From: Escherichia phage Eps7 | Length of the DNA: 64,000 nucleotides | Reading direction: 5' to 3' (one strand) | Sequence record: NC_010583.1 | In this document: piece by piece, positions 1 through 64,000 of the stretch | Layout: each line of letters opens with the position of its first letter | How positions within the stretch are numbered: position 1 is the stretch's first letter | Made by a program: the position numbers and the translations under genes | The notes under the pieces: model-generated | What the model was told of the DNA's origin: nothing | Databases searched by the model: none | What the model saw: the letters and a program-made list of their open reading frames with translations, nothing else

Positions 1-182
1 ATATACTCAGCTTGGATGTAATAATCAGGTACATGATCTTTTGGCAGATTCTTGTTAGTATCATGAACCTCAGCTCTAGCTTCTTCTTCAGAATCAAAAC
101 CACGATACCAGATTTCACCACCCCAGCCACGTTCACTTTCGGTATACTTAACAATGTGTTTCATAAGGTTTTCCTTATTAGT

Positions 183-272
183 TGGAGGAAGGTAATGGAG
201 TCGAACCATCACCATATCGCTACAGCGGGCAGGTTTTCAAGACCTGTTACATACCACTATGTCCTACCTTCC
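183..272 (-). tRNA. tRNA-Ser (anticodon UGA, type II; tentative)
   Basis: Reverse-complement T-arm (aatgg/agtcgaa/ccatc), acceptor halves ggaaggt/accttcc, anticodon hairpin caggt-tttcaag-acctg, long variable arm, encoded CCA (TGG 183-185). Confidence 0.6.
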
Positions 273-279
273 AGTTGTT

Positions 280-370
280 TGGCGGAAGAAGAGAGATTCG
301 AACTCTCAAGCCGTTTTACCAGTCAGCCACTTTCCAAGCGGTTTTCGTCACCTAATCGATTTGCTCTTCC
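280..370 (-). tRNA. tRNA, type II (possibly Ser, anticodon GGA)
   Basis: T-arm gagag/attcgaa/ctctc, acceptor ggaagaa/ctcttcc, long variable region, loop tttccaa in imperfect anticodon stem. Confidence 0.5.
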
Positions 371-544
371 GTAGATCTCAGGATTAAATCATAAACTTCA
401 TTAGCGGATACTGGAAGTATGAGATTATACATCTTTTGGTCATACCTCTGACCATACTCTATAAACACATACTCTTTAGTTAATGTATTAACAGCTAACC
501 AGATATCAGTTATAGGAGTTTTCATCATGAGTTAATCCAATGTT

Positions 545-625
545 TGGTAGGGATGGAGGGACTCGAACCCACACCCGAAGACTAGAATCTAAATCTAGCG
601 CGTCTGCCAATTTCGCCACATCCCC
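545..625 (-). tRNA. tRNA (anticodon UAG? Leu-like with short variable arm; uncertain)
   Basis: T-arm gaggg/actcgaa/cccac, acceptor agggatg/catcccc, perfect hairpin ctaga-atctaaa-tctag. Confidence 0.5.
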
Positions 626-632
626 ATTTTAT

Positions 633-851
633 TTAGTTAGAAATAAATAATAATCCCGCAACAATGGAACCTACGCCACTGAACACCATTATCAGCATAG
701 CTTCTAAGCTGATAAAGCGGACAGTATATGGAGCGCCCCAAGAATAATCAGTAAAGAAAGTTTTCTTTTCTTTAGCTAAATCTTTAACAGTTCTAAAATA
801 GATAGCTAGTGCTAAAGCTGCAAGAACTATAGAGGCTGCTAAGAATACCAT
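633..851 (-). CDS. small hydrophobic membrane protein (72 aa)
   Basis: ORF with two predicted TM-like hydrophobic stretches; position between tRNAs. Confidence 0.35.
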   Translation of the reverse strand: MVFLAASIVLAALALAIYFRTVKDLAKEKKTFFTDYSWGAPYTVRFISLEAMLIMVFSGVGSIVAGLLFISN

Positions 852-870
852 ATTATTTCCTTAATTTGTT

Positions 871-946
871 TGGTGGAGTCACTCAGAATTGAACTGAGTT
901 CCACTGCTTGCAAGGCAGTAAGTTTAACCAAATAACCTATGACCCC
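871..946 (-). tRNA. tRNA-Ala (anticodon UGC; tentative)
   Basis: T-arm ctcag/aattgaa/ctgag, acceptor ggagtca/tgacccc, anticodon hairpin actgc-ttgcaag-gcagt. Confidence 0.6.
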
Positions 947-952
947 GAATTT

Positions 953-1031
953 TGGTGGAGAATAACGGAATCGAACCGTTCTGATGTCCTCGGTGCAAGC
1001 GAGGTGTCCACTCCATGCAGACCCATTCCCC
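953..1031 (-). tRNA. tRNA (anticodon also reads UGC; identity uncertain)
   Basis: T-arm aacgg/aatcgaa/ccgtt, acceptor ggagaat/attcccc, hairpin cctcg-gtgcaag-cgagg; 7-nt variable loop. Confidence 0.5.
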
Positions 1032-1040
1032 AAAATTTAT

Positions 1041-1304
1041 TTATTCTCTATACATATCGAGAACAGTTGCTACAATCTGAGCTTCTAGCCTAGCAATATC
1101 TTTATTCACTATATCAGATTCTACTACTAAGTGATTATATATTGCTTCAGTTTTAGCAAGATCTACATCAGATAGTTTATTAAGACTATTATAATACTTA
1201 GCATTATTGCAACGTTTCTTCATATCGGAAACTCGTTTATGGAGTGTTCTTTGTTGATAACGTTGTGACATTAGTTTCTTAGCCATATCTTTCAGATCAA
1301 ACAT
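1041..1304 (-). CDS. hypothetical protein (87 aa)
   Basis: ORF downstream of a ~230-nt leader from the promoter cassette at 1545-1592. Confidence 0.4.
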   Translation of the reverse strand: MFDLKDMAKKLMSQRYQQRTLHKRVSDMKKRCNNAKYYNSLNKLSDVDLAKTEAIYNHLVVESDIVNKDIARLEAQIVATVLDMYRE

Positions 1305-1544
1305 GGATATTCCTTCTAGTTTACTAAGGCTATTAGCTCGGTGTGCGTATTACCCTCAGACATTAGCCAGTAGAGGATAATCGCTCTTCACAAACCCGAT
1401 ACACTATTCAGTTGCCGCTGAATCTAGCGGACTAATCTAGAACTTCTCCCGAGTCGTAGGGATCGTGCTTTTTTGGCAGCCAGTCCTAGGTCGAGCTAAT
1501 ACCTTAGTGAACTTTGATGAGGATTTCTCCTCATCAATTTATAT

Positions 1545-1592
1545 AAATATTATAACAAGAAATTAAGCATCAAGCAAGTACATTTTTAGCGA
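1545..1592 (-). promoter_or_regulatory. T5-type early promoter cassette (sigma70-like)
   Basis: On minus strand: A-rich UP, -35 CTTGCT, 17-nt spacer, -10 TATAAT, conserved leader ATTTATATAAATTGATGAGGAG. Confidence 0.55.
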
Positions 1593-1929
1593 TTTCTTGT
1601 AGTTCCTTAACGTCGCTAACGAAAAGGTAATCAGAGCTTCCAGAGTGCATACTCTGCATAACCACACCACCATCCGGTGCATCTTCTTTCAGTGTGATAC
1701 CTAACCAGAACTCGGCAAAACTAGGTGTTACCTCACCTTGACTTGCCTTGAACACATCGCCTTCTGTGATCTCTTGACCAGTGGAGAGTCCCATGTATGG
1801 TACGTTCAGATCAATATCTTTGTAGAACTCAGCTAGATCTTGCTCGAAATCCCAACCTTTAGAGATAGCGAACTCCATTGTTACATGACCGAAATAGCCT
1901 TGAACCTTGCTTGATAATTGCATTTGCAA
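1570..1929 (-). CDS. hypothetical protein (119 aa)
   Basis: ORF, protein-like composition. Confidence 0.5.
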   Translation of the reverse strand: MQMQLSSKVQGYFGHVTMEFAISKGWDFEQDLAEFYKDIDLNVPYMGLSTGQEITEGDVFKASQGEVTPSFAEFWLGITLKEDAPDGGVVMQSMHSGSSDYLFVSDVKELQEIAKNVLA

Positions 1930-1948
1930 TTCCTTATTTTGAGTTAAT

Positions 1949-2021
1949 TGGTACTCGGTGATAGAATCGAACTATCGCAACCGCCGTGTAAAGACGGGGT
2001 TCTCCCATTAAACTAACCGAG
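1949..2021 (-). tRNA. tRNA-Val (anticodon UAC; tentative)
   Basis: T-arm gatag/aatcgaa/ctatc, acceptor actcggt/accgagc, anticodon arm ccgcc-gtgtaaa-gacgg. Confidence 0.55.
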
Positions 2022-2026
2022 CAATT

Positions 2027-2104
2027 TGGTGGATTGCCTGGGATTCGAACCCAGAACTGACGGATTAAAGGTCCGCTACTCTTATCCAGTTGAGCTAGCA
2101 ATCC
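2027..2104 (-). tRNA. tRNA (anticodon not resolved; possibly Lys UUU)
   Basis: T-arm ctggg/attcgaa/cccag, acceptor ggattgc/gcaatcc perfect; anticodon arm ambiguous. Confidence 0.5.
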
Positions 2105-2490
2105 AATTTTTCTACTAATAATTTAAAAGCATCTAGTACAGGTACTTCAAACCATTCTCCAGATACTCTATAATCTTTAAGAAGATTATGTAATTCTTTC
2201 TCTGTACGTCTTTTATCCGACGAAAATCTGAAATGGTATAGCTTGTAGTCTCTATTAGGTGAATAAGTTTGATAACTTGTTAACCTCTCATTCACATCTA
2301 TAGTCATACCTATTTTATACATGCCTGGCCATGCTGGATTACCAATTACATATACAAAACCTTCCGTTATAGGTATTTTATGCTCCCTTTTATACTTTAA
2401 GAGATTTAAGGCTGCCATTCGATAACAGAATCTAAACTCTGAAGTTTTTAACTTACCTTCTTTACCTGAAATTTCGTTATATTTGCTCAT
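2095..2490 (-). CDS. GIY-YIG-like (T5orf172-type) domain protein
   Basis: Motifs GFVYVIGNP...YKIGMT...R...Y...E resemble the GIY-YIG/T5orf172 nuclease fold; embedded in tRNA cluster. Confidence 0.5.
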   Translation of the reverse strand: MSKYNEISGKEGKLKTSEFRFCYRMAALNLLKYKREHKIPITEGFVYVIGNPAWPGMYKIGMTIDVNERLTSYQTYSPNRDYKLYHFRFSSDKRRTEKELHNLLKDYRVSGEWFEVPVLDAFKLLVEKLDC

Positions 2491-2556
2491 ATAAGCTCTT
2501 ATGAGCTTATCATCTATAATGAAGTTATCAGGAAGGTTTAAGGCAGCTAAAAACTT

Positions 2557-2721
2557 TATTAATTAGCATAGACTTCCTTAATAGAATAAACTTTTAAGTT
2601 AAGGTGATTAATACCAAATTCCGCCATCACTTCGTTTTCATCTTTACCGTAATGGGCTAGTGGATACTTCTTACGATCTTTGCTAGAACGTAGATCACTT
2701 ACTTTTAAACGAAATAATTTC
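2557..2721 (-). CDS. hypothetical small protein (54 aa)
   Basis: ATG-initiated ORF MKLFRLKVSDLRS... found by manual translation; below the 60-aa ORF-track cutoff. Confidence 0.3.
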
Positions 2722-2743
2722 ATTTCGAAATCCTTCTATTAAA

Positions 2744-2820
2744 TTGGAAGCGGGTGCAGGAATCGAACCTACCTCTTTCTAGCTTATGAGACTAGCGATC
2801 TCTACCAGAGATCTAACCCG
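2744..2820 (-). tRNA. tRNA with CAU anticodon (Met or Ile-lysidine; tentative)
   Basis: T-arm gcagg/aatcgaa/cctac, acceptor agcgggt/acccgca, anticodon arm ctagc-ttatgag-actag. Confidence 0.55.
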
Positions 2821-2827
2821 CAATTGT

Positions 2828-2906
2828 TTGGTCTCCGTGGGAGGATTTGAACCCCCCGACCCTATCGCCCCAAACGAAACGCTCTGGCCAAACTGAGCTA
2901 CACGGA
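2828..2906 (-). tRNA. tRNA-Pro (anticodon UGG; tentative)
   Basis: T-arm ggagg/atttgaa/ccccc, acceptor ctccgtg/cacggag perfect, D-arm gctc...gagc, loop ccccaaa. Confidence 0.55.
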
Positions 2907-2934
2907 GAATATTCTTTGTTAACTCACTTTATAA

Positions 2935-2992
2935 ATATATTATACAGAGAATTAAGCTAAATAGCAACTACATTTTTAATAAATTTACTTAT
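2935..2992 (-). promoter_or_regulatory. T5-type early promoter cassette driving tRNAs at 2744-2906
   Basis: RC shows -35 GTTGCT, spacer, -10 TATAAT, conserved leader; tRNA begins about 30 nt downstream. Confidence 0.55.
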
Positions 2993-3212
2993 TAGGTAAG
3001 TCACCGAGCTATCAACTCATGCTAGCGAAAGTTTGCGAGACCTTCTTTAAGTACTAGAACACACCCGCCGATGTGTCGGACTTACTTAATAAGTAAACTT
3101 TCGTTTACTTACACCTACCTGGTCGGGAGGATTTTCAGCGACTAGAACCGGCCGGAAACTCATCGCCTTGTTTATCTAGGAGTCCGTTCTCTAGGAAGCA
3201 GAAACCTAAATT

Positions 3213-3287
3213 TGGTGCGGTCGGAGGGAATCGAACCCTCAACTTCTGGTTGGCAACCAAAAAATTATACCTTTTAACTACGAACGC
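3213..3287 (-). tRNA. tRNA-Gly (anticodon GCC; tentative)
   Basis: T-arm gaggg/aatcgaa/ccctc, acceptor gcggtcg/cgaacgc, anticodon arm tctgg-ttggcaa-ccaaa. Confidence 0.55.
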
Positions 3288-3295
3288 ATAATAAG

Positions 3296-3500
3296 TCAAT
3301 CTAGGCAGGACTTGAACCTGCTATCACTTGTGCGGATTTACGAGAACCATTCTTTCACTCGAATCGAACGAGCTTCTACCCTCGGCAAGCTGGTGTCCCC
3401 TCTCCACCACGCTAGAATGATAATTAATGCCTGCTCCTTTGAATCAAGAAGTCCACCCCGGACTTTGGGTCTTTGCAGTACATCACGCTGCTCTGATGTT
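3296..3500 (-). other. tRNA-like elements (T-arm hairpins without complete cloverleaf); possible tRNA pseudogenes or small ncRNA
   Basis: Two strong T-arm-like hairpins (gcagg-acttgaa-cctgc at 3306-3322; actcg-aatcgaa-cgagc at 3357-3373) but no matching acceptor stem found by eye. Confidence 0.3.
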
Positions 3501-3576
3501 TGGTACACCCACTAGGACTTGAACCTAGAACCCTCCGCTTAAGAGGCGGTAGCTCTAACCATTGAGCTATGGATGT
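3501..3576 (-). tRNA. tRNA (possibly Lys, anticodon CUU)
   Basis: T-arm ctagg/acttgaa/cctag perfect, D-arm gctc...gagc, acceptor acaccca/tggatgt, loop ttaagag. Confidence 0.5.
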
Positions 3577-3654
3577 ATTATTATGTTTTGCAGTGCTCTA
3601 AATATAGACACTTCCCACGCGGTGGTTATCTATACCAGCGTCCTGCAAAAATTG

Positions 3655-3731
3655 GCGCGACCGATGGGATTCGAACCCACATTTTCTCCCGTGACAGGGG
3701 AGTACCATTACCAAGCCAGCCCCGATCGCAT
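3655..3731 (-). tRNA. tRNA-Asp (anticodon GUC)
   Basis: T-arm atggg/attcgaa/cccac, acceptor gcgaccg/cgatcgc, perfect anticodon arm ctccc-gtgacag-gggag. Confidence 0.65.
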
Positions 3732-3752
3732 AATTTATTTACTCAGTTTTGA

Positions 3753-3936
3753 GTTTTTCGATAGCTTCCTCAACCTCTTTTAGAGCTTCACGACGGGCAT
3801 TCTGTTGCTGCATATCTTGAATTAATGTCAGTTTTTGTTTTTAATTTCTTGATCCCAAACCTTAATATTATTAATCAGACTATCACGATCAGCTTCTAGT
3901 CGAGCAATTGCACGAGTTGTCATATCTATTTCCTCA
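3753..3936 (-). CDS. hypothetical small coiled-coil protein (about 60 aa, apparent frameshift)
   Basis: Two short adjacent ORFs (MTTRAIARLEADRD... and ...MQQQNARREALKEVEEAIEKLKTE) join across an A5CA5 tract; manual translation only. Confidence 0.25.
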
Positions 3937-4025
3937 GTTATTAATGAAAATGGTATCTGTGACTGAATTCAATATCAGTAATGATAGCTGGTTGGCTACC
4001 GGTTTACTTAACTCTACACAGAATA

Positions 4026-4108
4026 TGGCGGGCCGTGTAGGATTCGAACCTACGTTGTCTTTCGACATGGATTAACAGTCCACCGCCAAACCGCTTGGCT
4101 AACGACCC
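4026..4108 (-). tRNA. tRNA with 13-nt variable arm; anticodon reads GUU (Asn?)
   Basis: T-arm gtagg/attcgaa/cctac perfect, acceptor gggccgt/acgaccc, anticodon arm atgga-ttaacag-tccac, variable hairpin gtc-tttc-gac. Confidence 0.5.
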
Positions 4109-4115
4109 TAAAATT

Positions 4116-4191
4116 TGGACGACCGCATGAGATTCGAACTCACATAAGGAGGTTTTGCAGGCCTCCGCCTAAGCCATTCAGCCAACGGTCG
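4116..4191 (-). tRNA. tRNA-Cys (anticodon GCA; tentative)
   Basis: T-arm atgag/attcgaa/ctcac, acceptor cgaccgc/acggtcg, anticodon arm gaggt-tttgcag-gcctc. Confidence 0.55.
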
Positions 4192-4369
4192 AGTTATCTT
4201 GCTTTTCGAGATTAGTAAACTCTAGATCTTTAGAATGTCCTATAGATCTAGCATAATAGCCATCTCCAGCATCATAGCCTGACTTACCACACTCACACAT
4301 CTTAAACTCTCTATAACGAGTGAAAATATGTTCAGAACCACAACACTTAAATTTAACTAACATTTTCAT
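4178..4369 (-). CDS. Cys-rich small protein (63 aa), putative zinc ribbon
   Basis: KFKCCGSEH...CECGKSG cysteine pattern; 3' end overlaps tRNA by about 14 nt. Confidence 0.4.
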   Translation of the reverse strand: MKMLVKFKCCGSEHIFTRYREFKMCECGKSGYDAGDGYYARSIGHSKDLEFTNLEKQDNSTVG

Positions 4370-4608
4370 TTAACACGCTCCGGTAAATCTTCGAGTTTAT
4401 ATTGAGTAGCCACATTAGCAGCATCTAGTAACAAACCCATATGTTTAAGAATCCTAGTGATAGCTTCGCCTTCTGCTTCTTCTACAAAAGTGCGTAGTTG
4501 AATGAAGTCAATACCACCATCCATACCAGAGAAAATGTTAAGTAAGCGAAGCATTACCAGCTTACGTTCTTTTAATTCTTGTTCTGCCATGTTGCTTCTC
4601 CAGTTCAA
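4366..4608 (-). CDS. hypothetical protein (80 aa)
   Basis: ORF directly downstream of promoter cassette 4625-4672; ATGA overlap with next gene. Confidence 0.45.
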   Translation of the reverse strand: MNWRSNMAEQELKERKLVMLRLLNIFSGMDGGIDFIQLRTFVEEAEGEAITRILKHMGLLLDAANVATQYKLEDLPERVK

Positions 4609-4624
4609 TTTATGTAATAATTAT

Positions 4625-4672
4625 ACAGAACTTTAAGGATTTAAGCAACTACATTTTTCAGAAATTTGATGC
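4625..4672 (-). promoter_or_regulatory. T5-type early promoter cassette
   Basis: RC: -35 GTTGCT, -10 TATAAT, conserved leader. Confidence 0.5.
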
Positions 4673-4928
4673 CTTTCTTTTTCTTCTTATACTTCCACGT
4701 TAATGGATTCTGTCGATTATGAACGCTTGAGATCTTTGTCTCGTCAAATTTCTTCAATACCATGTAATCACACGCCAACTGCTCTAGTGGAATGGTTTCT
4801 CCATCAAAAGCATAAACATAAGGCTGTTGACTAGCACGATAATGATAGACTTTGTTAACTCTACGTTTCAGCGACTTATCCGCGCAGTAAATAAAGAAGT
4901 TTTCAGGATGCATCAGCATCTCCTTCAA
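4641..4928 (-). CDS. hypothetical protein (95 aa)
   Basis: ORF; lysine-rich C-terminus overlaps the downstream promoter cassette. Confidence 0.4.
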   Translation of the reverse strand: MKEMLMHPENFFIYCADKSLKRRVNKVYHYRASQQPYVYAFDGETIPLEQLACDYMVLKKFDETKISSVHNRQNPLTWKYKKKKKGIKFLKNVVA

Positions 4929-5011
4929 ATTGGTGCAACCTGTACGTAACGATCGTACCTCTTCTCCTTTTCAGGGAGACGCTAATCCATCTCAGCTAAA
5001 GTCGCAAATAT

Positions 5012-5088
5012 TGGCAAACCTACTAGGACTCGAACCTAGACCGTACGGTTTTGGAGACCGACATGCTGTCCAGTAACACTCTAGGAAT
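5012..5088 (-). tRNA. tRNA-Trp (anticodon CCA; tentative)
   Basis: T-arm ctagg/actcgaa/cctag perfect, anticodon arm acggt-tttggag-accga; acceptor pairing imperfect. Confidence 0.5.
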
Positions 5089-5096
5089 GCAGAAAT

Positions 5097-5172
5097 TGGC
5101 GTCCTGTGCGGGGATCGAACCCGCAAATCCTACCTTGAAAGGGTAGTGACTTTACCAGTTTGTCTAACAGGA
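5097..5172 (-). tRNA. tRNA-Glu (anticodon UUC)
   Basis: T-arm gcggg/gatcgaa/cccgc, acceptor gtcctgt/acaggac perfect, anticodon arm ctacc-ttgaaag-ggtag perfect. Confidence 0.65.
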
Positions 5173-5180
5173 CTTAAATT

Positions 5181-5271
5181 TGGTGTTGGATGATGGAGTC
5201 GAACCACCCGAGACCCTTCCGAGTCGGCAGATTTACAGTCTGCTTCGCTACCTCTACGATACTAATCCAAC
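5181..5271 (-). tRNA. tRNA-Tyr (anticodon GUA, type II)
   Basis: T-arm gatgg/agtcgaa/ccacc, acceptor gttggat/atccaac perfect, anticodon arm gcaga-tttacag-tctgc perfect, long variable arm. Confidence 0.65.
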
Positions 5272-5416
5272 ATATTTGAATGAAAAATAAGTCGGTTAAA
5301 CTCAAGGTGGAATATTTCAGGAAATCCTGACTTTACCCCTAAAAGCAACTCGCTTAGTTACTTCTCATTCAGATATGTTTTCCAAATTAGATAACTATTA
5401 TATCAAGTTTTGAAGG

Positions 5417-5452
5417 ACTGAGCAAGTCAAATTTTAAAGAACTTGCTCAGTG
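5417..5452 (-). terminator. intrinsic terminator hairpin (11-bp stem)
   Basis: actgagcaagt ... acttgctcagt inverted repeat immediately downstream of the 5462-5737 gene. Confidence 0.45.
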
Positions 5453-5461
5453 CTATATCAG

Positions 5462-5737
5462 TTACTCGAAGCTAGGAGTGACACTCAGTTTGAATGGAAG
5501 CTCGAACACTTCTTCATAATCATCATTGAGCGTAATTACACGACCTTCTAGCTTAGTCATGGTGATTTCGATATCAGCCTCTGCATCAGGAGCCATACCA
5601 GCTTCCACACATTTAGCTTTGACTTCCGGCAGAAGTTCTACATCGTAGAAATAAAGCCATTCAATCTCACCTTCCCAGCCACCCCAGGATTTACAAACAG
5701 CACTTTCAACACCAGTTGCAGTAACACGTTTTGACAT
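5462..5737 (-). CDS. hypothetical protein (91 aa)
   Basis: ORF downstream of promoter cassette 5775-5815. Confidence 0.5.
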   Translation of the reverse strand: MSKRVTATGVESAVCKSWGGWEGEIEWLYFYDVELLPEVKAKCVEAGMAPDAEADIEITMTKLEGRVITLNDDYEEVFELPFKLSVTPSFE

Positions 5738-5774
5738 TCGTTAACTCCTTCATCAATTTATATAACTATTATAG

Positions 5775-5815
5775 CAGAAATCTTAAGTAAAAAGCAAGTA
5801 CATTTTTAAAATTTC
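5775..5815 (-). promoter_or_regulatory. T5-type early promoter cassette
   Basis: RC: -35 CTTGCT, -10 TATAAT, conserved leader. Confidence 0.5.
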
Positions 5816-5827
5816 TGCTTGGAGGAG

Positions 5828-6034
5828 TTAAACTCCTGATTCTTCAGCCAGATCAAGCCCAACCAACGTGATTGCCATAATAGCCGCGCCATGTTCTTTC
5901 TCTCCTAGCTCTTTGGCTTGAGTGAGAATATTTAGGAACTGCTTTTGAAAATCTGCAACTTCTTCTGTCATGCCTGCTTCAGCAATAATTCCTTTCAGCA
6001 TAAAGCGTTGTGCCGTAATTTCAGGATTAGCCAT
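5828..6034 (-). CDS. hypothetical protein (68 aa)
   Basis: ORF. Confidence 0.45.
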   Translation of the reverse strand: MANPEITAQRFMLKGIIAEAGMTEEVADFQKQFLNILTQAKELGEKEHGAAIMAITLVGLDLAEESGV

Positions 6035-6185
6035 TTATTATCTCCAGTTATTTAGAATGTAAGCCAAACTTAGGATCATAGCGATCGTAAGTCGTACCAT
6101 TAGTTGAAGCCTTGATGCTATGAAAACGACAGTACATAAATTTACGTAGTGCTTTCTTAATAGCTTTCATTTTATTTCCTTAATT

Positions 6186-6262
6186 TGGTAGGGGTGGTGG
6201 GATTCGAACCCACAAAACCTGAATTTTAAGTCCAGTACCTATGCCAATTCGATTACACCCCC
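6186..6262 (-). tRNA. tRNA (anticodon reads UAA, Leu-like but type I; uncertain)
   Basis: T-arm gtggg/attcgaa/cccac perfect, acceptor aggggtg/caccccc, anticodon arm ctgaa-ttttaag-tccag. Confidence 0.5.
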
Positions 6263-6280
6263 ATGTAATCTTAGCGAATC

Positions 6281-6603
6281 TCTAAACCCTGGAAATATCG
6301 AGGGAATGGAGAGCCAACTTCAAAATTGATGCCCCAATTAAGTTCAACGAGTTCAGATTTATTAAGATCTAGGCCATTACCTTCAAAGATATAGCCGTAA
6401 ACCGCAGGGAACATAGCTGCTAGATCTTCCATATCGGAATGAGCATTGTGTTCTTCACGGAACTGCTCAACTCTTCAATAGAACTTTTCTAGGAGACTCA
6501 GGTACGATGAACGTTACCACATCAGTAGAATCATCGGTACGATACACCGTAGCTTGGAACAAGCCAACACCTAAAAGGTTTATTGCCGGAGTAGTAAAAA
6601 TAT
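6281..6603 (-). CDS. hypothetical protein (about 107 aa, apparent +1 frameshift near 6470)
   Basis: Two sub-threshold ORFs (MDIFTTPAINLLG... and ...EQFREEHNAHSDMEDLAAMFPAVYGYIFEGNGLDL...) in adjacent frames. Confidence 0.3.
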
Positions 6604-6608
6604 CCATC

Positions 6609-6794
6609 TTAGCCTCGCTCAATGTCTAGACAAATTGCATATTCAGGGTTGATACCAGTACCTTTACATGTAGGACATTCCCATTCTCTACAGAAAATAT
6701 CCCCAGGTTCTGCATCATCCTGCCTACCACTACCATGACAGTCCTTACACCGACATTCTTCTAATGCTTTCTTCATTTCATAGAATCTAGACAT
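6609..6794 (-). CDS. DnaJ-type zinc-finger mini-protein (61 aa)
   Basis: Two CxxCxGxG motifs (CKDCHGSG, CPTCKGTG) plus additional Cys pairs. Confidence 0.45.
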   Translation of the reverse strand: MSRFYEMKKALEECRCKDCHGSGRQDDAEPGDIFCREWECPTCKGTGINPEYAICLDIERG

Positions 6795-6811
6795 ATAGTC
6801 TCCTAGTTAAT

Positions 6812-6889
6812 TGGTGGCTCCCGGAGGATTCGAACCTACCTACCTTTCGCTTATGAGGCGACGGCTCATACCAAATGAGCTTGAGAACC
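6812..6889 (-). tRNA. tRNA with CAU anticodon (Met or Ile-lysidine; tentative)
   Basis: T-arm ggagg/attcgaa/cctac, D-arm gctc...gagc, anticodon arm ttcgc-ttatgag-gcgac. Confidence 0.55.
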
Positions 6890-6894
6890 AAATT

Positions 6895-6988
6895 TGGAGG
6901 AAGATGCCAGATTCGAACTGGCACACCGTGTCTCCACAGCTACTGGCTGTTTAGCAAACAGCTCCCTTACCTTTAGGGTTAATCTTCC
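6895..6988 (-). tRNA. tRNA-Ser (anticodon GCU, type II)
   Basis: T-arm gccag/attcgaa/ctggc perfect, acceptor ggaagat/atcttcc perfect, anticodon arm gctgt-ttagcaa-acagc perfect, long variable arm. Confidence 0.65.
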
Positions 6989-6999
6989 GAATTTATGAA

Positions 7000-7045
7000 T
7001 ATATTATACAGAAAATTTCGGCATTAAGCAAGTGAAATTTTACTG
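7000..7045 (-). promoter_or_regulatory. T5-type early promoter cassette driving tRNAs at 6812-6988
   Basis: RC: -35 CTTGCT, -10 TATAAT, conserved leader. Confidence 0.5.
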
Positions 7046-7336
7046 AACATTGCACTGATATACTTGTTTGATACGTGTCACTGACTTCTTAGTTGGGTTG
7101 ATAGAAGAACCCTGCCACCAACGTGATTCTGAGCTGAGAACAGCCCCAGGAACAGCTTGTTCTTTTGGCAGAACAATATCAAAACACTGTTCACCCATAT
7201 TATCTTTAATGTGCGACCAAATGTCTAGAGTAAATCGTTCTAGCTTATTACAAACTTGAACTTGACAAAGTTCCTGTTGTGGAGCAGCAAATACAGAAGT
7301 AGATACTAGAGTCAATGCAAGTACAATGCGTTTCAT
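7040..7336 (-). CDS. secreted/periplasmic protein with signal peptide (98 aa)
   Basis: MKRIVLALTLVSTSVFA signal peptide then Cys-containing mature part; the ORF-track MREESN prefix is read-through of the conserved leader. Confidence 0.5.
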   Translation of the reverse strand: MKRIVLALTLVSTSVFAAPQQELCQVQVCNKLERFTLDIWSHIKDNMGEQCFDIVLPKEQAVPGAVLSSESRWWQGSSINPTKKSVTRIKQVYQCNVQ

Positions 7337-7362
7337 ATTTGATTCCTCTCTCAAATTTATAA

Positions 7363-7400
7363 ATATATTATACAGAAATTTTCTATATAAGCAAGGTAAA
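7363..7400 (-). promoter_or_regulatory. T5-type early promoter cassette
   Basis: RC: -35 CTTGCT, 17-nt spacer, -10 TATAAT, leader ...TTTGAGAGAGGAATCAA then ATG. Confidence 0.55.
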
Positions 7401-7436
7401 AATTTATGTATATAGCCCTCTAAGCGAGGGCTATAA
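7398..7436 (-). terminator. intrinsic terminator
   Basis: Hairpin tatagccctc-taagc-gagggctata followed on the minus strand by a U-run. Confidence 0.5.
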
Positions 7437-7441
7437 CTACT

Positions 7442-8134
7442 TTATTTGTTAACGCGTACAAAGTATCCTTTATAGGCTCCCATAATAGAGTTACCTAAGA
7501 ATACTAGCCACATTGCTAGGATTGCATAAGATGCACCTGTAGATTGAGCAGTTACAAGCCAAATGTACACAGTACCAATGTTAATAGCAATCCAAATCAG
7601 CCATTGTTCAGCATATTGTTTGACCATAAGCCACATAGCAATCACACTACCTACCGCAGTAAATGCATCCAACATTGGGAATGGATCAGCCGTAGTAGCA
7701 AGGAAACTACCATAACCTAACGTGGCTACTGCTAAAATCCCTAGAGTCAGCAAAGCTTGAGCTTTTGTCAGAACTTTAGTTGGAACATCCGGCAGATTAC
7801 TTGGCTTATTTTTATGCCATAAGTACATTCCATAAAACTGCATAGGAACGTAGTATAGCAGGTTTAGTGCAGCGTTACCATAAAGATCTGCGTTTAAAGC
7901 TGTAATACCATATGTAAGAACACCCACTAAGCCCCAAATATAGTTGGAAACACGTCCTTTTGCAACCAGAATAACACAAACCACATTGGTTATTGCAGTA
8001 GCCCAATCTAGAGCTGTACCATTATAGTTTGCTAAACTAATAAAGGCGACTGCTATAAACAGCCACAGATATTCCAGAGGTTTCCAGTTTTTAAAGTCAT
8101 TTACGAGATAGTTAGTCATATTAAAACTCTCCAA
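7442..8134 (-). CDS. pnuC: nicotinamide riboside transporter PnuC-like membrane protein
   Basis: 230-aa polytopic membrane protein; GMYLWHK and VKQYAEQWLIWIAINI match PnuC signatures GWYAW and RKYVENWLLWVIINV. Confidence 0.65.
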   Translation of the reverse strand: MESFNMTNYLVNDFKNWKPLEYLWLFIAVAFISLANYNGTALDWATAITNVVCVILVAKGRVSNYIWGLVGVLTYGITALNADLYGNAALNLLYYVPMQFYGMYLWHKNKPSNLPDVPTKVLTKAQALLTLGILAVATLGYGSFLATTADPFPMLDAFTAVGSVIAMWLMVKQYAEQWLIWIAINIGTVYIWLVTAQSTGASYAILAMWLVFLGNSIMGAYKGYFVRVNK

Positions 8135-9176
8135 AGATAAAGTGATGAATCAGCCAGTCTACTGCGTTTACTGCTTCGTCCATACGAACTTTGTAGTCCG
8201 GAGAGTCGATGTAAACAGTACGCCCTTCAGGGAACTGATTTGGAAATTCTTTCTTCATCTGCTCGAACAGTTCAGAAGTAATTGAACGATCGGAGTTAAT
8301 ACGTAAACCATCATCTACCCACTTGACAGTAGGCGCTAGAACAATTACTAAATCGTAATGTTCTTCTTTTGCAATTGCTGTAACCACAGGGTTCTTACTA
8401 TGTTCATAAAGTCTGTGGTAGAACTCAGTAATAAAAGCATTTGTATCCACAAACATGATCTTATTTGCAGTACGTTTTGCTTCAAACTCTAGCTCTTTGT
8501 GTCTGAACGCAATTTTACTATAGTCTTCGCTGGTAAGCAGATTTTCGTTACCAACTAGATCAACTTCACAATACGTTCGGCCATATTCTTTTACCCACGA
8601 AGTGTTGTATAGCTTCGCAAGGTATTTTGTTAAAGTAGTCTTTCCTGAGCTTTCAGTCCCAATGATTACAACCTTACGCACGTAATCTTTACGAACTACG
8701 CTAGGAAGAAACTCCCAATACTTCATAAGATCATTACGAATCATTGTAGCTGAGATTGGAACACGAGTCCGATCAGAATCTACAATATAATGACCAAACT
8801 TCGGCAGATATTTCTTATATTCTGCATCATAGTCTAGTTCGCTAGAGAAAATGGTGATCTCAGGCAAATGTCCGTAATTTTCATTAAGGATTCTAGCATA
8901 TTCCGGCCAACCATTCGGATATTCAGGAATATCATCTTCAATAATGTACTCTACCGAAATGTGCTCAATATCCGCGTAAGTTTGTTCTAACCAACGAAGT
9001 CGATTCTTTAACTGTAATACTTCCTGATCACGTGTGTTCTGCTTATCCAGCCAACGATTATCATGACTAACTACAACAATAACTCGTTCACACATAGTTG
9101 CTGCTGTGTTTATTAGGTTAATATGACCACGCGTTAATGGCGCGAACTTACCAATTACTAGACCAGTCTTAATCAT
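8121..9176 (-). CDS. nadR: NadR-like bifunctional NMN adenylyltransferase / ribosylnicotinamide kinase
   Basis: N-terminal nucleotidyltransferase motif GKFAPLTRGH (HxGH), C-terminal P-loop GTESSGKTT; true start MIKTGL (track MREESN prefix is leader). Confidence 0.65.
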   Translation of the reverse strand: MIKTGLVIGKFAPLTRGHINLINTAATMCERVIVVVSHDNRWLDKQNTRDQEVLQLKNRLRWLEQTYADIEHISVEYIIEDDIPEYPNGWPEYARILNENYGHLPEITIFSSELDYDAEYKKYLPKFGHYIVDSDRTRVPISATMIRNDLMKYWEFLPSVVRKDYVRKVVIIGTESSGKTTLTKYLAKLYNTSWVKEYGRTYCEVDLVGNENLLTSEDYSKIAFRHKELEFEAKRTANKIMFVDTNAFITEFYHRLYEHSKNPVVTAIAKEEHYDLVIVLAPTVKWVDDGLRINSDRSITSELFEQMKKEFPNQFPEGRTVYIDSPDYKVRMDEAVNAVDWLIHHFIFGEF

Positions 9177-9202
9177 ATTTGATTCCTCTCTCAAATTTAT
9201 AA

Positions 9203-9250
9203 ATATATTATACAGAGAATTTAGCGTTCAAGCAATCGAATTTTTAAACT
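9203..9250 (-). promoter_or_regulatory. T5-type early promoter cassette (drives nadR-pnuC)
   Basis: RC: -35 ATTGCT, -10 TATAAT, conserved leader with GAGAGAGGAATCAA RBS. Confidence 0.55.
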
Positions 9251-9384
9251 TTTTAGTGGAAAAATCTCAAGGCATTTAGTGGTAGCACGTTGTTGCTACA
9301 ATAATAGTATATGTATTACTAAAGTAAATAAAGAATTAAATACTAAAGACCTTAGTTGAATAACTTATGGGCTTTTCTTTTGCC

Positions 9385-9428
9385 TTAAATACAGAAAAGC
9401 CCGCGCTCTCGGAGGAAACGCGGGCTTG
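9385..9428 (-). terminator. intrinsic terminator (possibly bidirectional)
   Basis: GC-rich hairpin aagcccgcg...cgcgggctt with flanking T/A runs. Confidence 0.5.
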
Positions 9429-9546
9429 GTTCGAAGATTACGTGTAACTATTACTTGTTACGCATATCCATGATCATTTGACCATCGTAGCCAGTACCAA
9501 CAACAGTCTGCGGTACACCACCTTGTATTTTTCAGCACGAAGCATT

Positions 9547-10395
9547 TCAAACTTCCAGCTGCTTCCAACGAATCATTTCAGGAGTAATGGTACGTTGCAG
9601 CGCGGCGTTAGCTTCAGCTTCTTTCTTAGCTGCGTACAGTTTAGCATCTGCGTCACGTTCGTTAGCTACTGCCATGTTTTCACGAGCAGAACGATCAGCT
9701 TCAGCTTGCTTAACTTTCTGCTGTGCTTCTTGTTCAACACGAGCCAATTCAGCTTTAGCGGCGTTAACTTGTTCTTCACGAACTTTTGTGTTTTGTACCT
9801 GTTCCATGATTACAGGTGGCAGAGTAATATCCTGAAGGAATACTTGCTTAACCGTGTAACCATAAGGACGCGCGTACTCTTCTACTTCTTGCTGAATAGC
9901 AGTTTGCAGTTGAGCCTGAATCTTAGCGTCGAACAGATCTTGTGCTTTTGGTACAGACTTACCAAACTCACGAATCGTAGATAGCATCTTCTCTTCAACG
10001 TACTTGTTCAGAGCTTGATCCTGAGTACCTGCGTTAACACGGTTCATAGGAGCTTTAGCACCATCAAACTGCAACATAACGGTAATGTCAACAGTGGACT
10101 TAAACTTATCCTGGCTAGGAACCTGAAGTTTATCCAGTTTCATGGAAATATCTTTCGTACTAAAAGTATCAAAAGAAGCAAATGGGTTAACAATATGGAA
10201 GCCTGGCAATACAGGATTAGGGCTAACTTTACCCAGGAAGGTTTGGGTCTTAACAGTACCATCCTGAACAACTGTGTAGGAATTGAGAGCCAGAATAAGA
10301 GCGCCAAGACCAACTACAGCACCAACACCCCAACGTTTGATAGTGCGAATTACTTTTTGCTCAGAAGTCAGTTCTTTAGTGTTTTTAGTAAACAT
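9547..10395 (-). CDS. SPFH/band-7 (stomatin/prohibitin/HflC-like) domain protein; C-terminus probably extends to about 9451
   Basis: N-terminal TM segment, SPFH-like core, Ala/Glu/Gln-rich coiled-coil tail; two in-frame stops within 30 nt flanking an open alternative frame. Confidence 0.6.
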   Translation of the reverse strand: MFTKNTKELTSEQKVIRTIKRWGVGAVVGLGALILALNSYTVVQDGTVKTQTFLGKVSPNPVLPGFHIVNPFASFDTFSTKDISMKLDKLQVPSQDKFKSTVDITVMLQFDGAKAPMNRVNAGTQDQALNKYVEEKMLSTIREFGKSVPKAQDLFDAKIQAQLQTAIQQEVEEYARPYGYTVKQVFLQDITLPPVIMEQVQNTKVREEQVNAAKAELARVEQEAQQKVKQAEADRSARENMAVANERDADAKLYAAKKEAEANAALQRTITPEMIRWKQLEV

Positions 10396-10406
10396 ATATT
10401 TCCTTA

Positions 10407-10607
10407 TTATTTAGAAGAGTTAGCTACTACAGTTACTTTAGTTGCAGAAATAAACAGGCTAGCATCCACAGCAAATTCAGGAGCTTTGATATCTCCATTA
10501 TGAAATATGACTATACCGGAGACTACTTCAAATGCTAGTGCTGTAACATCGGTGGTATTTACTTGTGAATGTTCACCTACTACTTTTACTATATATCGTG
10601 TTTTCAC
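10407..10607 (-). CDS. NfeD-like short OB-fold protein (66 aa), partner of SPFH protein
   Basis: Beta-rich 66-aa protein (YIVKVVGEHSQV...) immediately upstream of and co-oriented with the SPFH gene. Confidence 0.4.
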   Translation of the reverse strand: MKTRYIVKVVGEHSQVNTTDVTALAFEVVSGIVIFHNGDIKAPEFAVDASLFISATKVTVVANSSK

Positions 10608-10633
10608 TTTATTTTCCTAGCAGTTAATAAAAT

Positions 10634-10709
10634 TGGCCGAGGTGACAGGATTCGAACCTGCATAAAGGAATTTAGAAGACTCCTGCCTATCCCTTAGACT
10701 ACACCCCGT
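10634..10709 (-). tRNA. tRNA-Arg (anticodon UCU; tentative)
   Basis: T-arm acagg/attcgaa/cctgc, acceptor cgaggtg/caccccg, anticodon arm ggaat-ttagaag-actcc. Confidence 0.6.
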
Positions 10710-11791
10710 TTAGGTATTTTTAAGAACTCTTATAAAAGCTCTTAAAGATACCCGACGGTAGGTAGGGTCAGCCCCCTCAGATTAAGCTCTGCAGCCCTTC
10801 CGTCAGACAATATCTTCCAGTTTAAGTCAGGGTGACTTTGTGGTTATGTTCTCCGTATGTGAAGAACTCGGTTAGGCTTAGGTCATGACTCCCAGCCTAC
10901 TGCTGCCACTCAACAGGAATTATCGCGAATTACCTGTACTATTGGGCACCATTAGTGACATCTCTCATGTCAGCGTTTCCCACTCTCATATTCACGCGGT
11001 CTGTTAGAATCGCACCTCCGATTTTCGATGCGAAGCTGGATGCCTAGTCTCAGGTTAAACGGGGCACACACTAGGCAGTGATCCCGAGTTCCGAGTTTGG
11101 TTGAGGCCGTCAGGTTTCCTCGTGGTTTAGCTGTTTCGATTCTAACCTAATACTGATCAGGTGGCGTACCTCCTGAACCGTCATAGTATGTACTCCAGCA
11201 GCGAATGCTTATCCGGTATAAGCCCGAGTTATCCGATTCTTTCCAGAAGGAGCAGTAAAGCTCAATGTCAGCCTGTGAGCATCTGGCAGTGTTATCACAT
11301 AAGTCAGTTCGACACCCCACATTTTAGTGCCTGGTAGATCCCGAATGAAGCCCTCAGTCGTTAGACCTCCATCATTCATCAAAGATTTACGCTACCCACT
11401 ATTCGATGGACAATCGCCGCATTGTGGTATACATACGTTTTCACTTGCATCCTAGACGGGTCAGCGTTGAAAGTTATATGGGTTTCTCAAGCCCAACCTT
11501 CAGTCTTCTACCCCTGGGACACGCACCGTATTTCACACTGTGCCTAGCTCCTGTTGAGACCCATCGTTTTGTATAAATTAGAGAAGAGTTTAGAGGAGAG
11601 GTTTCAGACGCCTCATTTTACAAGAAGTCTCGAACCTATATTCGTTACTCTAGTCACTTGGCCGGATATACCGGACTGGACTCGGAACTCTAACAGGTGA
11701 TCATTCTTAACCCACCGACTCTATTCAGTGTCAGAAGCTATCACTAGGTGAATCGCTAAAGCTCACTCAGCGTAATCGGCTCGCTGTTCTC
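10710..11791 (-). ncRNA. candidate large structured non-coding RNA (about 1.05 kb), co-transcribed with tRNA-Arg
   Basis: No ORF of 60 aa or more in any frame over about 1.1 kb; stops dense in all frames; GC visibly higher than flanking genes; conserved promoter cassette at 5' end, tRNA at 3' end. Confidence 0.3.
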
Positions 11792-11838
11792 TAATTTATG
11801 AATCTATTATACAGAATTTTGGAACGTTTAGCAAATCA
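11792..11838 (-). promoter_or_regulatory. T5-type early promoter cassette driving the ORF-free region and tRNA-Arg
   Basis: RC: -35 TTTGCT, -10 TATAAT, conserved leader start; no ATG or RBS follows. Confidence 0.5.
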
Positions 11839-11842
11839 ATTT

Positions 11843-12286
11843 TTAATTAAATTCGCCAGCAACCTGAGCAGCAATGCCACCATCGTAACGACCAGGAAAC
11901 TCTTCCTTAATCGCTTTCATCAGCATACCCTTTGTAATCCCAGGATTCAACTTAACTAATTCTGCAAAGTATTTGCGAATCTCAGAATCAGATAACTGAG
12001 GCGGCAGATACTGTTGTAGCCATTTGTTCAGTATATATTCATACTGAGCAGACTGCAAGCTATAATTATCAAGGTCTTGACCGTGAAGTTTAGCTTTTGT
12101 CTGATTAATGCTTTTCAGTTGAGCTTTTAGATAAGATACAAACTGTTCAGAAGTAATGAAGTCTTTATCAACACGCTGAAGATCTCCGATTATAGTCTGG
12201 TAGCTTTTAGCTACTTCTTTATCAGAACCATCAACCTTAGATTCCTGCAAAGCCCTACGCAAAACATCTAGAATATTCTCTTCCAT
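11843..12286 (-). CDS. GatB/YqeY domain protein
   Basis: 147-aa protein with YqeY-like C-terminal motif NPGITKGMLMKAIKEEFPGRYDGG. Confidence 0.55.
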   Translation of the reverse strand: MEENILDVLRRALQESKVDGSDKEVAKSYQTIIGDLQRVDKDFITSEQFVSYLKAQLKSINQTKAKLHGQDLDNYSLQSAQYEYILNKWLQQYLPPQLSDSEIRKYFAELVKLNPGITKGMLMKAIKEEFPGRYDGGIAAQVAGEFN

Positions 12287-12290
12287 TATT

Positions 12291-12461
12291 TAATTCCCAG
12301 TGCTTGGTTAAAAGATTGTTCTGTCATAACTGCCGAGACTTTAGCGAAATCAAACTTCTTAGGGTTTGTAGTAATTTCAGCAACGTTAGTAGTTTTAACT
12401 GTTTTCGTAGTACGGATACCACGAGTATTAACACCAATAATTACAACTGATTTCATATTTC
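12291..12461 (-). CDS. hypothetical small protein (56 aa)
   Basis: ATG ORF MKSVVIIGVNTRG... immediately after the leader of cassette 12475-12520; manual translation. Confidence 0.4.
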
Positions 12462-12474
12462 GCTTCCTCTCATT

Positions 12475-12520
12475 AATTTATGAAAGTATTATACAGAAAT
12501 TTAAGGCTTTAAGCAATCGA
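12475..12520 (-). promoter_or_regulatory. T5-type early promoter cassette
   Basis: RC: -35 ATTGCT, -10 TATAAT, leader ...AATTAATGAGAGGAAG. Confidence 0.5.
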
Positions 12521-12524
12521 ATTT

Positions 12525-12992
12525 TTAAGTTTTCTTAACCACAGGCTTGTAGAACGTATGGCCTTGAATCTTCGTTGTTTTCTTAAACTTCTTTGTCCAG
12601 TACGGTTTATCTTTACCACTATGGAAGTATAACGCTCCATGTGTTGGATCTTGTGGTAAATCAACGTAGTATATCACTCTAGCTAAATTCTTAGCAACTT
12701 GCCAAGCCTCATCGGTTTTATCAACTTTTGGTCTCTTGGCCACCCAAGAGAACTGGTTAGACTGATATACTACTTTACAGTAAGAATCAGGAAAGTACCA
12801 GAGTTAACACGGTTTTTTAGTAACCTGTGCAACTGCGATCATTCCTTTAGTGCCCTCACCTCGTGCTTCGAAGTAGATATTTTTTGCAATGCAATCAATC
12901 TGCTTTGAGTCGTAGGTCGCATGACTATTGAAGCTATAGGTTAGGGCAGCTATTAAAAGCAAAGCTGCCTTCATTTTATTTACTCCGGCCAA
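12525..12992 (-). CDS. SleB/CwlJ-like cell-wall hydrolase with signal peptide (two apparent frameshifts)
   Basis: N-terminal signal peptide plus NIYFEARGE...AVAQV; middle ...NRVNSG.F.DSYCKVVYQSNQFSW and C-terminal ...ALYFHSGKDKPYW recovered across tracts at 12813-12818 and 12790-12791. Confidence 0.5.
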
Positions 12993-13297
12993 TCGTACTC
13001 AATACGATTAGGGCTTTCTTGATACCCTTCGTCTAAGAGATCATTACGCATGGTCTCTTTAGCTACTGGGTTCGAGGTTACTAGTACCACTTTCTTGGGT
13101 CTCTGACCAAATTCTAGGAGTAAACGAAGAATTTGATAACCTTCCATACCATCTACAGCCAGATCGTTATCCATATAAACGAAATGACCTGTGGTATCGG
13201 TTTTATTCAGAAACTCAATAGCGGCTTCGGGGGTTCGAATGATAATGTCCATTCCATGAAGGTTACGTACATCATCAATCAGAATATGAAAAATCAT
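12980..13297 (-). CDS. CheY-like receiver-fold protein (105 aa), function unknown
   Basis: Pattern ...IDDVRN...YMDNDL...G...KVVLVTSNP resembles a receiver (REC) domain. Confidence 0.4.
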   Translation of the reverse strand: MIFHILIDDVRNLHGMDIIIRTPEAAIEFLNKTDTTGHFVYMDNDLAVDGMEGYQILRLLLEFGQRPKKVVLVTSNPVAKETMRNDLLDEGYQESPNRIEYDWPE

Positions 13298-13323
13298 AAT
13301 AGCCTCGTCTCATCAATTTAAAA

Positions 13324-13372
13324 ATATATTATACAGAAAACTAAACTAATTAGCAAATACATTTTTAAATTG
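13324..13372 (-). promoter_or_regulatory. T5-type early promoter cassette
   Basis: RC: -35 TTTGCT, -10 TATAAT, conserved leader. Confidence 0.5.
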
Positions 13373-13736
13373 AGAGACTAGTAAACCGATAAACAGCCTA
13401 GAGGCGCCACAGGCCATATCTTATGAGCCATGTACCTTTGATCTAGGGTTTGAATCATCAACGAATACTTTGCATCTTTTAGCTTTAGAAGGTTAGAAGT
13501 TTGAGTTCTTTTAACTTTTCAGCTTTCATACTTGAGCGTTGATCTTTGAAGTTGTGTTGGTACTACCAACGACCGTTTTTACAGTTCAGCTTAAGAGGCT
13601 GGTGTAATAAACATAATCTCCAATAGATTATACTTTATAGTATGGTCAGCGGTCTTATTTAACCTCGTATTTCAACCGCTGCTGCGAGGTAAGATGCTTG
13701 GGCTTTCGTCTACCGATTTACTAGTCTTTTAAATTA

Positions 13737-14375
13737 TTACTCTACTTCGATGAAAGTAGAGGCGTTGGACTCAGACAGAACAAAGTCAACGTTAGTTGCA
13801 AAGTCCTGGTATTCTTCGTCGTGTTGCTTGATCAGCTTTTCTAGCTCCAGCGGATCGATCAGGAACGGAGTGTTCTTGAGTTCCAGCAGGTTAAGCTGCA
13901 TCTTAACTTCATCCTCGGAAGTCTTCTTGTCGCGGGTAGCCATGGTATCCTGCAGACGCTCATACTTGGCGTCAAACTGAGCCTTCTGAGTGTTAAACTT
14001 AACAGTAGCAGCATGGAACTGCTTACGCATGTTAGCCAGCAACTGAGCTTTGAGTTCCATAGAACGCTTAGCTTCGATTGCTTCCGCAACAGTCATAGAG
14101 CGAGAACCGATCTCTACAACAGTTTCAGCATTGCTCTTGATCAGCGCAGCTTTCAGCTGATCACGCTGGGACATCATATCCAGCAGAGACTGGAAATCAG
14201 TCTTAATACGAGTAGACAGAGCATCTACTTCGATTGCAGCGCCAACGACAACTTGGTTCTTGTCCTTACCTTCACCAACAGCGATCAAAAGCTGTTGTTC
14301 AGTAGCTTTACGGATTTTAGCTTCCAGAGACTTGATAGTTGCCAGAGCACGAGTTTTAGAGATACGAGTAGTCAT
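13737..14375 (-). CDS. hypothetical protein (212 aa), coiled-coil rich
   Basis: Long ORF with biased codon usage suggesting high expression. Confidence 0.6.
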   Translation of the reverse strand: MTTRISKTRALATIKSLEAKIRKATEQQLLIAVGEGKDKNQVVVGAAIEVDALSTRIKTDFQSLLDMMSQRDQLKAALIKSNAETVVEIGSRSMTVAEAIEAKRSMELKAQLLANMRKQFHAATVKFNTQKAQFDAKYERLQDTMATRDKKTSEDEVKMQLNLLELKNTPFLIDPLELEKLIKQHDEEYQDFATNVDFVLSESNASTFIEVE

Positions 14376-14429
14376 TATTTGCTTCCTTATATGAAGTTTG
14401 AGATTTGAATTTGTTTTAAAAACGGTCTA

Positions 14430-14612
14430 TTACAGACCGATTGCCAGCATAGTGCGCAGAACAGTATCAGAACTGTTATCAATATTCGGATTGGCGCGAT
14501 TCAGCACGTTAAAGATTTTCTGGATGCCGGACTGACGCTCAGCCATACGACGCAGACCCAGGTTACGTTTTGCTACTTTACCATTTTTACGGACGTTTTT
14601 AGATACTGGCAT
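14430..14612 (-). CDS. hypothetical basic protein (60 aa)
   Basis: ORF directly after promoter cassette leader. Confidence 0.45.
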   Translation of the reverse strand: MPVSKNVRKNGKVAKRNLGLRRMAERQSGIQKIFNVLNRANPNIDNSSDTVLRTMLAIGL

Positions 14613-15385
14613 AATTATTTTCCTTTTGTTGTTCTCTCAAATTTATGAATATATTATACAGAATTTGGAGCTGAAAGCAAATCAAATTTTGATTTTTTTC
14701 GATCATGATGGCTACACAATAACTTTCAACTAAAGCATCGAATGCGGGATCATGTTTCACTGGATAGATTCCATAACGAATGGTATCCATCTTTTCCATT
14801 TTAGCTTTTGCCCAGCTAGCACCTTCGGCTTCTAGATCTTTATAGCTATAACCAGCTTGCATCCACTGATTACGGAAAGATCGAACGTTACCTAAGTTCC
14901 AGAATTTCCACGGAACTATTTCTTCATGGGTTCCGGCATGGAACGTATTTGCAGAGTAGATTGTCATATCAAACTCTGGGCCATTGCCGTAATACAGAGC
15001 ATTATCTCCTAGAGACAATTCCATAATGTTCTGAGCCATAGAGAAGGCAGCATAATTAGAGCCTACGTCATTAGTGCAGTGATGCTTACCATCACGGAAG
15101 GCAATCAGTTTAGGATTACGACCATTTAGAGCCTCCATAATATGGAGCGCAGATGGACTGTTTTTTAGCTTGATCCATCCAGAATGCAATAGTAGAGGCA
15201 GTTACCTTAGCACCCGCATTAAGCTGATCTTGAACGTCTAGAGTAACGAATACCAGATCAGGATCTTTATCAATTCCGTGCATCGCTACAAAAGCGAAAG
15301 AAGGCATTGCAATATGAGTAGTACCGCAATTTCCTGGAGTACCTAGAGATTCAATGTCCAGCATACCAAAGGGCTTGAATTTCAT
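14599..15385 (-). CDS. DEDDh-family 3'-5' exonuclease-like protein (frameshifted at T6 tract 15161-15166)
   Basis: Exo I-like LDIESLG, later H-x4-D (HDPAFD); two ORFs join when the A6 run on the coding strand is shortened to A5. Confidence 0.5.
14650..14695 (-). promoter_or_regulatory. T5-type early promoter cassette
   Basis: RC: -35 TTTGCT, -10 TATAAT, conserved leader. Confidence 0.5.
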
Positions 15386-15415
15386 AATTATGTCCTTTAT
15401 TGTTGTAGAAAACTA

Positions 15416-15628
15416 TTAAAGAGCTGTCTCTTTAATAGACTCCCACTGTTTGGGGTCTTTCAGAGGAAGTTCCTCTTCTTCAAACAGGTCTGTTCCATTT
15501 TCACTAACATCCCAGTTTTCTTCCATGATTTCTTCTAGAAGCTCATGTTTAGAAAGACGAGTGTAGTCTCTAGCAGACTTGTGAGTGCTAGCACGGTTAA
15601 AATCATTCTTTGCAACGAAGTTACGCAT
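15416..15628 (-). CDS. hypothetical acidic protein (70 aa)
   Basis: ORF. Confidence 0.45.
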   Translation of the reverse strand: MRNFVAKNDFNRASTHKSARDYTRLSKHELLEEIMEENWDVSENGTDLFEEEELPLKDPKQWESIKETAL

Positions 15629-15629
15629 A

Positions 15630-15660
15630 GTTTCTCCAAATAAGAGGGGCTTTCGCCCCC
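15630..15660 (-). terminator. intrinsic terminator (GGGGCTTTCGCCCC hairpin)
   Basis: Perfect hairpin with TTTC loop immediately after stop of 15670-15885 gene. Confidence 0.5.
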
Positions 15661-15669
15661 TGATTTAAA

Positions 15670-15885
15670 TTACTTGCCCAGCAGTTTAAGGATATTTTCC
15701 TTAATAGTTTGAGCAGATTTTTCACTCTTATTGGTTTCAGCCAGTTTCAGAGCGAGTTCTTCCTGCTGTTTCTGAATATCAGCAGCAGTTTTCTGGTCAG
15801 CTTCAATACGAGCTTGAAGTTCATCAGTAATAGTGGTAAAGGAAGCAACGATTTCAGTAACGGAACGTGGTTTCTTAGAGAACAT
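15670..15885 (-). CDS. hypothetical coiled-coil protein (71 aa)
   Basis: ORF flanked by two terminator hairpins. Confidence 0.5.
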   Translation of the reverse strand: MFSKKPRSVTEIVASFTTITDELQARIEADQKTAADIQKQQEELALKLAETNKSEKSAQTIKENILKLLGK

Positions 15886-15919
15886 AAAAATATCCTTAAT
15901 TAGTCAGAGAAAGAGTTAG

Positions 15920-15940
15920 TATATGGGGCTTTCGCCCCAT
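15920..15940 (-). terminator. intrinsic terminator (GGGGCTTTCGCCCC hairpin)
   Basis: tggggctttcgcccca hairpin directly after stop of 15947-16462 gene. Confidence 0.5.
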
Positions 15941-15946
15941 CAATCA

Positions 15947-16462
15947 TTACTTCGCTTTACGCTTACGAGTAGGTTTAGCGGATTTACGATCAGAAGCACC
16001 AGTAAACTTAATACCGATACCGTAGCACAGAGCGCGAACGTTGTCACGGCTATACTCTACACCGAAAATATTCGGTTTAACGGAGCCAAACTGTCCACGG
16101 GATTCACGCATTACGTCAGCCATTGGCTTACGCTTCTGATTGACTGCTTTTTCGTAGTCTTTCAGAGCCATACCGTTGCGGGCGAACATCTCAGCACCGC
16201 CGTTAAAGCTCAGAGTTACCGGTACAGACTTATGACCTTCACCCTTGATGAACACAACCTGCTTAGCAGTTGCGCGAGTAGAGTTCTTGGCCTTCGGCTT
16301 CTGGCGAACCGGAGCCGCAGACTTCAGGGCAGTCTGAGCCTGAGCATCAGTAGGATGCTTACGCAGATGACGTTCCAGACGAGCCTTACGATTGGCTTCG
16401 GTCTGAGCGAAAGTTTTAACTGCCGGAGCTGCCTGAGTTTTTGCGTTTTTCTGCTTAGCCAT
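15947..16462 (-). CDS. hypothetical highly basic protein (171 aa), possible nucleic-acid binding
   Basis: Lys/Arg/Ala-rich N-terminus and C-terminal KPTRKRKAK; codon usage typical of abundant proteins. Confidence 0.55.
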   Translation of the reverse strand: MAKQKNAKTQAAPAVKTFAQTEANRKARLERHLRKHPTDAQAQTALKSAAPVRQKPKAKNSTRATAKQVVFIKGEGHKSVPVTLSFNGGAEMFARNGMALKDYEKAVNQKRKPMADVMRESRGQFGSVKPNIFGVEYSRDNVRALCYGIGIKFTGASDRKSAKPTRKRKAK

Positions 16463-16498
16463 TATTTGTTTTCCTTTTTGTTGATCAATTTATGAGAT

Positions 16499-16545
16499 AT
16501 ATTATACGAAATTTTGAAGCGTTTAGCAAATGAATTTTTTAAAAA
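16499..16545 (-). promoter_or_regulatory. T5-type early promoter cassette
   Basis: RC: -35 TTTGCT, -10 TATAAT, conserved leader. Confidence 0.5.
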
Positions 16546-16824
16546 TTATCTGCCGATCATCTTAGCTTGTTCCTCACTGGAAACGTACTGATAACCACCC
16601 TTATTGTATGCAGGAGCAGTACACAGTTTCTTACGCTCAATTTCTTCTTGAGCCTTGCGTTCCCTTTCGGCTAACTCTTCATCTAGGTAAATTAGACGTT
16701 GCTCCGGAGGTGGTGGAAGCCTAGTTTCTGGCTCACCAATATTTGCCTTTCTGATCTGACGCGGAGATTGTGCGCGTTTTCTCAAAGGTTTAAATCCTAA
16801 TGAATTTGAGTTGTAAATTCGCAT
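16546..16824 (-). CDS. hypothetical protein (92 aa)
   Basis: ORF. Confidence 0.5.
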   Translation of the reverse strand: MRIYNSNSLGFKPLRKRAQSPRQIRKANIGEPETRLPPPPEQRLIYLDEELAERERKAQEEIERKKLCTAPAYNKGGYQYVSSEEQAKMIGR

Positions 16825-16847
16825 AAAGCCCTCCTCACTTTCAATAC

Positions 16848-16895
16848 GAATATTATACTAAATTAGAGGGCTTTAAGCAAGTGAATTTTTAATTT
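16848..16895 (-). promoter_or_regulatory. T5-type early promoter cassette
   Basis: RC: -35 CTTGCT, -10 TATAAT, leader. Confidence 0.5.
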
Positions 16896-16900
16896 ATTTA

Positions 16901-17377
16901 TTACATCTCAGCAAGTTCTTGCTCAGTAATTACAGTATTGCATAGAGCATCAACTTCTTCATTACCACGAATACCTGAGTGACCTTTAACCTTAACAAAG
17001 GTTGGATTGGTATCATGGAAGTTAATATACTGTTGAGTTAGTTTAAATGCTTCTTGCCAGAGTTCTAGATTAAGAGGAGTTTCACCATCTCCCTTCTTCC
17101 AGCCTTTCTTCTGCCAAGACCACATCCAGCTTTCCATACCATTTTTGCAGTAAGCAGAATCAGTGTAGATAATTACTGGACGATTATCTTTCTTAGTAGA
17201 CCAACGAAGAACTTCTACAATTGCAGTAAGTTCCATTTCGTTATTAGTAGTTTTAGGGCTGAAGCCAGATTTAGAGCCAATACGATCATCATTATCATTA
17301 TAGACAACGAATCCCCACGCACCTAAACCAGGATTGCCTTTACATGCACCATCTGTATATATGTGGAAAACCGACAT
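16901..17377 (-). CDS. rnh: ribonuclease H (RNase HI-like)
   Basis: Motifs YTDGAC.GNPG.G, ELTA, IYTDS.Y, KVKGHSG..GNEE.D; start at MSVFH with GGAG RBS. Confidence 0.7.
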   Translation of the reverse strand: MSVFHIYTDGACKGNPGLGAWGFVVYNDNDDRIGSKSGFSPKTTNNEMELTAIVEVLRWSTKKDNRPVIIYTDSAYCKNGMESWMWSWQKKGWKKGDGETPLNLELWQEAFKLTQQYINFHDTNPTFVKVKGHSGIRGNEEVDALCNTVITEQELAEM

Positions 17378-17646
17378 TATTTGCTCCAATCAATTTCAAG
17401 CCAAAAACCTTCACGCTGTTCATACTTAGCTTCTACAACATAACCTAGTTTGCTAAGTTTTTGCATGACGCTATTTCTAGCGTTTTCTGAGTATTCAGTT
17501 AATCCCTGGATGTGACAGTTAAATTCTTTATCTTTAATAGCTTTGTCAATCTCTACGGCAATAAGTGATTCTAGGTCAATTACTTCCTTTTTAATGCTAG
17601 CAATAGTATTTTGTTTTGCTTCTAAAGCAGATAAAAGAATAGACAT
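17377..17646 (-). CDS. hypothetical protein (89 aa)
   Basis: ORF; ATGA overlap with rnh. Confidence 0.5.
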   Translation of the reverse strand: MSILLSALEAKQNTIASIKKEVIDLESLIAVEIDKAIKDKEFNCHIQGLTEYSENARNSVMQKLSKLGYVVEAKYEQREGFWLEIDWSK

Positions 17647-17648
17647 AT

Positions 17649-18227
17649 TTATTCTCCAATTACTAAAACATCATGTTGGGAAGATACACCACACATATAA
17701 TCTGCACAATGCGTAAAAGCCAGATCAATGATTTCAAATATATCATCTACATCTAAATCTGTGGCTCGACAATCCGCAATAGCTAAACCTGTACGAATAC
17801 TGGAAAGTACATCTTCTCCTCCACAGCCTACACCGGCATATTCAACTTCTAGAATAGAAGCATTAGATTGGAAAATAAAGATTCTTCCTTTGTAGAGCAT
17901 AATAAATTGTCCCAGATTAGGTTCAGCATATTTTTCATTTTTCTTTTCGCCAAAATCTTTCTGGTTAAACATATCACGTAATTTAGGTACTATTTCCGTA
18001 TATAAATATTTATCATCGGAAATATCTGCTAAACGTGGTGGTACAGTAAAGCTATGCTCTAGTAATTGTCCCATGTAGAAGGAACTAGTGTATCCGAAGT
18101 ACAAATCATCAGAGATTTTGAATACTTTCGGATTTTTAACCAGCAGTTTCGTATAGCCATTAGAACCCATACGATCACCAGCTAAGTATACTTTATCTTT
18201 ATATTTAAATGCTACTATGGCTGTCAT
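17649..18227 (-). CDS. HslV-like / proteasome-type Ntn-hydrolase peptidase
   Basis: Begins M-TAIVAFKYKDKVYLAGDRMGS (Thr right after Met; compare HslV TTIVSVRR...GD); about 190 aa. Confidence 0.5.
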   Translation of the reverse strand: MTAIVAFKYKDKVYLAGDRMGSNGYTKLLVKNPKVFKISDDLYFGYTSSFYMGQLLEHSFTVPPRLADISDDKYLYTEIVPKLRDMFNQKDFGEKKNEKYAEPNLGQFIMLYKGRIFIFQSNASILEVEYAGVGCGGEDVLSSIRTGLAIADCRATDLDVDDIFEIIDLAFTHCADYMCGVSSQHDVLVIGE

Positions 18228-18243
18228 TATTAAATCCTTCTGT

Positions 18244-18295
18244 CAAATTAGAAGTATATTATATTTGAATTTCACTCAGTAAGCAAATGAAATTT
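18244..18295 (-). promoter_or_regulatory. T5-type early promoter cassette
   Basis: RC: -35 TTTGCT, -10 TATAAT. Confidence 0.45.
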
Positions 18296-18302
18296 AAATA
18301 TA

Positions 18303-18322
18303 ATAGCCCCGAAGGGCTATTT
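18303..18322 (-). terminator. intrinsic terminator hairpin
   Basis: atagccccgaagggctat directly downstream of 18326-18679 gene. Confidence 0.45.
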
Positions 18323-18325
18323 GAA

Positions 18326-18679
18326 TTAGATTATAATCAAGATTATTAGGGCGTATGTCAGATAATGCAGTAACTGATCAAATCCTAAAGCTATCCAAAA
18401 CTTAGCATCGCTTATAGCATATTTACAGCGTTGTGCTTTCCAATAATCTATAATAAAGTGTAGAATTAATTCCATAATAGCTAAAGCTATAGACATTCCT
18501 GGTGATGTGAATAGGATTAGAATTGCAAATGTTAATCCAGCATGTACTAGCGAATGGGTTAATAATGGAAGTTTCCACCCTATTTTATGCGTCTTTCTTA
18601 GCATATATGGTGTTTGGAGTGGATAATCGGCCATAAAATGTTTTAGAAAGAATATGACAAATAATAGTATAATTAACAT
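18326..18679 (-). CDS. hypothetical integral membrane protein (117 aa)
   Basis: Multiple hydrophobic TM-like segments. Confidence 0.5.
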   Translation of the reverse strand: MLIILLFVIFFLKHFMADYPLQTPYMLRKTHKIGWKLPLLTHSLVHAGLTFAILILFTSPGMSIALAIMELILHFIIDYWKAQRCKYAISDAKFWIALGFDQLLHYLTYALIILIII

Positions 18680-18682
18680 ATG

Positions 18683-19537
18683 TTACACCGTAAATGGATA
18701 TGCAATAGCAGGATGGTGTTCATAGCCACGAACAGTAAAATCATCCTTACTTACCCACGTTAATACATCATCCAAAGTTCTAATATTTGGATTGATTTCT
18801 AAAGTAGGAGGTGCAAAAGGTTCACGATCGAATTGCTTGTGCTCCATCAGAACATTATACTGATCTTCATAGATATGAAGATTAATAATCTTTTGACGAG
18901 CAATACCTGGCTTAAGACCTGTAATCTGTGCCATAATAGCTAGAAGTGCATAGCATTGCACCATATTAAATACTTGGCCCAGCAAGAAATCATTAGACCT
19001 CTGGAAAGAGTTTAGGTATAGTGTATCACCTAAAATAGAGAATTGATGGGTATGCATACACGGACGTAGGCATCCTTTACGAAATTCCCCACGGGTTCCA
19101 AAAGTTAAAATTTCTCCACGATCGTCAATCCCTCTTTTCAAATTATGATAGACTTTGGCTAACTGATCAAATACCATACCATCAGAATTAGTCCAATGAC
19201 GTCCTTGAACACCATAGACTCGTCCCATATCATCCTCGCCTTTACGGAATGGATTACCTAGCCAGGCAATATTTTCATTTGCATTAGCATTCCATGTATT
19301 AACACCAATAGCGCGGAATTGTGCTGCTGAGTCGTACCCACGGAGATATCCGATCATTTCCATTATTGCTTGTTTAGCAAATGCTTTACGAGTAGTTACT
19401 AGCGGCAGTTCTCCTGCTCCTACGTTAAAGGTAAAGTCTGCATCAATAATGGTTAGGCAACGAACCCCTGTTCTAGGATTCGTTACCCATACACCCTCTT
19501 CAAGAATACGTTTTCCAGTTTCAATATATTGCTTCAT
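18683..19537 (-). CDS. thyA: thymidylate synthase
   Basis: Conserved ThyA blocks: PLVTTRK, active-site region [11 protein letters not shown] (PCH), [14 protein letters not shown] and YALLAIMAQ. Confidence 0.8.
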
Positions 19538-20062
19538 TTAAATATCACCAATTCTTGTAAGAATGAAAGCGTTTTATCTGCATTCTGTCCTGCCACATAG
19601 TCCATTCTAGTTGCCATTGAATTATAAGTAATATGATGATGCAGATGTACATCAGCAGATAATGGTGTGGCTGAAGTAATAGTAGAGATATACGCCATAT
19701 CTAGATGATTTTTTGACATACATTTCAAGAAGCAGAGTTGCTCCCCCTAATACTACAGTTACCTCTTCCTTGAGAAAATCAGGCAGACGGTATCCAATGT
19801 TGCTTATGCGTGTAGCTGATCTTATAGAGTTCGGTAGTGGTCTATTTGCATAAATAAATAGGTCAGAATCTCCTAGTATTCTTTTTTGCAGAGTCTCAGG
19901 GAATGCTAACCAAGTTCCTGCTCCTACAATAATATTGTCAGGTGCCAGAGAATCCAATGTAGCATAGAAGATATCTAGTTCTTCTTTGAAAGAACCCCAG
20001 GGGAGCTTACCATTGAGGCCGAACTCCCCATTCGGCCCAGTTGCATAGATTGCTGCTATCAT
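19534..20062 (-). CDS. frd: dihydrofolate reductase (frameshifted at T6 tract 19709-19714)
   Basis: N-terminal [22 protein letters not shown] and [10 protein letters not shown]; continues ...[12 protein letters not shown] in the next frame when the A6 run is read as A5. Confidence 0.6.
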
Positions 20063-21207
20063 TAGAACATATCCTCAAATTCGTTGCCAAGATCTTTCAG
20101 AGTATCAGCAGATGTTTCTGTTACTTGACCTACACGATACGCTGCGCCAATCTGAATCTCTTGCGGAGCAGGTTGTAAAGATGTAGTATCCAACCAGTTC
20201 ATAATCCACGGAATAGGGTTCTTAGTAATTACAGGTAAGTGGCTTGGCCATTCTACACCAATGTGCATAAATGCGTTACGTCCTACAAAGTAAAGGTATT
20301 CTTCAAGCAGTTCTGCGTTCAAACCAATCAGACTGCGGCCTTTAAAGATAAAGTGGCCCCATTCAATCTCAGTTTTCAGAGTTTTTAGGAGTTGTGTTGG
20401 TGCTTTAGCTAATGCTTCATCTACCAGATCTTTATCAAATTGCTGGAACATAATCTGGATGATAGCTTTAGACATTTGAGTATGTAGAGCTTCATCTTTA
20501 GCGATTAATTGCAGGTTCTTAGCAATACCTTGCAGAATATCGTTCTCTGCTAGAGCAAAGGTACATGCAAAGGATGCGTAGAACTGCATTGCTTCCAGAC
20601 CGTAGATTGCAAAGTAAGCATCTAACAGCTTAGCCTGAGTTTCACGTTTAACTTCAGGGAACTCAGTTTCTGGATAAGTATTATCACCACGATGATCACG
20701 TACTGCAAGGAAATACTGACCTAACAGATACAATTCATCAAACAGTTCAACAGAATCTGCGATACGTGCAAATGCTTCTTGGTTTTTAGTTACAGAATCA
20801 ATAAATTCTGCTGGATCAGTCAGAACGTTACGAATAATATTACTATACGCACGGCTGTGCAGATCTTCGAAGTAGCTCCACTGCTTGAGCATACCCTCCA
20901 ATTCAGGACGGCTTACAAGCGGCATAATAGCTGCTTCAGGAGCACGGCTAATGAAAGAATCTGTTTGGGTCTGCCATGCTAAGTTCAGGAGAGTAATTTC
21001 CTGAATATCACGCGGAAGGTTTGGCCATTGTTTCTTATCGGCTTCCAGACTGATTTCAGTTTCAGTCCAAAATTGAGAACGTTGCAGAAGTGCTAGACGC
21101 TCAAGTTCAGGATGTGCTACACGAACGTAATCTGCGATACCAAGAGAATCGCCCAGGAAAAGGTCAGCGTTAGTATGATCCCAATTCAGGTTTAGTAAAG
21201 TAGTCAT
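20062..21207 (-). CDS. nrdB: ribonucleotide reductase class Ia beta subunit
   Basis: Ferritin-like diiron motif region ...FACTFALAEND...AKDEALHTQ; 381 aa; adjacent to nrdA. Confidence 0.85.
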   Translation of the reverse strand: MTTLLNLNWDHTNADLFLGDSLGIADYVRVAHPELERLALLQRSQFWTETEISLEADKKQWPNLPRDIQEITLLNLAWQTQTDSFISRAPEAAIMPLVSRPELEGMLKQWSYFEDLHSRAYSNIIRNVLTDPAEFIDSVTKNQEAFARIADSVELFDELYLLGQYFLAVRDHRGDNTYPETEFPEVKRETQAKLLDAYFAIYGLEAMQFYASFACTFALAENDILQGIAKNLQLIAKDEALHTQMSKAIIQIMFQQFDKDLVDEALAKAPTQLLKTLKTEIEWGHFIFKGRSLIGLNAELLEEYLYFVGRNAFMHIGVEWPSHLPVITKNPIPWIMNWLDTTSLQPAPQEIQIGAAYRVGQVTETSADTLKDLGNEFEDMF

Positions 21208-21235
21208 TGATTTTCCTCTTTCTCACTATTTCAGG

Positions 21236-21282
21236 AATATTATAGCAAATCTGGTAGCGATTAGCAAGTAAAATTATAAACT
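21236..21282 (-). promoter_or_regulatory. T5-type early promoter cassette (upstream of nrdB)
   Basis: RC: -35 CTTGCT, -10 TATAAT. Confidence 0.45.
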
Positions 21283-21756
21283 ATCAAGCTCCAATAGTTT
21301 AGCATCGCGCCATTCTATAGCATCCTCTAATTCTTTAAATGTTTTAGTATGTTTTACACCTTTCCTAGCTATTTGGACTTGATAAGATCCACTTGCTTTT
21401 TGGTGTATATTTTTAATACCTAACTTATTGTCCTTATGTGCTCCAACGTTCTTTCCATTACTAAATCTGTTAGAGGCTAGTAAATTAATTGCTCTATTAT
21501 CATGACGTATTCTATTATCATGATCTACTTCTTTTGGGATGTACCCATGCGTAATATAGAATGCTAGGATATGTGCGTAGTATTTTGTACCTCTTACCTG
21601 CATTACTATGTATCCTGAGCATTTTTCCAAAGAGCCTGCCTCTTTGCCTGCAAACTTAGTATTAAATGATTTATCTTCTCTAGGTTTGTGGGTAAAGATT
21701 CCGGTTTCTGGATTATAGTCAAATAACTCAGCTATTTCTTTGTATTTTTCTTCCAT
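21274..21756 (-). CDS. HNH homing endonuclease
   Basis: HNH motif VDHDNRIRHDNRAINLL...N; free-standing gene inserted between nrdA and nrdB. Confidence 0.7.
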   Translation of the reverse strand: MEEKYKEIAELFDYNPETGIFTHKPREDKSFNTKFAGKEAGSLEKCSGYIVMQVRGTKYYAHILAFYITHGYIPKEVDHDNRIRHDNRAINLLASNRFSNGKNVGAHKDNKLGIKNIHQKASGSYQVQIARKGVKHTKTFKELEDAIEWRDAKLLELDSL

Positions 21757-21788
21757 AATCTAAAATTACAGCCATTATAGGCCTAATA

Positions 21789-21806
21789 AAGGGGCTTTCG
21801 CCCCTT
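21789..21806 (-). terminator. intrinsic terminator (GGGGCTTTCGCCCC hairpin), possibly bidirectional
   Basis: aggggctttcgcccct directly after nrdA stop; T-rich flanks on both sides. Confidence 0.5.
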
Positions 21807-21811
21807 ATTTA

Positions 21812-24204
21812 TTATAATTGACAACCACCAGATGCGCATCCAGCAGCAGCTTCCTCTCCTGCACCTCCACCATTTTCAGTGTTGAAGTTTGCATAATAAA
21901 AGGTTTTCCAACCGTACTTAACAGCAGTCATAAAGTCACGAACTACTACTGGGCCGGGAATGATTTCATTCTCGAACTTGGTGTAGTCATAGTACATATT
22001 CGTACTGATAGACTGGCTGAAGAATTTCTGCATGGTTGCTACCCATTTGATCCACTCGATACGATCTACATCATAAGCCAGTTTATAGCTCATTAATGTA
22101 TCCCAATCAGTTGCACCTGGAGCAATTGCAATTACTTTATTAACTGCACTACCCTTGATAGATACGATCTTACGGGGCGGTTCGATAGAGTTAGTAACAC
22201 CTAGCAGTACAGAGGAACTTTCACCTGGCATCTGAGCAGTCAGAACAGAGTTGCGCATACCATATTTCAGAATATCTGCACGCAGAGATTCCCAATCCAT
22301 TTCTAGACCTACAGTTACCAGTTCATCAACAGTTTTCTTGTACGTGTCGATTACCAGAGTTCCTTGCGAAGGCTTAGTACGATTAAACCAGTCACATGCA
22401 CCTTGTTCTTTAGCCAGACGTACAGAGGCTTTATGTAGGAAGTAGGACAGCTTTTCAGCTTCACGGTGAATCCAGTTACGTGCTTCAACACCTTCGTAAG
22501 CCAAACCTTCTGCTGCCATTGCACCTGCTGCGTTCATCAGACCAATACCAACGTTACGACGTTTCTTAGCCGTGTACTTCCATAGTTGGGAATGGGTAAT
22601 CCTGAATCTCGATGATTGTATCAACGAATTTCAGAAGGATGTAGCAAGTTTTCTCCCATTCAGCCAGAGATTCCATGCGGCCTAGTACAACACCACCTAA
22701 GTTACACAGAGATACTTCACCAATATCTTCTGGACGCATATCGTCTAACTGATCTTGGGTTTTATACAGTTCCGTAACGTGATGGAATGGACGGGTGGCT
22801 GAGTAATTCAACACAAAAGGGTTGGTCATACGAATCGGGTCAAGGAAGTTACCATGACGGTTAGATTCACCAATGTGATGAGCATACATACGCCCTGTTT
22901 CCATACGGATACGTAACCAAGTATCTAGGATTTCTTTTGCAGAGATTCTAGGAGCTGCTGGAATTGTTTTTCCTTCGTGGTCGATCTTTGTAAGAGAAGC
23001 CACACGTTTCTCCGCTGCCACGTAGATTTCTTCAAACTTAGCCTCATCTTCACCATAAAACGCTTCATGAACTTCTGGTGCGTAGAAGTAGGACATTAGC
23101 GTAATATCTTCGTTTTTCAGGTAACGTTTTAACAGAAGGTTGTTAAAGCTCAGAGAATAATCCATCTTATCGATTTTATTCTCGTCTGTAGCACGTTGCT
23201 GCTTAACCTGCATCAACTGAATGATTTCAGGATCGAAGTATGGATAAGACACAGTAGCAGAACCGCCACGGGTTTGCTGAGTGTTAGCTTTTACTGATCG
23301 GTCAATGTGTCGATAATATGGCAGTTTTCCGGAATGCGGGAATGCCCCATTTCGCACCGGATCAGCAATTGATCGGCTTTCAAGATGATACCCGATTCCC
23401 GCTCTGGCTGCGACCATTTTGAAGACGATGTGCTCGGCTGTGTCGATTGAATCCAGCGTGTCAGTGGAATCCACGAGACAGCAACTAGCAAATCCACGGT
23501 CACTAGAGCGCAGGCCAACCAGTGGCGGCGTAGGAACGTTGATTTTGTGGAGCGACATTGCATTGTAGAGGTCGATTGCATCTAGGATTGTCCAGTTAGG
23601 TTGAGATAACATCGCCATTGCCATACCCATGTAGGCAAACTGCGGGGTTTCATAAATTTCACCAGTTGCAATATTACGACGAGAATACTTGTCGAAGAAC
23701 TGTTTCAGTCCACCACTGGTGAATAAACGATCGCGATCATGATCAATAACTTGGTTCAGAGCGTCAAACTGATCATCGCTAATCCATGCACTCATGTCTT
23801 CCCAGCGCCAACACGAACCATATGATCGTGGAAGAAACGCAGAGAAGGGGTTCAAAGGAATCATATAGGCGTTTACGCATCTGCGCAAGACGTAATTCCT
23901 TTGCTACAGTATCATATGCTGGGTTGTCTTTGATAAGACCTTCAGCGGCTTTAATTAACACATCTTGGAGGGTATCGGAATCTACAACACCTTTTGGTAG
24001 ATTTTTCTGGGCAGACATAACGACGGCAGACCAACTTACGTCAGTTGCTTTACATGCCCATGCAGCCCAATCATTGAGTTTTTCAGGAGCAAAGTCCTGA
24101 ACAGTACCGTCACGTTTAATTACTTTTTCAATACTATGGCTCATTGGGGTTTCCTTTTTGTAGTTATCAGGATTTAGGAAATATTCTACTTTGTTTTGGG
24201 TCAT
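21812..24204 (-). CDS. nrdA: ribonucleotide reductase class Ia alpha subunit (three apparent frameshifts)
   Basis: ATP-cone N-terminus, catalytic core ...VIDHDRD..., ...RRNVGIGLMNAAG..., C-terminal CxxxGGC tail; fragments join at G4 tract 23847-23850 (restores FEPP), at 23799-23800 and near 22575-22581. Confidence 0.75.
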
Positions 24205-24267
24205 TATGCAAGTACAATTTTACAGATAAAAAGAGCCCGGATATTTTCATACCCAGGCTCGTCTGTC

Positions 24268-24510
24268 TTACCATTTAAGTTTATCGGTTATATCAATTAG
24301 CTTCTGTTGTATTTCTCGGTTGAAGAGAATATCTACAGAAGTACTTAGTTCATTATAGTTGAAAGGCCGATTTGGATTAGAGGCTACAATTTTCCACGCT
24401 AGGGTAGTCTTAGGACTTTCTTCCCCTTCCTTACGTGTAATCATGTTAGCAGCACTCAGTGAAGTACGGTGGATCTTAGTTTTGCGGTGCAGATGTACGA
24501 CGTTTCCCAT
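24268..24510 (-). CDS. hypothetical protein (80 aa)
   Basis: ORF. Confidence 0.45.
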   Translation of the reverse strand: MGNVVHLHRKTKIHRTSLSAANMITRKEGEESPKTTLAWKIVASNPNRPFNYNELSTSVDILFNREIQQKLIDITDKLKW

Positions 24511-24511
24511 A

Positions 24512-24811
24512 TTACACCTTCCCCATATCCTTAAAGATATCGTAGAATGCTTTAGACTCCGGTGAGCGAACGTTGTCGATCAGTTCGATCATAGAGAAAG
24601 GAGAGTTTTCGTACTTCTCATAGACTTCCATAAGAAGTGCTAGACCTGAATCACCCTTGATGTCTTTCTGAGCTATATCCCCACAGATAATTAAACGACA
24701 ATCTTGTCCTACACGAGTCAGGAGACAGATCATTGCTTCAACGGAGATATTCTGAGCTTCATCGACAATTACATAGGAGTTGTTGAATGTTGCCACGCTT
24801 TCTTGAACCAT
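24512..24811 (-). CDS. PhoH-like ATPase C-terminal-domain protein (short form)
   Basis: Walker B-like YVIVDEAQN and ...IICGDIAQKDIKG...SGL; Walker A absent; start may lie at 24845 if the T6 tract at 24823-24828 is an overcall. Confidence 0.45.
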   Translation of the reverse strand: MVQESVATFNNSYVIVDEAQNISVEAMICLLTRVGQDCRLIICGDIAQKDIKGDSGLALLMEVYEKYENSPFSMIELIDNVRSPESKAFYDIFKDMGKV

Positions 24812-24913
24812 TGCGGTTCTCTCTTTTTTGACGTGCTTTTCCCATAAATAACACTCCTATAGTGTACTTCGCTAACAGAGGATCAACAAAAAGATCTTGT
24901 TTATCAACTTACA

Positions 24914-24960
24914 AATATATTATACCAATATATGCGGGAGAAAGCAACTACAATTTTAAA
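24914..24960 (-). promoter_or_regulatory. T5-type early promoter cassette (leftward, for PhoH-like operon)
   Basis: RC: -35 GTTGCT, -10 TATAAT; part of a divergent promoter region. Confidence 0.5.
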
Positions 24961-25139
24961 TAAGCCTATGATATTGCATTTAAATAAAAAATTTGCTTGC
25001 TTTTATTGGGAGATGTATGGTACTAGATAATCATTTTATATCGCGTACACGGGCGCGTGATTATACTATTTTTAATAGAGGTTGGCAAATAAAATTTTTT
25101 GACCCAGATCAATTTACAGAATGTTATAGTAAAATATTG

Positions 25140-25168
25140 TTGACATCCGCCTTCGAATGAGTTATAAT
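25140..25168 (+). promoter_or_regulatory. consensus sigma70 promoter upstream of nrdD
   Basis: TTGACA, 17-nt spacer, TATAAT (perfect consensus); AGGAGG RBS at 25188-25193. Confidence 0.65.
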
Positions 25169-25197
25169 AGTAGTCTTAGTTAGAGAAGGAGGGTATA

Positions 25198-27072
25198 ATG
25201 AATCGCAATGAAGAACTAAAATATAAAGGAATGCAGTCCTTAATTCGAAACTGCAAAGAAATTATCGAAGGTTCAGCAGATGAAGAGCTGCTGTTTAATA
25301 ATGCCAATAAACCCTCAGAACGTTTCCCTACACAAAGGGATATGCTTGCAGGGGAATTGAGTAAATATCTGATTCTGGAAGAAATGCCAATACAGATTCG
25401 AAATGCTCACATGATTGGTGATATTCACTTCCATGATGCTGATTACGCTGCGTTAGGTATGACTAACTGTTGCCTGGTTGCTTTGGAAGATATGTTGAAG
25501 AATGGTATGAAGGTTGGTAATGCTGAAATCAGTACACCAAACTCTATTACTACTGCGGCTGCTATTACAGCTCAGATTATCACTCAAGTTAGCTCCCATC
25601 AGTATGGTGGTACTTCTGTAGACCGATTAGATGAAGTATTGGCTCCTTATGTTCGTAAGTCTTACGATAAGAATCATGCGTTTGCAAAGCGTTGGACTAA
25701 GGATGAAGCCAAAGCATCTGTAATGGCTACGGAAATGACTGAGAAAGAAGTGTACGATGCCTGTCAAGGTCTAGAATATGAAATCAATACGATGTTCAAC
25801 TCTAATGGTCAGAGTCCATTTATTACCTTTGGGTTTGGTCTAGGAACTTCTTGGGAAGCACGTCTTGTACAGAAAGCAATCCTAGAAGTGCGTATGGATG
25901 GTTTGGGTATCAATAAACGTACTGCTATCTTCCCTAAACTGGTATTTGTTCTGCGAGATGGCGTAAACATGAAGCCTGGAGATGTCAACTACGATATCAA
26001 GAAGTTGGCTATGAAGTGTACTGCCGAACGTATGTATCCTGACTATATCAGCTATGATAAGGTTGTAGAAGTTACGGGAGACTACAAAGTCTCTATGGGC
26101 TGTCGTTCATTCCTGGCTGCTGCGGAAGATGGTGAAACTTCTGGTCGTAACAACTTAGGCGTTGTTTCCGTAAACCTTCCTCGAATCGCTATCGAAGCGG
26201 AAGGAAATATTGATCTATTCTTCGATCTGCTTGAGCTGCGTGTGGATACCGCGTTAAAAGCATTGGAGTGGAGAGTTGATCGCTTAAAATACATTCAAGC
26301 TAACGCTGCGCCCATCCTCTATATGTCAGGAGCCTTTGGATTACGTCTGGGGCCAGATGAATATGTATTTGATCATTTCTACAAGCGTGCTTCTGTATCC
26401 CTAGGATATATTGGCTGCCACGAAATGTTGCAGCTCATGTTTGGTAAAGATGTTGATACAATGTCTGAGTCTTGTATCAAGTTCGTTCAACGTGTGTTAC
26501 AATACATGCGTGATCGTGCTGATCAGAAGAAGGAAGAGACTCAATTAGGGTATAGTCTGTATGCTACACCATCTGAATCTCTATGTGATCGCTTCTGTCG
26601 TCTAGATCGTGAGTATTTCCCAGAGCATGAAGATATTCTGGCTAAAGGATATTACACTAACTCTCATCACCTTGATGTGGAGCGTAAGGTTGCTCCAAAT
26701 GTGAAGTTTGATTATGAGTCTAACTTTACTCCTATTGCTTCTGGTGGGTGCATTTCCTATGTGGAATTACCCGATATGAAACGATTCCCAGATGCGCTGG
26801 AATGGGTTATTAACTATGCTGCAAGTAAGGTTCATTACTTCGGTATTAATACTCCAGTAGACTCCTGTGGGGAATGTGGGTTCTTGGGTGAGACTATAGC
26901 TTCTGAGGATGGTTTCAAATGCCCTATTTGTGGCAACCATGACCCTGAGACTCTTGAGGTAACTCGTCGAGTTTGTGGATATCTTGGAAATCCAGGTGCT
27001 CGTCCGTTTAACCCAGGCAAACAGCATGAGGTAATGGGTCGAGTGAAACATCAGGACATTCGCGCTAAATAA
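25198..27072 (+). CDS. nrdD: anaerobic ribonucleoside-triphosphate reductase (class III)
   Basis: 624 aa; C-terminal glycyl-radical motif RVCGYLG and CxxC zinc ribbon (CPICGN). Confidence 0.85.
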   Translation: MNRNEELKYKGMQSLIRNCKEIIEGSADEELLFNNANKPSERFPTQRDMLAGELSKYLILEEMPIQIRNAHMIGDIHFHDADYAALGMTNCCLVALEDMLKNGMKVGNAEISTPNSITTAAAITAQIITQVSSHQYGGTSVDRLDEVLAPYVRKSYDKNHAFAKRWTKDEAKASVMATEMTEKEVYDACQGLEYEINTMFNSNGQSPFITFGFGLGTSWEARLVQKAILEVRMDGLGINKRTAIFPKLVFVLRDGVNMKPGDVNYDIKKLAMKCTAERMYPDYISYDKVVEVTGDYKVSMGCRSFLAAAEDGETSGRNNLGVVSVNLPRIAIEAEGNIDLFFDLLELRVDTALKALEWRVDRLKYIQANAAPILYMSGAFGLRLGPDEYVFDHFYKRASVSLGYIGCHEMLQLMFGKDVDTMSESCIKFVQRVLQYMRDRADQKKEETQLGYSLYATPSESLCDRFCRLDREYFPEHEDILAKGYYTNSHHLDVERKVAPNVKFDYESNFTPIASGGCISYVELPDMKRFPDALEWVINYAASKVHYFGINTPVDSCGECGFLGETIASEDGFKCPICGNHDPETLEVTRRVCGYLGNPGARPFNPGKQHEVMGRVKHQDIRAK

Positions 27073-27078
27073 TGAATC

Positions 27079-27108
27079 AGCCAGATCGCTAGTCGATCTG
27101 GCTTTTAT
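27079..27108 (+). terminator. intrinsic terminator
   Basis: Hairpin agccagatcg...cgatctggct followed by TTTTATTTTATTT. Confidence 0.6.
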
Positions 27109-27113
27109 TTTAT

Positions 27114-27142
27114 TTGCTTTCGAGCTAAAACTTATGTATAAT
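27114..27142 (+). promoter_or_regulatory. T5-type promoter (TTGCTT, 17 nt, TATAAT)
   Basis: -35 TTGCTT, 17-nt spacer, -10 TATAAT, leader ...AAATTTGAGAGGAGAAAGACT then ATG. Confidence 0.6.
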
Positions 27143-27171
27143 TGATTTATAAATTTGAGAGGAGAAAGACT

Positions 27172-27453
27172 ATGAGCAAATTGCTTCCGAAAGTAGATGT
27201 TTCCCATCTTGGAGAGCCTAGTGAAGAACGTAAGGCTCTTGATTGGCTAGGTGGATTTGATTATCGTCGTGTTGTTGCAACATGGAATACTGGTAAGGTT
27301 AAAAAATTTCGTGTGCATTATGTTGGCAAAGATAAGTGGCTCTGGATCGATTATGAAGAATCGAAGGGATCTACTAAGGCTGTAAAAGTCTATCGTATGA
27401 ATGGGTATTATTATGCTCATTGTGATAAGAATGAATTTACAGTACAGAACTAA
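27172..27453 (+). CDS. hypothetical protein (93 aa)
   Basis: ORF starting MSKLLPKV after cassette RBS. Confidence 0.5.
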   Translation: MSKLLPKVDVSHLGEPSEERKALDWLGGFDYRRVVATWNTGKVKKFRVHYVGKDKWLWIDYEESKGSTKAVKVYRMNGYYYAHCDKNEFTVQN

Positions 27454-27462
27454 GGAACAAGA

Positions 27463-27829
27463 ATGAAGAACGTAAGACATCTTAAATATCGCTTAATTTA
27501 CAACGGACGTATGGAAACAGAAGATCTAGCTCAGCTAGCGATCAATTCAGATGAAGTTACGGTTCGTGCTTTATCTATTGAGAAGCTGCGTGCTTCTTAC
27601 GAAAATCGTATTATGGAACTGGAGGAGAAACTGTATGGACTTCTTGAATCAGAATCTAAAAAATAATCTAGAAAACATGCTTATGGAGCAGTGGAACTCT
27701 GGGTATAATGCTGGGGTGGCTACTTGTATTGCGGGGTTGGATATGCTTATTAAGCAAGAAAAGGTACGTCCAGAAGAAGCAATTCTACTCCAAAATATCA
27801 TCGAAGGATTCAAGCAAGGAATCGTATAA
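27463..27829 (+). CDS. hypothetical protein (about 121 aa; apparent frameshift at A6 tract 27658-27663)
   Basis: ORFs 27463-27666 and 27551-27829 join in-frame if the A6 run is read as A5. Confidence 0.4.
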
Positions 27830-28643
27830 TGCGTAGACTAATCGTTGTTAGTGGTGCAGGTTTGAGTGTAGATAGTGGTGTTCGTGCTTTCCGTACTGAT
27901 ACTGCTAGTGGTAAAGCGTTGTGGGATGATTATGACCTAGAAGAGGTATGTAATATTCATGCCTTTCGTGGTAATTTTACCATAAAACTCATATGTTTTA
28001 CAACAAACGTCGTGAAGAGTTACAAACTGTTGAACCTAACCTAGCTCATTTGCGTATTGGTGAATGGTATAAACGGTATCCAAATCAAGTGGTAAACCTT
28101 ACTACCAATGTTGATGATCTAATCGAACGTGCTGGAGTGCCGAGAGAAGATATACTCCATATTCATGGATATCTGAAAGAAATTATTGTAGAGCATGCGT
28201 TCGACCAGACACGTGATGTTATTGATATTGGGTATAGTTCTATTGATCCAGATGACTTTGATTGGGTTAAACCTAACGTTATCTTCTTTGGTGAGGTTGC
28301 TCCTGCCTATAAAACAATGTATGAGGTTTTTGATGGTATCACCAGTCATGATATGATCATCATTGTTGGGTGCTCTAACCAAGTAATTAACTTCTACTGG
28401 GAGCTATTTCCTGTTCTGAATCTTACTGCTGCAAAACTTATGGTAGTTAACTATTACGATAGTGCAGTAGCTATGGAACCAGGCTATCAGGGCATGACTC
28501 GTAGTGAAATGTATCAGTTAGAAGAACGTGGTATTCCTTACTGGAGTAAAGGTGCTGTGGATGCCTTTAGTGATCCCGATTTTATTGCTCGTGTGGAAGC
28601 TCATCTAGAAGGTAAACCCTATGTTCAACAAAAGCATGTGTGA
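27829..28643 (+). CDS. Sir2 (sirtuin)-like NAD-dependent protein (frameshifted at A4 tract 27984-27987)
   Basis: N-terminal GAGLSVDSGVRAFR (compare sirtuin GAGIS.ESGI..FR), central NVDDLIERAG...ILHIHG, later IIIVGCSN; two ORFs in adjacent frames. Confidence 0.55.
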
Positions 28644-28803
28644 TCTTTTAGTGTGGCCGGATGGTAGTTGGTGCTACCGTTTCGAATTTGCTACCGATGA
28701 TTTCTCATGGAAGAGTGATGATTTCTGTGTTATCTATGAAGATACAGCAGAATGGAAAGAGTTCCTTATTAAGGAGGGAGAATATGGTGAAGAAGATTTT
28801 TAA
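28621..28803 (+). CDS. hypothetical acidic protein (60 aa)
   Basis: ORF MFNKSMCDLLVWPDGSW...; overlaps Sir2-like stop. Confidence 0.4.
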   Translation: MFNKSMCDLLVWPDGSWCYRFEFATDDFSWKSDDFCVIYEDTAEWKEFLIKEGEYGEEDF

Positions 28804-28969
28804 GGGTATCTGGAAAGGTCTAGTATGGTTTGTCAACCTAATCGGTATGATTACCATTTATTCTCTGTTCCTATCTGTTATGTGGGGTAAAGGTGAATTG
28901 AAGGTTCCAGTTCCTTTTACTGATGAAGTTAAAGTCTGGACGTGGGATGCTACTGGTGGAAATAAGTAA
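28784..28969 (+). CDS. small membrane protein (61 aa)
   Basis: MVKKIFKGIWKGLVWFVNLIGMITIYSLFLSVMW hydrophobic helix; AAGGAGGGAG RBS. Confidence 0.45.
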   Translation: MVKKIFKGIWKGLVWFVNLIGMITIYSLFLSVMWGKGELKVPVPFTDEVKVWTWDATGGNK

Positions 28970-29462
28970 TACTCCTATAATTTTCCTGGATATTGATGGG
29001 GTGCTCAATTCGAGCATCTCTCACCATCATGCTCCAGATAGTGAAAAGCTATTCTTTGGTAGTGATTGGGTTTATAAGCCATTACTCCAGGCTTTTCAGA
29101 ACTTCCTTAAACCTTCTCCAATAATGATTGTTGGGGTATCTTCATGGTTTTCTGTACGAAACGAGATGGAGAACGTCCAGAGTATGACCGGGCTCGGTTT
29201 GATCGATCGTTTTCTTGGTACAACAGATTTTACTGGTGGCGGTTTATCTCGTGGTAATTCTGTCTTACGTTTCGTAGAAAAACATAAGCTCAAGCATTGG
29301 TGCGTCCTAGATGATGCTGGTGCTATGATGTATCAATTTCCTACTGTTATTGTAAATGGCAGGACTGGAATAAACCTTCAAGATTTAAATGCTATCAGCT
29401 ATATGCTGGAGTTTAGTCCAGATCTTGAAATGTGTAAGGCTCTTCAGAAACTCAAGGTGTAA
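28947..29462 (+). CDS. HAD-superfamily phosphatase-like protein
   Basis: HAD motif I IIFLDIDGVLNS; start uncertain. Confidence 0.5.
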   Translation: MLLVEISNTPIIFLDIDGVLNSSISHHHAPDSEKLFFGSDWVYKPLLQAFQNFLKPSPIMIVGVSSWFSVRNEMENVQSMTGLGLIDRFLGTTDFTGGGLSRGNSVLRFVEKHKLKHWCVLDDAGAMMYQFPTVIVNGRTGINLQDLNAISYMLEFSPDLEMCKALQKLKV

Positions 29463-29464
29463 AT

Positions 29465-29893
29465 ATGTTCGATAATCTTTTCATGAAAGAGGTAAACCCT
29501 ATGCTCCTCAACTTCTGGCGATCTCTCCCTGATGGTATGTATAATGAAACCATCAATCTGCTCAAGATTTGGTGTGAGAATAACGATATCTTCTTATCCT
29601 TTAAAGGCCCACTAGAGGAAGCTCCGTGTATTGGAGTTAGCGTGGATTTAGGGGAGGGAGTAGAAGAGATTGTAGACTGGAAAGAACTAGATGAAATGGG
29701 TCTGGTTTTTGCCTTGAACCATAAGCTGTTTATGCCTGCAAATCACCGTCTTATTGTAAACTATCGCACTGGTGAAGCTCCTGCTTTCCAGGTAAATGAA
29801 CGGGAGGGCTGGTCATATTCGCCCGAAGAAGTAAATGAGGGGATTCAGAAACTTCGTCGTTTCGGGTATATGATCCCAGGTTTAACTGCTTAA
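29465..29893 (+). CDS. hypothetical protein, paralog A (142 aa)
   Basis: Shares LVFALNHKLF.P...YMIPGL with the next gene (LIVALNFSIFHP...YVPGL). Confidence 0.55.
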   Translation: MFDNLFMKEVNPMLLNFWRSLPDGMYNETINLLKIWCENNDIFLSFKGPLEEAPCIGVSVDLGEGVEEIVDWKELDEMGLVFALNHKLFMPANHRLIVNYRTGEAPAFQVNEREGWSYSPEEVNEGIQKLRRFGYMIPGLTA

Positions 29894-29902
29894 GGAGGCA
29901 GA

Positions 29903-30298
29903 ATGGAACAAGTATTTTGGCGTCAGATAGATCCTAGTTTGGTAGAGCGTGCTGAGGGGCTCCTTGCACGTTGGTTGGGGGTTGACAAGGTTAGTGTAAC
30001 ATTTCCGTTTACTTCTGTAACAGACCCTAGTGTAGGTGTCTTTGTGGACGAAGATGAAGATGATGGTTGGGAAGCTGACTGGAATGAATTGTCCAGTATG
30101 GGCTTGATTGTTGCCCTCAACTTCTCTATATTCCACCCACGTGGTTTAGCTATTACACGTGATCCCGAAACCGGTGAATCCCCTTATCTTTTGCAAGTAG
30201 AAGATGATATTTGGGAGTACACCGAAGATATTCTCGAAGAAGCTAAAGGTCAATTAAATCGCATTGGGATCTATGTTCCAGGCCTAAATGATGATTGA
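29903..30298 (+). CDS. hypothetical protein, paralog B (131 aa)
   Basis: Tandem paralog of 29465-29893. Confidence 0.55.
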   Translation: MEQVFWRQIDPSLVERAEGLLARWLGVDKVSVTFPFTSVTDPSVGVFVDEDEDDGWEADWNELSSMGLIVALNFSIFHPRGLAITRDPETGESPYLLQVEDDIWEYTEDILEEAKGQLNRIGIYVPGLNDD

Positions 30299-30321
30299 TT
30301 TTCATTAGTCCAATCCTGATT

Positions 30322-30345
30322 ACCGAGTCATTTTGGCTCGGTTTT
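30322..30345 (+). terminator. intrinsic terminator
   Basis: Hairpin accgag...ctcggt followed by TTTTCTCT. Confidence 0.5.
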
Positions 30346-30390
30346 CTCTGTGCTCAAAGACACTGATAGCACCTTACGGAAAAATTTTAC

Positions 30391-30419
30391 TTGCAGGATG
30401 GTCAAAATCTTGATATAAT
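30391..30419 (+). promoter_or_regulatory. T5-type promoter (TTGCAG, 17 nt, TATAAT) with about 490-nt untranslated leader
   Basis: -35 TTGCAG, 17-nt spacer, -10 TATAAT; conserved leader start ATTTATATTGAATTGAGAGAC but no ORF until about 30916. Confidence 0.5.
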
Positions 30420-30915
30420 ATTTATATTGAATTGAGAGACATTAGTAAAAATTGATTTTGCTAATTTTTCTTGTTTACAATCCGCAATACGGAACAGTTA
30501 GGCTGCCCCATTAAGGGTTGTTTTAACTATTACTAGTGTTTATACTGCATTAGTTAATTATCAATTAAGTGATCTGCGTACCCTGAATTCGGAAAGGTAA
30601 ATCCAAACCGTGCATATTTAGCTCGTTATATAGGCAGAGCTTTATATGGGGGTGCGAACGAAAAGAGCAGCGAATGGTGACACGTCCAGTAGCCACCTAC
30701 CAATAGGATAGTGAGGGCAATCAGAATCGGCTTAGCGGCCAATGACCTAGGTTCTGATCTGGATAAGAGTTAAGAGAGCGCAGCACTGAGGTATGATAAC
30801 TTATTCATACTGCTTGATGATGATTAATGTTTGTGTAAATGGTAGTAATAGTTGTTCTATTCTTTTGAATAGTCCTAAAGAAAGATATTCGAATAACCAA
30901 CATAGGAGTATTGTT

Positions 30916-33705
30916 GTGTTCTCAATCCTACAAGGTCACGCAGGATTTTCCAGAGATAAAGCTACTGGCATCTGGAAAGAGATCAAAGTGGAAGATTACA
31001 CCTTTGCAAAGCGATTCTCTAAAGAGCATCCAGAAGGTAAACCAGCTTCCATGCCCTTCAAATTTGATGTACTTGAAGAACTTGACCCGCAAAACCTTGC
31101 TGAAATGTTACCTATCATGCGTCGTCTTACCAAAGACCCGCATATTGTAGCTATTCGTGGTAAATGTTTAGCCCCAAAAGATAATGTGCGTCGTACCAGG
31201 GGAAACTTTAACGTATCCAATCCTAGTCATATTATTGCTATGGACGTGGATGGTATTGTAGATACTGGTGGCTATGACAAGTTTAATCTTGTTGGCATGG
31301 CACGTCATATTATTAAGATGTTGAATAGTATTAGTGAGGATATGTTTCCTCTTGATGCAGGGTTTATTGCCCATGCATCGTCTTCGGCTGGATTAAAACC
31401 AGGTATCCGAATGCACTTAATGCTAGAATCTAATGTCAAGGTAACGCAGGGACAGTTAAAGTTCTTATTTACATCTATCAATGATAGTAGTAAGCAAAAG
31501 TACGGCTTTGATATTGCTGACTTAGCTTATTATTCTTCTGTTCAGCTTCACTATTTCGCAGATCCCTTATTTGATGATGGTATAGTCGATCCGTTTAAAG
31601 CGGAGAATAAACCACGTCTTGTGTATGTTAAGGGTTCGAAGGTAAATCTACCTAATAACCTAGTTGACTTTGAAACAACTAGAGGTGAGTTTAAAGAAGA
31701 GTTCTACTCCTTACTTGACCAAATTAAAGGCAAGAAGGCTGCATCTGATAAAGTGGAAGAAACCATCAGCGAACTAGAAGAAGCTGAGGATGGAGTGTAC
31801 CTGCGTATTATTCCAAAACTTTATCACAGAGCGTTAGAAGATGGTGTTGACTTTACGTGGTTAGAACGTGAAATTAAACCAGCTTTATCTGAGTATATTG
31901 CGACTAAAGATAATAGTCGTAATATTCAAGATTACTTTAATAACGGTCGTAAGCAGGCTCTCAAAGCCTTTGTAAATAACTCCAAACGTGAGATTCCACC
32001 AAACTTAAAAGGTGTACCATTAAAACGTCTAGACACAGATTCTCCACCAGAAGTTCCATACCTGAAAATTAACATTGTACCACCAAAAGGACATTTAACA
32101 TTTGTTAAGGCAAGTCTTGGTACGGGTAAAACTACCGCAGTAACTAAGTGGCTAGATGCAGGTGTTCTTCCAGGAAACTTTATTGCAATCACAAATACTA
32201 GGGCACTTGTATCTTCTAACGCGAAGAAATTCGGTGCTGGCCAGTATGATAAGTCAGTTGATATGCTGAACTTCAAACGTGGTGCCATTGATCGTATGTC
32301 TTCAACTATTCACTCTATCCATAAGTTCAAGAGCTTTGTGGGTCAGATTGATACGATCTTTATTGATGAATGTGACGCAGTAATGAATGATCTGTTATTC
32401 GCTCCGGTTGTTAAAAACCGTCGTGAATGTATTCAGGTTCTTCGTGATATCCTTATTACTGCTAAAACTGTTATCTTATCCGATGGTGATATCAGTGCAG
32501 AAACGATTGAAGCCTATGGTTCTTTGATTGATTTTGATAAACCAGTCGCATTTTATAATCACCACCGTAAAATGCTGGCGAAAGCTCATGCTTATGAATT
32601 CCCTGATGAATCCAGTATTTGGGTTGCACTTCAAACATCTTTAGAGATGGGGGAGAAATCAATCCTAGTATCTGACTGTGGCCCGGATGAACTGAATGAG
32701 AAGGGAATGGCATTACGTCGTAATACTGGTGCGTTAGTTAAAGAAATTCACTCAAACTCTACGTCTGATGTAGATATCCGACGTATTCTGGATTATACAA
32801 CTAATGAGCTAATTGATCAACAGATTGATTGTTTATTATGTAGTCCATCTGTAACGAGTGGTGTTGACTTTAACTATTTTGATAACGTATTCGTAATCAC
32901 TAGAACCTCAAACCAAGCGCCAAACATGCGTTTTCAAGCAATCAGGCGCGACCGTGGTGCTCAGAACATTTATTATTTTATTGATAAATCTACGAGTGGA
33001 TTTTCTGCGGGTTCCGAGCAATATAATATTGACGAAGGTTGGATTGAGTTAGCCCAACAACTGTACGCACGTCGTCGTGAGCTGGAATCTAGAAACTATA
33101 CCAGTACTTTGCGGTATTATCTTCTCGATCAAGGTGCAACTATTGATATTTTCAGTGAAAGCTGGGGAACTATCGAAGGTGCAGGCAAAGAGTATACAGA
33201 AGAGCGAATCAAAGCTATTTTGCACTCAACTCCTGAATATTGCGCACCACGTCATGCAGACGCATATGAAGCTAAATTGCTTCTGGTTCGCTATTATCAT
33301 CTGGATTCTATCAAAGATGTAACAGTGGAACATGTTGAACAGTATATCAAGGATAAACCGAATGATCGAGCTGCATTTTTCCACAAGATGCACGACATGT
33401 TCTGGGAAGATATTAAAAAGTGTTCAAACGTAACAATCAAACCGTTTATCGAAGCTCTTAAGAATAAGAAGAAGGATTTCTTCCTTAAGACAGGTCAGAG
33501 CGCTAACCCAAAATATGCTCGTATGTATCTTGGCATGATGGGTATCGGTAAAGATCTGGATACGGAAAAGATTGTGGACTGGTACAGAACTTACTGTAAG
33601 ATCGAATGTATGCCGATTCCAGTTAAGTTTATGACAGACGAAGAACGTCAGATGCACGAGGAAGCTCTTGCTGAATTGGGAGCTAGAAATGACAGTGAAG
33701 AATAA
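30916..33705 (+). CDS. large P-loop NTPase/helicase-like replication protein (putative origin-binding protein)
   Basis: Walker A GTGKTT, DExD-like IFIDECD; likely start GTG 30916 with AGGAG RBS 7 nt upstream (ORF track starts at 30793). Confidence 0.55.
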   Translation: MFSILQGHAGFSRDKATGIWKEIKVEDYTFAKRFSKEHPEGKPASMPFKFDVLEELDPQNLAEMLPIMRRLTKDPHIVAIRGKCLAPKDNVRRTRGNFNVSNPSHIIAMDVDGIVDTGGYDKFNLVGMARHIIKMLNSISEDMFPLDAGFIAHASSSAGLKPGIRMHLMLESNVKVTQGQLKFLFTSINDSSKQKYGFDIADLAYYSSVQLHYFADPLFDDGIVDPFKAENKPRLVYVKGSKVNLPNNLVDFETTRGEFKEEFYSLLDQIKGKKAASDKVEETISELEEAEDGVYLRIIPKLYHRALEDGVDFTWLEREIKPALSEYIATKDNSRNIQDYFNNGRKQALKAFVNNSKREIPPNLKGVPLKRLDTDSPPEVPYLKINIVPPKGHLTFVKASLGTGKTTAVTKWLDAGVLPGNFIAITNTRALVSSNAKKFGAGQYDKSVDMLNFKRGAIDRMSSTIHSIHKFKSFVGQIDTIFIDECDAVMNDLLFAPVVKNRRECIQVLRDILITAKTVILSDGDISAETIEAYGSLIDFDKPVAFYNHHRKMLAKAHAYEFPDESSIWVALQTSLEMGEKSILVSDCGPDELNEKGMALRRNTGALVKEIHSNSTSDVDIRRILDYTTNELIDQQIDCLLCSPSVTSGVDFNYFDNVFVITRTSNQAPNMRFQAIRRDRGAQNIYYFIDKSTSGFSAGSEQYNIDEGWIELAQQLYARRRELESRNYTSTLRYYLLDQGATIDIFSESWGTIEGAGKEYTEERIKAILHSTPEYCAPRHADAYEAKLLLVRYYHLDSIKDVTVEHVEQYIKDKPNDRAAFFHKMHDMFWEDIKKCSNVTIKPFIEALKNKKKDFFLKTGQSANPKYARMYLGMMGIGKDLDTEKIVDWYRTYCKIECMPIPVKFMTDEERQMHEEALAELGARNDSEE

Positions 33706-33922
33706 AAAGTGGGAAACAAGGAAGTTTCCAGTAAAAGAACGTAAAACTTCTGTTTACGATACTGCGGAGAAACTATGTAGGGTTGTACCACCTCGTCTCG
33801 CTGGCATCCCTAATGTCTCCATATGGTTACTTAAACAACGGAAGACTCGTGTGTCTCTTCGCATTGGCTTTGAGTTAGATAAAGTCTATGCTGAACTTGC
33901 TTCTTTGCTCAAAGAATCATAA
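33689..33922 (+). CDS. hypothetical protein (77 aa)
   Basis: ORF MTVKNKKWETRKF... overlapping previous stop. Confidence 0.45.
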   Translation: MTVKNKKWETRKFPVKERKTSVYDTAEKLCRVVPPRLAGIPNVSIWLLKQRKTRVSLRIGFELDKVYAELASLLKES

Positions 33923-33931
33923 AAATTTTAT

Positions 33932-33960
33932 TTGCTTTCAGGAAAAATTTTCTGTATAAT
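33932..33960 (+). promoter_or_regulatory. T5-type promoter (TTGCTT, 17 nt, TATAAT)
   Basis: Conserved leader ...ATAAATTTGAGAGAGGAGTTTAAAT then ATG at 33992. Confidence 0.6.
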
Positions 33961-33991
33961 AGATTCATAAATTTGAGAGAGGAGTTTAAAT

Positions 33992-34696
33992 ATGGCTGGT
34001 TCTCGTAGAAAGAAACTTATCCATGAAATCCCTGATGAAACCTTTAAAAAGGTTATTGAACATCTGGAGAATGGTGGTACTAAGAAAGCAGCCTGTGAGA
34101 TGCTCGGTGTTTCTTCTAACCCAACTATGGAACGAATGATCGAGGAATGGAGAGATCGTCAGGTTCAAGTTGCGGAAATGAAAAAGAAGAAGCGCGGAAC
34201 ACTAATTGAAGGTGTTGAGCTTGCAAACGTAATTGAACAGTATCTTTCTGGTGATTCTTTTGAAGAAATCGCAGATCGTAACTATCGTTCTGTAGCGATG
34301 ATTAAATCTGTTCTGGAACGTTATGGTGCTCTGCTTCGTTTAAACGATATTGTTGATCCATTGAATCCTCCATTGATTCCTGATGATGCAATGGCAGAAG
34401 AATTTGAAGTTGGCGAACTTGTTTGGGTTCCCGGCTACCAGTGTATTGGTGAAATCAAGAAAGCAATGACTAACCCAGTTGGCTGCTACCGTGTTTGGTT
34501 GTTATCAGAAGGTAAACAACAGAACGTTCACTATATGCACTACGAATTAGCTTCTGTTAAACATCTGGAAAAGCTGGGAGTTGATGTTAAAGCTCTGGGC
34601 TTTAAATGGAGCCGTGAAGAAGTTATCACGTTGGTTAATGAAGCTGTTAAAGCCGCCCTGAAACTCGATAAAGAGAAAGGAAAACGTCGTGAGTAA
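33992..34696 (+). CDS. hypothetical protein (234 aa), possible HTH DNA-binding regulator
   Basis: N-terminal helix-turn-helix-like segment (GGTKKAACEMLGVSSNPTMERMI); strong promoter. Confidence 0.55.
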   Translation: MAGSRRKKLIHEIPDETFKKVIEHLENGGTKKAACEMLGVSSNPTMERMIEEWRDRQVQVAEMKKKKRGTLIEGVELANVIEQYLSGDSFEEIADRNYRSVAMIKSVLERYGALLRLNDIVDPLNPPLIPDDAMAEEFEVGELVWVPGYQCIGEIKKAMTNPVGCYRVWLLSEGKQQNVHYMHYELASVKHLEKLGVDVKALGFKWSREEVITLVNEAVKAALKLDKEKGKRRE

Positions 34697-34922
34697 ACTA
34701 ACTGATCTGTTAAAAGCTGGAGACGTGAAATATCTCCAGCGAGATAGCTGGAAGAACACCCGAGACTTTACATTCTTGTTAAAATTTGATGTAGATAGTG
34801 ACACTGTTAAGCTATATGAGTGGCCTAGTATACACTGCGTACGCCCGATAGTAACAGTAGTTAATCTTAGTCTAGAAGAAGCTCTGGCCGACGATTGGGA
34901 GATCGTTGAACTAGATGTGTAG
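34689..34922 (+). CDS. hypothetical protein (77 aa)
   Basis: ORF overlapping previous stop. Confidence 0.5.
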   Translation: MSKLTDLLKAGDVKYLQRDSWKNTRDFTFLLKFDVDSDTVKLYEWPSIHCVRPIVTVVNLSLEEALADDWEIVELDV

Positions 34923-34942
34923 CAGTTACTGAAAAATTTCAG

Positions 34943-34971
34943 TTGCTTAATCCTGTAATTCTTGATATAAT
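34943..34971 (+). promoter_or_regulatory. T5-type promoter (TTGCTT, 17 nt, TATAAT)
   Basis: Preceded by a short palindrome (actgaaa..tttcagt). Confidence 0.55.
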
Positions 34972-35029
34972 ATTCTCATAGTTTGAAAGAACTATTCTGT
35001 TTAATTCTTAATTAAGGAAATCGAAAAAT

Positions 35030-35440
35030 ATGACTACTCCAACTCAGTGGACTGATGAACTGTTCGAAAAAATGTCTTCCGACTACGTTGCTCGTATGGA
35101 GCAATTCCCAGAAGATGAGCGTCCGGGCGTTAGCATGGAAATTGTTAGCGAAATTGCTCAGGAAAATGGTGTAACTCCGAACGGTTTCCGTATGAAGCTG
35201 ACCAAAGCAGGTCTGTATATCAAGAAAGCTGCTGGCTCTACTTCTAAATCAAGCGCATCTACTGGAGAAAAAGCTTCTGGTGGTTCTCGTACTTCCAAAG
35301 CTCAGGCGCACTCCGATCTTCGCTCTGCATTCTCTGATGCTGGCTTAGCACCGGACTTCCTGGACGACGCAATCATCGACAAGCTGACCGGTAAAGCAGC
35401 TGCTCATCTGGCAGAAGCTATCCGAGCTATCACTAAGTAA
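35030..35440 (+). CDS. hypothetical protein (136 aa), probably abundant
   Basis: Codon usage strongly biased to preferred codons (GCT, GGT, CTG, CGT). Confidence 0.6.
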   Translation: MTTPTQWTDELFEKMSSDYVARMEQFPEDERPGVSMEIVSEIAQENGVTPNGFRMKLTKAGLYIKKAAGSTSKSSASTGEKASGGSRTSKAQAHSDLRSAFSDAGLAPDFLDDAIIDKLTGKAAAHLAEAIRAITK

Positions 35441-35476
35441 TTCTTAGATAAATCCACCAACACAAGGAATACAGTT

Positions 35477-35773
35477 ATGAATAAAGCTGAAATTATTGCT
35501 CAATGCGAAAAATTTGGTGAGTTTTATCTTCATTACGAAAAACTTCGTCAGAAAGGAACCACGTACCTTCAGGGTACGATGGAGTTTGATCCAGCTCAGG
35601 ATAAATACCTGGCTGAGCGTATTAAACGTGAGCGCATCCGTAAGCCGAAAGAAGATGAAATCCTAGTTTTCTCTCGTACTAACGATAGCTTCCGTTTCAT
35701 TCCTGTTGTGAAAGTTCGCCGTGTGACGAGCCTCCAGTCAGAGTTAGATCGTGCTTCTCCAGTAGGCCGATAA
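35477..35773 (+). CDS. hypothetical protein (98 aa)
   Basis: ORF followed by terminator. Confidence 0.55.
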   Translation: MNKAEIIAQCEKFGEFYLHYEKLRQKGTTYLQGTMEFDPAQDKYLAERIKRERIRKPKEDEILVFSRTNDSFRFIPVVKVRRVTSLQSELDRASPVGR

Positions 35774-35783
35774 GAAACCAATT

Positions 35784-35808
35784 AGCCCCTATATGGGGCT
35801 TTTTGTGT
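35784..35808 (+). terminator. intrinsic terminator
   Basis: agcccctatatggggct then TTTTTGTGTATTT. Confidence 0.6.
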
Positions 35809-35823
35809 ATTTGGGATATGTAA

Positions 35824-36132
35824 ATGAGCGATCAGGTAAATCAAAACTATGAAGGACACATTGACGACCAGTCCATCATGCTTTGGGAGAAGGACGGGGA
35901 ACAAGTAAGACTAACCGTATCTGAATTTCGTGGGAATCTATACATGGGAATTCGTTACTGGCTCCAAGATATTACTGGAGAGTGGTTTCCAACGAAATCC
36001 GGCTTCTCTTTTCCTTATACCCTAGAAACTACATCACAGCTATTTTACGCTTTTACGCAAATCCTCAGTGAATCCGAGGTCTTGCATGAAGTACAGAAAC
36101 GAGCTGAAGAACTCAAAGCCAAGAATGCCTAG
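35824..36132 (+). CDS. hypothetical protein (102 aa)
   Basis: ORF followed by terminator. Confidence 0.55.
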   Translation: MSDQVNQNYEGHIDDQSIMLWEKDGEQVRLTVSEFRGNLYMGIRYWLQDITGEWFPTKSGFSFPYTLETTSQLFYAFTQILSESEVLHEVQKRAEELKAKNA

Positions 36133-36146
36133 TTCTTGGCTTTTTC
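36118..36146 (+). terminator. intrinsic terminator
   Basis: gccaagaa-tgcctag-ttcttggc then TTTTTCTTT. Confidence 0.55.
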
Positions 36147-36159
36147 TTTATAAATGTAC

Positions 36160-36188
36160 TTGCTTTCGACTCAGTTTTGTTATATAAT
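36160..36188 (+). promoter_or_regulatory. T5-type promoter (TTGCTT, 17 nt, TATAAT)
   Basis: Leader ATTTATATAAATTGATGAGAGATATAAATAA then ATG at 36220. Confidence 0.6.
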
Positions 36189-36219
36189 ATTTATATAAAT
36201 TGATGAGAGATATAAATAA

Positions 36220-37191
36220 ATGACTAATGTAAAAGAATTTATTAAACGCTGTCAAGAAGCATATTATCAAGGTATGTCTTTAATCTCTGACGAAGAATAT
36301 GATCGTCTGATTAAAAGATTCCCACTAGAGGAAGAAATCGGACCGAAAGGTGATATTCCTCATTTGTATCGTATGTATTCTTTGCAGAAAGTCTATTACG
36401 GTCGCGGTGATAAAGCTCCATTCAATCCATTAGGTCAGGTTGAAACTGATAAGTTAGATGGTTGTGCGATTTCTCTATTATATATTAATGGTGAATTTGT
36501 TCAAGCGTTAACTCGTGGTAACGGTATTCTAGGGAATGATGTAACGCATAATGTTAAAATGCTGAACATCCCCAAAACTATTTCCCAAAAAGTACCAACT
36601 CAAATCACTGGTGAAGTTCTCATTACTAAAGAAGTAGAGAACAAACGTAACTACGCTTCGGGTGCTATTAACCTGAAAGACAGCGATGATTTCATCCAAC
36701 GTATTGGTGAAGGTGGTTTAATCTTCGTTGCATACGGTATCCAGTGTTCAGCGGAAACAGTCGGTATTACAGAAGCCTATTTAAAAGATATGCTTTGGCT
36801 AGAGAATGAGAACTTCTTGACAGTTGTTAATGTTCGTTCCTTTTTTAAATGGATTCCGACGGACGGTAAAGTTGTTCGTATTAACGACAACAATAAATTC
36901 TTCCGTGAAGGTTGGACTAATAAATTTCCTCGTGGTGCATTTGCTATTAAAGAGGATGAAGAAGGCGAAATTACCACACTTGTTAAAGTTGAATGGCAAG
37001 TAGGGGCTTCTGGTAAAGTAACTCCAGTTGGTTATTTCGAACCGGTGATTATTGATGATGCCACAATCGTTAAAGCAACTCTTAATAACGTTGATTATAT
37101 TAACGCTCTCGATTTAGAGATCGGTTGCCAGATTCGAGTGATTCGTGCTGGTGGTGTAATCCCTTGTATAGTAGAGCGAGTATACGACTAA
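36220..37191 (+). CDS. ligA: NAD-dependent DNA ligase, N-terminal subunit (adenylation + OB domains)
   Basis: Adenylation motif I ETDKLDGC (KxDG), LigA-like N-terminus ...EEYDRL...; 323 aa ending before the Zn-finger/HhH/BRCT part. Confidence 0.75.
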   Translation: MTNVKEFIKRCQEAYYQGMSLISDEEYDRLIKRFPLEEEIGPKGDIPHLYRMYSLQKVYYGRGDKAPFNPLGQVETDKLDGCAISLLYINGEFVQALTRGNGILGNDVTHNVKMLNIPKTISQKVPTQITGEVLITKEVENKRNYASGAINLKDSDDFIQRIGEGGLIFVAYGIQCSAETVGITEAYLKDMLWLENENFLTVVNVRSFFKWIPTDGKVVRINDNNKFFREGWTNKFPRGAFAIKEDEEGEITTLVKVEWQVGASGKVTPVGYFEPVIIDDATIVKATLNNVDYINALDLEIGCQIRVIRAGGVIPCIVERVYD

Positions 37192-37239
37192 TTCGTAACC
37201 CTTTGCTACCCGTTTACCATGTCGGAATTATAAAGTGGT

Positions 37240-37268
37240 TATTGACATTTTCGCCGCTTAGGTATATA
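37240..37268 (+). promoter_or_regulatory. sigma70-like promoter (TTGACA, 17 nt, TATACT) between ligase halves
   Basis: Near-consensus hexamers; followed by an 8-codon micro-ORF (MARVSKVS). Confidence 0.5.
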
Positions 37269-37334
37269 CTATTATCATTCAGTTGAGGGATAGAAAGTTA
37301 TGGCGAGGGTAAGCAAAGTTAGTTAAAATTGTAG

Positions 37335-37363
37335 TTGCTAAATGCTTAAATACTTGCTATAAT
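37335..37363 (+). promoter_or_regulatory. T5-type promoter (TTGCTA, 17 nt, TATAAT) for ligase C-terminal subunit
   Basis: Conserved leader ATTTATATAAATTGATAAGGAAGAAATTTG then ATG. Confidence 0.55.
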
Positions 37364-37393
37364 ATTTATATAAATTGATAAGGAAGAAATTTG

Positions 37394-38172
37394 ATGAAAA
37401 TCGAAATTCCAACACAATGTCCCTCTTGTGGTTCTAAGCTAGATCTTGTCAACGGGCAATTATTCTGTAGGAATAAGTCCAACTGTCCAGCGCAATCAAG
37501 TAAGTTAATCGAGAACTTCTGCACAAAAATGAAGTTAAAGGGCTTTGGCCCGAAAACTATTGAGAAGCTGGAGCTGACTAAGATCTCAGAACTGTTTTAC
37601 CTGACCGAAGAAGATTTGGTCGGAGCTGTGGGTAGCAAGGTTGCCGCTAAATTGATTAGCGAGTTAAATACAAGGTTCGCGGAGACATTGACTTTGGTTC
37701 AGTTCTCGGTTCTTTAGGAATTCCTCTTATTGGAGAGGTTGCAGCAAAGAAACTGTCCCAAAATTGCACTAGCTTCCACGATGTGAAGGCTGACGGCAAG
37801 GCTGGAGAAAATTACAAAACCTGGCTAAATTCCCCACAAGGCAAGGATGTTATTGAATTACCGTGGAAATTCTCAACTGGTATCCGAGGTGCTAAAGCTG
37901 ACATCATCATTACAGATGATTTAGTTGCCCAGCCAAATGGAATCACGGTCTGTATTACCGGATCTTTGCAAGATTTTGCAAATCGAACGGATGCAACAAA
38001 CTATTTAGAAAGTCTAGGGTATACGGTTAAGAAGTCCGTTACCAAAGACGTCAAATACCTAATCTGTGAGGATGAATCAAAACGTTCTTCCTCATCTTAT
38101 AAGAAAGCCGAAACGAATGGGATAGAAATCCTGTCGATTAAAGAACTATTGGAGAAAAATAATAATGTCTAA
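37394..38172 (+). CDS. ligB: NAD-dependent DNA ligase, C-terminal subunit (Zn finger, HhH, BRCT); frameshifted at T3 tract 37713-37715
   Basis: Zn-finger CPSCGSKL...[10 protein letters not shown], HhH ([14 protein letters not shown]), BRCT-like VCITGSL...; a T4 tract gives ...[13 protein letters not shown] matching LigA ...FLYALGIREVGE. Confidence 0.65.
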
Positions 38173-38932
38173 ACTGAACTGGAACGTAGAAGGTGTAACC
38201 GAGTCTCTGAAAGCAAAAGCCACTGCTCTGGGTGTTGCTGTAATCTCTCAAGAACAAGTAGCTGCTATCGCTGCTGAACTGGCTACCGAGACTGGTAAAG
38301 ACGTTACCGCTCGCTCTGTTGGCTCTAAGCTGCGTAAAGAAGGTTTCGAAGTACAGAAAGCTAACGAAGTACAGAAATCCCCGTGGACTCCTGAGCAGGA
38401 AGCTGAACTGGTTGATTTCCTGAACGCTCATGCGGGTCAGTATACTTACGCTGAAATCGCTGCTGCTGTAGCTGGTGGTCAGTTCGGTGCTAAGCAGGTT
38501 CAGGGTAAGATCCTGAGTCTGGAAATGACTGCTTCTGTTAAGCCAACCGAAAAAGCTGCTGCTGTTCGTTCCTTCACTCCTGACGAAGAAACTGATTTCG
38601 TTAATCAGGTTGTTGCTGGTGCTACTATTGAAGCTATCGCTGCTCACTTCGGTCGCAATATTAAGCAGATCCGTGGTAAAGCTCTGAGTCTGCTTCGTGA
38701 AGGTCGTATCGCTGCTATGCCGGTACAGGAAACTTCAAGTGCTAAAACTCGTGAAGATCTGTTAGAAGGTCTGGATCTGGCTAACATGACTGTTGCTGAG
38801 ATCGCTGAGAAAACTGGTAAGTCTGAGCGCGGTGTTAAATCTATGCTGTCTCGTCGTGGTCTGGTTGCTAAGGACTATGATGGTGCCGCTAAGCGTGCTA
38901 AACTGGATGCAAAAGCTGCGGCTGCTGAATAA
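38165..38932 (+). CDS. putative DNA-binding protein with four internal repeats (255 aa)
   Basis: Four repeats of about 45 aa (...ARSVGSKLRKEG, ...KQVQGKILSLE, ...KQIRGKALSLLREG, ...ERGVKSMLSRRG); highly optimised codon usage. Confidence 0.5.
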   Translation: MSKLNWNVEGVTESLKAKATALGVAVISQEQVAAIAAELATETGKDVTARSVGSKLRKEGFEVQKANEVQKSPWTPEQEAELVDFLNAHAGQYTYAEIAAAVAGGQFGAKQVQGKILSLEMTASVKPTEKAAAVRSFTPDEETDFVNQVVAGATIEAIAAHFGRNIKQIRGKALSLLREGRIAAMPVQETSSAKTREDLLEGLDLANMTVAEIAEKTGKSERGVKSMLSRRGLVAKDYDGAAKRAKLDAKAAAAE

Positions 38933-38949
38933 TCTGGTAAATTAAACCT

Positions 38950-38982
38950 AAGGGGAGGGGGCTATGCTCCTTCCCCTTTTTG
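38950..38982 (+). terminator. intrinsic terminator
   Basis: aaggggaggggg...ctccttcccctt then TTTT. Confidence 0.55.
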
Positions 38983-39014
38983 CATTTAGAAGGCACGAAA
39001 GCGTGCAAAGGAGA

Positions 39015-40487
39015 ATGACCTTGTTTAACGTGCAAGCTGTAGTGTTGAAGATGCTTCTCGCTTCTGAACAGAAGCAAATAGCATTGGAAACATTCTCAAA
39101 ACTGCATAAAGATCATTTTAATGACGCTTTCTCCTCAATTTACCAAGCCGTCCAGAATTATTATAAGAAATATAACGCAATGCCGTCCATTGACGCACTG
39201 ATGCTTGAGGCCAATAGGAACGCCCGCCTTTCTCAAGCTCTTGTCGTCTTAGCTAACACTCAAATTCCAGAAGTGAGCATGGAACAGGCGCTTGAAGTCC
39301 TAGAAGCCGAATATACACAGGATCTATTCCTGAAACTTCTAGAAACAGACGTGCTTCAAGATTTAACAATGCTGGATCAGGGAGAAATTCTCAACCGAGT
39401 TGCCTCCCTTCACTTAAAATTAGAAGAGAAAGTAACGAATACTGGAAAGGTATTCAACGCAGACACAATGCGTATTTTCCAGAGAGAAGAAGATACCAAA
39501 CTGAACTTGATCGCTCTTGGTATTTGTAATGAGTTCGACGCTCAAATTGGTTTAGCTCGCACAGAAACGTTACTGCTTGGTGGTTGGCGTGGTACTGGTA
39601 AATCCATTATCTGTTCAAACATACAGGTTCAGCAATATTTGAATGGAGACATTGCTCCATATTTCTCAATTGAGATGAAGGAGCACGAAGTGTTTAGACG
39701 TAATCTGGCTATGTTAGCTGGAGTATCTGCATTAGCAATGCGTAATAACACTCTTGAAGGTGCTGCTCTGTTGAGATTAGCCAGAACTAGGGCTAGAATG
39801 TTTAATGGTGGTGAAGAGCTTTTCGATAACTTCGTTAAGCAATACACTATGGCTAAAATGAGTGACTTCTATGATATGGAAAGTAAACTCCTTGAAGGCT
39901 ATGAGCTTCACACTCCTATGATCATCGTTTACGATCCTGAACTGTCTATTACGACGGTTGACGTAGAATTAAATAAACTAGTTGCTAAATATGGTGATAA
40001 GGTTACTGTAGCTCTTCTAGACTATATTAACCAAACAAGACTTCCAGATTCAAAGACCATTGACATGTATGACTGGAAAGAACAGATGGTTGTTAGTTCA
40101 TCTTTCAAATCTATCTGCCAGAAACATAACGTGGCTGGTGTTGCCCCTTACCAGATTGACCAAGATGGTAGAACGCGTATGTCTAAAGGGATTCTTGATT
40201 CCGCAGATATGGCTGCTAATCTTAACGCTGCAAAAGCTGATAATGGTCAAGGTGCTATTATGTTTGATTTCGTTAAGACTCGTTCCTCTGATAGTGTGAA
40301 GTTTATGCCTAAGATGAACTGGGAAACTCTACGAATGGATAACACTACCAACCTAGCAATGGAAGATATTGCGCAAATGGAAGCTGAGTTCGTTATTCCT
40401 ATTGAAAAGGATAAACCAGCTCAACCTAAACGTGCTAAGAAAGACAAAGCTGAAAATTCAACAGGTGAACAGGCCAGCGATATATGA
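39015..40487 (+). CDS. DnaB-like replicative helicase (RecA-fold ATPase)
   Basis: Walker A-like GGWRGTGKSI, DnaB-like C-terminal fold; start at ATG 39015 with AAGGAGA RBS. Confidence 0.6.
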   Translation: MTLFNVQAVVLKMLLASEQKQIALETFSKLHKDHFNDAFSSIYQAVQNYYKKYNAMPSIDALMLEANRNARLSQALVVLANTQIPEVSMEQALEVLEAEYTQDLFLKLLETDVLQDLTMLDQGEILNRVASLHLKLEEKVTNTGKVFNADTMRIFQREEDTKLNLIALGICNEFDAQIGLARTETLLLGGWRGTGKSIICSNIQVQQYLNGDIAPYFSIEMKEHEVFRRNLAMLAGVSALAMRNNTLEGAALLRLARTRARMFNGGEELFDNFVKQYTMAKMSDFYDMESKLLEGYELHTPMIIVYDPELSITTVDVELNKLVAKYGDKVTVALLDYINQTRLPDSKTIDMYDWKEQMVVSSSFKSICQKHNVAGVAPYQIDQDGRTRMSKGILDSADMAANLNAAKADNGQGAIMFDFVKTRSSDSVKFMPKMNWETLRMDNTTNLAMEDIAQMEAEFVIPIEKDKPAQPKRAKKDKAENSTGEQASDI

Positions 40488-41374
40488 GTAGAATAACAGA
40501 ACTACTTGATCTGAAAGGCATTGAATACAAAGACACAGGTGGGGATATCCTCATCTGTTGTCTCAATCCAGATCATGATGATAAACACCCAAGCTTGCGT
40601 ATTGACCCTGAATCAGGTATTATGCATTGCTTGAGCTGTGGCTTCGGTAGAGGAATACCGAGCATTTACCATTATTTTAATGAGACTCAGTACAGACAGT
40701 CACCAAGATTGTCACAAGTACGTAAAAAGATTTCAGAGATTAGGAATGGATCTACGAATCTTGCAATTCCTGAATCTGCTTACCTTTTCGAAGGTGATTT
40801 CCGAGGTATCAGTTCTAAGACCTTGAAGAAATATTTTGCTTTCCAACATCAAGCAGACTGGGAAGGCAGAATTGTATTCCCAATAACAGATGCTGTTGGA
40901 CGCAATATCCTATTCTTGGGACGTTCTATAAACAGTTCTGCCCCTCCTAAATACTTAGTAAAACCAAAACAAGTTTCACCACCGATTTTCCCTGTACGAT
41001 ATAATACACCAGTTCTTATTCTAGTTGAAGGTATCTTTGATATGTTAAATCTAGAAGATAACGGTGTGGATTATGCTTCTTGCTGCTTTGGTACACATCA
41101 GTTTACATCTGATAACATTGCCGATAAGTTCAGTCCTTACATTATTGCTGGAGTAAGAGTAGTAGTTATCCTATTAGATAATGATGCCTCTGGTAATAAA
41201 GCTGCGCAAGCATTGGCGAAGCTAATTCGTACAAAAACACGTTTAACACCTGTAATTGGTAACTTCCTTCTTCCAGAAGGCAAAGACCCAGGTGATTTAA
41301 ATAAAGAAGAGATCGATATGTTGGCTCAACGTATTGAAATTTTAGTTGCCGAATCGCTCAAAGATTTGGTATAA
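40484..41374 (+). CDS. DNA primase (zinc-finger + TOPRIM)
   Basis: Zn-binding CCLNPDHDDKHPSL...CLSCGFG, TOPRIM-like ILVEGIFDMLNL and VVILLDNDASG. Confidence 0.7.
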   Translation: MSRITELLDLKGIEYKDTGGDILICCLNPDHDDKHPSLRIDPESGIMHCLSCGFGRGIPSIYHYFNETQYRQSPRLSQVRKKISEIRNGSTNLAIPESAYLFEGDFRGISSKTLKKYFAFQHQADWEGRIVFPITDAVGRNILFLGRSINSSAPPKYLVKPKQVSPPIFPVRYNTPVLILVEGIFDMLNLEDNGVDYASCCFGTHQFTSDNIADKFSPYIIAGVRVVVILLDNDASGNKAAQALAKLIRTKTRLTPVIGNFLLPEGKDPGDLNKEEIDMLAQRIEILVAESLKDLV

Positions 41375-41436
41375 TATATTGGTAAGTTAGAGAAGAAACA
41401 CTGAAGTTATACTTACTTACCAAAAGAAGACTAAAT

Positions 41437-44004
41437 TTGAAAATTGCAGTAGTTGATAAAGCTCTAAATAACACTCGTTATGATAAACACTTCCAGCTTT
41501 ATGGTGAGGAAGTTGATGTATTCCATATGTGTAACGAGAAGTTATCTGGCCGTTTGCTGAAAAAGCATATTACAATCGGAACTCCAGATAACCCGTTCGA
41601 TCCGAACGATTACGATTTTGTTGTACTAGTTGGTGCTGAACCTTTCCTGTATTTCGCAGGTAAGAAAGGTATCGGTGATTATACTGGTAAACGTGTAGAG
41701 CATGGCGGCTATGCCAATTGGATTGCAAGTATTAGTCCAGCTCAGTTACACTTTAAACCTGAAATGAAACCAGTTTTCGATGCAACTGTAGAAAGTATTC
41801 ACGATATTATTAATGGTCGTGAGAAGATTGCAAAAGCTGGTGATTATCGTCCTATTACTGATCCAGATGAAGCTGAAGAATACATCAAGATGGTATATAA
41901 CATGGTTATCGGTCCTATCGCATTCGACTCCGAAACCTCAGCTTTGTACGCTCGTGATGGTTATCTGCTTGGTGTTTCTATGTCTCACCAAGAGTACCAG
42001 GGTGTTTATATTGACTCTGACAGCATCACCGAAGTAGCTGTACATTATCTCCAGAAAATTCTGGATAGCAAGAATCATCAGATCGTTTTTCATAACTTGA
42101 AGTTTGATATGCACTTTTATTCCTATCATCTAGGACTTTCCTTTGAGAAAGCACATAAAGAGCGTAGACTTCACGATACCATGTTACAACACTATGTTCT
42201 TGATGAACGTCGTGGTACTCACGGCCTGAAATCTCTGGCTATGAAGTATACTGACATGGGTGATTATGACTTTGAACTGGATAAGTTCAAGGAGGATTAT
42301 TGCAAAGCACATAAGATCAAGAAAGAAGATTTCAGCTATGATCTGATTCCATTTGATATTATGTGGCCTTATGCTGCAAAAGATACCGATGCTACTCTGC
42401 GTCTGCATAACTTCTTCTTACCGAAAATTGAGAAGAATGAAAAGCTTTGCAGTCTATACTATGACGTTCTGATGCCTGGTTGTGTATTCTTGCAACGTGT
42501 TGAAGATCGTGGTGTACCAATTTCTGTTGATCGCTTGAAAGAAGCTCAGTATCAGTTAACTCACAACCTGAACAAGGCTCGTGAAAAGCTGTATACTTAT
42601 CCAGAAGTCGTTCAGCTAGAGAAAGACCAGAACGAAGCATTTAACCCTAACTCTGTTAAGCAGCTCCGTGTTCTTTTATTTGATTATGTTGGTCTGACTC
42701 CAACTGGTAAGCTGACAGATACAGGTGCAGATTCTACAAACGCAGAAGCTCTGAACGAACTGGCTACTCAGCATCCAATTGCTAAGACTCTGCTAGAGAT
42801 TCGTAAGCTGACTAAGCTGATCTCTACTTATGTTGAGAAGATTCTTCTGAGCATTGATGCAGATGGTTGCATTCGTACTGGTTTCCATGAACACATGACT
42901 ACTTCTGGTCGTCTGAGTTCTTCTGGTAAGCTGAACCTGCAACAGTTACCACGTGATGAATCTATTATCAAGGGTTGTGTAGTAGCTCCCCCTGGATATC
43001 GTGTAATCGCATGGGACTTAACAACTGCGGAAGTTTATTACGCTGCTGTACTGTCTGGTGACAGAAACATGCAACAAGTATTTATCAACATGAAGAATGA
43101 GCCAGATAAATATCCTGACTTCCACTCAAACATCGCACACATGGTATTTAAACTGACCTGTGAACCGCGTGATGTTAAGAAGTTGTTCCCAGCTCTGCGT
43201 CAGGCTGCTAAGGCAATTACCTTCGGTATTCTGTACGGTTCTGGCCCAGCTAAAGTAGCTCATTCTGTTAACGAAGCTCTTCTGGAACAGGCCGCTAAGA
43301 CAGGCGAACCGTTTGTTGAATGTACCGTTGCAGATGCGAAGGACTATATCGAAACTTACTTCGGTCAATTCCCTCAGCTTAAGCGTTGGATTGATAAGTG
43401 CCACGATCAGATCAAGAACTTTGGATTCATCTACAGTCACTTTGGTCGTAAGCGTCGTCTGCACAATATCCATTCTGAAGATCGTGGTGTTCAGGGTGAG
43501 GAAATCCGTTCTGGATTTAACGCAATCATTCAGTCTGCATCTTCGGATAGCCTGTTATTAGGTGCTATTGATGCTGATGAAGAAATCCTGTCCCTGGGTC
43601 TAGGAAAAGAGATGAAGATCGTCATGTTGGTTCACGACTCCGTGGTTGCCATTGTACGTGAAGATCTGATTGATCAGTATAATGAGATTCTGATTCGTAA
43701 CATCCAGAAGGATCGTGGTATTAGTATCCCTGGCTGCCCAATCGGTATTGATTCTGATTCTGAGAAAGGTGGTTCTCGTGACTACTCTTGTGGTAAGATG
43801 AAGAAACAGCACCCATCAATCGCTTGTATTGATGATGATGAGTATACTCGTTATGTTAAAGGTGTATTACTCGATGCAGATTTCGAGTATAAGAAGTTAG
43901 CTGCAATGGATAAAGAGCATCCAGACCACAGCAAATACAAGGATGATAAGTTTATTGCTGTATGTAAAGATCTGGATAATGTGAAAAGGATTTTAGGTGC
44001 TTGA
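41437..44004 (+). CDS. DNA polymerase, family A (T5-type, 855 aa) with 3'-5' exonuclease domain
   Basis: Exo motifs (IAFDSETS), Pol motif B-like RQAAKAITFGILYGSG, motif C VHDSVV; N-terminus MKIAVVDKALNN...; apparent TTG start. Confidence 0.9.
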   Translation: MKIAVVDKALNNTRYDKHFQLYGEEVDVFHMCNEKLSGRLLKKHITIGTPDNPFDPNDYDFVVLVGAEPFLYFAGKKGIGDYTGKRVEHGGYANWIASISPAQLHFKPEMKPVFDATVESIHDIINGREKIAKAGDYRPITDPDEAEEYIKMVYNMVIGPIAFDSETSALYARDGYLLGVSMSHQEYQGVYIDSDSITEVAVHYLQKILDSKNHQIVFHNLKFDMHFYSYHLGLSFEKAHKERRLHDTMLQHYVLDERRGTHGLKSLAMKYTDMGDYDFELDKFKEDYCKAHKIKKEDFSYDLIPFDIMWPYAAKDTDATLRLHNFFLPKIEKNEKLCSLYYDVLMPGCVFLQRVEDRGVPISVDRLKEAQYQLTHNLNKAREKLYTYPEVVQLEKDQNEAFNPNSVKQLRVLLFDYVGLTPTGKLTDTGADSTNAEALNELATQHPIAKTLLEIRKLTKLISTYVEKILLSIDADGCIRTGFHEHMTTSGRLSSSGKLNLQQLPRDESIIKGCVVAPPGYRVIAWDLTTAEVYYAAVLSGDRNMQQVFINMKNEPDKYPDFHSNIAHMVFKLTCEPRDVKKLFPALRQAAKAITFGILYGSGPAKVAHSVNEALLEQAAKTGEPFVECTVADAKDYIETYFGQFPQLKRWIDKCHDQIKNFGFIYSHFGRKRRLHNIHSEDRGVQGEEIRSGFNAIIQSASSDSLLLGAIDADEEILSLGLGKEMKIVMLVHDSVVAIVREDLIDQYNEILIRNIQKDRGISIPGCPIGIDSDSEKGGSRDYSCGKMKKQHPSIACIDDDEYTRYVKGVLLDADFEYKKLAAMDKEHPDHSKYKDDKFIAVCKDLDNVKRILGA

Positions 44005-44494
44005 TTTCAAATTGCCCGTATATGCTTTACGGGCATTTGTATCAATTGAGCAGGAAGGTGATTATTCCGTAATTACAACAAAATATAATAAATATGTGCT
44101 AGATAACAGGAAGTTGCCCGGCACATTCTCCCAACGTAGGTTAGCCCTATTTGAGAAGCGGAAAGAATTACCGTATAAGCTCTATCCTATTCGTGGTAGA
44201 ATATCAATGTTGTCCCAATTAGTAGGGTCAAAGCGTAGCCAGTTTATAGATTCTGATGGAAATCTTATTAACTGGAAGAAAACTACGTTCTATGATGTTA
44301 TCACATCTAAAGTTCTGCATTCTGCAAGAATTTATAATGGAAAGTATCAATGTTATGTGGCTAAAGTCCCATATCCATTCGTGCTATCCTATGTTCCAGC
44401 TTATATAAGCTATATTCTGGTAAATAATAGCCCTGTTATTTATCAAGTCCATCAAGAGGAGCCTGAAATTCCTAGACTTAGAATAAAATTATGA
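43997..44494 (+). CDS. hypothetical protein (165 aa)
   Basis: ORF between polymerase and helicase, overlapping both. Confidence 0.5.
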   Translation: MLDFKLPVYALRAFVSIEQEGDYSVITTKYNKYVLDNRKLPGTFSQRRLALFEKRKELPYKLYPIRGRISMLSQLVGSKRSQFIDSDGNLINWKKTTFYDVITSKVLHSARIYNGKYQCYVAKVPYPFVLSYVPAYISYILVNNSPVIYQVHQEEPEIPRLRIKL

Positions 44495-45843
44495 AGGTTG
44501 TTATATCTAATAAAGCCTATTTCAAGCCCGATGATGAACTCTGGGATTACTGTAGTAAGCAAACCACTTATCACATCGAGACAATGACTAGTAAATACCC
44601 TATTATGTATAAGAATAGTGGTGTTGTTGCTAAAGAGATTAAGTGGATTCCTATTACGCGTCTGGATTTACTAGATGCTAAGGGAGTAAAGTACGAATTA
44701 GTTGATAAACGTACGTTAGCTCCGGTAGAAATACCAGAACCTCAGTTCAAACTGCGTGAAGAAGATCAGCTTCCTATATATGAAGAGTGTGATGATACTT
44801 GTATTATCAATGGTAAGCCTGGGTTTGGTAAAACTATCCTAGCTCTTGCTCTTGCATATAAGTTTGGCCAGAAAACTCTGGTAATCTGCACCAACACATC
44901 CATTCGTGAAATGTGGGCTGCAGAAGTTCGTAAATGGTTTGGGTTTGAACCTGGTATTATTGGCTCTGGGAAGTATAATATTGATCCACCAATCGTGGTC
45001 AGTAATATACAAACAGTGAATAAACATGCGAATAATCTTTCTAAAGTGTTCGGTACTGTTATAGTTGATGAAGTACACCACTGTGTGGCTACAACTTTCA
45101 CTAATTTCCTAGAGATCTCATGTGCTCACTATAAGATTGGTCTATCTGGTACGTTAAAGCGTAAGGATGGCCTGCAAGTTATGTTCAAAGACTTCTTCGG
45201 ATATAAGATCTTTAGTCCACCCGTTAATAATACTGTTCCACCTACAATCCATAGGTACTCCGTGCCTGTTGAGTTATCAGGTAACCAAAACGTACCCTGG
45301 GCATTACGTGCTAACGATGTGTATAATCATCCTGAATATCGAGAAACTATTATAAACCTAGCGCATTTATATGTGTCTATGGGACATAAGGTTCTCTTTG
45401 TAAGTGATAGGACGGAACTAATCCAAACAATACTAGAAGCTCTCGCACAACGTGGTGTTACAACCTATGAGATTATAGGTGCAACTCCTTTGGATGATCG
45501 ATTGAGAATCCAGAAAGATGTAGCGGAGGGCGGACCTTGTGTACTTGCAGCAGCTCAGAGTATCTTCTCAGAAGGTATTTCTCTTAACGAGCTGTCTTGT
45601 TTAATAATGGGAAGTCTCATTAATAATGAATCTCTCATAGAACAGTTAGCAGGCCGCGTTCAACGTATTGTTGACGGAAAGCTAGATCCGATTGTTGTAG
45701 ATTTAATTATGAAAGGAGGTACTGGTTTAAGACAGGCTTCTGGACGTATGGCCGTGTATCGCAATAATGCATGGAAAACTATTACTATGACTCCGGAGAA
45801 AGCAGTACAATTAGCTAAAATTGCATTTGGCAACTGCTCATAA
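44491..45843 (+). CDS. SF2 (DEAD/DEAH-box type) DNA helicase
   Basis: Walker A GKPGFGKT, Walker B VIVDEVHH, helicase C-terminal motifs. Confidence 0.75.
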   Translation: MKVVISNKAYFKPDDELWDYCSKQTTYHIETMTSKYPIMYKNSGVVAKEIKWIPITRLDLLDAKGVKYELVDKRTLAPVEIPEPQFKLREEDQLPIYEECDDTCIINGKPGFGKTILALALAYKFGQKTLVICTNTSIREMWAAEVRKWFGFEPGIIGSGKYNIDPPIVVSNIQTVNKHANNLSKVFGTVIVDEVHHCVATTFTNFLEISCAHYKIGLSGTLKRKDGLQVMFKDFFGYKIFSPPVNNTVPPTIHRYSVPVELSGNQNVPWALRANDVYNHPEYRETIINLAHLYVSMGHKVLFVSDRTELIQTILEALAQRGVTTYEIIGATPLDDRLRIQKDVAEGGPCVLAAAQSIFSEGISLNELSCLIMGSLINNESLIEQLAGRVQRIVDGKLDPIVVDLIMKGGTGLRQASGRMAVYRNNAWKTITMTPEKAVQLAKIAFGNCS

Positions 45844-45856
45844 TTATTGTATAATA
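45827..45856 (+). promoter_or_regulatory. promoter (TTGGCA, 17 nt, TATAAT) with leader but no obvious ORF
   Basis: Conserved leader ACACATAAATTTGAGAGAGAAAG followed by hairpin gtttcgga...tccgaag and a second promoter. Confidence 0.45.
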
Positions 45857-45927
45857 TACACATAAATTTGAGAGAGAAAGTTTCGGATTGATAAGAAAGT
45901 CCGAAGCAGAAAAAATAAAAATTGTAC

Positions 45928-45957
45928 TTGTCAAATCCTCCCGATTTAATGTATAAT
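45928..45957 (+). promoter_or_regulatory. T5-type promoter (TTGTCA, 18 nt, TATAAT)
   Basis: Leader ATACATAAATTGATGAGAGACAAAA then ATG 45985. Confidence 0.5.
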
Positions 45958-45984
45958 ATATACATAAATTGATGAGAGACAAAA

Positions 45985-46347
45985 ATGAAATTCTTTGATT
46001 ACGAGAGAATTTACCTCTTAGCTAGAGGAAACTCCGACCTGATTGTCAAGCTATTTAATAGAATGCTTGCAGAGCCTGATGCTCACCAGTTACTGGTCGG
46101 TTCTTCATTCATCTTGAATGAATCAACTATTGTTGATAACCCTTACAAATTGTCTAATAGACAACTGGCAGAATATCTAGGAATTCTAAGTCTACGAAAT
46201 TATGCCGAATATAAGTTTACAAACGATCCGAGTTTGGACATGCAATATGTTCCCATATGGATACCACGTTCTGTAATCGACACTAACCCACTAATTGCAA
46301 TCAATAAATCGAAGATAATCTTTAAAGAGGAAATAAAATATGGCTAA
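45985..46347 (+). CDS. hypothetical protein (120 aa)
   Basis: ORF. Confidence 0.5.
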   Translation: MKFFDYERIYLLARGNSDLIVKLFNRMLAEPDAHQLLVGSSFILNESTIVDNPYKLSNRQLAEYLGILSLRNYAEYKFTNDPSLDMQYVPIWIPRSVIDTNPLIAINKSKIIFKEEIKYG

Positions 46348-47113
46348 GTCTTGGGGCGAAACTACTGGCGGTTCTAACGATAAAATCGACTTCCTGAAAT
46401 TCAACAACGGTGTAACTCGTGTTCGTATCGTTTCTGGTGTTCTTCCACGTTATGTCTACTGGCTGACTAACAAAGATGGTAATGCAGCTCCGTTTGAGTG
46501 CCTGCGTTTCAACCGTACTAAAGAGAGCTTCGTTCGCGGTAAAGCTGACCCGATTCACGAAATGGGCTTCTTCGAGAAAGAGCTGGACAAAGATGGTAAT
46601 CGTGTTCCGCTGAAACCGAAGAAAAACTACATCGCTTTCGTTATCGACCGTTCTGATAACAAACTGAAAGTTATGGAAGTTAAAGCTACTATCCTGAAAG
46701 GCATCCAGTCTATCATGAAGCAGCTTGAATTGGCAGATCCATTCGATATCGATATTTCTATCGAGAAGAAAGGTAAAGGCTTCGATACTGAGTACGATGT
46801 ACAGCAGATCGCAGCAATGCAGTTCCAGATGAAACTGAAAGATCCTACCAGTGCTGAATCAAAACTGCACGCCGCAGATACTGATATTCTCGGTGAAGCA
46901 CTGAGTGATGAAAATGGCGATTTCCTGAAGTTCGAAAAAGTTCCTTCTCTGGAAGAAACCTATCCGGTTCCGTCCTACGAAGAGCAGAAAGAAGCTATTC
47001 TCGCCTTCATGGAAGGTCGTGAGAAGCAAGACGGCGGTGACGCTAAGTCTGGTGGTGATGCTGGTTCTCAGAAAGGCATCGACGCTGAAGCTGCTAGCGA
47101 TCTGGACGACTAA
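46340..47113 (+). CDS. hypothetical abundant protein with acidic C-terminal tail (possible ssDNA-binding protein)
   Basis: 257 aa, highly optimised codon usage, Gly/Asp-rich C-terminus ending DLDD, in replication cluster. Confidence 0.4.
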   Translation: MAKSWGETTGGSNDKIDFLKFNNGVTRVRIVSGVLPRYVYWLTNKDGNAAPFECLRFNRTKESFVRGKADPIHEMGFFEKELDKDGNRVPLKPKKNYIAFVIDRSDNKLKVMEVKATILKGIQSIMKQLELADPFDIDISIEKKGKGFDTEYDVQQIAAMQFQMKLKDPTSAESKLHAADTDILGEALSDENGDFLKFEKVPSLEETYPVPSYEEQKEAILAFMEGREKQDGGDAKSGGDAGSQKGIDAEAASDLDD

Positions 47114-47120
47114 TAAACCA

Positions 47121-47146
47121 AGGGGAGCTACGGCTCCCTTTCTTTT
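47121..47146 (+). terminator. intrinsic terminator
   Basis: gggagc-tacg-gctccc then TTTCTTTTT. Confidence 0.55.
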
Positions 47147-47152
47147 TAACTT

Positions 47153-48130
47153 ATGAGAATACTATTTAGTGCTGATCATCATATCAAACTAGGACAAGAT
47201 AAAGTTCCAAAGGAATGGCAGAAGCGTCGCTTCCTGATGCTAGGAGAACGGTTAAATGACATATTCCATAATCATAACTGTGATCTGCATATTGCTGGTG
47301 GTGATATTCTTGATGTTGCCGACCCATCGTCGGAAGAAATAGAACTTCTTGAGCAGTTCATGTCAAGACTTGATCATCCAGGCAAGATCTTCACTGGGAA
47401 CCATGAAATGTTAACTAAAACTATTTCATGCCTGTATCATTATGCAGGGGTTATTAACAAAGTAACAAACGGAAATTGGGAAGTCATTACTAAACCATAT
47501 CGTTCTCCTGAATTTGATATTATCCCTTACGATGAAATTCACAAACCAAAGTGGAAACCCTCTGAATCAAAATTATGTTTCACGCATGTTCGTGGTGAAA
47601 TCCCTCCACATGTAAAACCAGAGATTGATCTAACGAGGTATAACTGTTACGACACTGTAATTGCTGGCGATTTACATTCTTATACTAATAGTCAAACTGT
47701 TGGTTCTACTAGACTTCTTTATCCAGGATCTCCATTAACTACATCGTTCCATAGAGAACGCACAAAAGGTACAAATGGTTGTTTTATCATTGATACCGAC
47801 ACATTAAAAGTAGAATGGATTGAACTTGGTGACTTACCACAACTGATTCGTAAAACAATCGGAGTCGGTGAGGAAATGGAGCCTAGTGACTATGACCGTG
47901 TAATTTATGAAGTCACTGGTGACGTCGTTCAGTTAAAGTCTATTAAAGATTCCGATCTCCTAGATAAAAAGATTAACCATCGAGTTACTAAAGATGCTAA
48001 GTTAAATCTTGTCGATCTTGATATGTTAGGCGAGCTTGAGCTTTACTTCCGTGAAGTTGAAAAGCTGTCTCAAGGCGACATTGATAGAATCTTAGCTAGA
48101 GCTGCTAAATATGTCAAAGATTACAATTAA
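47153..48130 (+). CDS. SbcD/Mre11-like nuclease (calcineurin-like phosphoesterase)
   Basis: Motifs SADHH, GGDILD, FTGNHE; followed by Rad50/SbcC-like partner. Confidence 0.75.
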   Translation: MRILFSADHHIKLGQDKVPKEWQKRRFLMLGERLNDIFHNHNCDLHIAGGDILDVADPSSEEIELLEQFMSRLDHPGKIFTGNHEMLTKTISCLYHYAGVINKVTNGNWEVITKPYRSPEFDIIPYDEIHKPKWKPSESKLCFTHVRGEIPPHVKPEIDLTRYNCYDTVIAGDLHSYTNSQTVGSTRLLYPGSPLTTSFHRERTKGTNGCFIIDTDTLKVEWIELGDLPQLIRKTIGVGEEMEPSDYDRVIYEVTGDVVQLKSIKDSDLLDKKINHRVTKDAKLNLVDLDMLGELELYFREVEKLSQGDIDRILARAAKYVKDYN

Positions 48131-49949
48131 GACACTAAAATTCAGCAACGTTATGTCTTACGGTAAGGATATCGTAATTCATTTCGATAAGAATCCAGTT
48201 ACTCAGTTAATTGGAGGAAATGGTCTAGGGAAGTCCACTATTGCTACTGTTATTGAGGAATTGTTTTATAACAAGAACTCACGTGGTATCAAGAAGGACG
48301 CCCTATTCTCTTGGGGTTCTCCGAAGAAAGAGTATGATATGCACGCTTACTTCTCGAAAGATGAAGATGAGTATGAATTGCATAAAGTAGTTAAATCAAC
48401 TGCTAAGGTTACGCTGATTAAGAACGGGGAAGATATCAGTGGGCACACAGCAACTCAAACGTACAAGATGATTGAAGAGATTATGGGTGGTGACTTCCAA
48501 ACATTCACTAAACTGATCTATCAATCTGTTGGTTCCAATCTAGACTTCCTCAAAGCAACTGATGCAACACGTAAAGCTTTTCTTGTTAATCTGTTCAATC
48601 AGGAACAGTATAAAGAGATGTCAGAAACTATTAAGGCTGATCGTAAAGAAGTGGCAAGTACGTTAAGTAACTTGCAAGGCCAGATGGCCGTAATTACGAA
48701 GATCCTCAATGGAAAAGGTAATCTCGGAAGTTTACAAGAACCAGTTGAAGTTCCAGAGTTTGATGAAGAACCGTTAGCACAAGAACTTACTGAATCGAAA
48801 ATTAAGGCGGCATTAGCCAAGTCACAAGAGGCTAATATTACTAAACTCCGTAATTTGGACAAAGCTGTACAAGTTGCCGAACAATCTTTCGAGCCTTTCA
48901 AAAATTTCCCTGCGCCCACTGACCAATCTGAAGAGATCTCAAGTGTTACGCGTGACCTAACGATCGTTACCTCACGTGCGGGAGAAGTCAAGAAACGTTA
49001 TCAGAAGTTCAAGCAAGAGGCTTCAAATACTGAATGTCCTACTTGTGGCACTCACCTTGATACAACTGCTGCTCAAAAAGCCATGGATATGGCTAGAACA
49101 GAATATGATCCTCTGTTTAAAGAGAAACAATCTCTTGAAGCTACATTGGAGCAGTTGAAGAAAGAACAAGTCGAGTACACTGCGTATACTAGAGCTAAGG
49201 ATGCTTTGGATAAGGCAGTAGCAGCTAGAGACGAATTCAAAAATTCAATGAGTGATTCTTCTTTTGAAGAACTCAATGTGCAAATCCTACAGGTGCAAAT
49301 CCGACAATTAGAACAGGAAATCGCAGATGGACGTTCTAAAGTTGCAATTGCCAAAGAACATAATGCAAATGTCGAATTAGCCAATGCAAAGTATAAAGCG
49401 AAACTAGAACAGATTGAGAAAGCTGAGGCAGAAATGTCTGAGATAACGTCCAAACTGGAAGGAGTATCAGAAGCTGTTGCTGATCTTGATATTCTGATCG
49501 CTGCATTGAAAAATCTGGTAGGATATAAACTAGAGCATAGTGTGAAAGTATTTGAGGAATTAATTAATAAATATCTTTCTATTATGACTGGTGGTAAGTT
49601 CGCACTTGGATTTGAACTTGATGAAACTAAATTACAAGTAGTAATCTTCAATGATGGAAATCGTACTAGTATGGAGAACTGCTCCACTGGTCAGCAAAGT
49701 AGAATTAATTTAGCAACTCTGTTAGCTATTCGAATGCTGTTAACATCTATCAGCAAAGTTAATATTAATCTTCTGTTCCTTGACGAAGTTATTAGCTTTA
49801 TTGATACGAAAGGACTTGATACTCTCGTTGAATTATTAAATGAGGAAGATAGTCTAAACTCTATCATTGTTTCTCATGGGCATACGCATCCATTAGCCCA
49901 TAAGATTACTGTCAAAAAAGATGCAGAAGGATTTTCCTACTTAGAATAA
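48111..49949 (+). CDS. SbcC/Rad50-like ATPase
   Basis: Walker A GGNGLGKST, central coiled coil with zinc hook CPTCG, signature STGQQSR, Walker B LLFLDEV. Confidence 0.75.
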   Translation: MSKITIKTLKFSNVMSYGKDIVIHFDKNPVTQLIGGNGLGKSTIATVIEELFYNKNSRGIKKDALFSWGSPKKEYDMHAYFSKDEDEYELHKVVKSTAKVTLIKNGEDISGHTATQTYKMIEEIMGGDFQTFTKLIYQSVGSNLDFLKATDATRKAFLVNLFNQEQYKEMSETIKADRKEVASTLSNLQGQMAVITKILNGKGNLGSLQEPVEVPEFDEEPLAQELTESKIKAALAKSQEANITKLRNLDKAVQVAEQSFEPFKNFPAPTDQSEEISSVTRDLTIVTSRAGEVKKRYQKFKQEASNTECPTCGTHLDTTAAQKAMDMARTEYDPLFKEKQSLEATLEQLKKEQVEYTAYTRAKDALDKAVAARDEFKNSMSDSSFEELNVQILQVQIRQLEQEIADGRSKVAIAKEHNANVELANAKYKAKLEQIEKAEAEMSEITSKLEGVSEAVADLDILIAALKNLVGYKLEHSVKVFEELINKYLSIMTGGKFALGFELDETKLQVVIFNDGNRTSMENCSTGQQSRINLATLLAIRMLLTSISKVNINLLFLDEVISFIDTKGLDTLVELLNEEDSLNSIIVSHGHTHPLAHKITVKKDAEGFSYLE

Positions 49950-49952
49950 AAC

Positions 49953-50435
49953 ATGGCCGTAGATAGTAGAGAGAAAGGTAAACGTGGTGAATATCAGGTA
50001 AGAGATATACTGCGTGAACGTACAGGTCTTGAGTGGGAACGTGTTCCAGGCTCTGGTGCTTTTGGCCAGAGCCATGGACTGAAGGGTGACATCTACCTCC
50101 CACCACAAAGCGGACACATTAGTAAATACTGCTTCGAAGTTAAGTGGTATAAAGATGATAACATATCAAGTAATTTATTTAACGTTGGTGAATCCACTCT
50201 AGAGAAGTGGTGGCAGCAGTGTTCCCGTGAAGGTGAACAGATGAACTCCAAACCAGCCTTAATATTCAAGAAAGACAGAGGACAGTGGTTAATTGCTTTG
50301 GATAGCTCAGACCCGATGGTTGACAACTTAATGAGTCGTACCCATATGGTGTTAAATAAGAAAGACATGGAAATCGTAATAGGGTTATTCGAACCGTGGT
50401 TACATCACGCATCTGTTGAGGACTTAATTAAATAA
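49953..50435 (+). CDS. hypothetical protein (160 aa)
   Basis: ORF between SbcC-like and flap endonuclease genes. Confidence 0.5.
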   Translation: MAVDSREKGKRGEYQVRDILRERTGLEWERVPGSGAFGQSHGLKGDIYLPPQSGHISKYCFEVKWYKDDNISSNLFNVGESTLEKWWQQCSREGEQMNSKPALIFKKDRGQWLIALDSSDPMVDNLMSRTHMVLNKKDMEIVIGLFEPWLHHASVEDLIK

Positions 50436-51310
50436 TGAGTAAATCCTGGGGAAAATTTATTGAAGAGGAAGAAGCTGAGCTGGCTTCTCGTCGCAACCTA
50501 ATGATTGTTGACGGAACTAACTTAGGCTTCCGCTTTAAGCATAATAACAGTAAGAAACCTTTTGCTTCTAGTTATGTATCAACGATTCAATCTTTAGCGA
50601 AATCTTACTCTGCTAGAACTACGATCGTCCTTGGTGATAAAGGGAAGTCTGTGTTCCGTCTTGAACATCTTCCTGATTATAAAGGCAATCGTGATGAAAA
50701 GTATGCACAACGTACAGAAGAAGAGAAAGCTCTAGATGAGCAGTTCTTTGAGTATCTTCGTGACGCTTTCGAGTTGTGTGAAACTACATTTCCAACCTTC
50801 ACTATTCGCGGTGTAGAAGCAGATGATATGGCAGCTTATATTGTTAAGCTCATTGGTCACTTATATGATCACGTTTGGCTGATCTCTACTGATGGTGACT
50901 GGGATACTTTATTAACTGATCGAGTTTCTCGCTTCTCCTTTACCACACGTCGTGAATACCATCTTCGTGATATGTATGAACACCATAACGTTGATGATGT
51001 TGACCAGTTTATCTCTCTGAAAGCAATCATGGGAGATCTTGGTGATAACATTCGTGGTGTTGAGGGCATTGGTGCAAAACGTGGTTATAATATTATACGT
51101 GAATTTGGTAATGTTCTGGATATTATTGATCAACTCCCGTTGCCTGGGAAACAGAAATATATACAGAATCTGAACGCATCGGAGGAGTTGCTTTTCCGAA
51201 ACTTGATTCTGGTTGATTTACCGACCTATTGTGTAGATGCTATTGCTGCTGTAGGTCAAGACGTATTAGATAAGTTTACGAAAGATATTTTGGAGATCGC
51301 AGGACAATGA
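50435..51310 (+). CDS. 5'-3' exonuclease / flap endonuclease (T5 D15-type FEN, 291 aa)
   Basis: N-terminus MSKSWGKFIEEEEAE...LMIVDGTNLGFRF and conserved acidic residues (VEADDMAAY, ISTDGDWD); length and sequence as recalled for T5 exonuclease. Confidence 0.85.
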   Translation: MSKSWGKFIEEEEAELASRRNLMIVDGTNLGFRFKHNNSKKPFASSYVSTIQSLAKSYSARTTIVLGDKGKSVFRLEHLPDYKGNRDEKYAQRTEEEKALDEQFFEYLRDAFELCETTFPTFTIRGVEADDMAAYIVKLIGHLYDHVWLISTDGDWDTLLTDRVSRFSFTTRREYHLRDMYEHHNVDDVDQFISLKAIMGDLGDNIRGVEGIGAKRGYNIIREFGNVLDIIDQLPLPGKQKYIQNLNASEELLFRNLILVDLPTYCVDAIAAVGQDVLDKFTKDILEIAGQ

Positions 51311-51753
51311 TTAAAATTAAACTAACTCATCCAGATTGCATGCCGAAGATTGGTTCTGATGATGCCGCAGGTATGGATCTGCGTGCATTCTTCGGTACTA
51401 ACCTTGCAGCAGATTTACGTGCTATTGCACCAGGCAAATCCCTTATGATTGACACCGGTGTCGCGGTGGAAATTCCGCGAGGTTGGTTTGGTTTGGTAGT
51501 TCCTCGCAGCTCTTTAGGTAAGCGTAAACTGATGATCGCAAACACCGCAGGAGTGATCGACTCAGACTACCGTGGTACTATTAAGATGAACCTTTATAAC
51601 TACGGTTCTGAAATGCAAACTCTGGAGAATTTCGAGAGACTTTGTCAGCTAGTGGTACTACCACACTATTCAACCCATCATTTTGAAATCGTTGACGAAC
51701 TAGAGGAGACTGATCGTGGAGAAGGCGGCTTTGGAAGCTCAGGAAGTAAATAA
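51307..51753 (+). CDS. dut: dUTP diphosphatase (dUTPase)
   Basis: Motifs AAGMDLRA, RSSLG, GVIDSDYRG, C-terminal GGFGSSG. Confidence 0.8.
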   Translation: MIKIKLTHPDCMPKIGSDDAAGMDLRAFFGTNLAADLRAIAPGKSLMIDTGVAVEIPRGWFGLVVPRSSLGKRKLMIANTAGVIDSDYRGTIKMNLYNYGSEMQTLENFERLCQLVVLPHYSTHHFEIVDELEETDRGEGGFGSSGSK

Positions 51754-51982
51754 TTTTGCTGATCCTAATATGGTAGGGGTAGATGTAGACCAACCTAATT
51801 TTTGCAAGATTGATATTAAATACGTTGAACCTGAGAAAATAGTATTGAGGGTTGATGTATCTGGTGTAGTAGAACAGTGGGATGAAGAAGGATTTATCGC
51901 ACTTTGCACTGAATCTCAAGATCATATGCTTAAAGCCATGCTAGCAGTATATAACTTAGGTAGTATTGCAGGTAGTAGATAA
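51716..51982 (+). CDS. hypothetical protein (start uncertain)
   Basis: ORF overlapping dut 3' end; alternative ATG at 51769. Confidence 0.35.
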   Translation: MEKAALEAQEVNNFADPNMVGVDVDQPNFCKIDIKYVEPEKIVLRVDVSGVVEQWDEEGFIALCTESQDHMLKAMLAVYNLGSIAGSR

Positions 51983-51987
51983 TAATA

Positions 51988-52018
51988 AACCCCAGTGGAC
52001 AATCCACTGGGGTTTTCT
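51988..52018 (+). terminator. intrinsic terminator ending the plus-strand replication cluster
   Basis: aaccccagtgga-caa-tccactggggtt then TTTCTCTTATTT. Confidence 0.6.
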
Positions 52019-52100
52019 CTTATTTAGTAAGGAGTTGTTTTACTAATTCCTTTATTTTATTAATCTTTTTTTTTTTGAAAGGGTGCAAAACGAACCTCTT

Positions 52101-52128
52101 GCATTTTGCATTTTGCATTTTGCGTTTT
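52101..52128. repeat. tandem heptamer repeat (GCATTTT) x4 in convergent intergenic region
   Basis: gcattttgcattttgcattttgcgtttt; preceded by a T11 run at 52066-52076. Confidence 0.6.
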
Positions 52129-52264
52129 CATATTGTACATAAGAACAGCCTAAGAATCAGCGAACTGTTAACATAGCAGAACACGCGTTGCGTTGCTAGG
52201 ATAATCAATGTTCAGGCTTGTTTCGCAGCAATATTTTTCAGTGACAGATTGCACTCCACTTATA

Positions 52265-55215
52265 TTATGGTAGTTCTGTAATTGTTGGAGCATTTCCGTT
52301 AAGCATTGATTTTACAAGGTTTTTCAGTTCATATAACTCATTGCGTAATACGTTAATTTCCTCCTGTTGATTATCAATCTTTGCTTTTTGCTCTTTGAAT
52401 GCGTTAACAAGAAGTGCGACAACACCATTATAGTTAATGCCTTTGATTGCCTCGCCTTTTGGGTCTAGCTGACCATCGTTATTCAAAGAATGAACCGCTT
52501 CCGGCAAAACCCTTTCAACATCTTGTGCGATCAATCCAGCCTCAATACTATAAACGCTGTTTTCATCTTCAATTAGATTGTTGCGCTTGTAGTAAGTATA
52601 ACCAGTTAGATAATCAATTTTGTCGGATGCCGTTTCGATCTCTTTTAGATGTGCTTTTAATCTAATGTCAGACCTGCTAACCCAATTTGATGCGCTACCA
52701 TTTCCAGCACTATCAAAAATAAAGTCAGCGCCCTTAACATAAAGATGTGTTTCAGCGCCGCCAGAAGTCCACGGAACAACATCCATGCCAGCTATCCAAT
52801 CTTTCCCCAATAAACAGATTTAAATATGGCAACCGCAGAATCAAATCCAATGTGCTCAACAAGCAATCCAGACGCACGACTACGCCAGTCGGCAAATGAA
52901 CCACCCTCAACTTGACCAGCAATAAGAGCGTTTGGATCACCGCGCCTAACTCCATTTACATACATACCCCTTGCGTTATCATCAACATAAGATGATATGA
53001 CCCTGTAAGTGTTTATTCCTGATGGAGTCCATGCAAATATTCTCGCTGAATCAGCAAACGCGCTTATGTGACCATCACGATCCCATTTAAGACCTGAATC
53101 ATGATCCCCAATTGCTATAGAGTAATCACCAAGAGCCGATTGAGCATCCGGACTTAATAACATCAATTGCCTATCAGATCTTGCTATCCTGTACCATCCA
53201 CCCCAAGAGCCAGCACTGCAAATGATACCCCATTTATTACCGTTCATTGCGGTTGCAACAATATTTCCATACTCAACATGACCGTTTGCATTTTTACCGT
53301 GAACATGCAATTCATACATCCACCAACCAGAGGCTTCAGGTGGTTGATATGTAACAAGTTCTCCGCTTGAGTAATAACCGCTTTCTGCGTATGTTGACAT
53401 AAACCCAAGAATGTTTGAATTATTAGGAATAATAATTGCTTGACCACCAACAGGAGTATTTAAGTTCTTTCTTGCTCCAACTTCAGTATTAGATCCAGTG
53501 CCGCCAGCATCAATTGAAAGAGGAATCCATCTTCCAGTTTCATCAGTCCAAACACCCCACGCCGCATCAGGTCTAATTGTGATTCGATAAGGTGAGTTAC
53601 TCCCTGGTGCATACATCATAGTTTCTGTTTCTGTTTGCTTTAAACGATCAATGCCAAAGTTTATTTTTGCGCCCTCAACGTTTTCAGCACCAGTACCGCC
53701 AGCACCAATAGAAAGCGCAGATGTGCTGTTATTGTCATTACGCGCAACGCGCCATTCCCCATTGTTAGCGATCCGTAATTCATAAGTCCATGCAGGATTA
53801 CGAAAAGAATTATAAGCGCCAGCATATTGATCTTTTACAGAATTAACAGCCTCAACTTTTAGCGCCTCCCTTGCAAGGTCTTTGTTTGCAAGATCATTAA
53901 GGTTCTGATCCTTCTTTAACGACGCTTGCATAACCTGTTCTGCTGATGCAGCCGCTGTCTCCGCTCTATCTGCTGCACTGGTGGCATTAGTAGCTTTCTC
54001 TCCTGCTATTGTAGCGCTACCAGCGGCCTCCAGGGCCTTGTCTGTTGCTGTCGTTGCAGCAGTAGTGGCGGTATTTTTAAATACCTCTGCTTCGTCTCTG
54101 TAGCCTTTGGTTGTGGTCATCGCTTGCGTAGCTGTATTCGCACTACCTGATGCACTTTGCTGAGCTAGCTTAGCAGCGTCTTCACTAGCTTTTGAGTTAA
54201 TTTCACTAGTCTTTGTATTAGTTTCTGAGTTTTTTGCTGCTAATGCTGATGTGGAGGCTTGTGCAGCGAATGCTTCTGCTTCATCCCTGAATCCTTTGGA
54301 GTCAGAAGCAGAGGCAGCGGAATCAGCAGCATTAGTCTCACTAGTTTTTGCTGCTGCTGCATATGCTGCTGCATTAGTCTCACTAGTTTTTGCATTAGTC
54401 TCACTAGTTTTTGCATTAATCTCACTAGTTTTTGCTGCAGCTGATGATTCTATAGCAGTAGTTTCACTAATTTTTGCTGCAGCTGATGATTCTGCAGCTT
54501 TAGTAGCGGATGCAGCAGATTGAGAAGCAGAAATAGCAGACTGAGAAGCAGAAGCTTCAGAAGCTTCAGCAGAAATAGCAGATTCATTCTCAGAATTCTT
54601 AGCATTAAGTTCTGAAGTCTTAGCAGCTATCTCGGAGTCTTTTGCAGTAGTAGCGTATTCTCCCGCCTCTGTAGCAGAACCAGCAGCAGCAATAGCCTGA
54701 TTGGTAGACTCAGTAGCAGATGTAGCAGCATTTTGCTCAGAAGTAGCAGCAGCAGTCTTAGCAGCCTCAGCGTCCTTCTTAGCTTGTTCAGCTAATAGAC
54801 GACTCTGTTCAGCATTTTGTGCAGCAAGTTCAGCAGAATCACGGAATCCTTTGGATTCCTCAGCTGACGTAGCAGAGGCATCAGCACTATCTTTAGATAA
54901 ACCAGCTTGTCTCTCCGCTTCAGTAGCAGAAGCAGCAGATTGAGTTGCAGAAGTTTCTGAAGAGTTAGCGTAAATTGCAGCTAGGTTCTCCGAGTCCTTA
55001 GCATTTGTTTCAGATTCTTTTGCTGCAATTTCAGAATCTTTTGCTGCCGCAGCAGAAGCAGCAGAGGCCTCAACAGCCCCTGTTAGTTCACTAGCAGTAA
55101 TAGAACTAATAGAAGTACCTAAAACTACCGTATACTTAGGATATTTACTAGCAGTAGTTGTAGTGTCATCTATGTTCAGAATCTGCTGTACAATAATTTT
55201 AGTTTTAAGTGCCAT
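52265..55215 (-). CDS. ltf: L-shaped tail fibre protein with C-terminal intramolecular chaperone (peptidase S74-like) domain; frameshift at C4 tract 52805-52808
   Basis: N-terminal repetitive AK.SE.NAK.SE fibre shaft, central beta-rich region, C-terminal chaperone motifs (SDIRLKAHLKEI...DYLTGYTYYKRN...SIEAGLIAQDVERVLPEAV); two ORFs join across the tract. Confidence 0.7.
54371..54500. repeat. in-frame tandem DNA repeats inside tail-fibre gene
   Basis: 21-nt unit gcattagtctcactagttttt x3 (54371-54433), then tgctgcagctgatgattct x2; encodes repeated TSETNAK-type peptide units. Confidence 0.7.
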
Positions 55216-55637
55216 TATTGAGTTACTCCATCGCTGATGTATACTTTACCTTCCATAATACGGAAAGAATTGACTTCAGAGCCAATTACATCACGAGTCA
55301 TTAGGATATCATAATAACCAGCAAAACGTTGTCTTGGGTTATACTTATCACGTTCTTTAGATGCTTTTTCACCAATATTAGTAGTGTCTGCAATGGAAAG
55401 ACTAATTGCAGCAGCACCTTGAGCAGCATCAATAACATGAGTTTTAAAATTAGCTAGAACCTCGGCGTTCTCATCTAAACTAGATTTAATAGTTCCTCTG
55501 AGTGAATACCCTGTCAAGTTAACAGGAAATTCTGTTGGCGGATATACGCTATCATCAACATCCATAAATTGCATGATAAGACTATAAGGCACTTTCTCAT
55601 CAACAACAATATCAATAACTCGGTTTTCTGTACTCAT
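55215..55637 (-). CDS. tail collar protein (T5 p132-like, 140 aa)
   Basis: Size and position (between pb4-like and tail-fibre genes) match T5 p132; beta-rich sequence. Confidence 0.5.
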
Positions 55638-55642
55638 TATAA

Positions 55643-57701
55643 TTACCTTATATGGATATACCCACTATTTAGGTCTATCTTCATCTTGTAGTATGCTTCA
55701 GGGTTTCCTGATAACGCAGCATTTCTATCGTAGATTATATTAACACCTATTTGTGATAAGAAGGCATTTCCTGCCACAATCTTATCAGCAGTTACAGTTC
55801 CATTAACAATCATGTTGCCATGAAGAACCATTGCAGGGTTAATCCATCCAGCCCCGTTCCATTGACGGGTAAATGCTGTTTGTGGAGCATTACTGTTAAA
55901 TTGTGTTAGAACATCGTATTTAACCGGAGGTTTTCCAAAGTTATTTTGAAAGAATGCGTTAGCTTGTCCATCATCCCAACCGCCTAATCCAGGAATACCC
56001 ATGGAGTACATCCCAGGACCACGCTGTCCATCATGTCCTATAGTACCTTCAGTACCACTCCATTGAACTACATCAGACCAGCTAGTACCTTCAAGAAGTT
56101 TGTTAGTAACTGGATCAAGTGTACCTGTAGTCGCATAGATATTTTGTGTCATATCTGTACGATTAGGTGGAGTTTTTGACCAACCAGGAGGTGGATAATC
56201 TTGTTCTAACGGTTTGGCCGGTAAAGATGTTGCTAACTTATAAACAAATACTGTTTGCTTACCTTGTAAACCAGTTCCAATATCTACGTCACCATTTGGT
56301 GTTCCAATTACTACACCACTAGAAATACGCAGAGTAGTACCATCATAACGTATCCATTGTGTAGCATTACCAATGTCTAACTTAGCTTTGGCAGAGGTAT
56401 TATCCATACCCATCCAAATACCAGAGTTATTATCTCCCCAAGATTTACCTTGAGTATAAATTGCTGGATTATCTTTACCAGATAAGTTAGTCATGATAAA
56501 GTTCGCAGCATTAATATCTCTAGTAATTACTTTACCATCGACGTTAACAACACGATTTATAGGGTCGAAAGAAATAGGTGCTTTTCCTTCTTCATCTAGC
56601 AGACCAATGTTAATAGCACCAGTAGCTGCATCAATTAAGAATGTCTGTCTCCAGATTTCTCCATCTTTCATACTACCCTTAATAAAGGCATAGTTAACAT
56701 CAATACCAGTCTCATTGACAAAACTATTATCTAGAGGAGTATCTTCATTCAATATAAATGTTACAGGAGCTGATTCTGTTATATCTTGCTTATTTGGTCC
56801 CCAGGCAATTGATGAAACCTTAAAGGTATGTTCAACTTTCCATGGGAATGATATAATCGTTGCAGCTCTAGCAGCACCCACGTTTATCTTTTGAGCTTTA
56901 GCCCATCCGGTTTTAGCGTATTCCTCGGAGTTTATATAAGTAACCAAGAACTCACGAACGTTAGCACCAGCACCACGTTCCCATTCCCACTCAATTCTAA
57001 CATCATATCGTTCTTTACCATCAGCAATTCGTGCAGCTTTAAAAACAATATCGATAGGTGCAGTAGGTGGAACAAAGTTATAAGCTACAGTTAGAATATT
57101 AGGAAACTCGTAGTATCCTGAAGAATCAACTGTAACACCATCAGGCATAGTTACTTGACCAGATATTCTGATCTTATAGTCTCCGATAGGAACTCCACCA
57201 AATTTAATAGTAGAACCTAAAGCCCCAATATAATATTTAGTCCAAGGACTGTCTTCAGTGGCTGTACTTTTTAACTCAATAGTACAGTAACTTGCTTCAC
57301 CAGTTGTTTCCACAACAACTATCGGTGCGCCCACCCCAACATCCACAGGTTCTGACTCAGATCTTGCTGCGACAATTATTGGCTTCTCTTTTGTTTTAAA
57401 GTTAGTTTCATTAGAGAGGTTAATACCAATTTTTGCATTTAAAAGTTCTGAGTCAATAATCGAGTCATAAAAAAGCTCCCTGAACCTGATAGGTAGTTGA
57501 GGGAGTTAAATTATTGATCATAACAAAGAAAGTGTCGATTCCAGTGAAATCTCTTCTATCCACTTCTTCGCCAAGTTTAAGCCAGAATGATCTACCGATA
57601 ACATCGTAGTCGGTATAGATAGAATGCTGGATATACGCCATCGTATACCCAGTCATAATACTATTTAAGACCATCTTGGCTGGTGCATTATTCGAAATCA
57701 T
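55643..57701 (-). CDS. pb4: baseplate/central fibre protein pb4-like (frameshifted at A6 tract 57469-57474)
   Basis: Combined length about 685 aa (T5 pb4 is about 688); 78-aa and 567-aa ORFs join when the T6 run on the coding strand is read as T5. Confidence 0.65.
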
Positions 57702-60551
57702 TTAAATAGATGCCCAATCCACAGATTGCTCGCCATTATCACCTTCTGCTCTTATACGGAAGCGTAACTTCCTATTAATACCCAGAGCATCCTCATTATG
57801 AAGAGCATAGTCTGCCTTATTGTATATCAGTAGATAATCGTAGACATACTGATCTTCAATTCGTACACTTCTTAATAAACGATCTAGGTTATCGTAGATT
57901 TCGAGAGTGTAGAAGATTCCATCAATGATATCTTCTTCTGGAATTCTATCCCAGGCCAATTTAACGTCTGGTCCTACAAACTCCGAAGCATCTCCTGAAG
58001 CTGTATTAGTAACCCTGAAGTTACTAACGACGCTTAAGTTTTTAGCAGAGTTAAGTTCTACTGATAATGTTACAGGAGAACTTCGTCTACCATTAATATC
58101 TACAGCTCTAATCTCAAAGACTGCTAAACCAGCAGGTTCTCCAATAATTTCTTGGATCATTCGTAGATTTGGATTAGTTTCTAGTTGCTGTACGATATAA
58201 GGATCAGCATGTCCAGAATGAACGATGGAGTAATAAACAACGTTATTAGTTAAGCTAGGAAGCCAAGATAGCTCACCATTCTTACCAATAGACCCTACTT
58301 GTCCACCTGGTGTTGGTGTATACATAAAGTCTCTAGGAGGCAGTACGTTATTACTAACATCAGGGATATCGTTACCACTATTATCAACCTGCTCGGAGTT
58401 AATGAATACATCCTCACCATACTCTTGCAGTGTAATATTAATCTTACCTTCTCTAGAGTTTTCAACTTCATCAACTAGGAAGTATTTCTTATCCCAACCA
58501 TAACGACCATATGTAAAAGCAACCGGATCGTTAGGCTCAATACCTATGAAATGATATGGTAATGAGAATGTGAGAGTTCGTGAGTAACGAGATTTTTTCA
58601 GTTCTCTATCTGCAAAGCTACGTGCAGTATAATAGTTAGTGATGTTTGCAAAAGAAAGCTGAAGTTTTTTATCTAATCCTTTATCTTGTTCTTTAAATAT
58701 AGAGTTAAAGAATGTAATGGAGTTAGTTTTCCAGCTTAATGCGGGATCTAGTATAGAGGCCTGTACTGAGTTGAATTTATTTCTGCCAGTAGTATCTGAC
58801 AATTCCAGATCACCATAGGTATCTAAGAAGTCAATCTCCAGTGGAGTATTCGAGAACTTCTCAACAGTTATTCTATACTGACCAGATAAGTTGTTGATAG
58901 CACCCCCATAAGACTCTATTAATCCCTGCACGTTTTTAAATACTGACTCAGAGGTATCGAGAATAGTGTTCATTTGAACTATTTGTCTATTCTCTCCTAC
59001 AGCATCAGTCCATCCAACGTATCTCCAGTAGGGTTGCCAAGAAACCTGATAGGATTCATCAATTATATCCAGAATAGCTGCTTCTTGAATAAGTTGCTGG
59101 AGAGGGAACTGATCAATAGTGATATTAGCACCATAGCGATCAGAGGTTAGGTAGTCCAGAGTTTGCCAGATACCATTTAAGCTAGTCTTATCAGCAGTTA
59201 CTCTACCATCTGAATGATAGATCTTAATCTTCTTACCTTGAACTTCAGCGCTAACTTCTGGAATTTCTGTTCTGTTTTCATTAATAGTAAAGCGAACAAT
59301 AGCGTAAGCAGTATCTAACAGTTTATAACGAGAGTCCCAGTATTCTGGTCCATTCTCATTCATGTTCTGTAGGTAGAAACCTTTCTCTTTTGCAATGTTA
59401 ACTAGAACATCCGCAGCAGATTGGTCTGCTTTACCATGATAAGTCCAGATACGTATATCGCCATTACCATCGTTATACCTATATTCCTGTCCATGAACAG
59501 AGGGTTCAGAGCTTGATTGACCAGAAGCAATACGTTGCATGGTATCTCCAGCTACTTTCTTAGTACCAAAGCAAGTACGAGACTTACTATCGTTAGGATC
59601 AATACAGATCATTGGTACATCACCAAAGTAGAAATCTAGAAATCCATCAATCTCACCCTCACAGAAGGCATATACTATATATACGATATTAGGGTTATGC
59701 AGCTCAGTATCCGCAAATACGGGGATTCCAGGGATTTTCTGAGTTCCATACACTACTGGAAGGAACTTAGCCGCTAAGTTAAAATCGATGTCAACTTCCT
59801 TAGTCACAGTCTCATAGTATTTCTTTAGGCTATAGCTTCTAGAAAGACCAAATAACTTTTTCTTAGACTGTAACTTGTAACGTTCTTCCTGAACCTGATA
59901 CTTAGCGAGAATAGAAATACTTTTATTAGCATGGAAGAATCCGTAGTCCTCTTGATACTCAGGTCGCTTAGCACCATTAGATGGAACTAATTGGCCAGCA
60001 ACAATCTCAAGTCCCCTATGGTCAGCATCGTCTGTGAAACGTCCGTTTACTCTATCAAAGTCGTAAAACTGGTTCGAACAGTTCCATGTGATAGTGGATG
60101 TGCTAATTCCAGAAGTACCAATGTTATCCTTAATACCACCACCAGTGATTTTACCACGGAAGTAAAGTAAAGGACCATTAGTGTCTGGATCCACAGGAAG
60201 AATGTTACCTTCTTCATCAATAACCGCTTGATGGATTGAGATGGATCTATCTAGGAATGATACACCATTTTGGACTAGTTTTAATACTTCATCCTCAGCA
60301 GTACCTGTGATAGTAAAAGAAAGACTACCAATGGAAAGATCTCTATTTTGTTTATGTGTTGTTATAGACTTAACCTTACCGGATGTATAAAGAATCCCAT
60401 TATATCTTACATCTCTAAAATAATCTGTAAGATATATGTAGGCAGAACTTGATCCAGTAGAGCTTGGCAATTCAAGAGTAATAAGGCATGCAGTTTTTAT
60501 TTTATTATTAGTTCTTAAATACTCTCTTGCACTGTCAAGAATTTTCTTCAT
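57702..60551 (-). CDS. pb3: baseplate hub protein pb3-like (949 aa)
   Basis: Length identical to T5 pb3 (949 aa); between distal tail protein and pb4 homologs. Confidence 0.75.
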   Translation of the reverse strand: MKKILDSAREYLRTNNKIKTACLITLELPSSTGSSSAYIYLTDYFRDVRYNGILYTSGKVKSITTHKQNRDLSIGSLSFTITGTAEDEVLKLVQNGVSFLDRSISIHQAVIDEEGNILPVDPDTNGPLLYFRGKITGGGIKDNIGTSGISTSTITWNCSNQFYDFDRVNGRFTDDADHRGLEIVAGQLVPSNGAKRPEYQEDYGFFHANKSISILAKYQVQEERYKLQSKKKLFGLSRSYSLKKYYETVTKEVDIDFNLAAKFLPVVYGTQKIPGIPVFADTELHNPNIVYIVYAFCEGEIDGFLDFYFGDVPMICIDPNDSKSRTCFGTKKVAGDTMQRIASGQSSSEPSVHGQEYRYNDGNGDIRIWTYHGKADQSAADVLVNIAKEKGFYLQNMNENGPEYWDSRYKLLDTAYAIVRFTINENRTEIPEVSAEVQGKKIKIYHSDGRVTADKTSLNGIWQTLDYLTSDRYGANITIDQFPLQQLIQEAAILDIIDESYQVSWQPYWRYVGWTDAVGENRQIVQMNTILDTSESVFKNVQGLIESYGGAINNLSGQYRITVEKFSNTPLEIDFLDTYGDLELSDTTGRNKFNSVQASILDPALSWKTNSITFFNSIFKEQDKGLDKKLQLSFANITNYYTARSFADRELKKSRYSRTLTFSLPYHFIGIEPNDPVAFTYGRYGWDKKYFLVDEVENSREGKINITLQEYGEDVFINSEQVDNSGNDIPDVSNNVLPPRDFMYTPTPGGQVGSIGKNGELSWLPSLTNNVVYYSIVHSGHADPYIVQQLETNPNLRMIQEIIGEPAGLAVFEIRAVDINGRRSSPVTLSVELNSAKNLSVVSNFRVTNTASGDASEFVGPDVKLAWDRIPEEDIIDGIFYTLEIYDNLDRLLRSVRIEDQYVYDYLLIYNKADYALHNEDALGINRKLRFRIRAEGDNGEQSVDWASI

Positions 60552-61162
60552 AGACTTTCCCTCAAGGAAAGTGAAATACCAGTATATGTACCATTGCTAT
60601 TTAACGTAGAGCCGAAGCTGTCTCCATTCATTAATTTAGTTCTAAATAGAATACCATTAAATACCGGTTTCTCACTACCCGTAGTAGTAATGAATAGATC
60701 AGGATAAACACTTATATTCCAAGTATTTCCTGCTGTGTTGATAGAAGTGATTTTATACACTTTTGGATGATTGGACAACTTAAATAAATCTCCTGGTTTA
60801 GGCAGTCCACGAAGTGTACCTTTAGTGTCCATAATAACTGTTGAACCTTTTTGTCCAGCAGGAATATTTACAGCACTAGTATCACCACGAACTCGGAAAG
60901 CCTCATATTGTGGTAATAACACATCAATATAGCTACCTGTTCTTTTATAATCTAGGATGAATGAGTCTAATTTAGCAAATTCATCTGGGAATAATTCTGG
61001 ATAAGAGATATTAATACCCCAATATTGAGCAGACACCTTAACCTCCCTAACTTTACCATTAGGTAATTCATCACGAATCATAGGGTCATTGTCTACTAAG
61101 TTAACGCTTTCAAAACCTAACCCTGATAGCTCTGGGTTCGTGTATGGGTCTGGTAGTCTCAT
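60548..61162 (-). CDS. pb9: distal tail protein (Dit, T5 pb9-like, 204 aa)
   Basis: Size and position immediately downstream of the tape-measure gene. Confidence 0.7.
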   Translation of the reverse strand: MRLPDPYTNPELSGLGFESVNLVDNDPMIRDELPNGKVREVKVSAQYWGINISYPELFPDEFAKLDSFILDYKRTGSYIDVLLPQYEAFRVRGDTSAVNIPAGQKGSTVIMDTKGTLRGLPKPGDLFKLSNHPKVYKITSINTAGNTWNISVYPDLFITTTGSEKPVFNGILFRTKLMNGDSFGSTLNSNGTYTGISLSLRESL

Positions 61163-61184
61163 AGTTAATTTCTCCTCTTAATAA

Positions 61185-61220
61185 CAATATTATAATAGGA
61201 TTGGAAAATTTTATCAAGAA
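61185..61220 (-). promoter_or_regulatory. sigma70-like promoter upstream of pb9-like gene
   Basis: RC: UP element AAAAATAAAAATTT, -35 TTGATA, 18-nt spacer, -10 TATAAT, RBS AGGAG. Confidence 0.45.
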
Positions 61221-61229
61221 ATTTTTATT

Positions 61230-61263
61230 TTTCCATAAAGAAAGGAGGACATAAAGTCCTCCT
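61230..61263 (-). terminator. intrinsic terminator after tape-measure gene
   Basis: Hairpin ggaggac-ataaa-gtcctcc followed on the minus strand by a U-rich run. Confidence 0.5.
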
Positions 61264-61269
61264 CCAGTA

Positions 61270-64000
61270 TTAAGAATTACCAAGTGATTTCAGGGTGGTT
61301 CCATTCTCATTAAGAGCCTGTTCCACGGCATCCCTGAAAGCAGCACTGTTACTCGAAGCAAAGTCTCGGAAGCTAGCCGCATCCATCGTACTGATGTTCA
61401 GCACAATAGGCCTACCCGATGTACCCTTTGAAGATCCTTTGAGTTCATCAGTAGGAGTAGCCTTCATCGGAACCATAGGAGTGATTACTTCGGTACCATG
61501 CTCACCCATCTGGTAACTAACTCCAGGGTACATATTACCACCTTCTGCACGAGGTACGAAAGAGTTCGCATTACCAATCCCTTGATCTCCTCGAATATAA
61601 GAAAGTTCTCCTGCGTTAGCCGACATAGAAACGTCTACGTTCTTCTGGCGCTCTCCAAGAGACAAGTATTGAGCTGTCTCAGTACCCGAGTCTCCAATAG
61701 AAGACATACCAGATGCAGAGGATGCTTGTGCAAGAGACAATGCACCTGCAACACCTGCTGCAATCATAAGAGGGATAGACCACGGGTAAGGAACAGCTGT
61801 TGCTGCTTGCATCACCGCTACTGCCGTCTGAATTATGATCTGCTTCTTAGCTGCGTCTTGCTGGATCTTAACCTTTTCCGCTTCCAGTTTCTTGAGCTTA
61901 GCTTTAGATGCTTCGGATTTACCGTCACGTTTTTGCTCTGCTGCAATAGCCTGGTCAATAGCTGATACTTGATTACTTACTCCCATAGCAATCATTGAAG
62001 AAACCATCTGCATACCTGCCGCCACAGTGCTAACAGTATCTAAAGATCCCTGAGAGAACTGCATCATGGCATTAGTAAGATTTCCCATACTCTGGCCAAC
62101 TTCCGTTGCTTGGCTATTTAATGCTCCAAGTTTAGAAATAGCTTCGTCGTAAGAGGCCATCTGGTTCTGCATATCAGCATACTTCTTATCATCCCCAGAT
62201 AAACCAGTCGTAGGAGTATAAGTAGCTCCAACAGAAGAACCTACCTGTTGCTGCATCTGAGCATTACGTTGTGCTGTTAAAGCCGACATCTGAGCCCTTG
62301 TCTTGGCTATTTCAGCATTCCAGCGCATTTGCTCGTTAGCATTACCTTTGGTAAGTTCTTTCATCTTGGTATAAAAATCTAACTGCATTTCCATTTTTTT
62401 GCATTTCCCCTGCCAGAGGGAACATGGAAGTTAGAGTATTTTCAAAGGCTTCTTGCCTTTTACTGGTCATTTCAGCTTGCTGGTCTTGGCGGAATTTCCA
62501 GATTTCACGCCCTATCTGTGCTTGAGCACGTCTTGATTGTTCAGCTTCTTTCTGCTTATCAGCTTGTTTTGTATACCATTCGTACTTCTCTTTTTCAATA
62601 GTCAATTCAAGATTTAACTGTGCTAGACGATACTGAGTATCTGTCATAGTACGGTTATTTAAGAGAGCTATTTCACGATCAACACCAAGAATCTTATCCG
62701 TATAGTCCTTAACTTTCTTCTGAGCTTCCATGTCCTGGTTAGTAATTTTGATACGTTCTAACTGAACCTTAGCTATTTCATTCTCAATTGCCTTGTTACC
62801 TTTGTTAGTTTCTAGGACACGCTTAAGAGCTGCTTCCTGTTCTTCTAACTGTTGGATTTCTAGACGTCTACCCGCTTCCTGTGCTTTCTCTTTATCCTTG
62901 GTCTGGTTGTACACTTCGGCAATCTTTTGCTGAACTTCTAGCTGATTTTTAGTCTCATTACTAGTTAATTTTACATAACCAGCAAGAGCTTGTGAGGCAG
63001 TCTTCATCTCACTAAGAGTATTATACCCTAAGTTCAGACTCTTAACATACTCATCAGCATTTTTACCAGTGCCGGCAGATAGAGACTCAATAGTCTTAAT
63101 CGTATCCGATAGGGATGCACTAGTTTTAGCCGCAGTATTAGTATTTTCGGCAATGTTCTGGATATCGTTAGCTAAATCACTAGCAGTTTTCTTAGCCTGA
63201 TCATATGCTTTCTGCTGTTCCGTCAGTCCTTTCAGAGTTGCGGAGTTAAAGTCATAAACCGCATCAGGGTCATTCATATCCTTCTGCAGATTAATCTGCT
63301 TCTGAAATTCTGGATTAGTCTTAGCAGCCGCAGCACCAGCAGCTTGATACGCAGATTTCCAAGCATTAAGGTTTTCAGTAGAGTCATCAACTTCTTTACC
63401 TAACCTTGCTACCTGTAGTCCCATAGCTGCGGTTTCTTCTACAAACTTTTTGTTAGCTTCGGAAGAACCTATGCGCACTCCCCCTACTTCAAATCCCCCA
63501 GCAGCTAATCCAACAGGCATTCCCTCACCCACTAATCTAATAGCGGCAGCAGTACTAGCATCTGCTTGGGACATACGTTTATCAAACTCAGTCTTTAGTT
63601 TATTACGCTTATCCAGAGACTCTTTATACATATCAAGAGCTTTATTATATCCTTCCTCGGAAGCGGAAAGACTTAAAGCTACAGCACCAACGTTAGTTGG
63701 GTCAATCTGACGGTTAGTTTCTTCTTGTGCTCTAGCAGCAGAAGCCGAGATAGATGCTTGAGAAGTATAGAATACTGCGTTAATAGAATCAATTACCGGC
63801 CCTAAATACTTAGCAGCAGCCTGTTGAACCTTTCTTAGTGCAGCATCAGCGTTAGCAGCAAACTGTTCCCATGGAGTTGCACGGAGTACGTCATCCAAGT
63901 AGCCGAAACGTTTAGTAGATTCAGCAATTACTGCGTTAGCATATGCTTGTTGCTTTTGGAAAGTGGAAAGACTATTGACGTTATATGTGATACCTGTGTT
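61270..64000 (-). CDS. pb2: tail tape measure protein (T5 pb2-like), N-terminus beyond window; frameshift at T7 tract 62364-62370
   Basis: Ala/Gln-rich coiled-coil, frame open to window edge; ORFs 62342-63898 and 61270-62394 join if the A7 run is read as A6 (...AGEMQKMEMQLDF...). Confidence 0.75.

What the first reader, a model, noticed from the sequence alone, without database searches (positions are those of the whole stretch)
2095..2490. GIY-YIG/T5orf172-like nuclease-domain protein embedded in the tRNA cluster
Motifs GFVYVIGNP...YKIGMT...R...E resemble the GIY-YIG (T5orf172) fold. Its 3' end overlaps the 5' acceptor stem of the tRNA at 2027-2104 by about 10 nt, suggesting a mobile-element-like insertion into the tRNA array or a tRNA-processing role.
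Basis: inference. Interest (0 to 1): 0.4.

Follow-up and report, generated by a model that had tools for sequence, protein, structure and literature searches.

The report
Homing-type nuclease gene beside tRNA-Lys
This is a small GIY-YIG (T5orf172-family) nuclease gene of the selfish "homing endonuclease" type, sitting in the tRNA cluster of a T5-like phage; it is an ordinary, already annotated gene, notable only because it always travels with its own version of the neighbouring tRNA-Lys gene and has lost its first 26 codons here.

Summary
ORF 2095-2490 (-) encodes 131 aa that match Pfam MUG113 (2.6e-18) and T5orf172 (4.4e-15). It ends 10 nt inside tRNA-Lys(UUU) (2027-2104).

The window is a T5-like phage, closest to Escherichia phage PSa2. 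The gene is the ortholog of BF23 "ORF trn 2.12.1" and a 48%-identical paralog of T5.069, a 172-aa ORF likely to be the family's namesake. An identical protein is annotated "putative homing endonuclease" in phage TrudiRoth.

T5, DaisyDussoix and STG2 lack the gene at this site and carry tRNA-Lys alleles only 74-77% identical. Across 50,697 phage records, 84 hold the gene and 85 hold this tRNA-Lys allele. The variable unit is therefore a gene-plus-tRNA cassette (about 2027-2571) between conserved flanks.

In other T5-like phages, paralogs sit just 5' of tRNA-Asn, Glu, Pro, Leu or Ala. The window is empty at the two of these sites I checked closely (Asn, Glu).

The 10-nt overlap arises because the ORF uses the tRNA's U8-A9-G10 (TAG) as its stop codon.

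In the window and PSa2 an extra T (run 2549-2553) frameshifts away the ancestral first 26 codons of a 157-aa protein.

[quoted passage not shown] No cleavage or homing has been shown. A tRNA-processing role is not supported.

The parts
2095..2490 (-). 131-aa ORF as it stands in the window. It comprises half of helix 2, helix 3 and the complete T5orf172/MUG113 (GIY-YIG-type) nuclease domain; the domain spans about 2119-2361.
   Evidence: Residues invariant in the 19-sequence family alignment (157-aa numbering): G70 Y73 N77 P78 A79 K85 G87 R95 Y99 Q100 T101 P104 E123 E138 W139. All are present.
2491..2569 (-). Remnant of the ancestral first 26 codons. The ancestral ATG lies at 2567-2569. It is now out of frame and reads MLINKVFSCLKPS* (stop at 2528-2530).
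   Evidence: JLBYU43 157-aa ORF; BF23 157-aa ORF with annotated RBS
2549..2553 (-). Run of five T (A5 on the + strand), where most orthologous records have one base fewer. This is the frameshift that removes the N-terminus. PSa2 shares it.
   Evidence: (in 59 of the 60 listed records the match spans 170 record bases against 171 query bases, or 168 against 169; PSa2 alone spans 171)
2027..2104 (-). tRNA-Lys(UUU), the allele specific to gene-bearing genomes. It forms the second half of the variable cassette. Its anticodon loop is CCUUUAA.
   Evidence: 85 records at >=80% coverage, against 84 records with the gene
2095..2104 (-). ORF/tRNA overlap. The stop codon TAG (2097-2095) is tRNA nucleotides U8-A9-G10.
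2559..2723 (-). 54-aa ORF, the homolog of T5.065 / BF23 ORF trn 2.12. Its last codons overlap the ancestral start of the nuclease gene (ATGCTAATTAA). Homology to the empty-site phage STG2 ends at about 2572.
2939..2967 (-). Sigma-70-like promoter (TTGCTA-17-TATAAT) upstream of tRNA-Pro, at the position of promoter P13a in T5/BF23. It implies one transcript: tRNA-Pro, tRNA-Met, ORF54, nuclease gene, tRNA-Lys, tRNA-Val.
   Evidence: P13a annotation
1949..2022 (-). tRNA-Val, the conserved right flank (93-100% identical in phages with and without the gene).
2745..2822 (-). tRNA-Met (annotated as initiator in T5/BF23), the conserved left flank (99-100% identical in all phages compared).
4109..4115 (.). 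Empty site. tRNA-Cys and tRNA-Asn are adjacent here, whereas T5, BF23 and DaisyDussoix carry the paralog T5.069 between them.
5174..5180 (.). Empty site. tRNA-Tyr and tRNA-Glu are adjacent here, whereas oselot and GreteKellenberger carry a paralog between them.

Best explanation
[quoted passage not shown] In its intact form it encodes 157 aa: an N-terminal three-helix module, possibly the DNA-recognition part, followed by the nuclease domain. It lies in a tRNA operon immediately 5' of tRNA-Lys(UUU).

Inferred mechanism: in a mixed infection, the enzyme cuts the genome of a related phage that lacks the gene, at or near that phage's tRNA-Lys / T5.065 junction. Recombinational repair from the gene-bearing genome then copies the nuclease gene together with its own divergent tRNA-Lys allele, which would be refractory to cleavage. 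This would replace the recipient's tRNA-Lys.

Shown here: the domain identity, the presence/absence polymorphism, the near one-to-one linkage to a tRNA-Lys allele, the paralogs at other tRNA junctions, and purifying selection on the protein.

Inferred only: cleavage, target site, homing, and immunity of the linked allele.

The window's copy is an N-terminally truncated allele. A +1 T frameshift leaves a 131-aa ORF starting at the conserved Met27, behind a weak AAGAG Shine-Dalgarno-like sequence. Whether this allele is active is uncertain.

For: Polymorphism: T5 has T5.065 abutting tRNA-Lys with no gene between them. DaisyDussoix and STG2 show the same. BLAST of the window against STG2 gives 95.8% identity up to about 2572 and 97.3% from 2023 on. 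Between these points lie 468 unique nt and a tRNA-Lys only 77.5% identical.

Linkage: 84 records hold the ortholog, and 85 hold this tRNA-Lys allele at >=80% coverage, with the same organism breakdown to within one record. A simple deletion in T5 would have left this allele behind, and T5 does not have it. The variant is therefore a segment replacement.

Second example: the T5-type tRNA-Asn follows T5.069-type genes.

Paralogs lie directly 5' of tRNA-Asn, Glu, Pro, Leu and Ala in other T5-like phages.

Selection (window vs BF23): 53.7 synonymous and 15.3 nonsynonymous differences, giving dN/dS of about 0.03.

Analogy: T4 SegB is a GIY-YIG homing endonuclease in a tRNA cluster. It cuts within tRNA genes and drags neighbouring tRNA genes along with it (PMC2330249; PMC13096335).
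Against: - No cleavage, target site or preferential inheritance has been shown for this protein or, as far as I found, for any T5-like member.
- The linked tRNA-Lys allele is essentially never found without the gene, and dN/dS is very low. That fits a stably maintained, useful gene at least as well as a selfish element passing through gain and decay.
- GreteKellenberger has a paralog next to the common tRNA-Glu allele, and BF23 has the STG2-type tRNA-Pro allele without a nuclease gene. Gene-tRNA linkage is therefore not universal.
- The window copy lacks 26 N-terminal residues, including helix 1 and half of helix 2.
Confidence: 0.65

Rival explanations
1. A domesticated nuclease kept because it benefits the phage, rather than a purely selfish element. 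Possible benefits include excluding competing T5-like phages, or promoting recombination or amplification of the tRNA array, as T-even SegB does to escape tRNA-cleaving defences. The chemistry would be the same (DNA cutting by a GIY-YIG domain), but the gene would be maintained by selection on the phage.
For: - dN/dS is about 0.03 over 131 codons, with synonymous sites near saturation (pS 0.68).
- The tRNA-Lys allele is found without the gene in at most one or two of 86 records.
- Three independent N-terminal lesions (window/PSa2, bux, KKP_3822). In window/PSa2 and bux the 131-codon core remains intact; KKP_3822 has a further frameshift after Met27.
- SegB drives amplification of a tRNA-segB locus to evade Septu (PMC13096335).
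- The nuclease domain resembles the candidate defence family PDC-S57 (7e-11).
Against: - The gene is absent from most T5-like phages, which propagate well without it.
- The patchy distribution, with paralogs at alternative sites, is the classical signature of homing genes.
- No phenotype is known.
Confidence: 0.2
2. In this particular genome the gene is a decaying remnant. The frameshift has inactivated it, and the 131-aa ORF is either not expressed or not functional.
For: - The +1 T frameshift removes the ancestral start, which is coupled to the upstream ORF, and 26 residues that include conserved positions such as Y30.
- PSa2's annotators called no gene here.
- KKP_3822 carries several further frameshifts, including one after Met27.
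- Decay after fixation is the expected fate of homing genes.
Against: - The remaining 131 codons are 100% identical to those of intact alleles (TrudiRoth, JN-S202001).
- Met27 is conserved in BF23 and is preceded by AAGAG.
- The deleted 26 codons are the least constrained part of the gene (pN 0.32 against 0.049).
- bux independently lost the same segment and keeps the same 131-aa ORF.
Confidence: 0.12
3. A tRNA-processing or tRNA-directed RNA nuclease that serves the phage tRNA array.
For: - All members in T5-like phages lie inside tRNA arrays, co-oriented with and directly upstream of a tRNA.
- The gene is co-transcribed with tRNAs.
Against: - GIY-YIG domains are DNA nucleases (established knowledge).
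- About 200 of 285 records sharing the neighbouring tRNA-Val lack the gene.
- Distant family members have no tRNAs within 1.5 kb (none of about 67).
- Many unrelated small ORFs of this region also abut tRNAs.
Confidence: 0.03

Closest known systems
BF23 ORF trn 2.12.1 (YP_009646881) and its orthologs in 84 GenBank phage records (e.g. TrudiRoth and IrmaTschudi 'putative homing endonuclease'; JLBYU43 'putative GIY-YIG nuclease family protein')
   Same: Orthologous: 91.6-100% identity over the 131 aa. Same position between the T5.065 homolog and tRNA-Lys(UUU), the same 10-nt overlap, and the same tRNA-Lys allele.
   Different: Those genes encode 157 aa. The window, like PSa2, has a +1 T frameshift and keeps only residues 27-157.
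T5.069 of phage T5 (172 aa; probably the ORF after which Pfam T5orf172 is named, my inference from its length and phage)
   Same: Same family and architecture (47.6% identity). Also sits in the tRNA cluster, with its 3' end inside the next tRNA gene (24 nt into tRNA-Asn), and is linked to a distinct tRNA allele.
   Different: Different insertion site (between tRNA-Cys and tRNA-Asn). That site is empty in the window (4109-4115).
T5orf172-family homing endonuclease genes of ICP1 and other phages (Barth, Dunham and Seed 2023, PMC10448857)
   Same: Same nuclease domain. Patchy distribution, expansion within a phage lineage, and position at boundaries of genetic exchange.
   Different: Most of those carry one or more Zn-finger DNA-binding modules (CapR, DUF723, DUF4397) and lie near essential genes such as terminase, ribonucleotide reductase or capsid. 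This protein has no Zn finger, only a 66-aa three-helix N-terminus, and lies in a tRNA array.
T4/T6 SegB, a GIY-YIG homing endonuclease in the T-even tRNA cluster (PMC2330249; PMC13096335)
   Same: A free-standing GIY-YIG gene embedded in a phage tRNA cluster. SegB cuts within tRNA genes and transfers itself together with neighbouring tRNA genes, which is the behaviour inferred here.
   Different: No detectable sequence relationship beyond the superfamily. This protein's nuclease domain is C-terminal (Pfam match at residues 44-124 of 131); in SegB, to my knowledge, it is N-terminal with the DNA-binding region C-terminal. SegB's activity is demonstrated experimentally, whereas nothing is demonstrated here.
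HNH homing endonucleases of the T5 tRNA region (hegA, hegC; F-Tfl enzymes, Akulenko et al. 2004, as cited in PMC10644984)
   Same: Also variable, free-standing endonuclease genes in the same tRNA region. hegC likewise overlaps the next tRNA gene.
   Different: An unrelated fold and catalytic motif (HNH rather than GIY-YIG).

Membership tests
T5orf172 / MUG113 (GIY-YIG superfamily) | Profile match above the curated Pfam threshold | tested here: met
   MUG113 scores 66.8 bits (cut-off 22.3). T5orf172 scores 56.5 bits (cut-off 20).
T5orf172 / MUG113 (GIY-YIG superfamily) | Core motifs: first beta-hairpin G-x-x-Y ('GIY'), second 'K/Y-I-G', a conserved Arg, and a conserved metal-binding Glu | tested here: met
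   G70, Y73, K85, G87, R95 and E138 (157-aa numbering) are invariant across the 19 aligned homologs, and all are present in the window protein.
T5orf172 / MUG113 (GIY-YIG superfamily) | GIY-YIG alpha/beta fold | tested here: met
T5orf172 / MUG113 (GIY-YIG superfamily) | Mg-dependent DNA nuclease activity | not testable with these tools
   Needs biochemistry.
Free-standing homing endonuclease gene | Presence/absence polymorphism at a fixed site between conserved flanks in related genomes | tested here: met
   The site is filled in the window, BF23, JLBYU43 and others. It is empty in T5, DaisyDussoix and STG2, with flanks 96-97% identical to STG2.
Free-standing homing endonuclease gene | Sporadic distribution, with paralogs at alternative sites | tested here: met
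   84 records hold the gene, against 285 that hold the neighbouring tRNA-Val. Paralogs lie next to tRNA-Asn, Glu, Pro, Leu and Ala.
Free-standing homing endonuclease gene | Divergent (cleavage-resistant) target sequence in the donor, with co-conversion of flanking markers | tested here: inconclusive
   The linked tRNA-Lys allele is 71-77% identical to the alleles of gene-lacking phages and co-occurs with the gene (84 vs 85 records). That fits the expectation, but resistance and the cut site are unknown.
Free-standing homing endonuclease gene | Site-specific cleavage of the gene-lacking allele, and over-representation of the gene in progeny of mixed infections | not testable with these tools
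   Needs in vitro cleavage assays and phage crosses.
Free-standing homing endonuclease gene | A DNA-binding module that gives site specificity | tested here: inconclusive
T4 Seg-type GIY-YIG endonucleases (SegA-G) | N-terminal GIY-YIG domain followed by a C-terminal DNA-binding region; sequence similarity to Seg proteins and I-TevI | tested here: not met
tRNA-processing enzyme of the phage tRNA array | Conserved co-occurrence with the tRNA array it would serve | tested here: not met
   T5, DaisyDussoix, STG2 and about 200 further records keep the array without this gene.

The most novel reading that the evidence does not exclude
In T5-like phages, a clade of minimal T5orf172 nucleases could form two-gene mobile cassettes with the tRNA gene immediately downstream. 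The nuclease ORF even borrows the tRNA's U8-A9-G10 as its stop codon. Nuclease-driven gene conversion would then be the engine that swaps whole tRNA alleles between phages.

The linked tRNA-Lys(UUU) allele carries an unusual C33 next to the site where, to my knowledge, anticodon nucleases such as PrrC cut. The cassette might therefore spread a defence-resistant tRNA, a T5-family counterpart of the SegB-tRNA anti-defence role reported in 2026.

A further possibility follows from the overlap. RNase P processing of tRNA-Lys would remove the ORF's stop codon, which could limit expression of the nuclease.
Probability: 0.2. Interest if true: 0.6.

Novelty: already known. Interest (0 to 1): 0.27.

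Why it matters
As an annotation this is routine. The gene belongs to the very family named after its T5 paralog, and identical proteins are already labelled putative homing endonucleases.

What could matter is the wider pattern it points to. The nuclease gene and a specific tRNA allele are inherited as one unit in 84-85 phage genomes, and a second example exists at tRNA-Asn. This suggests that selfish nucleases shape which tRNA alleles T5-like phages carry. Phage tRNAs are now known to counter tRNA-cleaving bacterial defences, so such cassettes could be vehicles for spreading resistant tRNAs. Available BASEL phages would allow a direct test.

Tried and rejected
- PDB sequence search with the family profile: no hit even at E<=10. 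Fold comparison was needed instead.
- NCBIfam: no model matches the 131-aa form, the 157-aa form or the upstream 54-aa ORF.
- Programmed frameshifting at the T run: rejected. Joining the upstream ATG to the ORF would need a +1 shift at GUU-UUU-AGC. Five T is, in my judgement, too short for transcriptional slippage. Most relatives simply have one base fewer.
- Sequencing error as the cause of the extra T: unlikely. PSa2, a different isolate (97.1% identical over the 171 nt around the T-run; 97.5% over the first 12 kb), has the same 5T.
- The overlap as a special signature of insertion: rejected. 13 of 21 tRNAs in the window have TAG or TAA at positions 8-10, and unrelated ORFs also run into tRNAs, for example 4178-4369 into tRNA-Cys and T5 hegC into tRNA-Ser.
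- tRNA adjacency as a property of the whole T5orf172 family: rejected. In IMG/VR only the T5-like clade shows it. About 67 distant relatives have no tRNA within 1.5 kb.
- Further copies in the window: none. A family HMM run against all six-frame ORFs hits only this one.
- Predicting the cleavage site from the empty-site alleles: they share little beyond general tRNA features, so no credible target could be derived.

Full report
**1. What is at the coordinates**

Twenty tRNA genes lie in the first 7 kb and one more at 10.6 kb, all on the minus strand. tRNA-Lys(ttt) lies at 2027-2104, so the ORF and the tRNA share exactly 10 nt.

The protein matches several profiles:
- Pfam MUG113: E=2.6e-18, residues 58-124.
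- Pfam T5orf172: E=4.4e-15, residues 44-120. Both Pfam matches are far above the curated cut-offs.
- PHROG 5032: E=2.4e-49.

**2. Where the window comes from and what the gene corresponds to**

The region is 98% identical to many Salmonella and Escherichia T5-like phages (Demerecviridae). Over the first 12 kb the closest record is Escherichia phage PSa2 (Epseptimavirus EPS7), at 97.5% identity.

tblastn finds the ortholog in 84 phage records. The protein is 100% identical to that of TrudiRoth, where it is annotated "putative homing endonuclease". It is 98.5% identical to JLBYU43's "putative GIY-YIG nuclease family protein", and 91.6% identical to BF23 "ORF trn 2.12.1".

Phage T5 has no gene at this position. 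T5.065 abuts tRNA-Lys there. T5 does have a 47.6%-identical paralog, T5.069 (172 aa), between tRNA-Cys and tRNA-Asn. From its length and phage I infer that T5.069 is the ORF that gave Pfam T5orf172 its name.

**3. The ORF is truncated here**

JLBYU43 and BF23 annotate 157 aa, starting at an ATG that overlaps the stop of the upstream 54-aa ORF (ATGCTAATTAA). BF23 annotates a ribosome-binding site for it.

The window has five T at 2549-2553 where JLBYU43 has four. The ancestral ATG (2567-2569) therefore now reads MLINKVFSCLKPS and stops. The long ORF restarts at the conserved Met27 (2490).

Evidence on how common this allele is:
- In 59 of the 60 listed relatives the match spans one base fewer in the record than in the query.
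- In 58 of the 60 listed orthologous records the 157-aa query aligns over its full or near-full length.
- PSa2 has the same 5T and the same truncation. It is a different isolate, so this is a real inherited allele rather than a read error.

Other N-terminal lesions exist independently:
- Phage bux lost 10 nt in the same N-terminal segment and keeps the same 131-aa ORF.
- KKP_3822 has several 1-nt deletions, including one after Met27.

The lost 26 codons are the least constrained part of the gene. Between JLBYU43 and BF23, pN is 0.32 there against 0.049 for the rest.

**4. Structure and catalytic residues**

An alignment of 19 homologs shows these invariant residues: G70, Y73, N77-P78-A79, K85, G87, R95, Y99-Q100-T101, P104, E123 and E138-W139. 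This is the GIY / (K)IG / Arg / Glu pattern of GIY-YIG enzymes.

AlphaFold2 on this alignment gives pLDDT 86.6. The model has three N-terminal helices (2-9, 20-34, 42-62), then a beta-beta-alpha-beta-alpha-beta-beta-alpha domain.

- PD-T4-3, the I-TevI catalytic domain and EF2693 appear lower in the list.

**5. Presence/absence and the cassette**

DaisyDussoix and STG2, like T5, have the order tRNA-fMet, 54/55-aa ORF, tRNA-Lys, with no nuclease gene. STG2 has an extra 106-aa ORF before tRNA-Val.

BLAST of the window against STG2 shows:

| Window segment | Identity to STG2 |
|---|---|
| Left flank, up to about 2572 | 95.8% |
| 2104-2571 (468 nt) | unique to the window |
| tRNA-Lys (2027-2104) | 77.5% |
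| From 2023 onward | 97.3% |

The tRNA-Lys allele is identical in the window and BF23. It is only 71-77% identical to the alleles of T5, DaisyDussoix and STG2. By contrast, tRNA-Val and tRNA-fMet are 93-100% identical everywhere.

Database-wide, this tRNA-Lys allele occurs in 85 records at >=80% coverage (86 with any match: Salmonella 54, Escherichia 29, Yersinia 2, Citrobacter 1). The gene occurs in 84 records (53, 28, 2, 1). The two are therefore essentially never separated.

T5 does not carry this allele, so the empty state is not a simple deletion. The polymorphism is a replacement of the segment [nuclease gene + tRNA-Lys].

The window and BF23 copies differ at 68% of synonymous sites but only 4.9% of nonsynonymous sites, giving dN/dS of about 0.03. 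The cassette is therefore old, and the protein is under strong purifying selection.

**6. The pattern repeats at other sites**

| Phage(s) | Downstream tRNA | Overlap (-) or gap (+), nt |
|---|---|---|
| T5, BF23, DaisyDussoix | Asn | -24 |
| oselot | Glu | -14 |
| GreteKellenberger | Glu | -10 |
| STG2 | Pro | 0 (abutting) |
| SE11 | Leu | -15 |
| Klebsiella phage Sugarland | Asn | -10 |
| Vibrio phage Hades | Pro | +1 |
| Serratia phage Slocum | Ala | +31 |

IMG/VR contigs of the T5-like clade show the same pattern.

The window is empty at the Cys/Asn (4109-4115) and Tyr/Glu (5174-5180) junctions. A family HMM finds no second copy in the 64 kb.

The T5-type tRNA-Asn allele is 64% identical to the window's. 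It follows a family member in every genome I inspected, and occurs in 134 records. Of these, 84 have close T5.069 orthologs, and Klebsiella phages such as Sugarland have diverged paralogs.

There are exceptions. GreteKellenberger's paralog sits next to the common tRNA-Glu allele. BF23 has the STG2-type tRNA-Pro allele without a nuclease gene.

**7. What the overlap means**

The stop codon TAG (2097-2095) is tRNA nucleotides 8-10. In 13 of the 21 tRNAs of the window, positions 8-10 read TAG or TAA. An ORF without its own stop that enters a tRNA gene in that frame will therefore end exactly 10 nt in. This explains the recurrent 10-nt overlaps.

Unrelated ORFs of this region also abut or overlap tRNAs. 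The overlap thus reflects tight packing and physically ties the gene to its tRNA. It is not itself evidence of mobility or of a tRNA-related activity.

A promoter-like site at 2967-2939 corresponds to P13a of T5/BF23, and no terminator is predicted in between. The gene is therefore presumably transcribed together with tRNA-Pro, Met, Lys and Val. RNase P cleavage at the tRNA-Lys 5' end would then remove the last three codons and the stop. This is an inference from the known action of RNase P and is untested.

**8. Interpretation**

The closest functional analogy is T4/T6 SegB. SegB is a GIY-YIG enzyme in the T-even tRNA cluster that cuts inside tRNA genes. It ensures preferential inheritance of itself and neighbouring tRNA genes (PMC2330249). 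It was recently shown to drive amplification of a tRNA locus against a tRNA-cleaving defence (PMC13096335).

Cleavage, target and homing are inferred here, not shown.

Rival readings:
- A domesticated, beneficial nuclease. The very low dN/dS, and the absence of this tRNA allele without the gene, keep this reading alive.
- Decay of this particular copy. The frameshift supports it, but the intact and fully conserved 131 codons argue against complete inactivation.
- tRNA processing. This is not supported, because most related phages keep the array without the gene, and distant relatives are not near tRNAs.

**9. Novelty**

Both the gene and its classification are already in public records and in the literature on T5orf172 homing genes. 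The finding is correct but ordinary. I did not find the following described in the papers I read:
- the near one-to-one nuclease-tRNA allele linkage;
- the use of U8-A9-G10 as the stop codon;
- the recurrent N-terminal truncations.

These are modest additions that suggest testable experiments.

Noticed in passing
window 2027-2104 (-): The tRNA-Lys(UUU) allele linked to the nuclease gene has anticodon loop CCUUUAA. That places C at position 33, where to my knowledge U is almost universal. The T5, DaisyDussoix and STG2 alleles have CUUUUAA. BF23's GenBank note says this tRNA works as an amber suppressor once its anticodon is changed, so it is functional. C33 lies next to the site where, to my knowledge, anticodon nucleases such as PrrC cut. 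A role in evading them is possible but untested.
   Followed up: partly
window tRNA genes, 183-10708: 13 of the 21 tRNA genes have TAG or TAA at positions 8-10 (the conserved U8-A9-G10). This acts as a ready-made stop codon for any upstream ORF entering in that frame. The ORF at 4178-4369 overlaps tRNA-Cys by 14 nt in another frame.
   Followed up: yes
L008 (Salmonella phage STG2) 1969-2286: STG2 has a 106-aa Cys-rich ORF (CHYCRDC...CFTC) inserted between tRNA-Lys and tRNA-Val. The insertion is about 466 nt and is absent from the window. It is another variable insert in the same interval, and its identity was not examined.
   Followed up: no
window 4026-4108 (-): The window's tRNA-Asn is 83 nt long and only 64% identical to the 78-nt T5-type tRNA-Asn. 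The T5-type allele follows a T5orf172-family gene in every genome inspected here (T5, BF23, DaisyDussoix; Sugarland not directly compared) and occurs in 134 records. This is a second case of a tRNA allele linked to a nuclease gene.
   Followed up: partly
window 871-946 and 953-1031 (-): Two adjacent tRNA-Ala(tgc) genes with clearly different sequences (5' ends GGGGTCATAG and GGGGAATGGG). PSa2 has both as well, whereas JLBYU43, T5 and BF23 show one tRNA-Ala in this region.
   Followed up: no
L093 (phage bux) ~310-450; L094 (KKP_3822) ~355-500: There are independent lesions in the first 26 codons of the same gene: a 10-nt deletion in bux and several 1-nt deletions in KKP_3822. In bux the 131-codon core stays intact, as in the window and PSa2. 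In KKP_3822 the ORF is also broken after Met27, which could reflect either decay or assembly quality.
   Followed up: partly
window 2908-3212: The spacer between tRNA-Gly and tRNA-Pro is 305 nt with no ORF of 60 aa or more. STG2 carries a 169-aa T5orf172-family gene abutting tRNA-Pro at this position. T5/BF23 annotate stable RNAs and promoter P13a in the equivalent region.
   Followed up: no
157-aa ortholog (L001 3599-4069): The nuclease domain matches the candidate defence family PDC-S57 in PADLOC (E=7e-11). This shows that the same domain is used in bacterial anti-phage candidates.
   Followed up: no

What the first reader, a model, noticed from the sequence alone, without database searches (positions are those of the whole stretch)
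2993..3212. Intergenic 220-nt segment between tRNA units rich in stable hairpins
Between the tRNA at 3213-3287 and the next promoter cassette lie several perfect hairpins, including taagtaaac-tttc-gtttactta and ccgccgatgtgtcgg, with no ORF. It could be a processing or terminator element for the upstream tRNA transcript, or a small RNA.
Basis: seen in the sequence. Interest (0 to 1): 0.3.

Follow-up and report, generated by a model that had tools for sequence, protein, structure and literature searches.

The report
T5-type stable RNA IV plus spacer
The 220-base gap in this T5-like phage's tRNA cluster holds a divergent copy of phage T5's long-known but functionally unexplained small "RNA IV", preceded by an unannotated string of RNA hairpins; it is not a terminator.

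Summary
The window is a T5-like phage (Epseptimavirus, 99% identical to Salmonella phage SB13). All of its tRNA genes are on the minus strand, and the segment makes sense only on that strand.

- **RNA IV (3087..2993, minus strand).** This is the ortholog of T5 rnaIV, annotated in GenBank as "stable RNA with unknown functions". It lies between the tRNA-like RNA2 and promoter P13a, as in T5. It is a divergent allele, 71% identical to the T5 copy.
- **Structure.** Twenty-four distinct homologs support a cloverleaf-like four-helix fold: 99% of cells paired, 9 pairs with compensatory changes, 0 of 500 shuffles as good. The fold is closed by a 22-bp terminal helix. It carries an invariant 7-nt loop, CUCGCAA, built like an anticodon loop.
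- **Segment X (3212..3088, minus strand).** T5 lacks it, but 210 phage records have it. It is a chain of four hairpins. The first is replaced by unrelated hairpins in different phages.
The perfect 9-bp hairpin is real (GAAA loop). It competes for one arm of the RNA IV terminal helix. The second hairpin is not the helix that comparison supports.
- **Negative results.** There is no terminator, no conserved ORF, no Rfam match and no host homolog.

The family is known, its function is not, and interest is modest.

The parts
2993..3087 (-). RNA IV ortholog (about 95 nt). A cloverleaf-like four-helix RNA; a divergent allele of T5 rnaIV.
   Evidence: It aligns with T5 rnaIV (NC_005859 32838-32940) in the same synteny. 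The covariance model built from 24 homologs scores 102.8 bits (E 1.4e-23) on the minus strand and 27.5 bits on the plus strand. The single-sequence MFE gives the same four helices. The ends are inferred from the T5 annotation.
2996..3002 (-). P1, 3' strand (pairs with 3079-3085); the acceptor-like closing helix.
   Evidence: One G-C to A-U compensatory pair separates the window type from the T5 type.
3058..3077 (-). P2 hairpin: 8 bp (3077-3070 with 3065-3058), loop GGCG.
Evidence: Two compensatory double changes (U-A to C-G and G-C to C-G).
3022..3057 (-). P3 long arm (5 bp, an asymmetric internal loop, then 6-8 bp). Its apical 7-nt loop CUCGCAA lies at 3039-3033.
   Evidence: The 13-nt segment GUCUCGCAAACUU is invariant in all 24 distinct homologs. 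The stem has compensatory changes. The loop fits the pattern Y-U-NNN-R-N (direct reading).
3006..3018 (-). P4 short variable hairpin.
   Evidence: Several sequence variants keep a hairpin here, and 3 pairs show changes on both sides.
2981..2993 (-). 3' arm of the flanking stem (AAUAAGUAAAUUU). It overlaps the upstream edge of the promoter cassette.
   Evidence: Inverted repeat I1. It is invariant across homologs, so there is no covariation. In T5 it overlaps the annotated P13a region by 7 nt.
3088..3101 (-). 5' arm of the flanking stem (AAAGUUUACUUAUU). It is shared with the 3' arm of hairpin X-P4.
   Evidence: It is conserved in every homolog, including T5, which lacks segment X.
3089..3112 (-).
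   Evidence: Estimated free energy is -9.4 kcal/mol, against -10.4 for the competing flanking duplex.
3114..3130 (-). X-P3: small variable hairpin.
   Evidence: One U-A to C-G compensatory change in GSW6 (columns 92/104).
3137..3167 (-). X-P2: conserved hairpin GGCGAU...GUCGCU that encloses UUCCGGCCGG.
   Evidence: It is present in all 13 distinct X variants. The motif occurs only in T5-like contigs of IMG/VR.
3174..3211 (-). X-P1: variable hairpin directly after the tRNA 3' end, at the junction ACCA|AAU.
   Evidence: At least six unrelated sequences occupy this slot in different phages, and each folds as a hairpin. One G-C to A-U compensatory change occurs within the window type (columns 14/39).
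3213..3287 (-). tRNA-Gly(GCC), the upstream neighbour, with an encoded CCA end. It is absent from T5.
2939..2967 (-). Promoter (homolog of T5 P13a) that drives the next tRNA unit (tRNA-Pro, tRNA-Met).
   Evidence: 10 of 12 consensus matches; T5 annotation.

Best explanation
The segment encodes non-coding RNA on the minus strand, co-transcribed with the phage tRNAs.

Its 3' 95 nt (3087..2993) are this phage's version of T5 RNA IV. This is a roughly 100-nt RNA that folds into a cloverleaf-like four-way junction. It is closed by a long terminal helix: 9-bp P1 plus a 13-bp flanking stem.

The T5-annotated mature ends fall at the internal loop between those two stems. I therefore infer that host RNases excise the RNA from the polycistronic tRNA precursor at the base of P1. 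RNase III-type cleavage of the 22-bp helix, or RNase P plus 3' trimming, would both fit.

The functional site is most likely the invariant anticodon-loop-like apical loop CUCGCAA, which would be recognised by a protein or RNA partner. The rest of the molecule is a structural scaffold.

The 5' 125 nt (segment X) are a modular hairpin spacer between the tRNA-Gly CCA end and RNA IV. It begins at an RNase E-type CCA|AAU junction. Its last hairpin sequesters the 5' arm of the RNA IV flanking stem.

Shown: homology, synteny, strand, fold, and the absence of a terminator. Inferred: accumulation in this phage, the nucleases involved, and the role of the loop. The confidence given applies to the identity and the processed-RNA reading, not to the role of the loop.
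For: **Identity**
- The window is a T5-like phage (taxonomy).
- T5 RefSeq and phage 5 records annotate rnaIV as 'stable RNA with unknown functions', immediately upstream of P13a and downstream of RNA2.
- The window aligns there in the same order.
- Of the 367 phage records that match the 95-nt query, the four records in the listed sample that annotate the locus call it rnaIV.

**Structure**
- The RNAalifold consensus has 49 pairs. 99.2% of cells are paired, 9 pairs have changes on both sides, and 0 of 500 shuffles reach this. Slid controls give 1-3 such pairs.
- The window allele is only 71% identical to T5, yet its own MFE gives the same four helices.
- With flanks, z is -4.53.
- The model scores 102.8 bits on the minus strand and 27.5 on the plus strand, and finds one copy per genome.

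**Loop**
- GUCUCGCAAACUU is invariant in all 24 distinct sequences.

**Processing context**
- T5's other stable RNAs also have paired 5' and 3' ends, and RNAI ends in GCCA.
- E. coli RNase E cleaves 1-3 nt after encoded CCA (abstract of PMC2190699).

**Segment X**
- It is found in 210 records, and 183 of them are at least 95% identical.
- The hairpin architecture is kept while X-P1 and X-P3 sequences are replaced.
Against: - No expression or end-mapping data exist for this phage. The ends are transferred from the T5 annotation, whose primary papers I could not read.
- Covariation rests on few lineages. The model's effective sequence number is 0.75. Most double changes come from the single split between the window-type and T5-type alleles.
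- The flanking stem and X-P2 never vary, so they are neither supported nor refuted as RNA helices. The 3' arm overlaps the promoter's upstream region, which could explain its conservation.
- The T5-annotated ends give 1-nt 3' overhangs, not the 2-nt overhangs of canonical RNase III.
- T5Mos, which lacks 30661-38625 including rnaIV, grows on laboratory E. coli (PMC11464382). Any function is therefore accessory.
- Segment X may be degraded spacer with no function of its own.
Confidence: 0.8

Rival explanations
1. The region is a transcription terminator or attenuator that ends the upstream tRNA transcript before the next promoter.
For: It lies at the end of a tRNA unit, directly before a promoter. 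It is hairpin-rich.
Against: The terminator scan finds nothing on the minus strand in 2600-3800. The helices followed by U-rich sequence are AU-rich, not GC-rich. The expert T5 and phage 5 annotations mark terminators elsewhere and none here.
Confidence: 0.05
2. The region is a decayed tRNA relic, or several. RNA IV and X would be pseudogenes left by tRNA gene duplication. They are transcribed and trimmed because they keep tRNA-like ends, but they have no function of their own.
For: - RNA IV has a four-way junction and a 7-nt anticodon-like loop.
- There are weak collinear similarities: window RNA IV to the tRNA-like RNA2 (family-wise p about 0.015), and T5 RNA IV to tRNA-Tyr (p 0.005, family-wise 0.17).
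- X resembles the 3' half of tRNA-Pro (per-test p about 0.005).
- The region is dispensable in T5Mos.
Against: - Compensatory changes in every helix and an invariant 13-nt loop segment, across alleles that differ by 29%, indicate purifying selection rather than neutral decay.
- The X to tRNA similarity is not significant family-wise (p 0.42).
- Rfam tRNA and ARAGORN do not recognise either part.
Confidence: 0.2
3. The conservation reflects DNA-level elements rather than RNA. Candidates are the promoter upstream (UP) region, recombination junctions, or homing-endonuclease target sites that drive module exchange in the tRNA region.
For: - The interval between RNA2 and RNA IV is a hot spot of module exchange with sharp junctions at ACCAAAU and AAAGUUUACUUAUU.
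- HNH endonuclease genes sit in T5 and phage 5 tRNA regions.
- The 3' flank overlaps the promoter cassette.
- X-P2 contains a GC-rich palindrome, CCGGCCGG.
Against: DNA-level constraint does not predict strand-specific folding. It does not predict base-pair compensation. It also does not predict replacement of X-P1 by unrelated sequences that still fold as hairpins.
Confidence: 0.1
4. The region encodes a small protein. Several phage records annotate 'hypothetical protein' here.
For: Records SB13, Sepoy, SmurfNell and PMBT31 carry CDS calls over the segment. A 25-codon frame starts at the AUG inside X-P2 (direct reading).
Against: That AUG is AUA in OSYSP, phage 5, L019 and KKP_3711. The only ORF of 30 aa or more runs through tRNA-Gly from a TTG start. 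The substitution pattern is pair-compensating.
Confidence: 0.02

Closest known systems
Bacteriophage T5 RNA IV (rnaIV, locus T5s05; also annotated in Salmonella phage 5, AJ604531)
   Same: It is orthologous. It has the same position (RNA2, then RNA IV, then promoter P13a, then tRNA-Pro), the same strand and the same four-helix fold. The 13-nt loop segment is identical, and so are the flanking stem sequences.
   Different: The window allele is 95 nt against 103 nt and only 71% identical. It has compensated stems and a different P4. It is preceded by tRNA-Gly plus the 125-nt segment X, where T5 has an 18-nt spacer.
The other T5 'stable' and 'tRNA-like' RNAs of the tRNA region (RNAI, RNAIII, RNA2H, RNA1, RNA2, RNA3)
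   Same: They are encoded among tRNA genes on the same strand. They are 73-172 nt long, and their 5' and 3' ends pair like an acceptor stem. RNA2 has a loop, CUCGUAA, that matches the RNA IV loop at 6 of 7 positions.
   Different: There is no significant overall sequence similarity except a weak match to RNA2. RNA IV lacks a recognisable T arm and has no encoded CCA.
Phage T4 species 1 and species 2 RNAs (rnaC, rnaD) at the end of the T4 tRNA cluster. Recalled from memory, not tested here.
   Same: They are small stable RNAs of unknown function, co-transcribed with phage tRNAs and cut out by host tRNA/RNA-processing enzymes.
   Different: They come from an unrelated phage family. I did not compare sequences or structures.
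tRNA (Rfam RF00005)
   Same: RNA IV has a four-way junction with a closing stem formed by its two ends. It has a 7-nt loop with U at position 2 and purines at positions 6-7. It sits in a tRNA operon.
   Different: It is not detected by ARAGORN, nor by the Rfam tRNA model even at E up to 10 in a 236-nt search. P2 is 8 bp with a 4-nt loop. P3 is 13 bp with an internal loop. There is no conserved T loop, and the 3' tail is CUA/CA rather than NCCA.

Membership tests
T5 RNA IV (rnaIV) family | Sequence homology to the annotated T5 rnaIV gene | tested here: met
   Alignment A1/A2. blastn places the query on features named rnaIV in AY543070, AY692264, NC_005859 and AJ604531. The covariance model scores 102.8 bits, E 1.4e-23.
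T5 RNA IV (rnaIV) family | Position: same strand as the tRNAs, downstream of RNA2 and immediately upstream of promoter P13a and tRNA-Pro | tested here: met
   RNA2 homolog at 3295-3419. Promoter at 2967..2939. tRNA-Pro at 2829-2907. T5 gene order.
T5 RNA IV (rnaIV) family | Shared secondary structure | tested here: met
   99.2% of cells paired and 9 compensatory pairs. The window's own MFE gives the same helices.
T5 RNA IV (rnaIV) family | Accumulates as a discrete stable RNA of about 100 nt in infected cells | not testable with these tools
   This rests on the GenBank annotation 'stable RNA' for T5 and phage 5. There are no data for this phage.
tRNA | Recognised by tRNA detectors (ARAGORN; Rfam RF00005) | tested here: not met
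   No call in 2993-3212. No RF00005 match at E up to 1 in 12 kb, nor at E up to 10 in 236 nt.
tRNA | Cloverleaf topology with a 7-nt anticodon loop (U33, purine 37) | tested here: met
   A four-way junction of P1-P4. The loop is C-U-C-G-C-A-A (direct reading).
tRNA | Canonical arm sizes, conserved D and T loop residues, and a 3' NCCA end | tested here: not met
   P2 is 8 bp with a 4-nt loop. P3 is 13 bp with an internal loop. The P4 loop varies (UUGAUAG, UUGGUAG, CUUGAAC, UUGAA). The 3' tail is CUA in the window.
Intrinsic (rho-independent) terminator | G+C-rich hairpin followed by a U tract on the transcribed strand | tested here: not met
   No minus-strand site in 2600-3800.
Any curated Rfam family (release 15) | Covariance-model match | tested here: not met
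   The only matches are an IRE_I fragment (16.9 bits against a gathering score of 34) and an 18-nt glmS fragment. Both are chance-level.
RNase III processing stem (as around rRNAs and in T7 early RNA) | About 20 bp or more of helix with cleavage at or near an internal loop, giving 2-nt 3' overhangs | tested here: inconclusive
   A 22-bp helix with a 2x2 internal loop is present. The T5-annotated ends fall at that loop but imply 1-nt overhangs (my indexing). Cleavage itself cannot be tested here.

The most novel reading that the evidence does not exclude
RNA IV is a tRNA-derived mimic of an anticodon arm. Its invariant CUCGCAA loop would titrate or misdirect a host factor that reads anticodon stem-loops, such as an anticodon nuclease of an anti-phage defence system or a tRNA-modifying enzyme. 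It would then belong with the T5 tRNA-Lys that neutralises PARIS, as part of a counter-defence toolkit in the tRNA region. Segment X, through the choice between hairpin X-P4 and the flanking stem, would control how much RNA IV is released from the tRNA precursor.
Probability: 0.1. Interest if true: 0.75.

Novelty: new member of a known kind. Interest (0 to 1): 0.33.

Why it matters
T5's non-tRNA 'stable RNAs' appear in expert GenBank annotation, and from memory were first described in the 1980s. They have no assigned function and no Rfam family, and are left unannotated, or overlaid with spurious 'hypothetical protein' calls, in nearly all of the T5-like records I saw listed.

This work adds four things:
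- a covariation-supported structure for RNA IV;
- the observation that only its anticodon-like loop is invariant in sequence;
- a divergent natural allele;
- a description of the unannotated hairpin module X.

Together these make the RNA testable with loop mutants, pull-downs and panels of hosts carrying defence systems. That is timely, because phage tRNA-region RNAs are now known to counter tRNA-targeting immunity (PARIS, PMC11464382). In practice, the result also flags CDS calls over this interval as probably wrong.

Tried and rejected
- **Rfam.** Searches of 12 kb (E up to 1) and of the segment alone (E up to 10) found no family.
- **Terminator scan.** Nothing on the transcribed strand.
- **X as a decayed duplicate of RNA IV.** Local alignment is no better than shuffles (p about 0.26).
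- **X as a tRNA relic.** The alignment to the 3' half of tRNA-Pro looks good (GGCGAU, GGUUC, AAAUCCUCCC, GACCA in order; per-test p 0.005). Family-wise p is 0.42, so I do not claim it.
- **RNA IV derived from a tRNA or from RNA2.** The evidence is only suggestive (family-wise p 0.015 for the window, 0.17 for T5).
- **Small ORF in X.** The start codon is not conserved.
- **Paralogs or distant homologs.** The model finds one copy per genome. It finds none in the tRNA regions of Klebsiella phage Sugarland or Proteus phage Stubb at E up to 10.
- **X-P2 motif outside T5-like phages.** The other seven IMG/VR loci hit by the pattern are unrelated G+C-rich sequence, so chance matches.
- **Host or plasmid homologs.** None in 5,426 E. 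coli genomes or in PLSDB.
- **RNA IV loop pairing with RNA2H.** There are 11 complementary bases in T5 and phage 5 but only 8 in this window, so I did not pursue it.
- **Literature.** The primary T5 stable-RNA papers are not in the searchable library.

Full report
**What the window is**

ARAGORN finds 21 tRNA genes in the first 11 kb, all on the minus strand. A 1.1-kb query around the finding is 99.3% identical to Salmonella phage vB_SenS_SB13 and 99.2% to Escherichia phage PSa2. PSa2 is classified Demerecviridae; Markadamsvirinae; Epseptimavirus. The query matches 517 T5-like records in all. The finding therefore has to be read on the minus strand. On that strand it lies 3' of tRNA-Gly(GCC) (3287..3213) and 5' of a sigma-70 promoter (TTGCTA-17-TATAAT, 2967..2939). 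That promoter precedes tRNA-Pro and tRNA-Met.

**Checking the observation**

- The perfect hairpin is real: arms 3090-3098 and 3103-3111, 9 bp, 4-nt loop. On the RNA strand it reads UAAGUAAAC-GAAA-GUUUACUUA.
- The second quoted hairpin is only a 4-bp stem (ccga/tcgg, 3068-3079).
- The largest repeat was missed. It is a 22-nt inverted repeat, 2981-3002 with 3079-3100, 91% complementary, that brackets 76 nt.
- Folding is strand-specific. For 2908-3212, z is -2.94 on the minus strand and -1.07 on the plus strand.
- For the bracketed unit 2979-3101 on the minus strand, z is -4.53 and none of 200 shuffles folds as well.
- No ORF of 30 aa or more lies in the segment, apart from a TTG frame that runs through the tRNA.

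**Identity of the promoter-proximal half**

The T5 RefSeq record was annotated by the group that studied the T5 tRNA region. Its gene order reads: tRNA-Asp, T5.067, misc_RNA rna2 ('tRNA-like stable RNA'), misc_RNA rnaIV ('stable RNA with unknown functions', 32838-32940), promoter P13a, T5.066, tRNA-Pro. The separately annotated tRNA region of Salmonella phage 5 has the same rnaIV feature.

Aligning the window with T5, AKFV33 and Stitch places window 3087..2993 on rnaIV. The window RNA2 homolog lies at 3295-3419. A blastn search with the 95 nt alone hits 367 phage records. In the four listed records that annotate the locus, the feature under the match is 'rnaIV: RNAIV'.

The window carries a minority allele. 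Only 30 records are at least 90% identical to it. The common T5 type aligns by blastn only over positions 8-59, at about 81%. Global identity to T5 RNA IV is 71% (74 of 104 columns).

**Structure of RNA IV**

I collected 24 distinct homologs with 14-nt flanks, from IMG/VR isolates and GenBank records. RNAalifold gives a four-way junction with these elements:

- **P1:** 9 bp, formed by the two ends.
- **P2:** 8 bp with a GGCG loop.
- **P3:** 5 bp, an internal loop, then 8 bp, capped by a 7-nt loop.
- **P4:** a short hairpin.
- **Flanking stem:** 13 bp (AAGUUUACUUAUU with AAUAAGUAAAUUU), which continues P1 across a 2x2 internal loop.

Counting on the alignment gives 99.2% of cells paired and 9 pairs with changes on both sides, spread over all helices of the RNA itself. 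None of 500 shuffles reaches this, and slid controls give 1-3 such pairs. The window sequence alone folds into the same four helices.

There are caveats. The structure was derived from these sequences. The effective number of sequences is low (0.75). Most double changes come from the one split between window-type and T5-type alleles. The flanking stem never varies, so comparison neither supports nor refutes it.

P2 is the alternative with compensation: U-A to C-G and G-C to C-G. In addition, the U-to-C change in three sequences (L007, L011, L058) breaks the 4-bp stem but improves P2.

**The loop**

Across alleles that differ at about 29% of positions, the 13 nt GUCUCGCAAACUU are invariant in all 24 sequences. 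This segment is the top of P3 plus its loop. The loop C-U-C-G-C-A-A follows the anticodon-loop pattern: pyrimidine, U, three bases, purine, N.

Local alignments put this arm on the anticodon arm of tRNA-Ser(UGA), matching AGGUCUUGAAAACCU. They also put it on a CUCGUAA loop of the neighbouring tRNA-like RNA2.

The evidence that RNA IV descends from a tRNA-like gene is only suggestive. Family-wise p is 0.015 for window RNA IV against RNA2, and 0.17 for T5 RNA IV against its best hit, tRNA-Tyr. RNA IV is not a tRNA by any detector.

**The other half, segment X (3212..3088)**

T5 and AKFV33 have 18 nt where the window has tRNA-Gly plus 125 nt. X occurs in 210 records, and 183 of them are at least 95% identical. 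No record I fetched annotates X as an RNA, and a few place a 'hypothetical protein' over it.

Thirteen distinct variants show a fixed frame:

- **Junction:** ACCA|AAU at the 3' end of the upstream tRNA or tRNA-like RNA.
- **X-P1:** a hairpin that exists in at least six unrelated sequence forms.
- **X-P2:** a conserved hairpin (GGCGAU...UUCCGGCCGG...GUCGCU).
- **X-P3:** a small variable hairpin. In NBSal002, smaug and one other phage it is replaced by about 150 nt of extra structured sequence.
- **X-P4:** the GAAA hairpin.

Compensatory changes occur in three places:

- X-P1 has G-C to A-U (columns 14/39).
- The second X-P1 form has CACU/AGUG changed to CACC/GGUG (direct reading).
- X-P3 has U-A to C-G (columns 92/104).

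A 25-codon frame starts at the AUG inside X-P2, but four variants lose that AUG. X shows no significant similarity to RNA IV or to any tRNA once multiple testing is allowed for. The X-P2 motif occurs only in T5-like contigs of IMG/VR.

**A structural conflict**

The 3' arm of X-P4 (GUUUACUUAU) is also the 5' arm of the RNA IV flanking stem. The two pairings exclude each other and have similar estimated stability: -9.4 kcal/mol for the hairpin and -10.4 kcal/mol for the duplex.

RNAalifold on the full X plus RNA IV alignment chooses the long-range stem. The single-sequence MFE that includes the upstream arm chooses the hairpin. T5-type phages lack the upstream arm and can form only the long-range stem. 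Whether this conflict matters for processing is unknown.

**How it most likely works**

*Shown.* The RNA IV fold is conserved and strand-specific. It is a single-copy gene in a tRNA transcription unit. There is no terminator on the transcribed strand, no Rfam family, and no homolog in E. coli genomes or plasmids.

*Inferred.* The unit is transcribed from an upstream tRNA-region promoter. The precursor is cut after the tRNA-Gly CCA, because E. coli RNase E cleaves 1-3 nt after encoded CCA (PMC2190699 abstract). RNA IV is then released at the internal loop between the flanking stem and P1. The T5-annotated ends map to alignment columns 15 and 117.

A 22-bp helix with an internal loop resembles an RNase III substrate. 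However, the implied overhangs are 1 nt rather than 2. RNase P plus 3' trimming is an equally good candidate, because all T5 stable RNAs have acceptor-like paired ends.

The function is unknown. T5Mos lacks 30661-38625, which includes rnaIV, and grows on ordinary E. coli, so the RNA is accessory (PMC11464382). I take the invariant loop to be the functional site. I give low probability to the attractive idea that it is an anticodon-arm decoy against tRNA-targeting defence.

**Comparison and novelty**

The RNA IV half is a member of a known, annotated family that is poorly characterised and absent from Rfam. This copy is a divergent allele. T4 species 1 and 2 RNAs are the nearest analogy I can recall, but I did not test that.

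The model finds no copy in the tRNA regions of Sugarlandvirus or Novosibvirus phages. Among the genomes I tested, the family is therefore confined to the Markadamsvirinae.

Segment X was not annotated as RNA in any record I inspected. It may be a functional leader or merely a structured spacer.

**Verdict**

The 'small RNA' reading is right, and the 'terminator' reading is wrong. Interest is modest.

Noticed in passing
window 3295-3421 (-): Homolog of T5 RNA2 ('tRNA-like stable RNA'), 89.6% identical. It has acceptor-like ends, a clear T arm (GCAGGUUCAAGUCCUGC) and a 7-nt loop CUCGUAA. Neither ARAGORN nor the Rfam tRNA model calls it. Its loop matches the RNA IV loop at 6 of 7 positions.
   Followed up: partly
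window 3951-4023 (-): Homolog of T5 RNA3 ('putative tRNA-like RNA'), 94.5% identical, next to tRNA-Asn. No tRNA was called there.
   Followed up: no
window ~1330-1501 (-): Homolog of T5 RNA2H (a 172-nt stable RNA). The first 113 nt are 94.7% identical and the rest has diverged. In T5 and phage 5, RNA2H nt 106-116 (GUUUGCGAGAU) are complementary to the invariant RNA IV segment GUCUCGCAAAC. In this window only 8 bp of that complementarity remain.
   Followed up: partly
window 10709-10984, 11572-11622 and 11764-11793 (-): Patchy homology (80-98%) to 'RNAX', a 785-nt 'stable RNA with unknown functions' annotated after tRNA-Arg in Salmonella phage 5.
   Followed up: no
window 953-1031 (-): A second tRNA-Ala(UGC) called by ARAGORN, directly next to the first. 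It scores only 23.6 bits in Rfam, and as tRNA-Sec. It may be a pseudo-tRNA or a tRNA-like RNA.
   Followed up: no
L002 (Salmonella phage Stitch) about 2015-2122; absent from the window: Stitch-type phages carry an extra tRNA-like module of about 107 nt between tRNA-Gly and X. Its acceptor-like ends read GUGGAGA...UCUCCAC-ACCA and its T arm reads GCAGGUUCGACUCCUGU. It is not annotated.
   Followed up: no
window 3088-3294 and the homologous interval in L004, L110, L115 and L116: The interval between RNA2 and RNA IV is a hot spot of module exchange with sharp junctions. T5 has 18 nt there. Phage 5 has an ORF plus X. The window has tRNA-Gly plus X. EH2 has an ORF plus X. NBSal002 and smaug have X with about 150 nt of extra sequence.
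   Followed up: partly
window 3501-3576 (-): tRNA-Lys(CUU), a second lysine tRNA that T5 lacks. It may be relevant because a T5 tRNA-Lys neutralises the PARIS defence (PMC11464382).
   Followed up: no
window 3422-3500 (-): A spacer of about 79 nt between tRNA-Lys(CUU) and RNA2 with no annotation. It aligns poorly with the T5 sequence upstream of RNA2.
   Followed up: no

What the first reader, a model, noticed from the sequence alone, without database searches (positions are those of the whole stretch)
3296..3500. tRNA-like hairpins that do not complete a cloverleaf: tRNA pseudogenes or a small tRNA-derived ncRNA
Between two intact tRNAs lie two strong T-arm-like hairpins (gcagg-acttgaa-cctgc at 3306-3322 and actcg-aatcgaa-cgagc at 3357-3373) and a D-arm-like gctt...aagc hairpin, but I could not find matching acceptor stems or anticodon arms. 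The region is about 200 nt with no ORF. It may be decayed tRNA genes, a tRNA with unusual structure or insertion, or a tRNA-like ncRNA.
Basis: seen in the sequence. Interest (0 to 1): 0.45.

Follow-up and report, generated by a model that had tools for sequence, protein, structure and literature searches.

The report
Phage T5 "RNA2" tRNA-like RNA
The two orphan T-arm hairpins belong to one 126-base tRNA-shaped RNA, the counterpart of phage T5's long-known "RNA2" of unknown function, in which the anticodon loop is replaced by a highly conserved folded module, so it cannot read codons.

Summary
The window comes from a T5-like phage (Epseptimavirus) and carries a minus-strand tRNA cluster. The hairpins are real, but they are neither decayed tRNAs nor two separate elements. 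Window 3294-3419 (minus) is about 90% identical to T5 rna2. GenBank AY543070 annotates rna2 as a 125-nt "tRNA-like stable RNA with unknown functions".

Comparing 28 relatives gives a well-supported structure:
- a 7-bp acceptor stem (one U·U mismatch here), a D arm, a 5-bp anticodon-stem equivalent, a variable loop and a T arm;
- in place of the anticodon loop, a 55-nt three-way junction with a second T-loop hairpin, an invariant UGAAAGAAUGG stretch, a hairpin with an 11-nt loop, and a covarying pseudoknot pair.

Overall, 95.9% of pair cells are paired and 22 of 29 pairs show compensatory changes. ARAGORN and Rfam call nothing here.

The family also occurs in Acinetobacter T4-like phages and in uncultured phage contigs. 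There the tRNA scaffold diverges or decays while the module persists. The remaining 81 nt of the flagged span (3420-3500) is a dispensable spacer.

The function is still unknown. My best inference is a tRNA-scaffolded effector or decoy RNA. The entity is already known; the structural model and cross-family distribution may be new.

The parts
3294..3419 (-). Whole RNA2 homolog (126 nt): a tRNA-shaped ncRNA
   Evidence: 89.6-91% identical over its full length to T5 rna2 (AY543070 32959-33083, 'tRNA-like stable RNA with unknown functions'). Covariance model R1 hit at 144.8 bits, E=1e-35.
3412..3418 (-). Acceptor stem, 5' strand (AUUCUAG). C3419 can add an 8th pair with G3297.
   Evidence: Pairs with 3298-3304. 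All 7 pairs show compensatory changes across 28 sequences, and 93.4% of cells are paired. This phage has one U·U mismatch.
3391..3409 (-). D arm: UGGUG-GAGAGGGGA-CACCA
   Evidence: All 5 pairs show compensatory changes (for example UGCCG/CGGCA, UGACU/AGUCA). The loop keeps a G run.
3386..3390 (-). Anticodon-stem equivalent, 5' strand (GCUUG)
   Evidence: Pairs with 3326-3330 (CAAGU). 100% of cells are paired and all 5 pairs covary (CCUG/CAGG, CCUC/GAGG, CUCCG/CGGAG, CCCUA/UAGGG).
3373..3385 (-). Junction J1 (CCGAGGGUAGAAG) with an invariant GG and G-X-A
   Evidence: Conserved columns. G3376 and A3375 form the pseudoknot pairs.
3357..3373 (-).
   Evidence: Stem covaries (CUCG/CGAG, AUGG/CCAU, CCCG/CGGG, UACGG/CCGUA). 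95.7% of cells are paired.
3350..3357 (-). Junction J2, UGAAAGAA, near-invariant
   Evidence: Conserved in T5-like, Acinetobacter T4-like and metagenomic members. The metagenomic members were retrieved with a pattern covering this stretch, which biases their conservation.
3333..3349 (-). Inner hairpin 2: UGG-UUCUCGUAAAU-CCG (11-nt loop UUCNCRUAARU)
   Evidence: Two G-C pairs are invariant and a third is U·G or U-A. It extends to 4 bp (AUGG/CCAU) in other lineages.
3342..3343 (-). Pseudoknot partners in the hairpin-2 loop (U3343, C3342), pairing with A3375 and G3376
   Evidence: Column pair 51-86: A-U in 20 sequences, U-A in 4, C-G in 3, plus G-C in L049 after a 1-nt shift. Changes occur independently within clades. 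The neighbouring G-C pair is invariant in all 28.
3326..3330 (-). Anticodon-stem equivalent, 3' strand (CAAGU)
   Evidence: See 3386-3390.
3305..3325 (-).
   Evidence: Three T-stem pairs covary and G53-C61-type pairs are invariant. 96.4% of cells are paired.
3298..3304 (-). Acceptor stem, 3' strand (CUAGAUU)
   Evidence: It follows the T stem immediately, as in a tRNA.
3294..3297 (-). Discriminator G (3297) and tail ACU. CCA is not encoded here.
   Evidence: KKP_3711, L012/vB_Kpn_3, AAS21 and L088 encode CCA at exactly this position. T5 has ACA.
3420..3500 (-). 81-nt spacer between tRNA-Lys(CUU) and RNA2; not part of the RNA
   Evidence: Absent in relatives where RNA2 follows a tRNA directly (L014, L025). 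Found separately upstream of tRNA-Phe in Klebsiella Sugarlandvirus phages. Fold z-score -0.5. No Rfam match.
3213..3287 (-). Flanking tRNA-Gly(GCC), starting 9 nt after the RNA2 discriminator
   Evidence: ARAGORN and Rfam.
3501..3576 (-). Flanking tRNA-Lys(CUU)
   Evidence: ARAGORN and Rfam.

Best explanation
Window 3294-3419 (minus strand) encodes the Epseptimavirus ortholog of bacteriophage T5 RNA2, a ~125-nt stable tRNA-like RNA. Shown here: it folds as a tRNA body, with a 7-bp acceptor stem, D arm, 5-bp anticodon-stem equivalent, 4-nt variable loop and T arm. The 7-nt anticodon loop is replaced by a 55-nt three-way junction. That junction comprises a 13-nt strand with an invariant GG, a second hairpin carrying a canonical T-loop sequence, the invariant UGAAAGAA, and a hairpin with an 11-nt loop locked to the first strand by a covarying 2-bp pseudoknot. 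Inferred: it is co-transcribed with the neighbouring tRNAs. Its tRNA-like body lets the host tRNA machinery excise and stabilise it (RNase P at the 5' end, exonucleases and perhaps the CCA-adding enzyme at the 3' end). The body therefore acts as a natural 'tRNA scaffold'. The RNA cannot decode. The conserved module is the working part and most probably binds a factor common to many bacteria. I put about 0.3 on a tRNA-handling or translation factor and about 0.25 on a tRNA-targeting immune nuclease for which it would be an uncleavable mimic. The confidence given below refers to identity and architecture, not to the function.
For: Identity: 89.6-91% identity over the full length to T5 rna2, annotated 'tRNA-like stable RNA with unknown functions' in AY543070 and AY692264. 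The tRNA-cluster context and strand are the same. Architecture: on 28 sequences aligned to model R1, 95.9% of pair cells are standard pairs, against 30-46% when partners are slid. 22 of 29 pairs show changes on both sides. The covariation score is 0.57 against at most 0.11. The pseudoknot pair shows A-U, U-A and C-G. Four unrelated acceptor-stem sequences are each fully complementary, and four lineages encode CCA right after the discriminator. Metagenomic members keep a textbook D arm, U8-A9-GCUU-AAUUGGUA-GAGC. Not a decoder: ARAGORN and Rfam tRNA/tmRNA models find nothing at E<=10. Module under selection: mean pairwise identity is 0.73 for the module against 0.44 for the scaffold across 14 lineages. 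Acinetobacter T4-like phages keep the module while the acceptor and D stems degrade. Prevalence: 502 phage records carry it. Accessory role: the viable T5Mos variant lacks 30661-38625, which includes rna2 (PMC11464382). T5-family tRNAs are known counter-measures to tRNA-cleaving defences, and competition with host tRNAs has been suggested (PMC12409363).
Against: No function is demonstrated anywhere. Expression rests on a GenBank note for T5, not on data I could read. This phage's acceptor stem has a U·U mismatch and no encoded CCA, unlike its neighbouring tRNAs. The thermodynamic fold of the single sequence does not give the cloverleaf (z about 0). The alignment used for counting was fitted to the model. 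The metagenomic members were retrieved with a pattern lying inside the module, which inflates its apparent conservation. PARIS evasion by T5Mos is restored by three ordinary tRNAs, so RNA2 is not needed against that system. No protein partner co-occurs with the RNA.
Confidence: 0.82

Rival explanations
1. Remnants of one or two decayed tRNA genes, carried along passively in the tRNA cluster.
For: No tRNA is called here. Two T-arm-like hairpins suggest two ancestral tRNAs. There is a U·U mismatch in the acceptor stem of this phage. One chimeric relative, vB_Kpn_3, has a broken D stem.
Against: Compensatory changes occur in 22 of 29 pairs plus a tertiary pair. Loops and junctions are near-invariant between T5-like, T4-like and uncultured phages. 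502 phage records retain it while the adjacent spacers come and go. The T5 homolog is annotated as a stable RNA.
Confidence: 0.03
2. An interrupted tRNA gene: the 55-nt module is an intron or removable insertion, and a functional decoder tRNA is made after excision and ligation.
For: The insertion sits exactly where tRNA introns sit, at the anticodon loop. The scaffold is otherwise tRNA-like, and canonical in L088, L064 and L078.
Against: The residues flanking the helix (GC... and ...CA/UA) offer no U33 or plausible 7-nt anticodon loop. 55 nt is far too short for a group I intron, and Rfam finds no intron or ribozyme. The module is more conserved than the supposed exons. The scaffold decays in Acinetobacter phages while the module persists. 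T5 annotates the full 125 nt as the stable species.
Confidence: 0.04
3. The 5' two-thirds is a genuine tRNA-Arg(CCG), using inner hairpin 1 as its T arm, as annotated in Enterobacter phage KKP_3711.
For: A 70-nt tRNA-Arg(ccg) is annotated on the homologous stretch of KKP_3711. In this window UCAUUCU can pair 7/7 with AGAAUGG downstream of hairpin 1 (seen directly in the sequence).
Against: Neither ARAGORN nor Rfam calls it in this window. The alternative acceptor pairing fails in L012, AAS21, Kamaji and the metagenomic members, whereas the terminal acceptor stem and the long-range helix covary. Four extra nucleotides separate the T stem from that acceptor strand.
Confidence: 0.02
4. A miniature tmRNA-like ribosome-rescue RNA: a tRNA-like domain without an anticodon that enters stalled ribosomes.
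For: Acceptor stem plus T arm without an anticodon loop, as in the tmRNA tRNA-like domain. CCA is encoded in several lineages. In Acinetobacter phage ZZ1 the next gene encodes an RF-1-domain protein.
Against: No G3·U70 except in Kamaji, and the acceptor sequences are not conserved. There is no conserved tag reading frame: candidate frames are not maintained across relatives, as seen by reading the sequences. Rfam tmRNA scores 7.3 bits against a gathering score of 47, and ARAGORN finds none. The RF-1 neighbour is absent in phages 133 and Acj9.
Confidence: 0.03
5. Only a processing or punctuation element: a tRNA-like fold that guides RNase P and other RNases to cut the polycistronic tRNA transcript, with no role as a free RNA.
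For: It lies between tRNAs in the operon. The tRNA-like body is what RNase P recognises (established knowledge). It is dispensable in T5Mos.
Against: Punctuation would not need a 55-nt module with invariant loops and a covarying pseudoknot. Neighbouring tRNAs provide RNase P sites themselves. Acinetobacter versions lose the acceptor stem but keep the module. The T5 RNA accumulates as a stable species according to its annotation.
Confidence: 0.08

Closest known systems
Bacteriophage T5 RNA2 (gene rna2; GenBank AY543070 32959-33083, AY692264 32962-33086)
   Same: Orthologous: about 90% identity over the full length, same strand and tRNA-cluster context, same predicted structure.
   Different: Neighbours differ. 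In T5, rna2 follows an ORF and is followed by rnaIV. Here it lies between tRNA-Lys(CUU) plus an 81-nt spacer and tRNA-Gly(GCC). This copy has a U·U mismatch in the acceptor stem and one extra D-loop base. The T5 record gives no structure or function.
Bacteriophage T4 species 1 and species 2 stable RNAs (rnaC, rnaD)
   Same: Small stable RNAs of unknown function encoded in a phage tRNA cluster. rnaC also ends in a T arm plus an acceptor-like stem.
   Different: Not homologous. No BLAST similarity, and model R1 gives rnaC 16 bits (E=0.13), within the range of ordinary tRNAs (13-33 bits). The conserved module is absent.
Engineered 'tRNA scaffold' RNAs (anticodon arm replaced by a cargo RNA to obtain stable, correctly processed RNA in E. 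coli; recalled from the literature, see also PMC3753655 listed)
   Same: Same design logic: the acceptor, D and T framework is kept, the anticodon stem carries a foreign structured insert, and the tRNA machinery is expected to process it.
   Different: RNA2 is natural and the role of its cargo module is unknown. Processing of RNA2 has not been shown here.
tmRNA tRNA-like domain
   Same: Acceptor stem plus T arm without an anticodon loop, with a CCA end in some lineages.
   Different: No alanine identity pair, no tag ORF, no tmRNA pseudoknots, about 125 nt instead of 260-400. Rfam and ARAGORN are negative.
Bacterial Y-RNA-like YrlA and other tRNA mimics
   Same: ncRNAs that reuse T-arm, D-arm and acceptor-like modules without decoding (from memory).
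   Different: In YrlA the RNA ends lie at the anticodon side and form the Ro-binding helix. Here the ends form the acceptor stem. No Rfam match.

Membership tests
T5 RNA2 (rna2) family | Full-length sequence homology to T5 rna2 | tested here: met
   89.6% over 125 nt; 91% mean column identity including flanks.
T5 RNA2 (rna2) family | Location in the phage tRNA cluster, on the same strand as the tRNAs | tested here: met
   Between tRNA-Lys and tRNA-Gly on the minus strand. In T5 it lies among tRNAs on the same strand.
T5 RNA2 (rna2) family | Shared secondary structure maintained by covariation | tested here: met
   R1 hit at 144.8 bits. 95.9% of cells paired and 22 of 29 pairs compensatory.
T5 RNA2 (rna2) family | Accumulates as a stable ~125-nt RNA in infected cells | not testable with these tools
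   Only the GenBank note for T5. The primary papers are not held.
Canonical tRNA (Rfam RF00005) | Anticodon arm with a 7-nt loop and an anticodon | tested here: not met
   No ARAGORN or Rfam hit at E<=10. 55 nt lie between the strands of the anticodon-stem equivalent.
Canonical tRNA (Rfam RF00005) | 7-bp acceptor stem contiguous with a 5-bp T stem and a UUCRANY loop | tested here: met
   3412-3418 with 3298-3304, and 3305-3321. One U·U mismatch in this phage.
Canonical tRNA (Rfam RF00005) | 3' CCA after the discriminator | tested here: not met
   G-ACU here. CCA is encoded in KKP_3711, L012, AAS21 and L088. Post-transcriptional addition is not testable.
tRNA pseudogene | Relaxed constraint: helices decay and there is no compensatory change | tested here: not met
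tmRNA (RF00023) | G3·U70, a tag reading frame and pseudoknots PK1-4 | tested here: not met
   7.3 bits against a gathering score of 47 (T arm only). ARAGORN finds no tmRNA. Acceptor sequences vary.
T4 rnaC/rnaD | Sequence or structure homology | tested here: not met
   R1 gives 16 bits, E=0.13, on rnaC and nothing on rnaD. The sequences were read.
Group I intron-containing tRNA or self-cleaving ribozyme | Match to intron or ribozyme models; anticodon loop restorable after excision | tested here: not met
   No Rfam family at E<=10. The flanking residues give no U33 or anticodon context.

The most novel reading that the evidence does not exclude
RNA2 is the founding member of a widespread phage family of tRNA-scaffolded effector RNAs. 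The family is found in T5-like phages, Acinetobacter T4-like phages, and uncultured soil and jumbo phages. Its pseudoknotted double-T-loop module, sitting where the anticodon loop should be, would make it an uncleavable tRNA mimic that titrates tRNA-targeting immune nucleases, or that captures a universal tRNA-handling factor. This would be a non-decoding arm of the phage tRNA counter-defence strategy.
Probability: 0.25. Interest if true: 0.8.

Novelty: already known. Interest (0 to 1): 0.42.

Why it matters
The element itself has sat in the T5 GenBank record for about two decades as an orphan 'tRNA-like stable RNA with unknown functions'. In most of the roughly 500 related phage genomes it is unannotated, miscalled as a hypothetical ORF, or in one case called tRNA-Arg.

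This analysis adds three things:
- a covariation-backed structure showing one tRNA body that carries a conserved, pseudoknotted module instead of an anticodon loop;
- evidence that selection acts on the module rather than on the scaffold;
- homologs in unrelated phage groups.

Together these turn an old orphan into a defined RNA family with precise, mutable targets. Phage tRNA clusters are now being recognised as counter-measures to tRNA-cleaving immunity, so the timing is useful. If the module proves to bind a defence nuclease or a core tRNA factor, it would be a new class of phage anti-host RNA. If not, it is at least a family that deserves an Rfam model and correct annotation.

Tried and rejected
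- **tRNA and RNA-family calls.** ARAGORN on the whole window, and Rfam at gathering and at E<=10, give no tRNA, tmRNA, RNase P, intron or ribozyme in 3288-3500.
- **Single-sequence folding.** Folds of 3288-3500 on both strands and of 3294-3419 have z-scores of 0.8, -0.3 and 0.0, so they are uninformative. The minimum-energy fold is not the conserved fold.
Rejected in favour of the covarying helices.
- **Short reading frames through the module** (MVLVNPHK and similar). They are not maintained across relatives. Rejected.
- **Hammerhead-like three-way junction.** The core sequences do not match and there is no Rfam hit.
- **Homology to T4 rnaC/rnaD.** None found.
- **An extended pseudoknot or a J1-to-hairpin-2 helix (CGAGGG/UUCUCG).** Not conserved. 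Only the 2-bp G-X/N-C interaction survives.
- **Column pair 88-97.** Probably phylogenetic coincidence.
- **A conserved protein neighbour.** The RF-1-domain gene lies next to the RNA only in ZZ1, not in phages 133 or Acj9.
- **An isotype origin for the scaffold.** No convincing match to any of the window's 21 tRNAs.
- **Homologs or long complementarity in E. coli genomes and plasmids.** None.
- **Literature.** Eight full-text searches found nothing on RNA2 structure or function. The T5 genome paper and the T5 deletion-mutant paper are not held.
- **Pattern scans.** Most pattern hits in metagenome and genome collections were chance matches and were discarded by the covariance model.

Full report
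**Source and context.** The window is a T5-like phage of the genus Epseptimavirus. It is about 99% identical over 1.5 kb to Salmonella phage SB13 and Escherichia phage PSa2. ARAGORN finds 21 tRNAs, all on the minus strand, and Rfam confirms 19 of them. The finding lies between tRNA-Lys(CUU) at 3501-3576 and tRNA-Gly(GCC) at 3213-3287. Neither ARAGORN nor Rfam, even at E<=10, places any tRNA, tmRNA or other family in 3288-3500.

**Checking the observation.**
- Read on the minus strand, both hairpins are canonical T arms. The other is GCUCG-UUCGAUU-CGAGU at 3357-3373.
- A scan of the whole window for such hairpins finds them in the called tRNAs, in these two places, and once more at 291-307. Shuffles give about 7 per 64 kb on both strands. 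So the pair is not chance.

**What it is.**
- BLAST of the 213-nt gap shows it is modular. The 3' 125 nt, minus-strand positions 82-206, are kept at about 90% identity in about 500 Demerecviridae records, including T5 itself. The 5' 80 nt have a separate distribution.
- T5 record AY587007 annotates nothing there.
- Records AY543070 and AY692264 annotate exactly this stretch as misc_RNA rna2: 'RNA2, tRNA-like stable RNA with unknown functions', 125 nt.
- Window 3294-3419 aligns to it end to end at 89.6-91% identity.
- The same T5 record lists three more stable RNAs (rnaIV, rna2H, rna3). All have homologs in the window.

**Structure.** I collected relatives from four sources:
- T5-like phages;
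- divergent Demerecviridae: Enterobacter phage KKP_3711, a Sugarlandvirus-like contig L012, Klebsiella vB_Kpn_3, Serratia Kamaji and Pantoea AAS21;
- Acinetobacter T4-like phages 133, ZZ1, AB1I1M-1 and Acj9;
- metagenome and genome pattern scans filtered with a covariance model.

The consensus is one tRNA-shaped molecule. In window coordinates:
- acceptor stem 3412-3418 with 3298-3304;
- D arm 3391-3409;
- a 5-bp anticodon-stem equivalent, 3386-3390 with 3326-3330;
- variable loop 3322-3325;
- T arm 3305-3321;
- discriminator G3297.

Between the strands of the anticodon-stem equivalent lie 55 nt instead of a 7-nt loop:
- junction J1 (3373-3385);
- inner hairpin 1 with a T-loop sequence (3357-3373);
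- UGAAAGAA (3350-3357);
- inner hairpin 2 with an 11-nt loop (3333-3349);
- two further bases.

**Support for the structure.**
- On 28 sequences aligned to model R1, 95.9% of pair cells are standard pairs, against 30-46% when partners are slid by 1-3 columns.
- 22 of 29 pairs change on both sides, and the covariation score is 0.57 against at most 0.11. No shuffle out of 500 reaches the observed values.
- The acceptor stem is especially telling. AUUCUAG/CUAGGAU (T5), GUUCUAG/CUAGAAC (KKP_3711), UACGGGG/UCCCGUA (L012), AGACAAU/AUUGUCU (AAS21), GGGUACU/GGUAUCC (Kamaji) and UACUGAC/GUCAGUA (L049) are all complementary.
- KKP_3711, L012/vB_Kpn_3, AAS21 and L088 encode CCA immediately after the discriminator.
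- An all-against-all column scan added a fifth pair to the long-range helix. It also found a tertiary pair between J1 and the hairpin-2 loop (A3375-U3343 here). That pair appears as A-U, U-A, C-G and, with a one-base shift, G-C. It switches independently within the Acinetobacter and metagenomic groups and lies next to an invariant G-C.
- Caveats: the alignment is fitted to the model, and many rows are close T5 relatives.

**What is under selection.**
- Across 14 lineage representatives the module is 73% identical on average and the scaffold 44%.
- The metagenomic members were fished with a 21-nt pattern inside the module, which inflates this contrast. The Acinetobacter phages were found by BLAST, however, and show the same picture: the module is intact while the D stem is reduced and the acceptor pairing is weak or absent.
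- Conversely, soil and sediment members (L088, L064/L067, L078, L049) have a textbook tRNA body, with U8, A14, G18G19 and a D stem GCUU/GAGC.
- L049 is a phage contig by PHROG content. L078 sits in an array of 47 tRNAs.
- The family is therefore best described as a tRNA body carrying a conserved cargo.
- No copy or long complement exists in E. coli genomes or plasmids. There is only one copy in the window.

**The rest of the flagged span.**
- Window 3420-3500 is not part of the RNA.
- Close relatives place RNA2 4-6 nt after a tRNA without it (L014, L025).
- Klebsiella Sugarlandvirus phages carry the same 80 nt upstream of tRNA-Phe instead.
- It has no fold signal (z = -0.5) and no Rfam match.

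**How it probably works.**
- Shown: the architecture, its conservation, the absence of an anticodon loop, and its position inside a run of same-strand tRNAs. No promoter-like site lies between it and the upstream tRNAs. The only good minus-strand site, at 2967-2939, aligns to the T5 stretch annotated there as promoter P13a and lies downstream.
- Inferred from established tRNA biology: RNase P and 3' exonucleases release it from the polycistronic transcript through its acceptor, T and D framework. The body gives it tRNA-like stability, as in engineered tRNA scaffolds. It cannot decode.
- More speculative: the J1 GG docks into the inner T-loop as G18G19 dock into a normal T-loop, giving a second 'elbow'. 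This cannot be tested by covariation because these bases never vary.
- The module probably binds something common to enterobacteria, Acinetobacter and soil bacteria.
- T5Mos, a viable T5 variant, lacks 30661-38625, which spans rna2 (PMC11464382). So the RNA is accessory.
- T5 tRNAs are now known to counter PARIS and retron Eco7, and competition of viral tRNAs with host tRNAs for the nuclease has been suggested (PMC12409363).
- A tRNA mimic with no cleavable anticodon loop fits that theme. However, three ordinary tRNAs suffice against PARIS, so if RNA2 is a decoy its target is something else.

**Rivals.** The pseudogene reading, the intron-containing tRNA, the tRNA-Arg(CCG) call made in KKP_3711, a mini-tmRNA and a pure processing signal are each addressed in the rival list. 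All conflict with the covariation pattern, the module's conservation or the model searches.

**Comparison with known systems and verdict.**
- It is a member of the T5 RNA2 family by sequence, context and structure.
- It is not a tRNA, a tmRNA, or a relative of T4 rnaC/rnaD (R1 gives 16 bits, within the tRNA background).
- I found no paper in the searchable library describing its structure, distribution or function. The primary T5 literature is not held, so I cannot exclude earlier descriptions.
- Verdict: a real, conserved, structured ncRNA that is already known as an entity. The structural model, the pseudoknot and the cross-family distribution are the added value.

Noticed in passing
window 3951-4023 (minus): Homolog (94.5%) of T5 rna3, annotated 'putative tRNA-like RNA'. 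It is 73 nt, ends in CCA, and has an acceptor-like stem and a 6-bp stem with a 6-nt loop where the anticodon arm would be. ARAGORN and Rfam do not call it.
   Followed up: partly
window ~2985-3101 (minus); core 3029-3080: Homolog of T5 rnaIV ('stable RNA with unknown functions', 103 nt). It is followed at 2967-2939 by a sigma-70-like site (TTGCTA-17-TATAAT) that aligns to the T5 stretch annotated as promoter P13a.
   Followed up: partly
window 1388-1501 (minus): Homolog of the first 113 nt of T5 rna2H (172-nt 'stable RNA with unknown functions'), 94.7% identical. The 3' third did not align.
   Followed up: no
window 279-371 (minus): Probable tRNA-Ser(GGA) missed by both ARAGORN and Rfam. Features: acceptor GGAAGAG/UUCUUCC, G, CCA; T arm GAGAG-UUCGAAU-CUCUC; loop UUGGAAA on a 4-bp stem; long variable arm. 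It is conserved in 429 phage records and annotated as tRNA-Ser in only some of them.
   Followed up: partly
window 3420-3500: An 81-nt spacer module that is present or absent among close relatives. It recurs at 94-97% identity upstream of tRNA-Phe in Klebsiella Sugarlandvirus phages, so spacers as well as genes are shuffled in these tRNA clusters.
   Followed up: partly
window 3113-3212 (minus): About 100 nt between tRNA-Gly and the rnaIV homolog have no counterpart in T5. Other relatives (Seabear, Stitch) carry a further ~110 nt in the Pro-Gly gap.
   Followed up: no
L037 1183-1307 (Klebsiella phage vB_Kpn_3): A chimeric RNA2. Its ends and 5' D-stem strand are of the L012 type and its middle is of the T5 type. 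This leaves three D-stem mismatches and one T-stem mismatch, apparently from recombination inside the gene.
   Followed up: no
L078 (contig Ga0308158_10000004, 1.46 Mb), 1-8283: 47 tRNA genes in 8.3 kb, with an RNA2-family member at 6022-6141 between tRNA-Gly(GCC) and tRNA-Pro. I could not determine whether the contig is a bacterial chromosome or a very large phage.
   Followed up: no
L035 628-858 (Acinetobacter phage ZZ1): A 76-aa RF-1-domain (peptide-release-factor-like) protein gene starts 16 nt after the RNA2-like element. The adjacency is not repeated in phages 133 or Acj9.
   Followed up: yes
L005 684-753 (Enterobacter phage KKP_3711): The 5' two-thirds of the RNA2 homolog is annotated as tRNA-Arg(ccg). 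This is probably an annotation artefact that could recur in other pipelines.
   Followed up: partly
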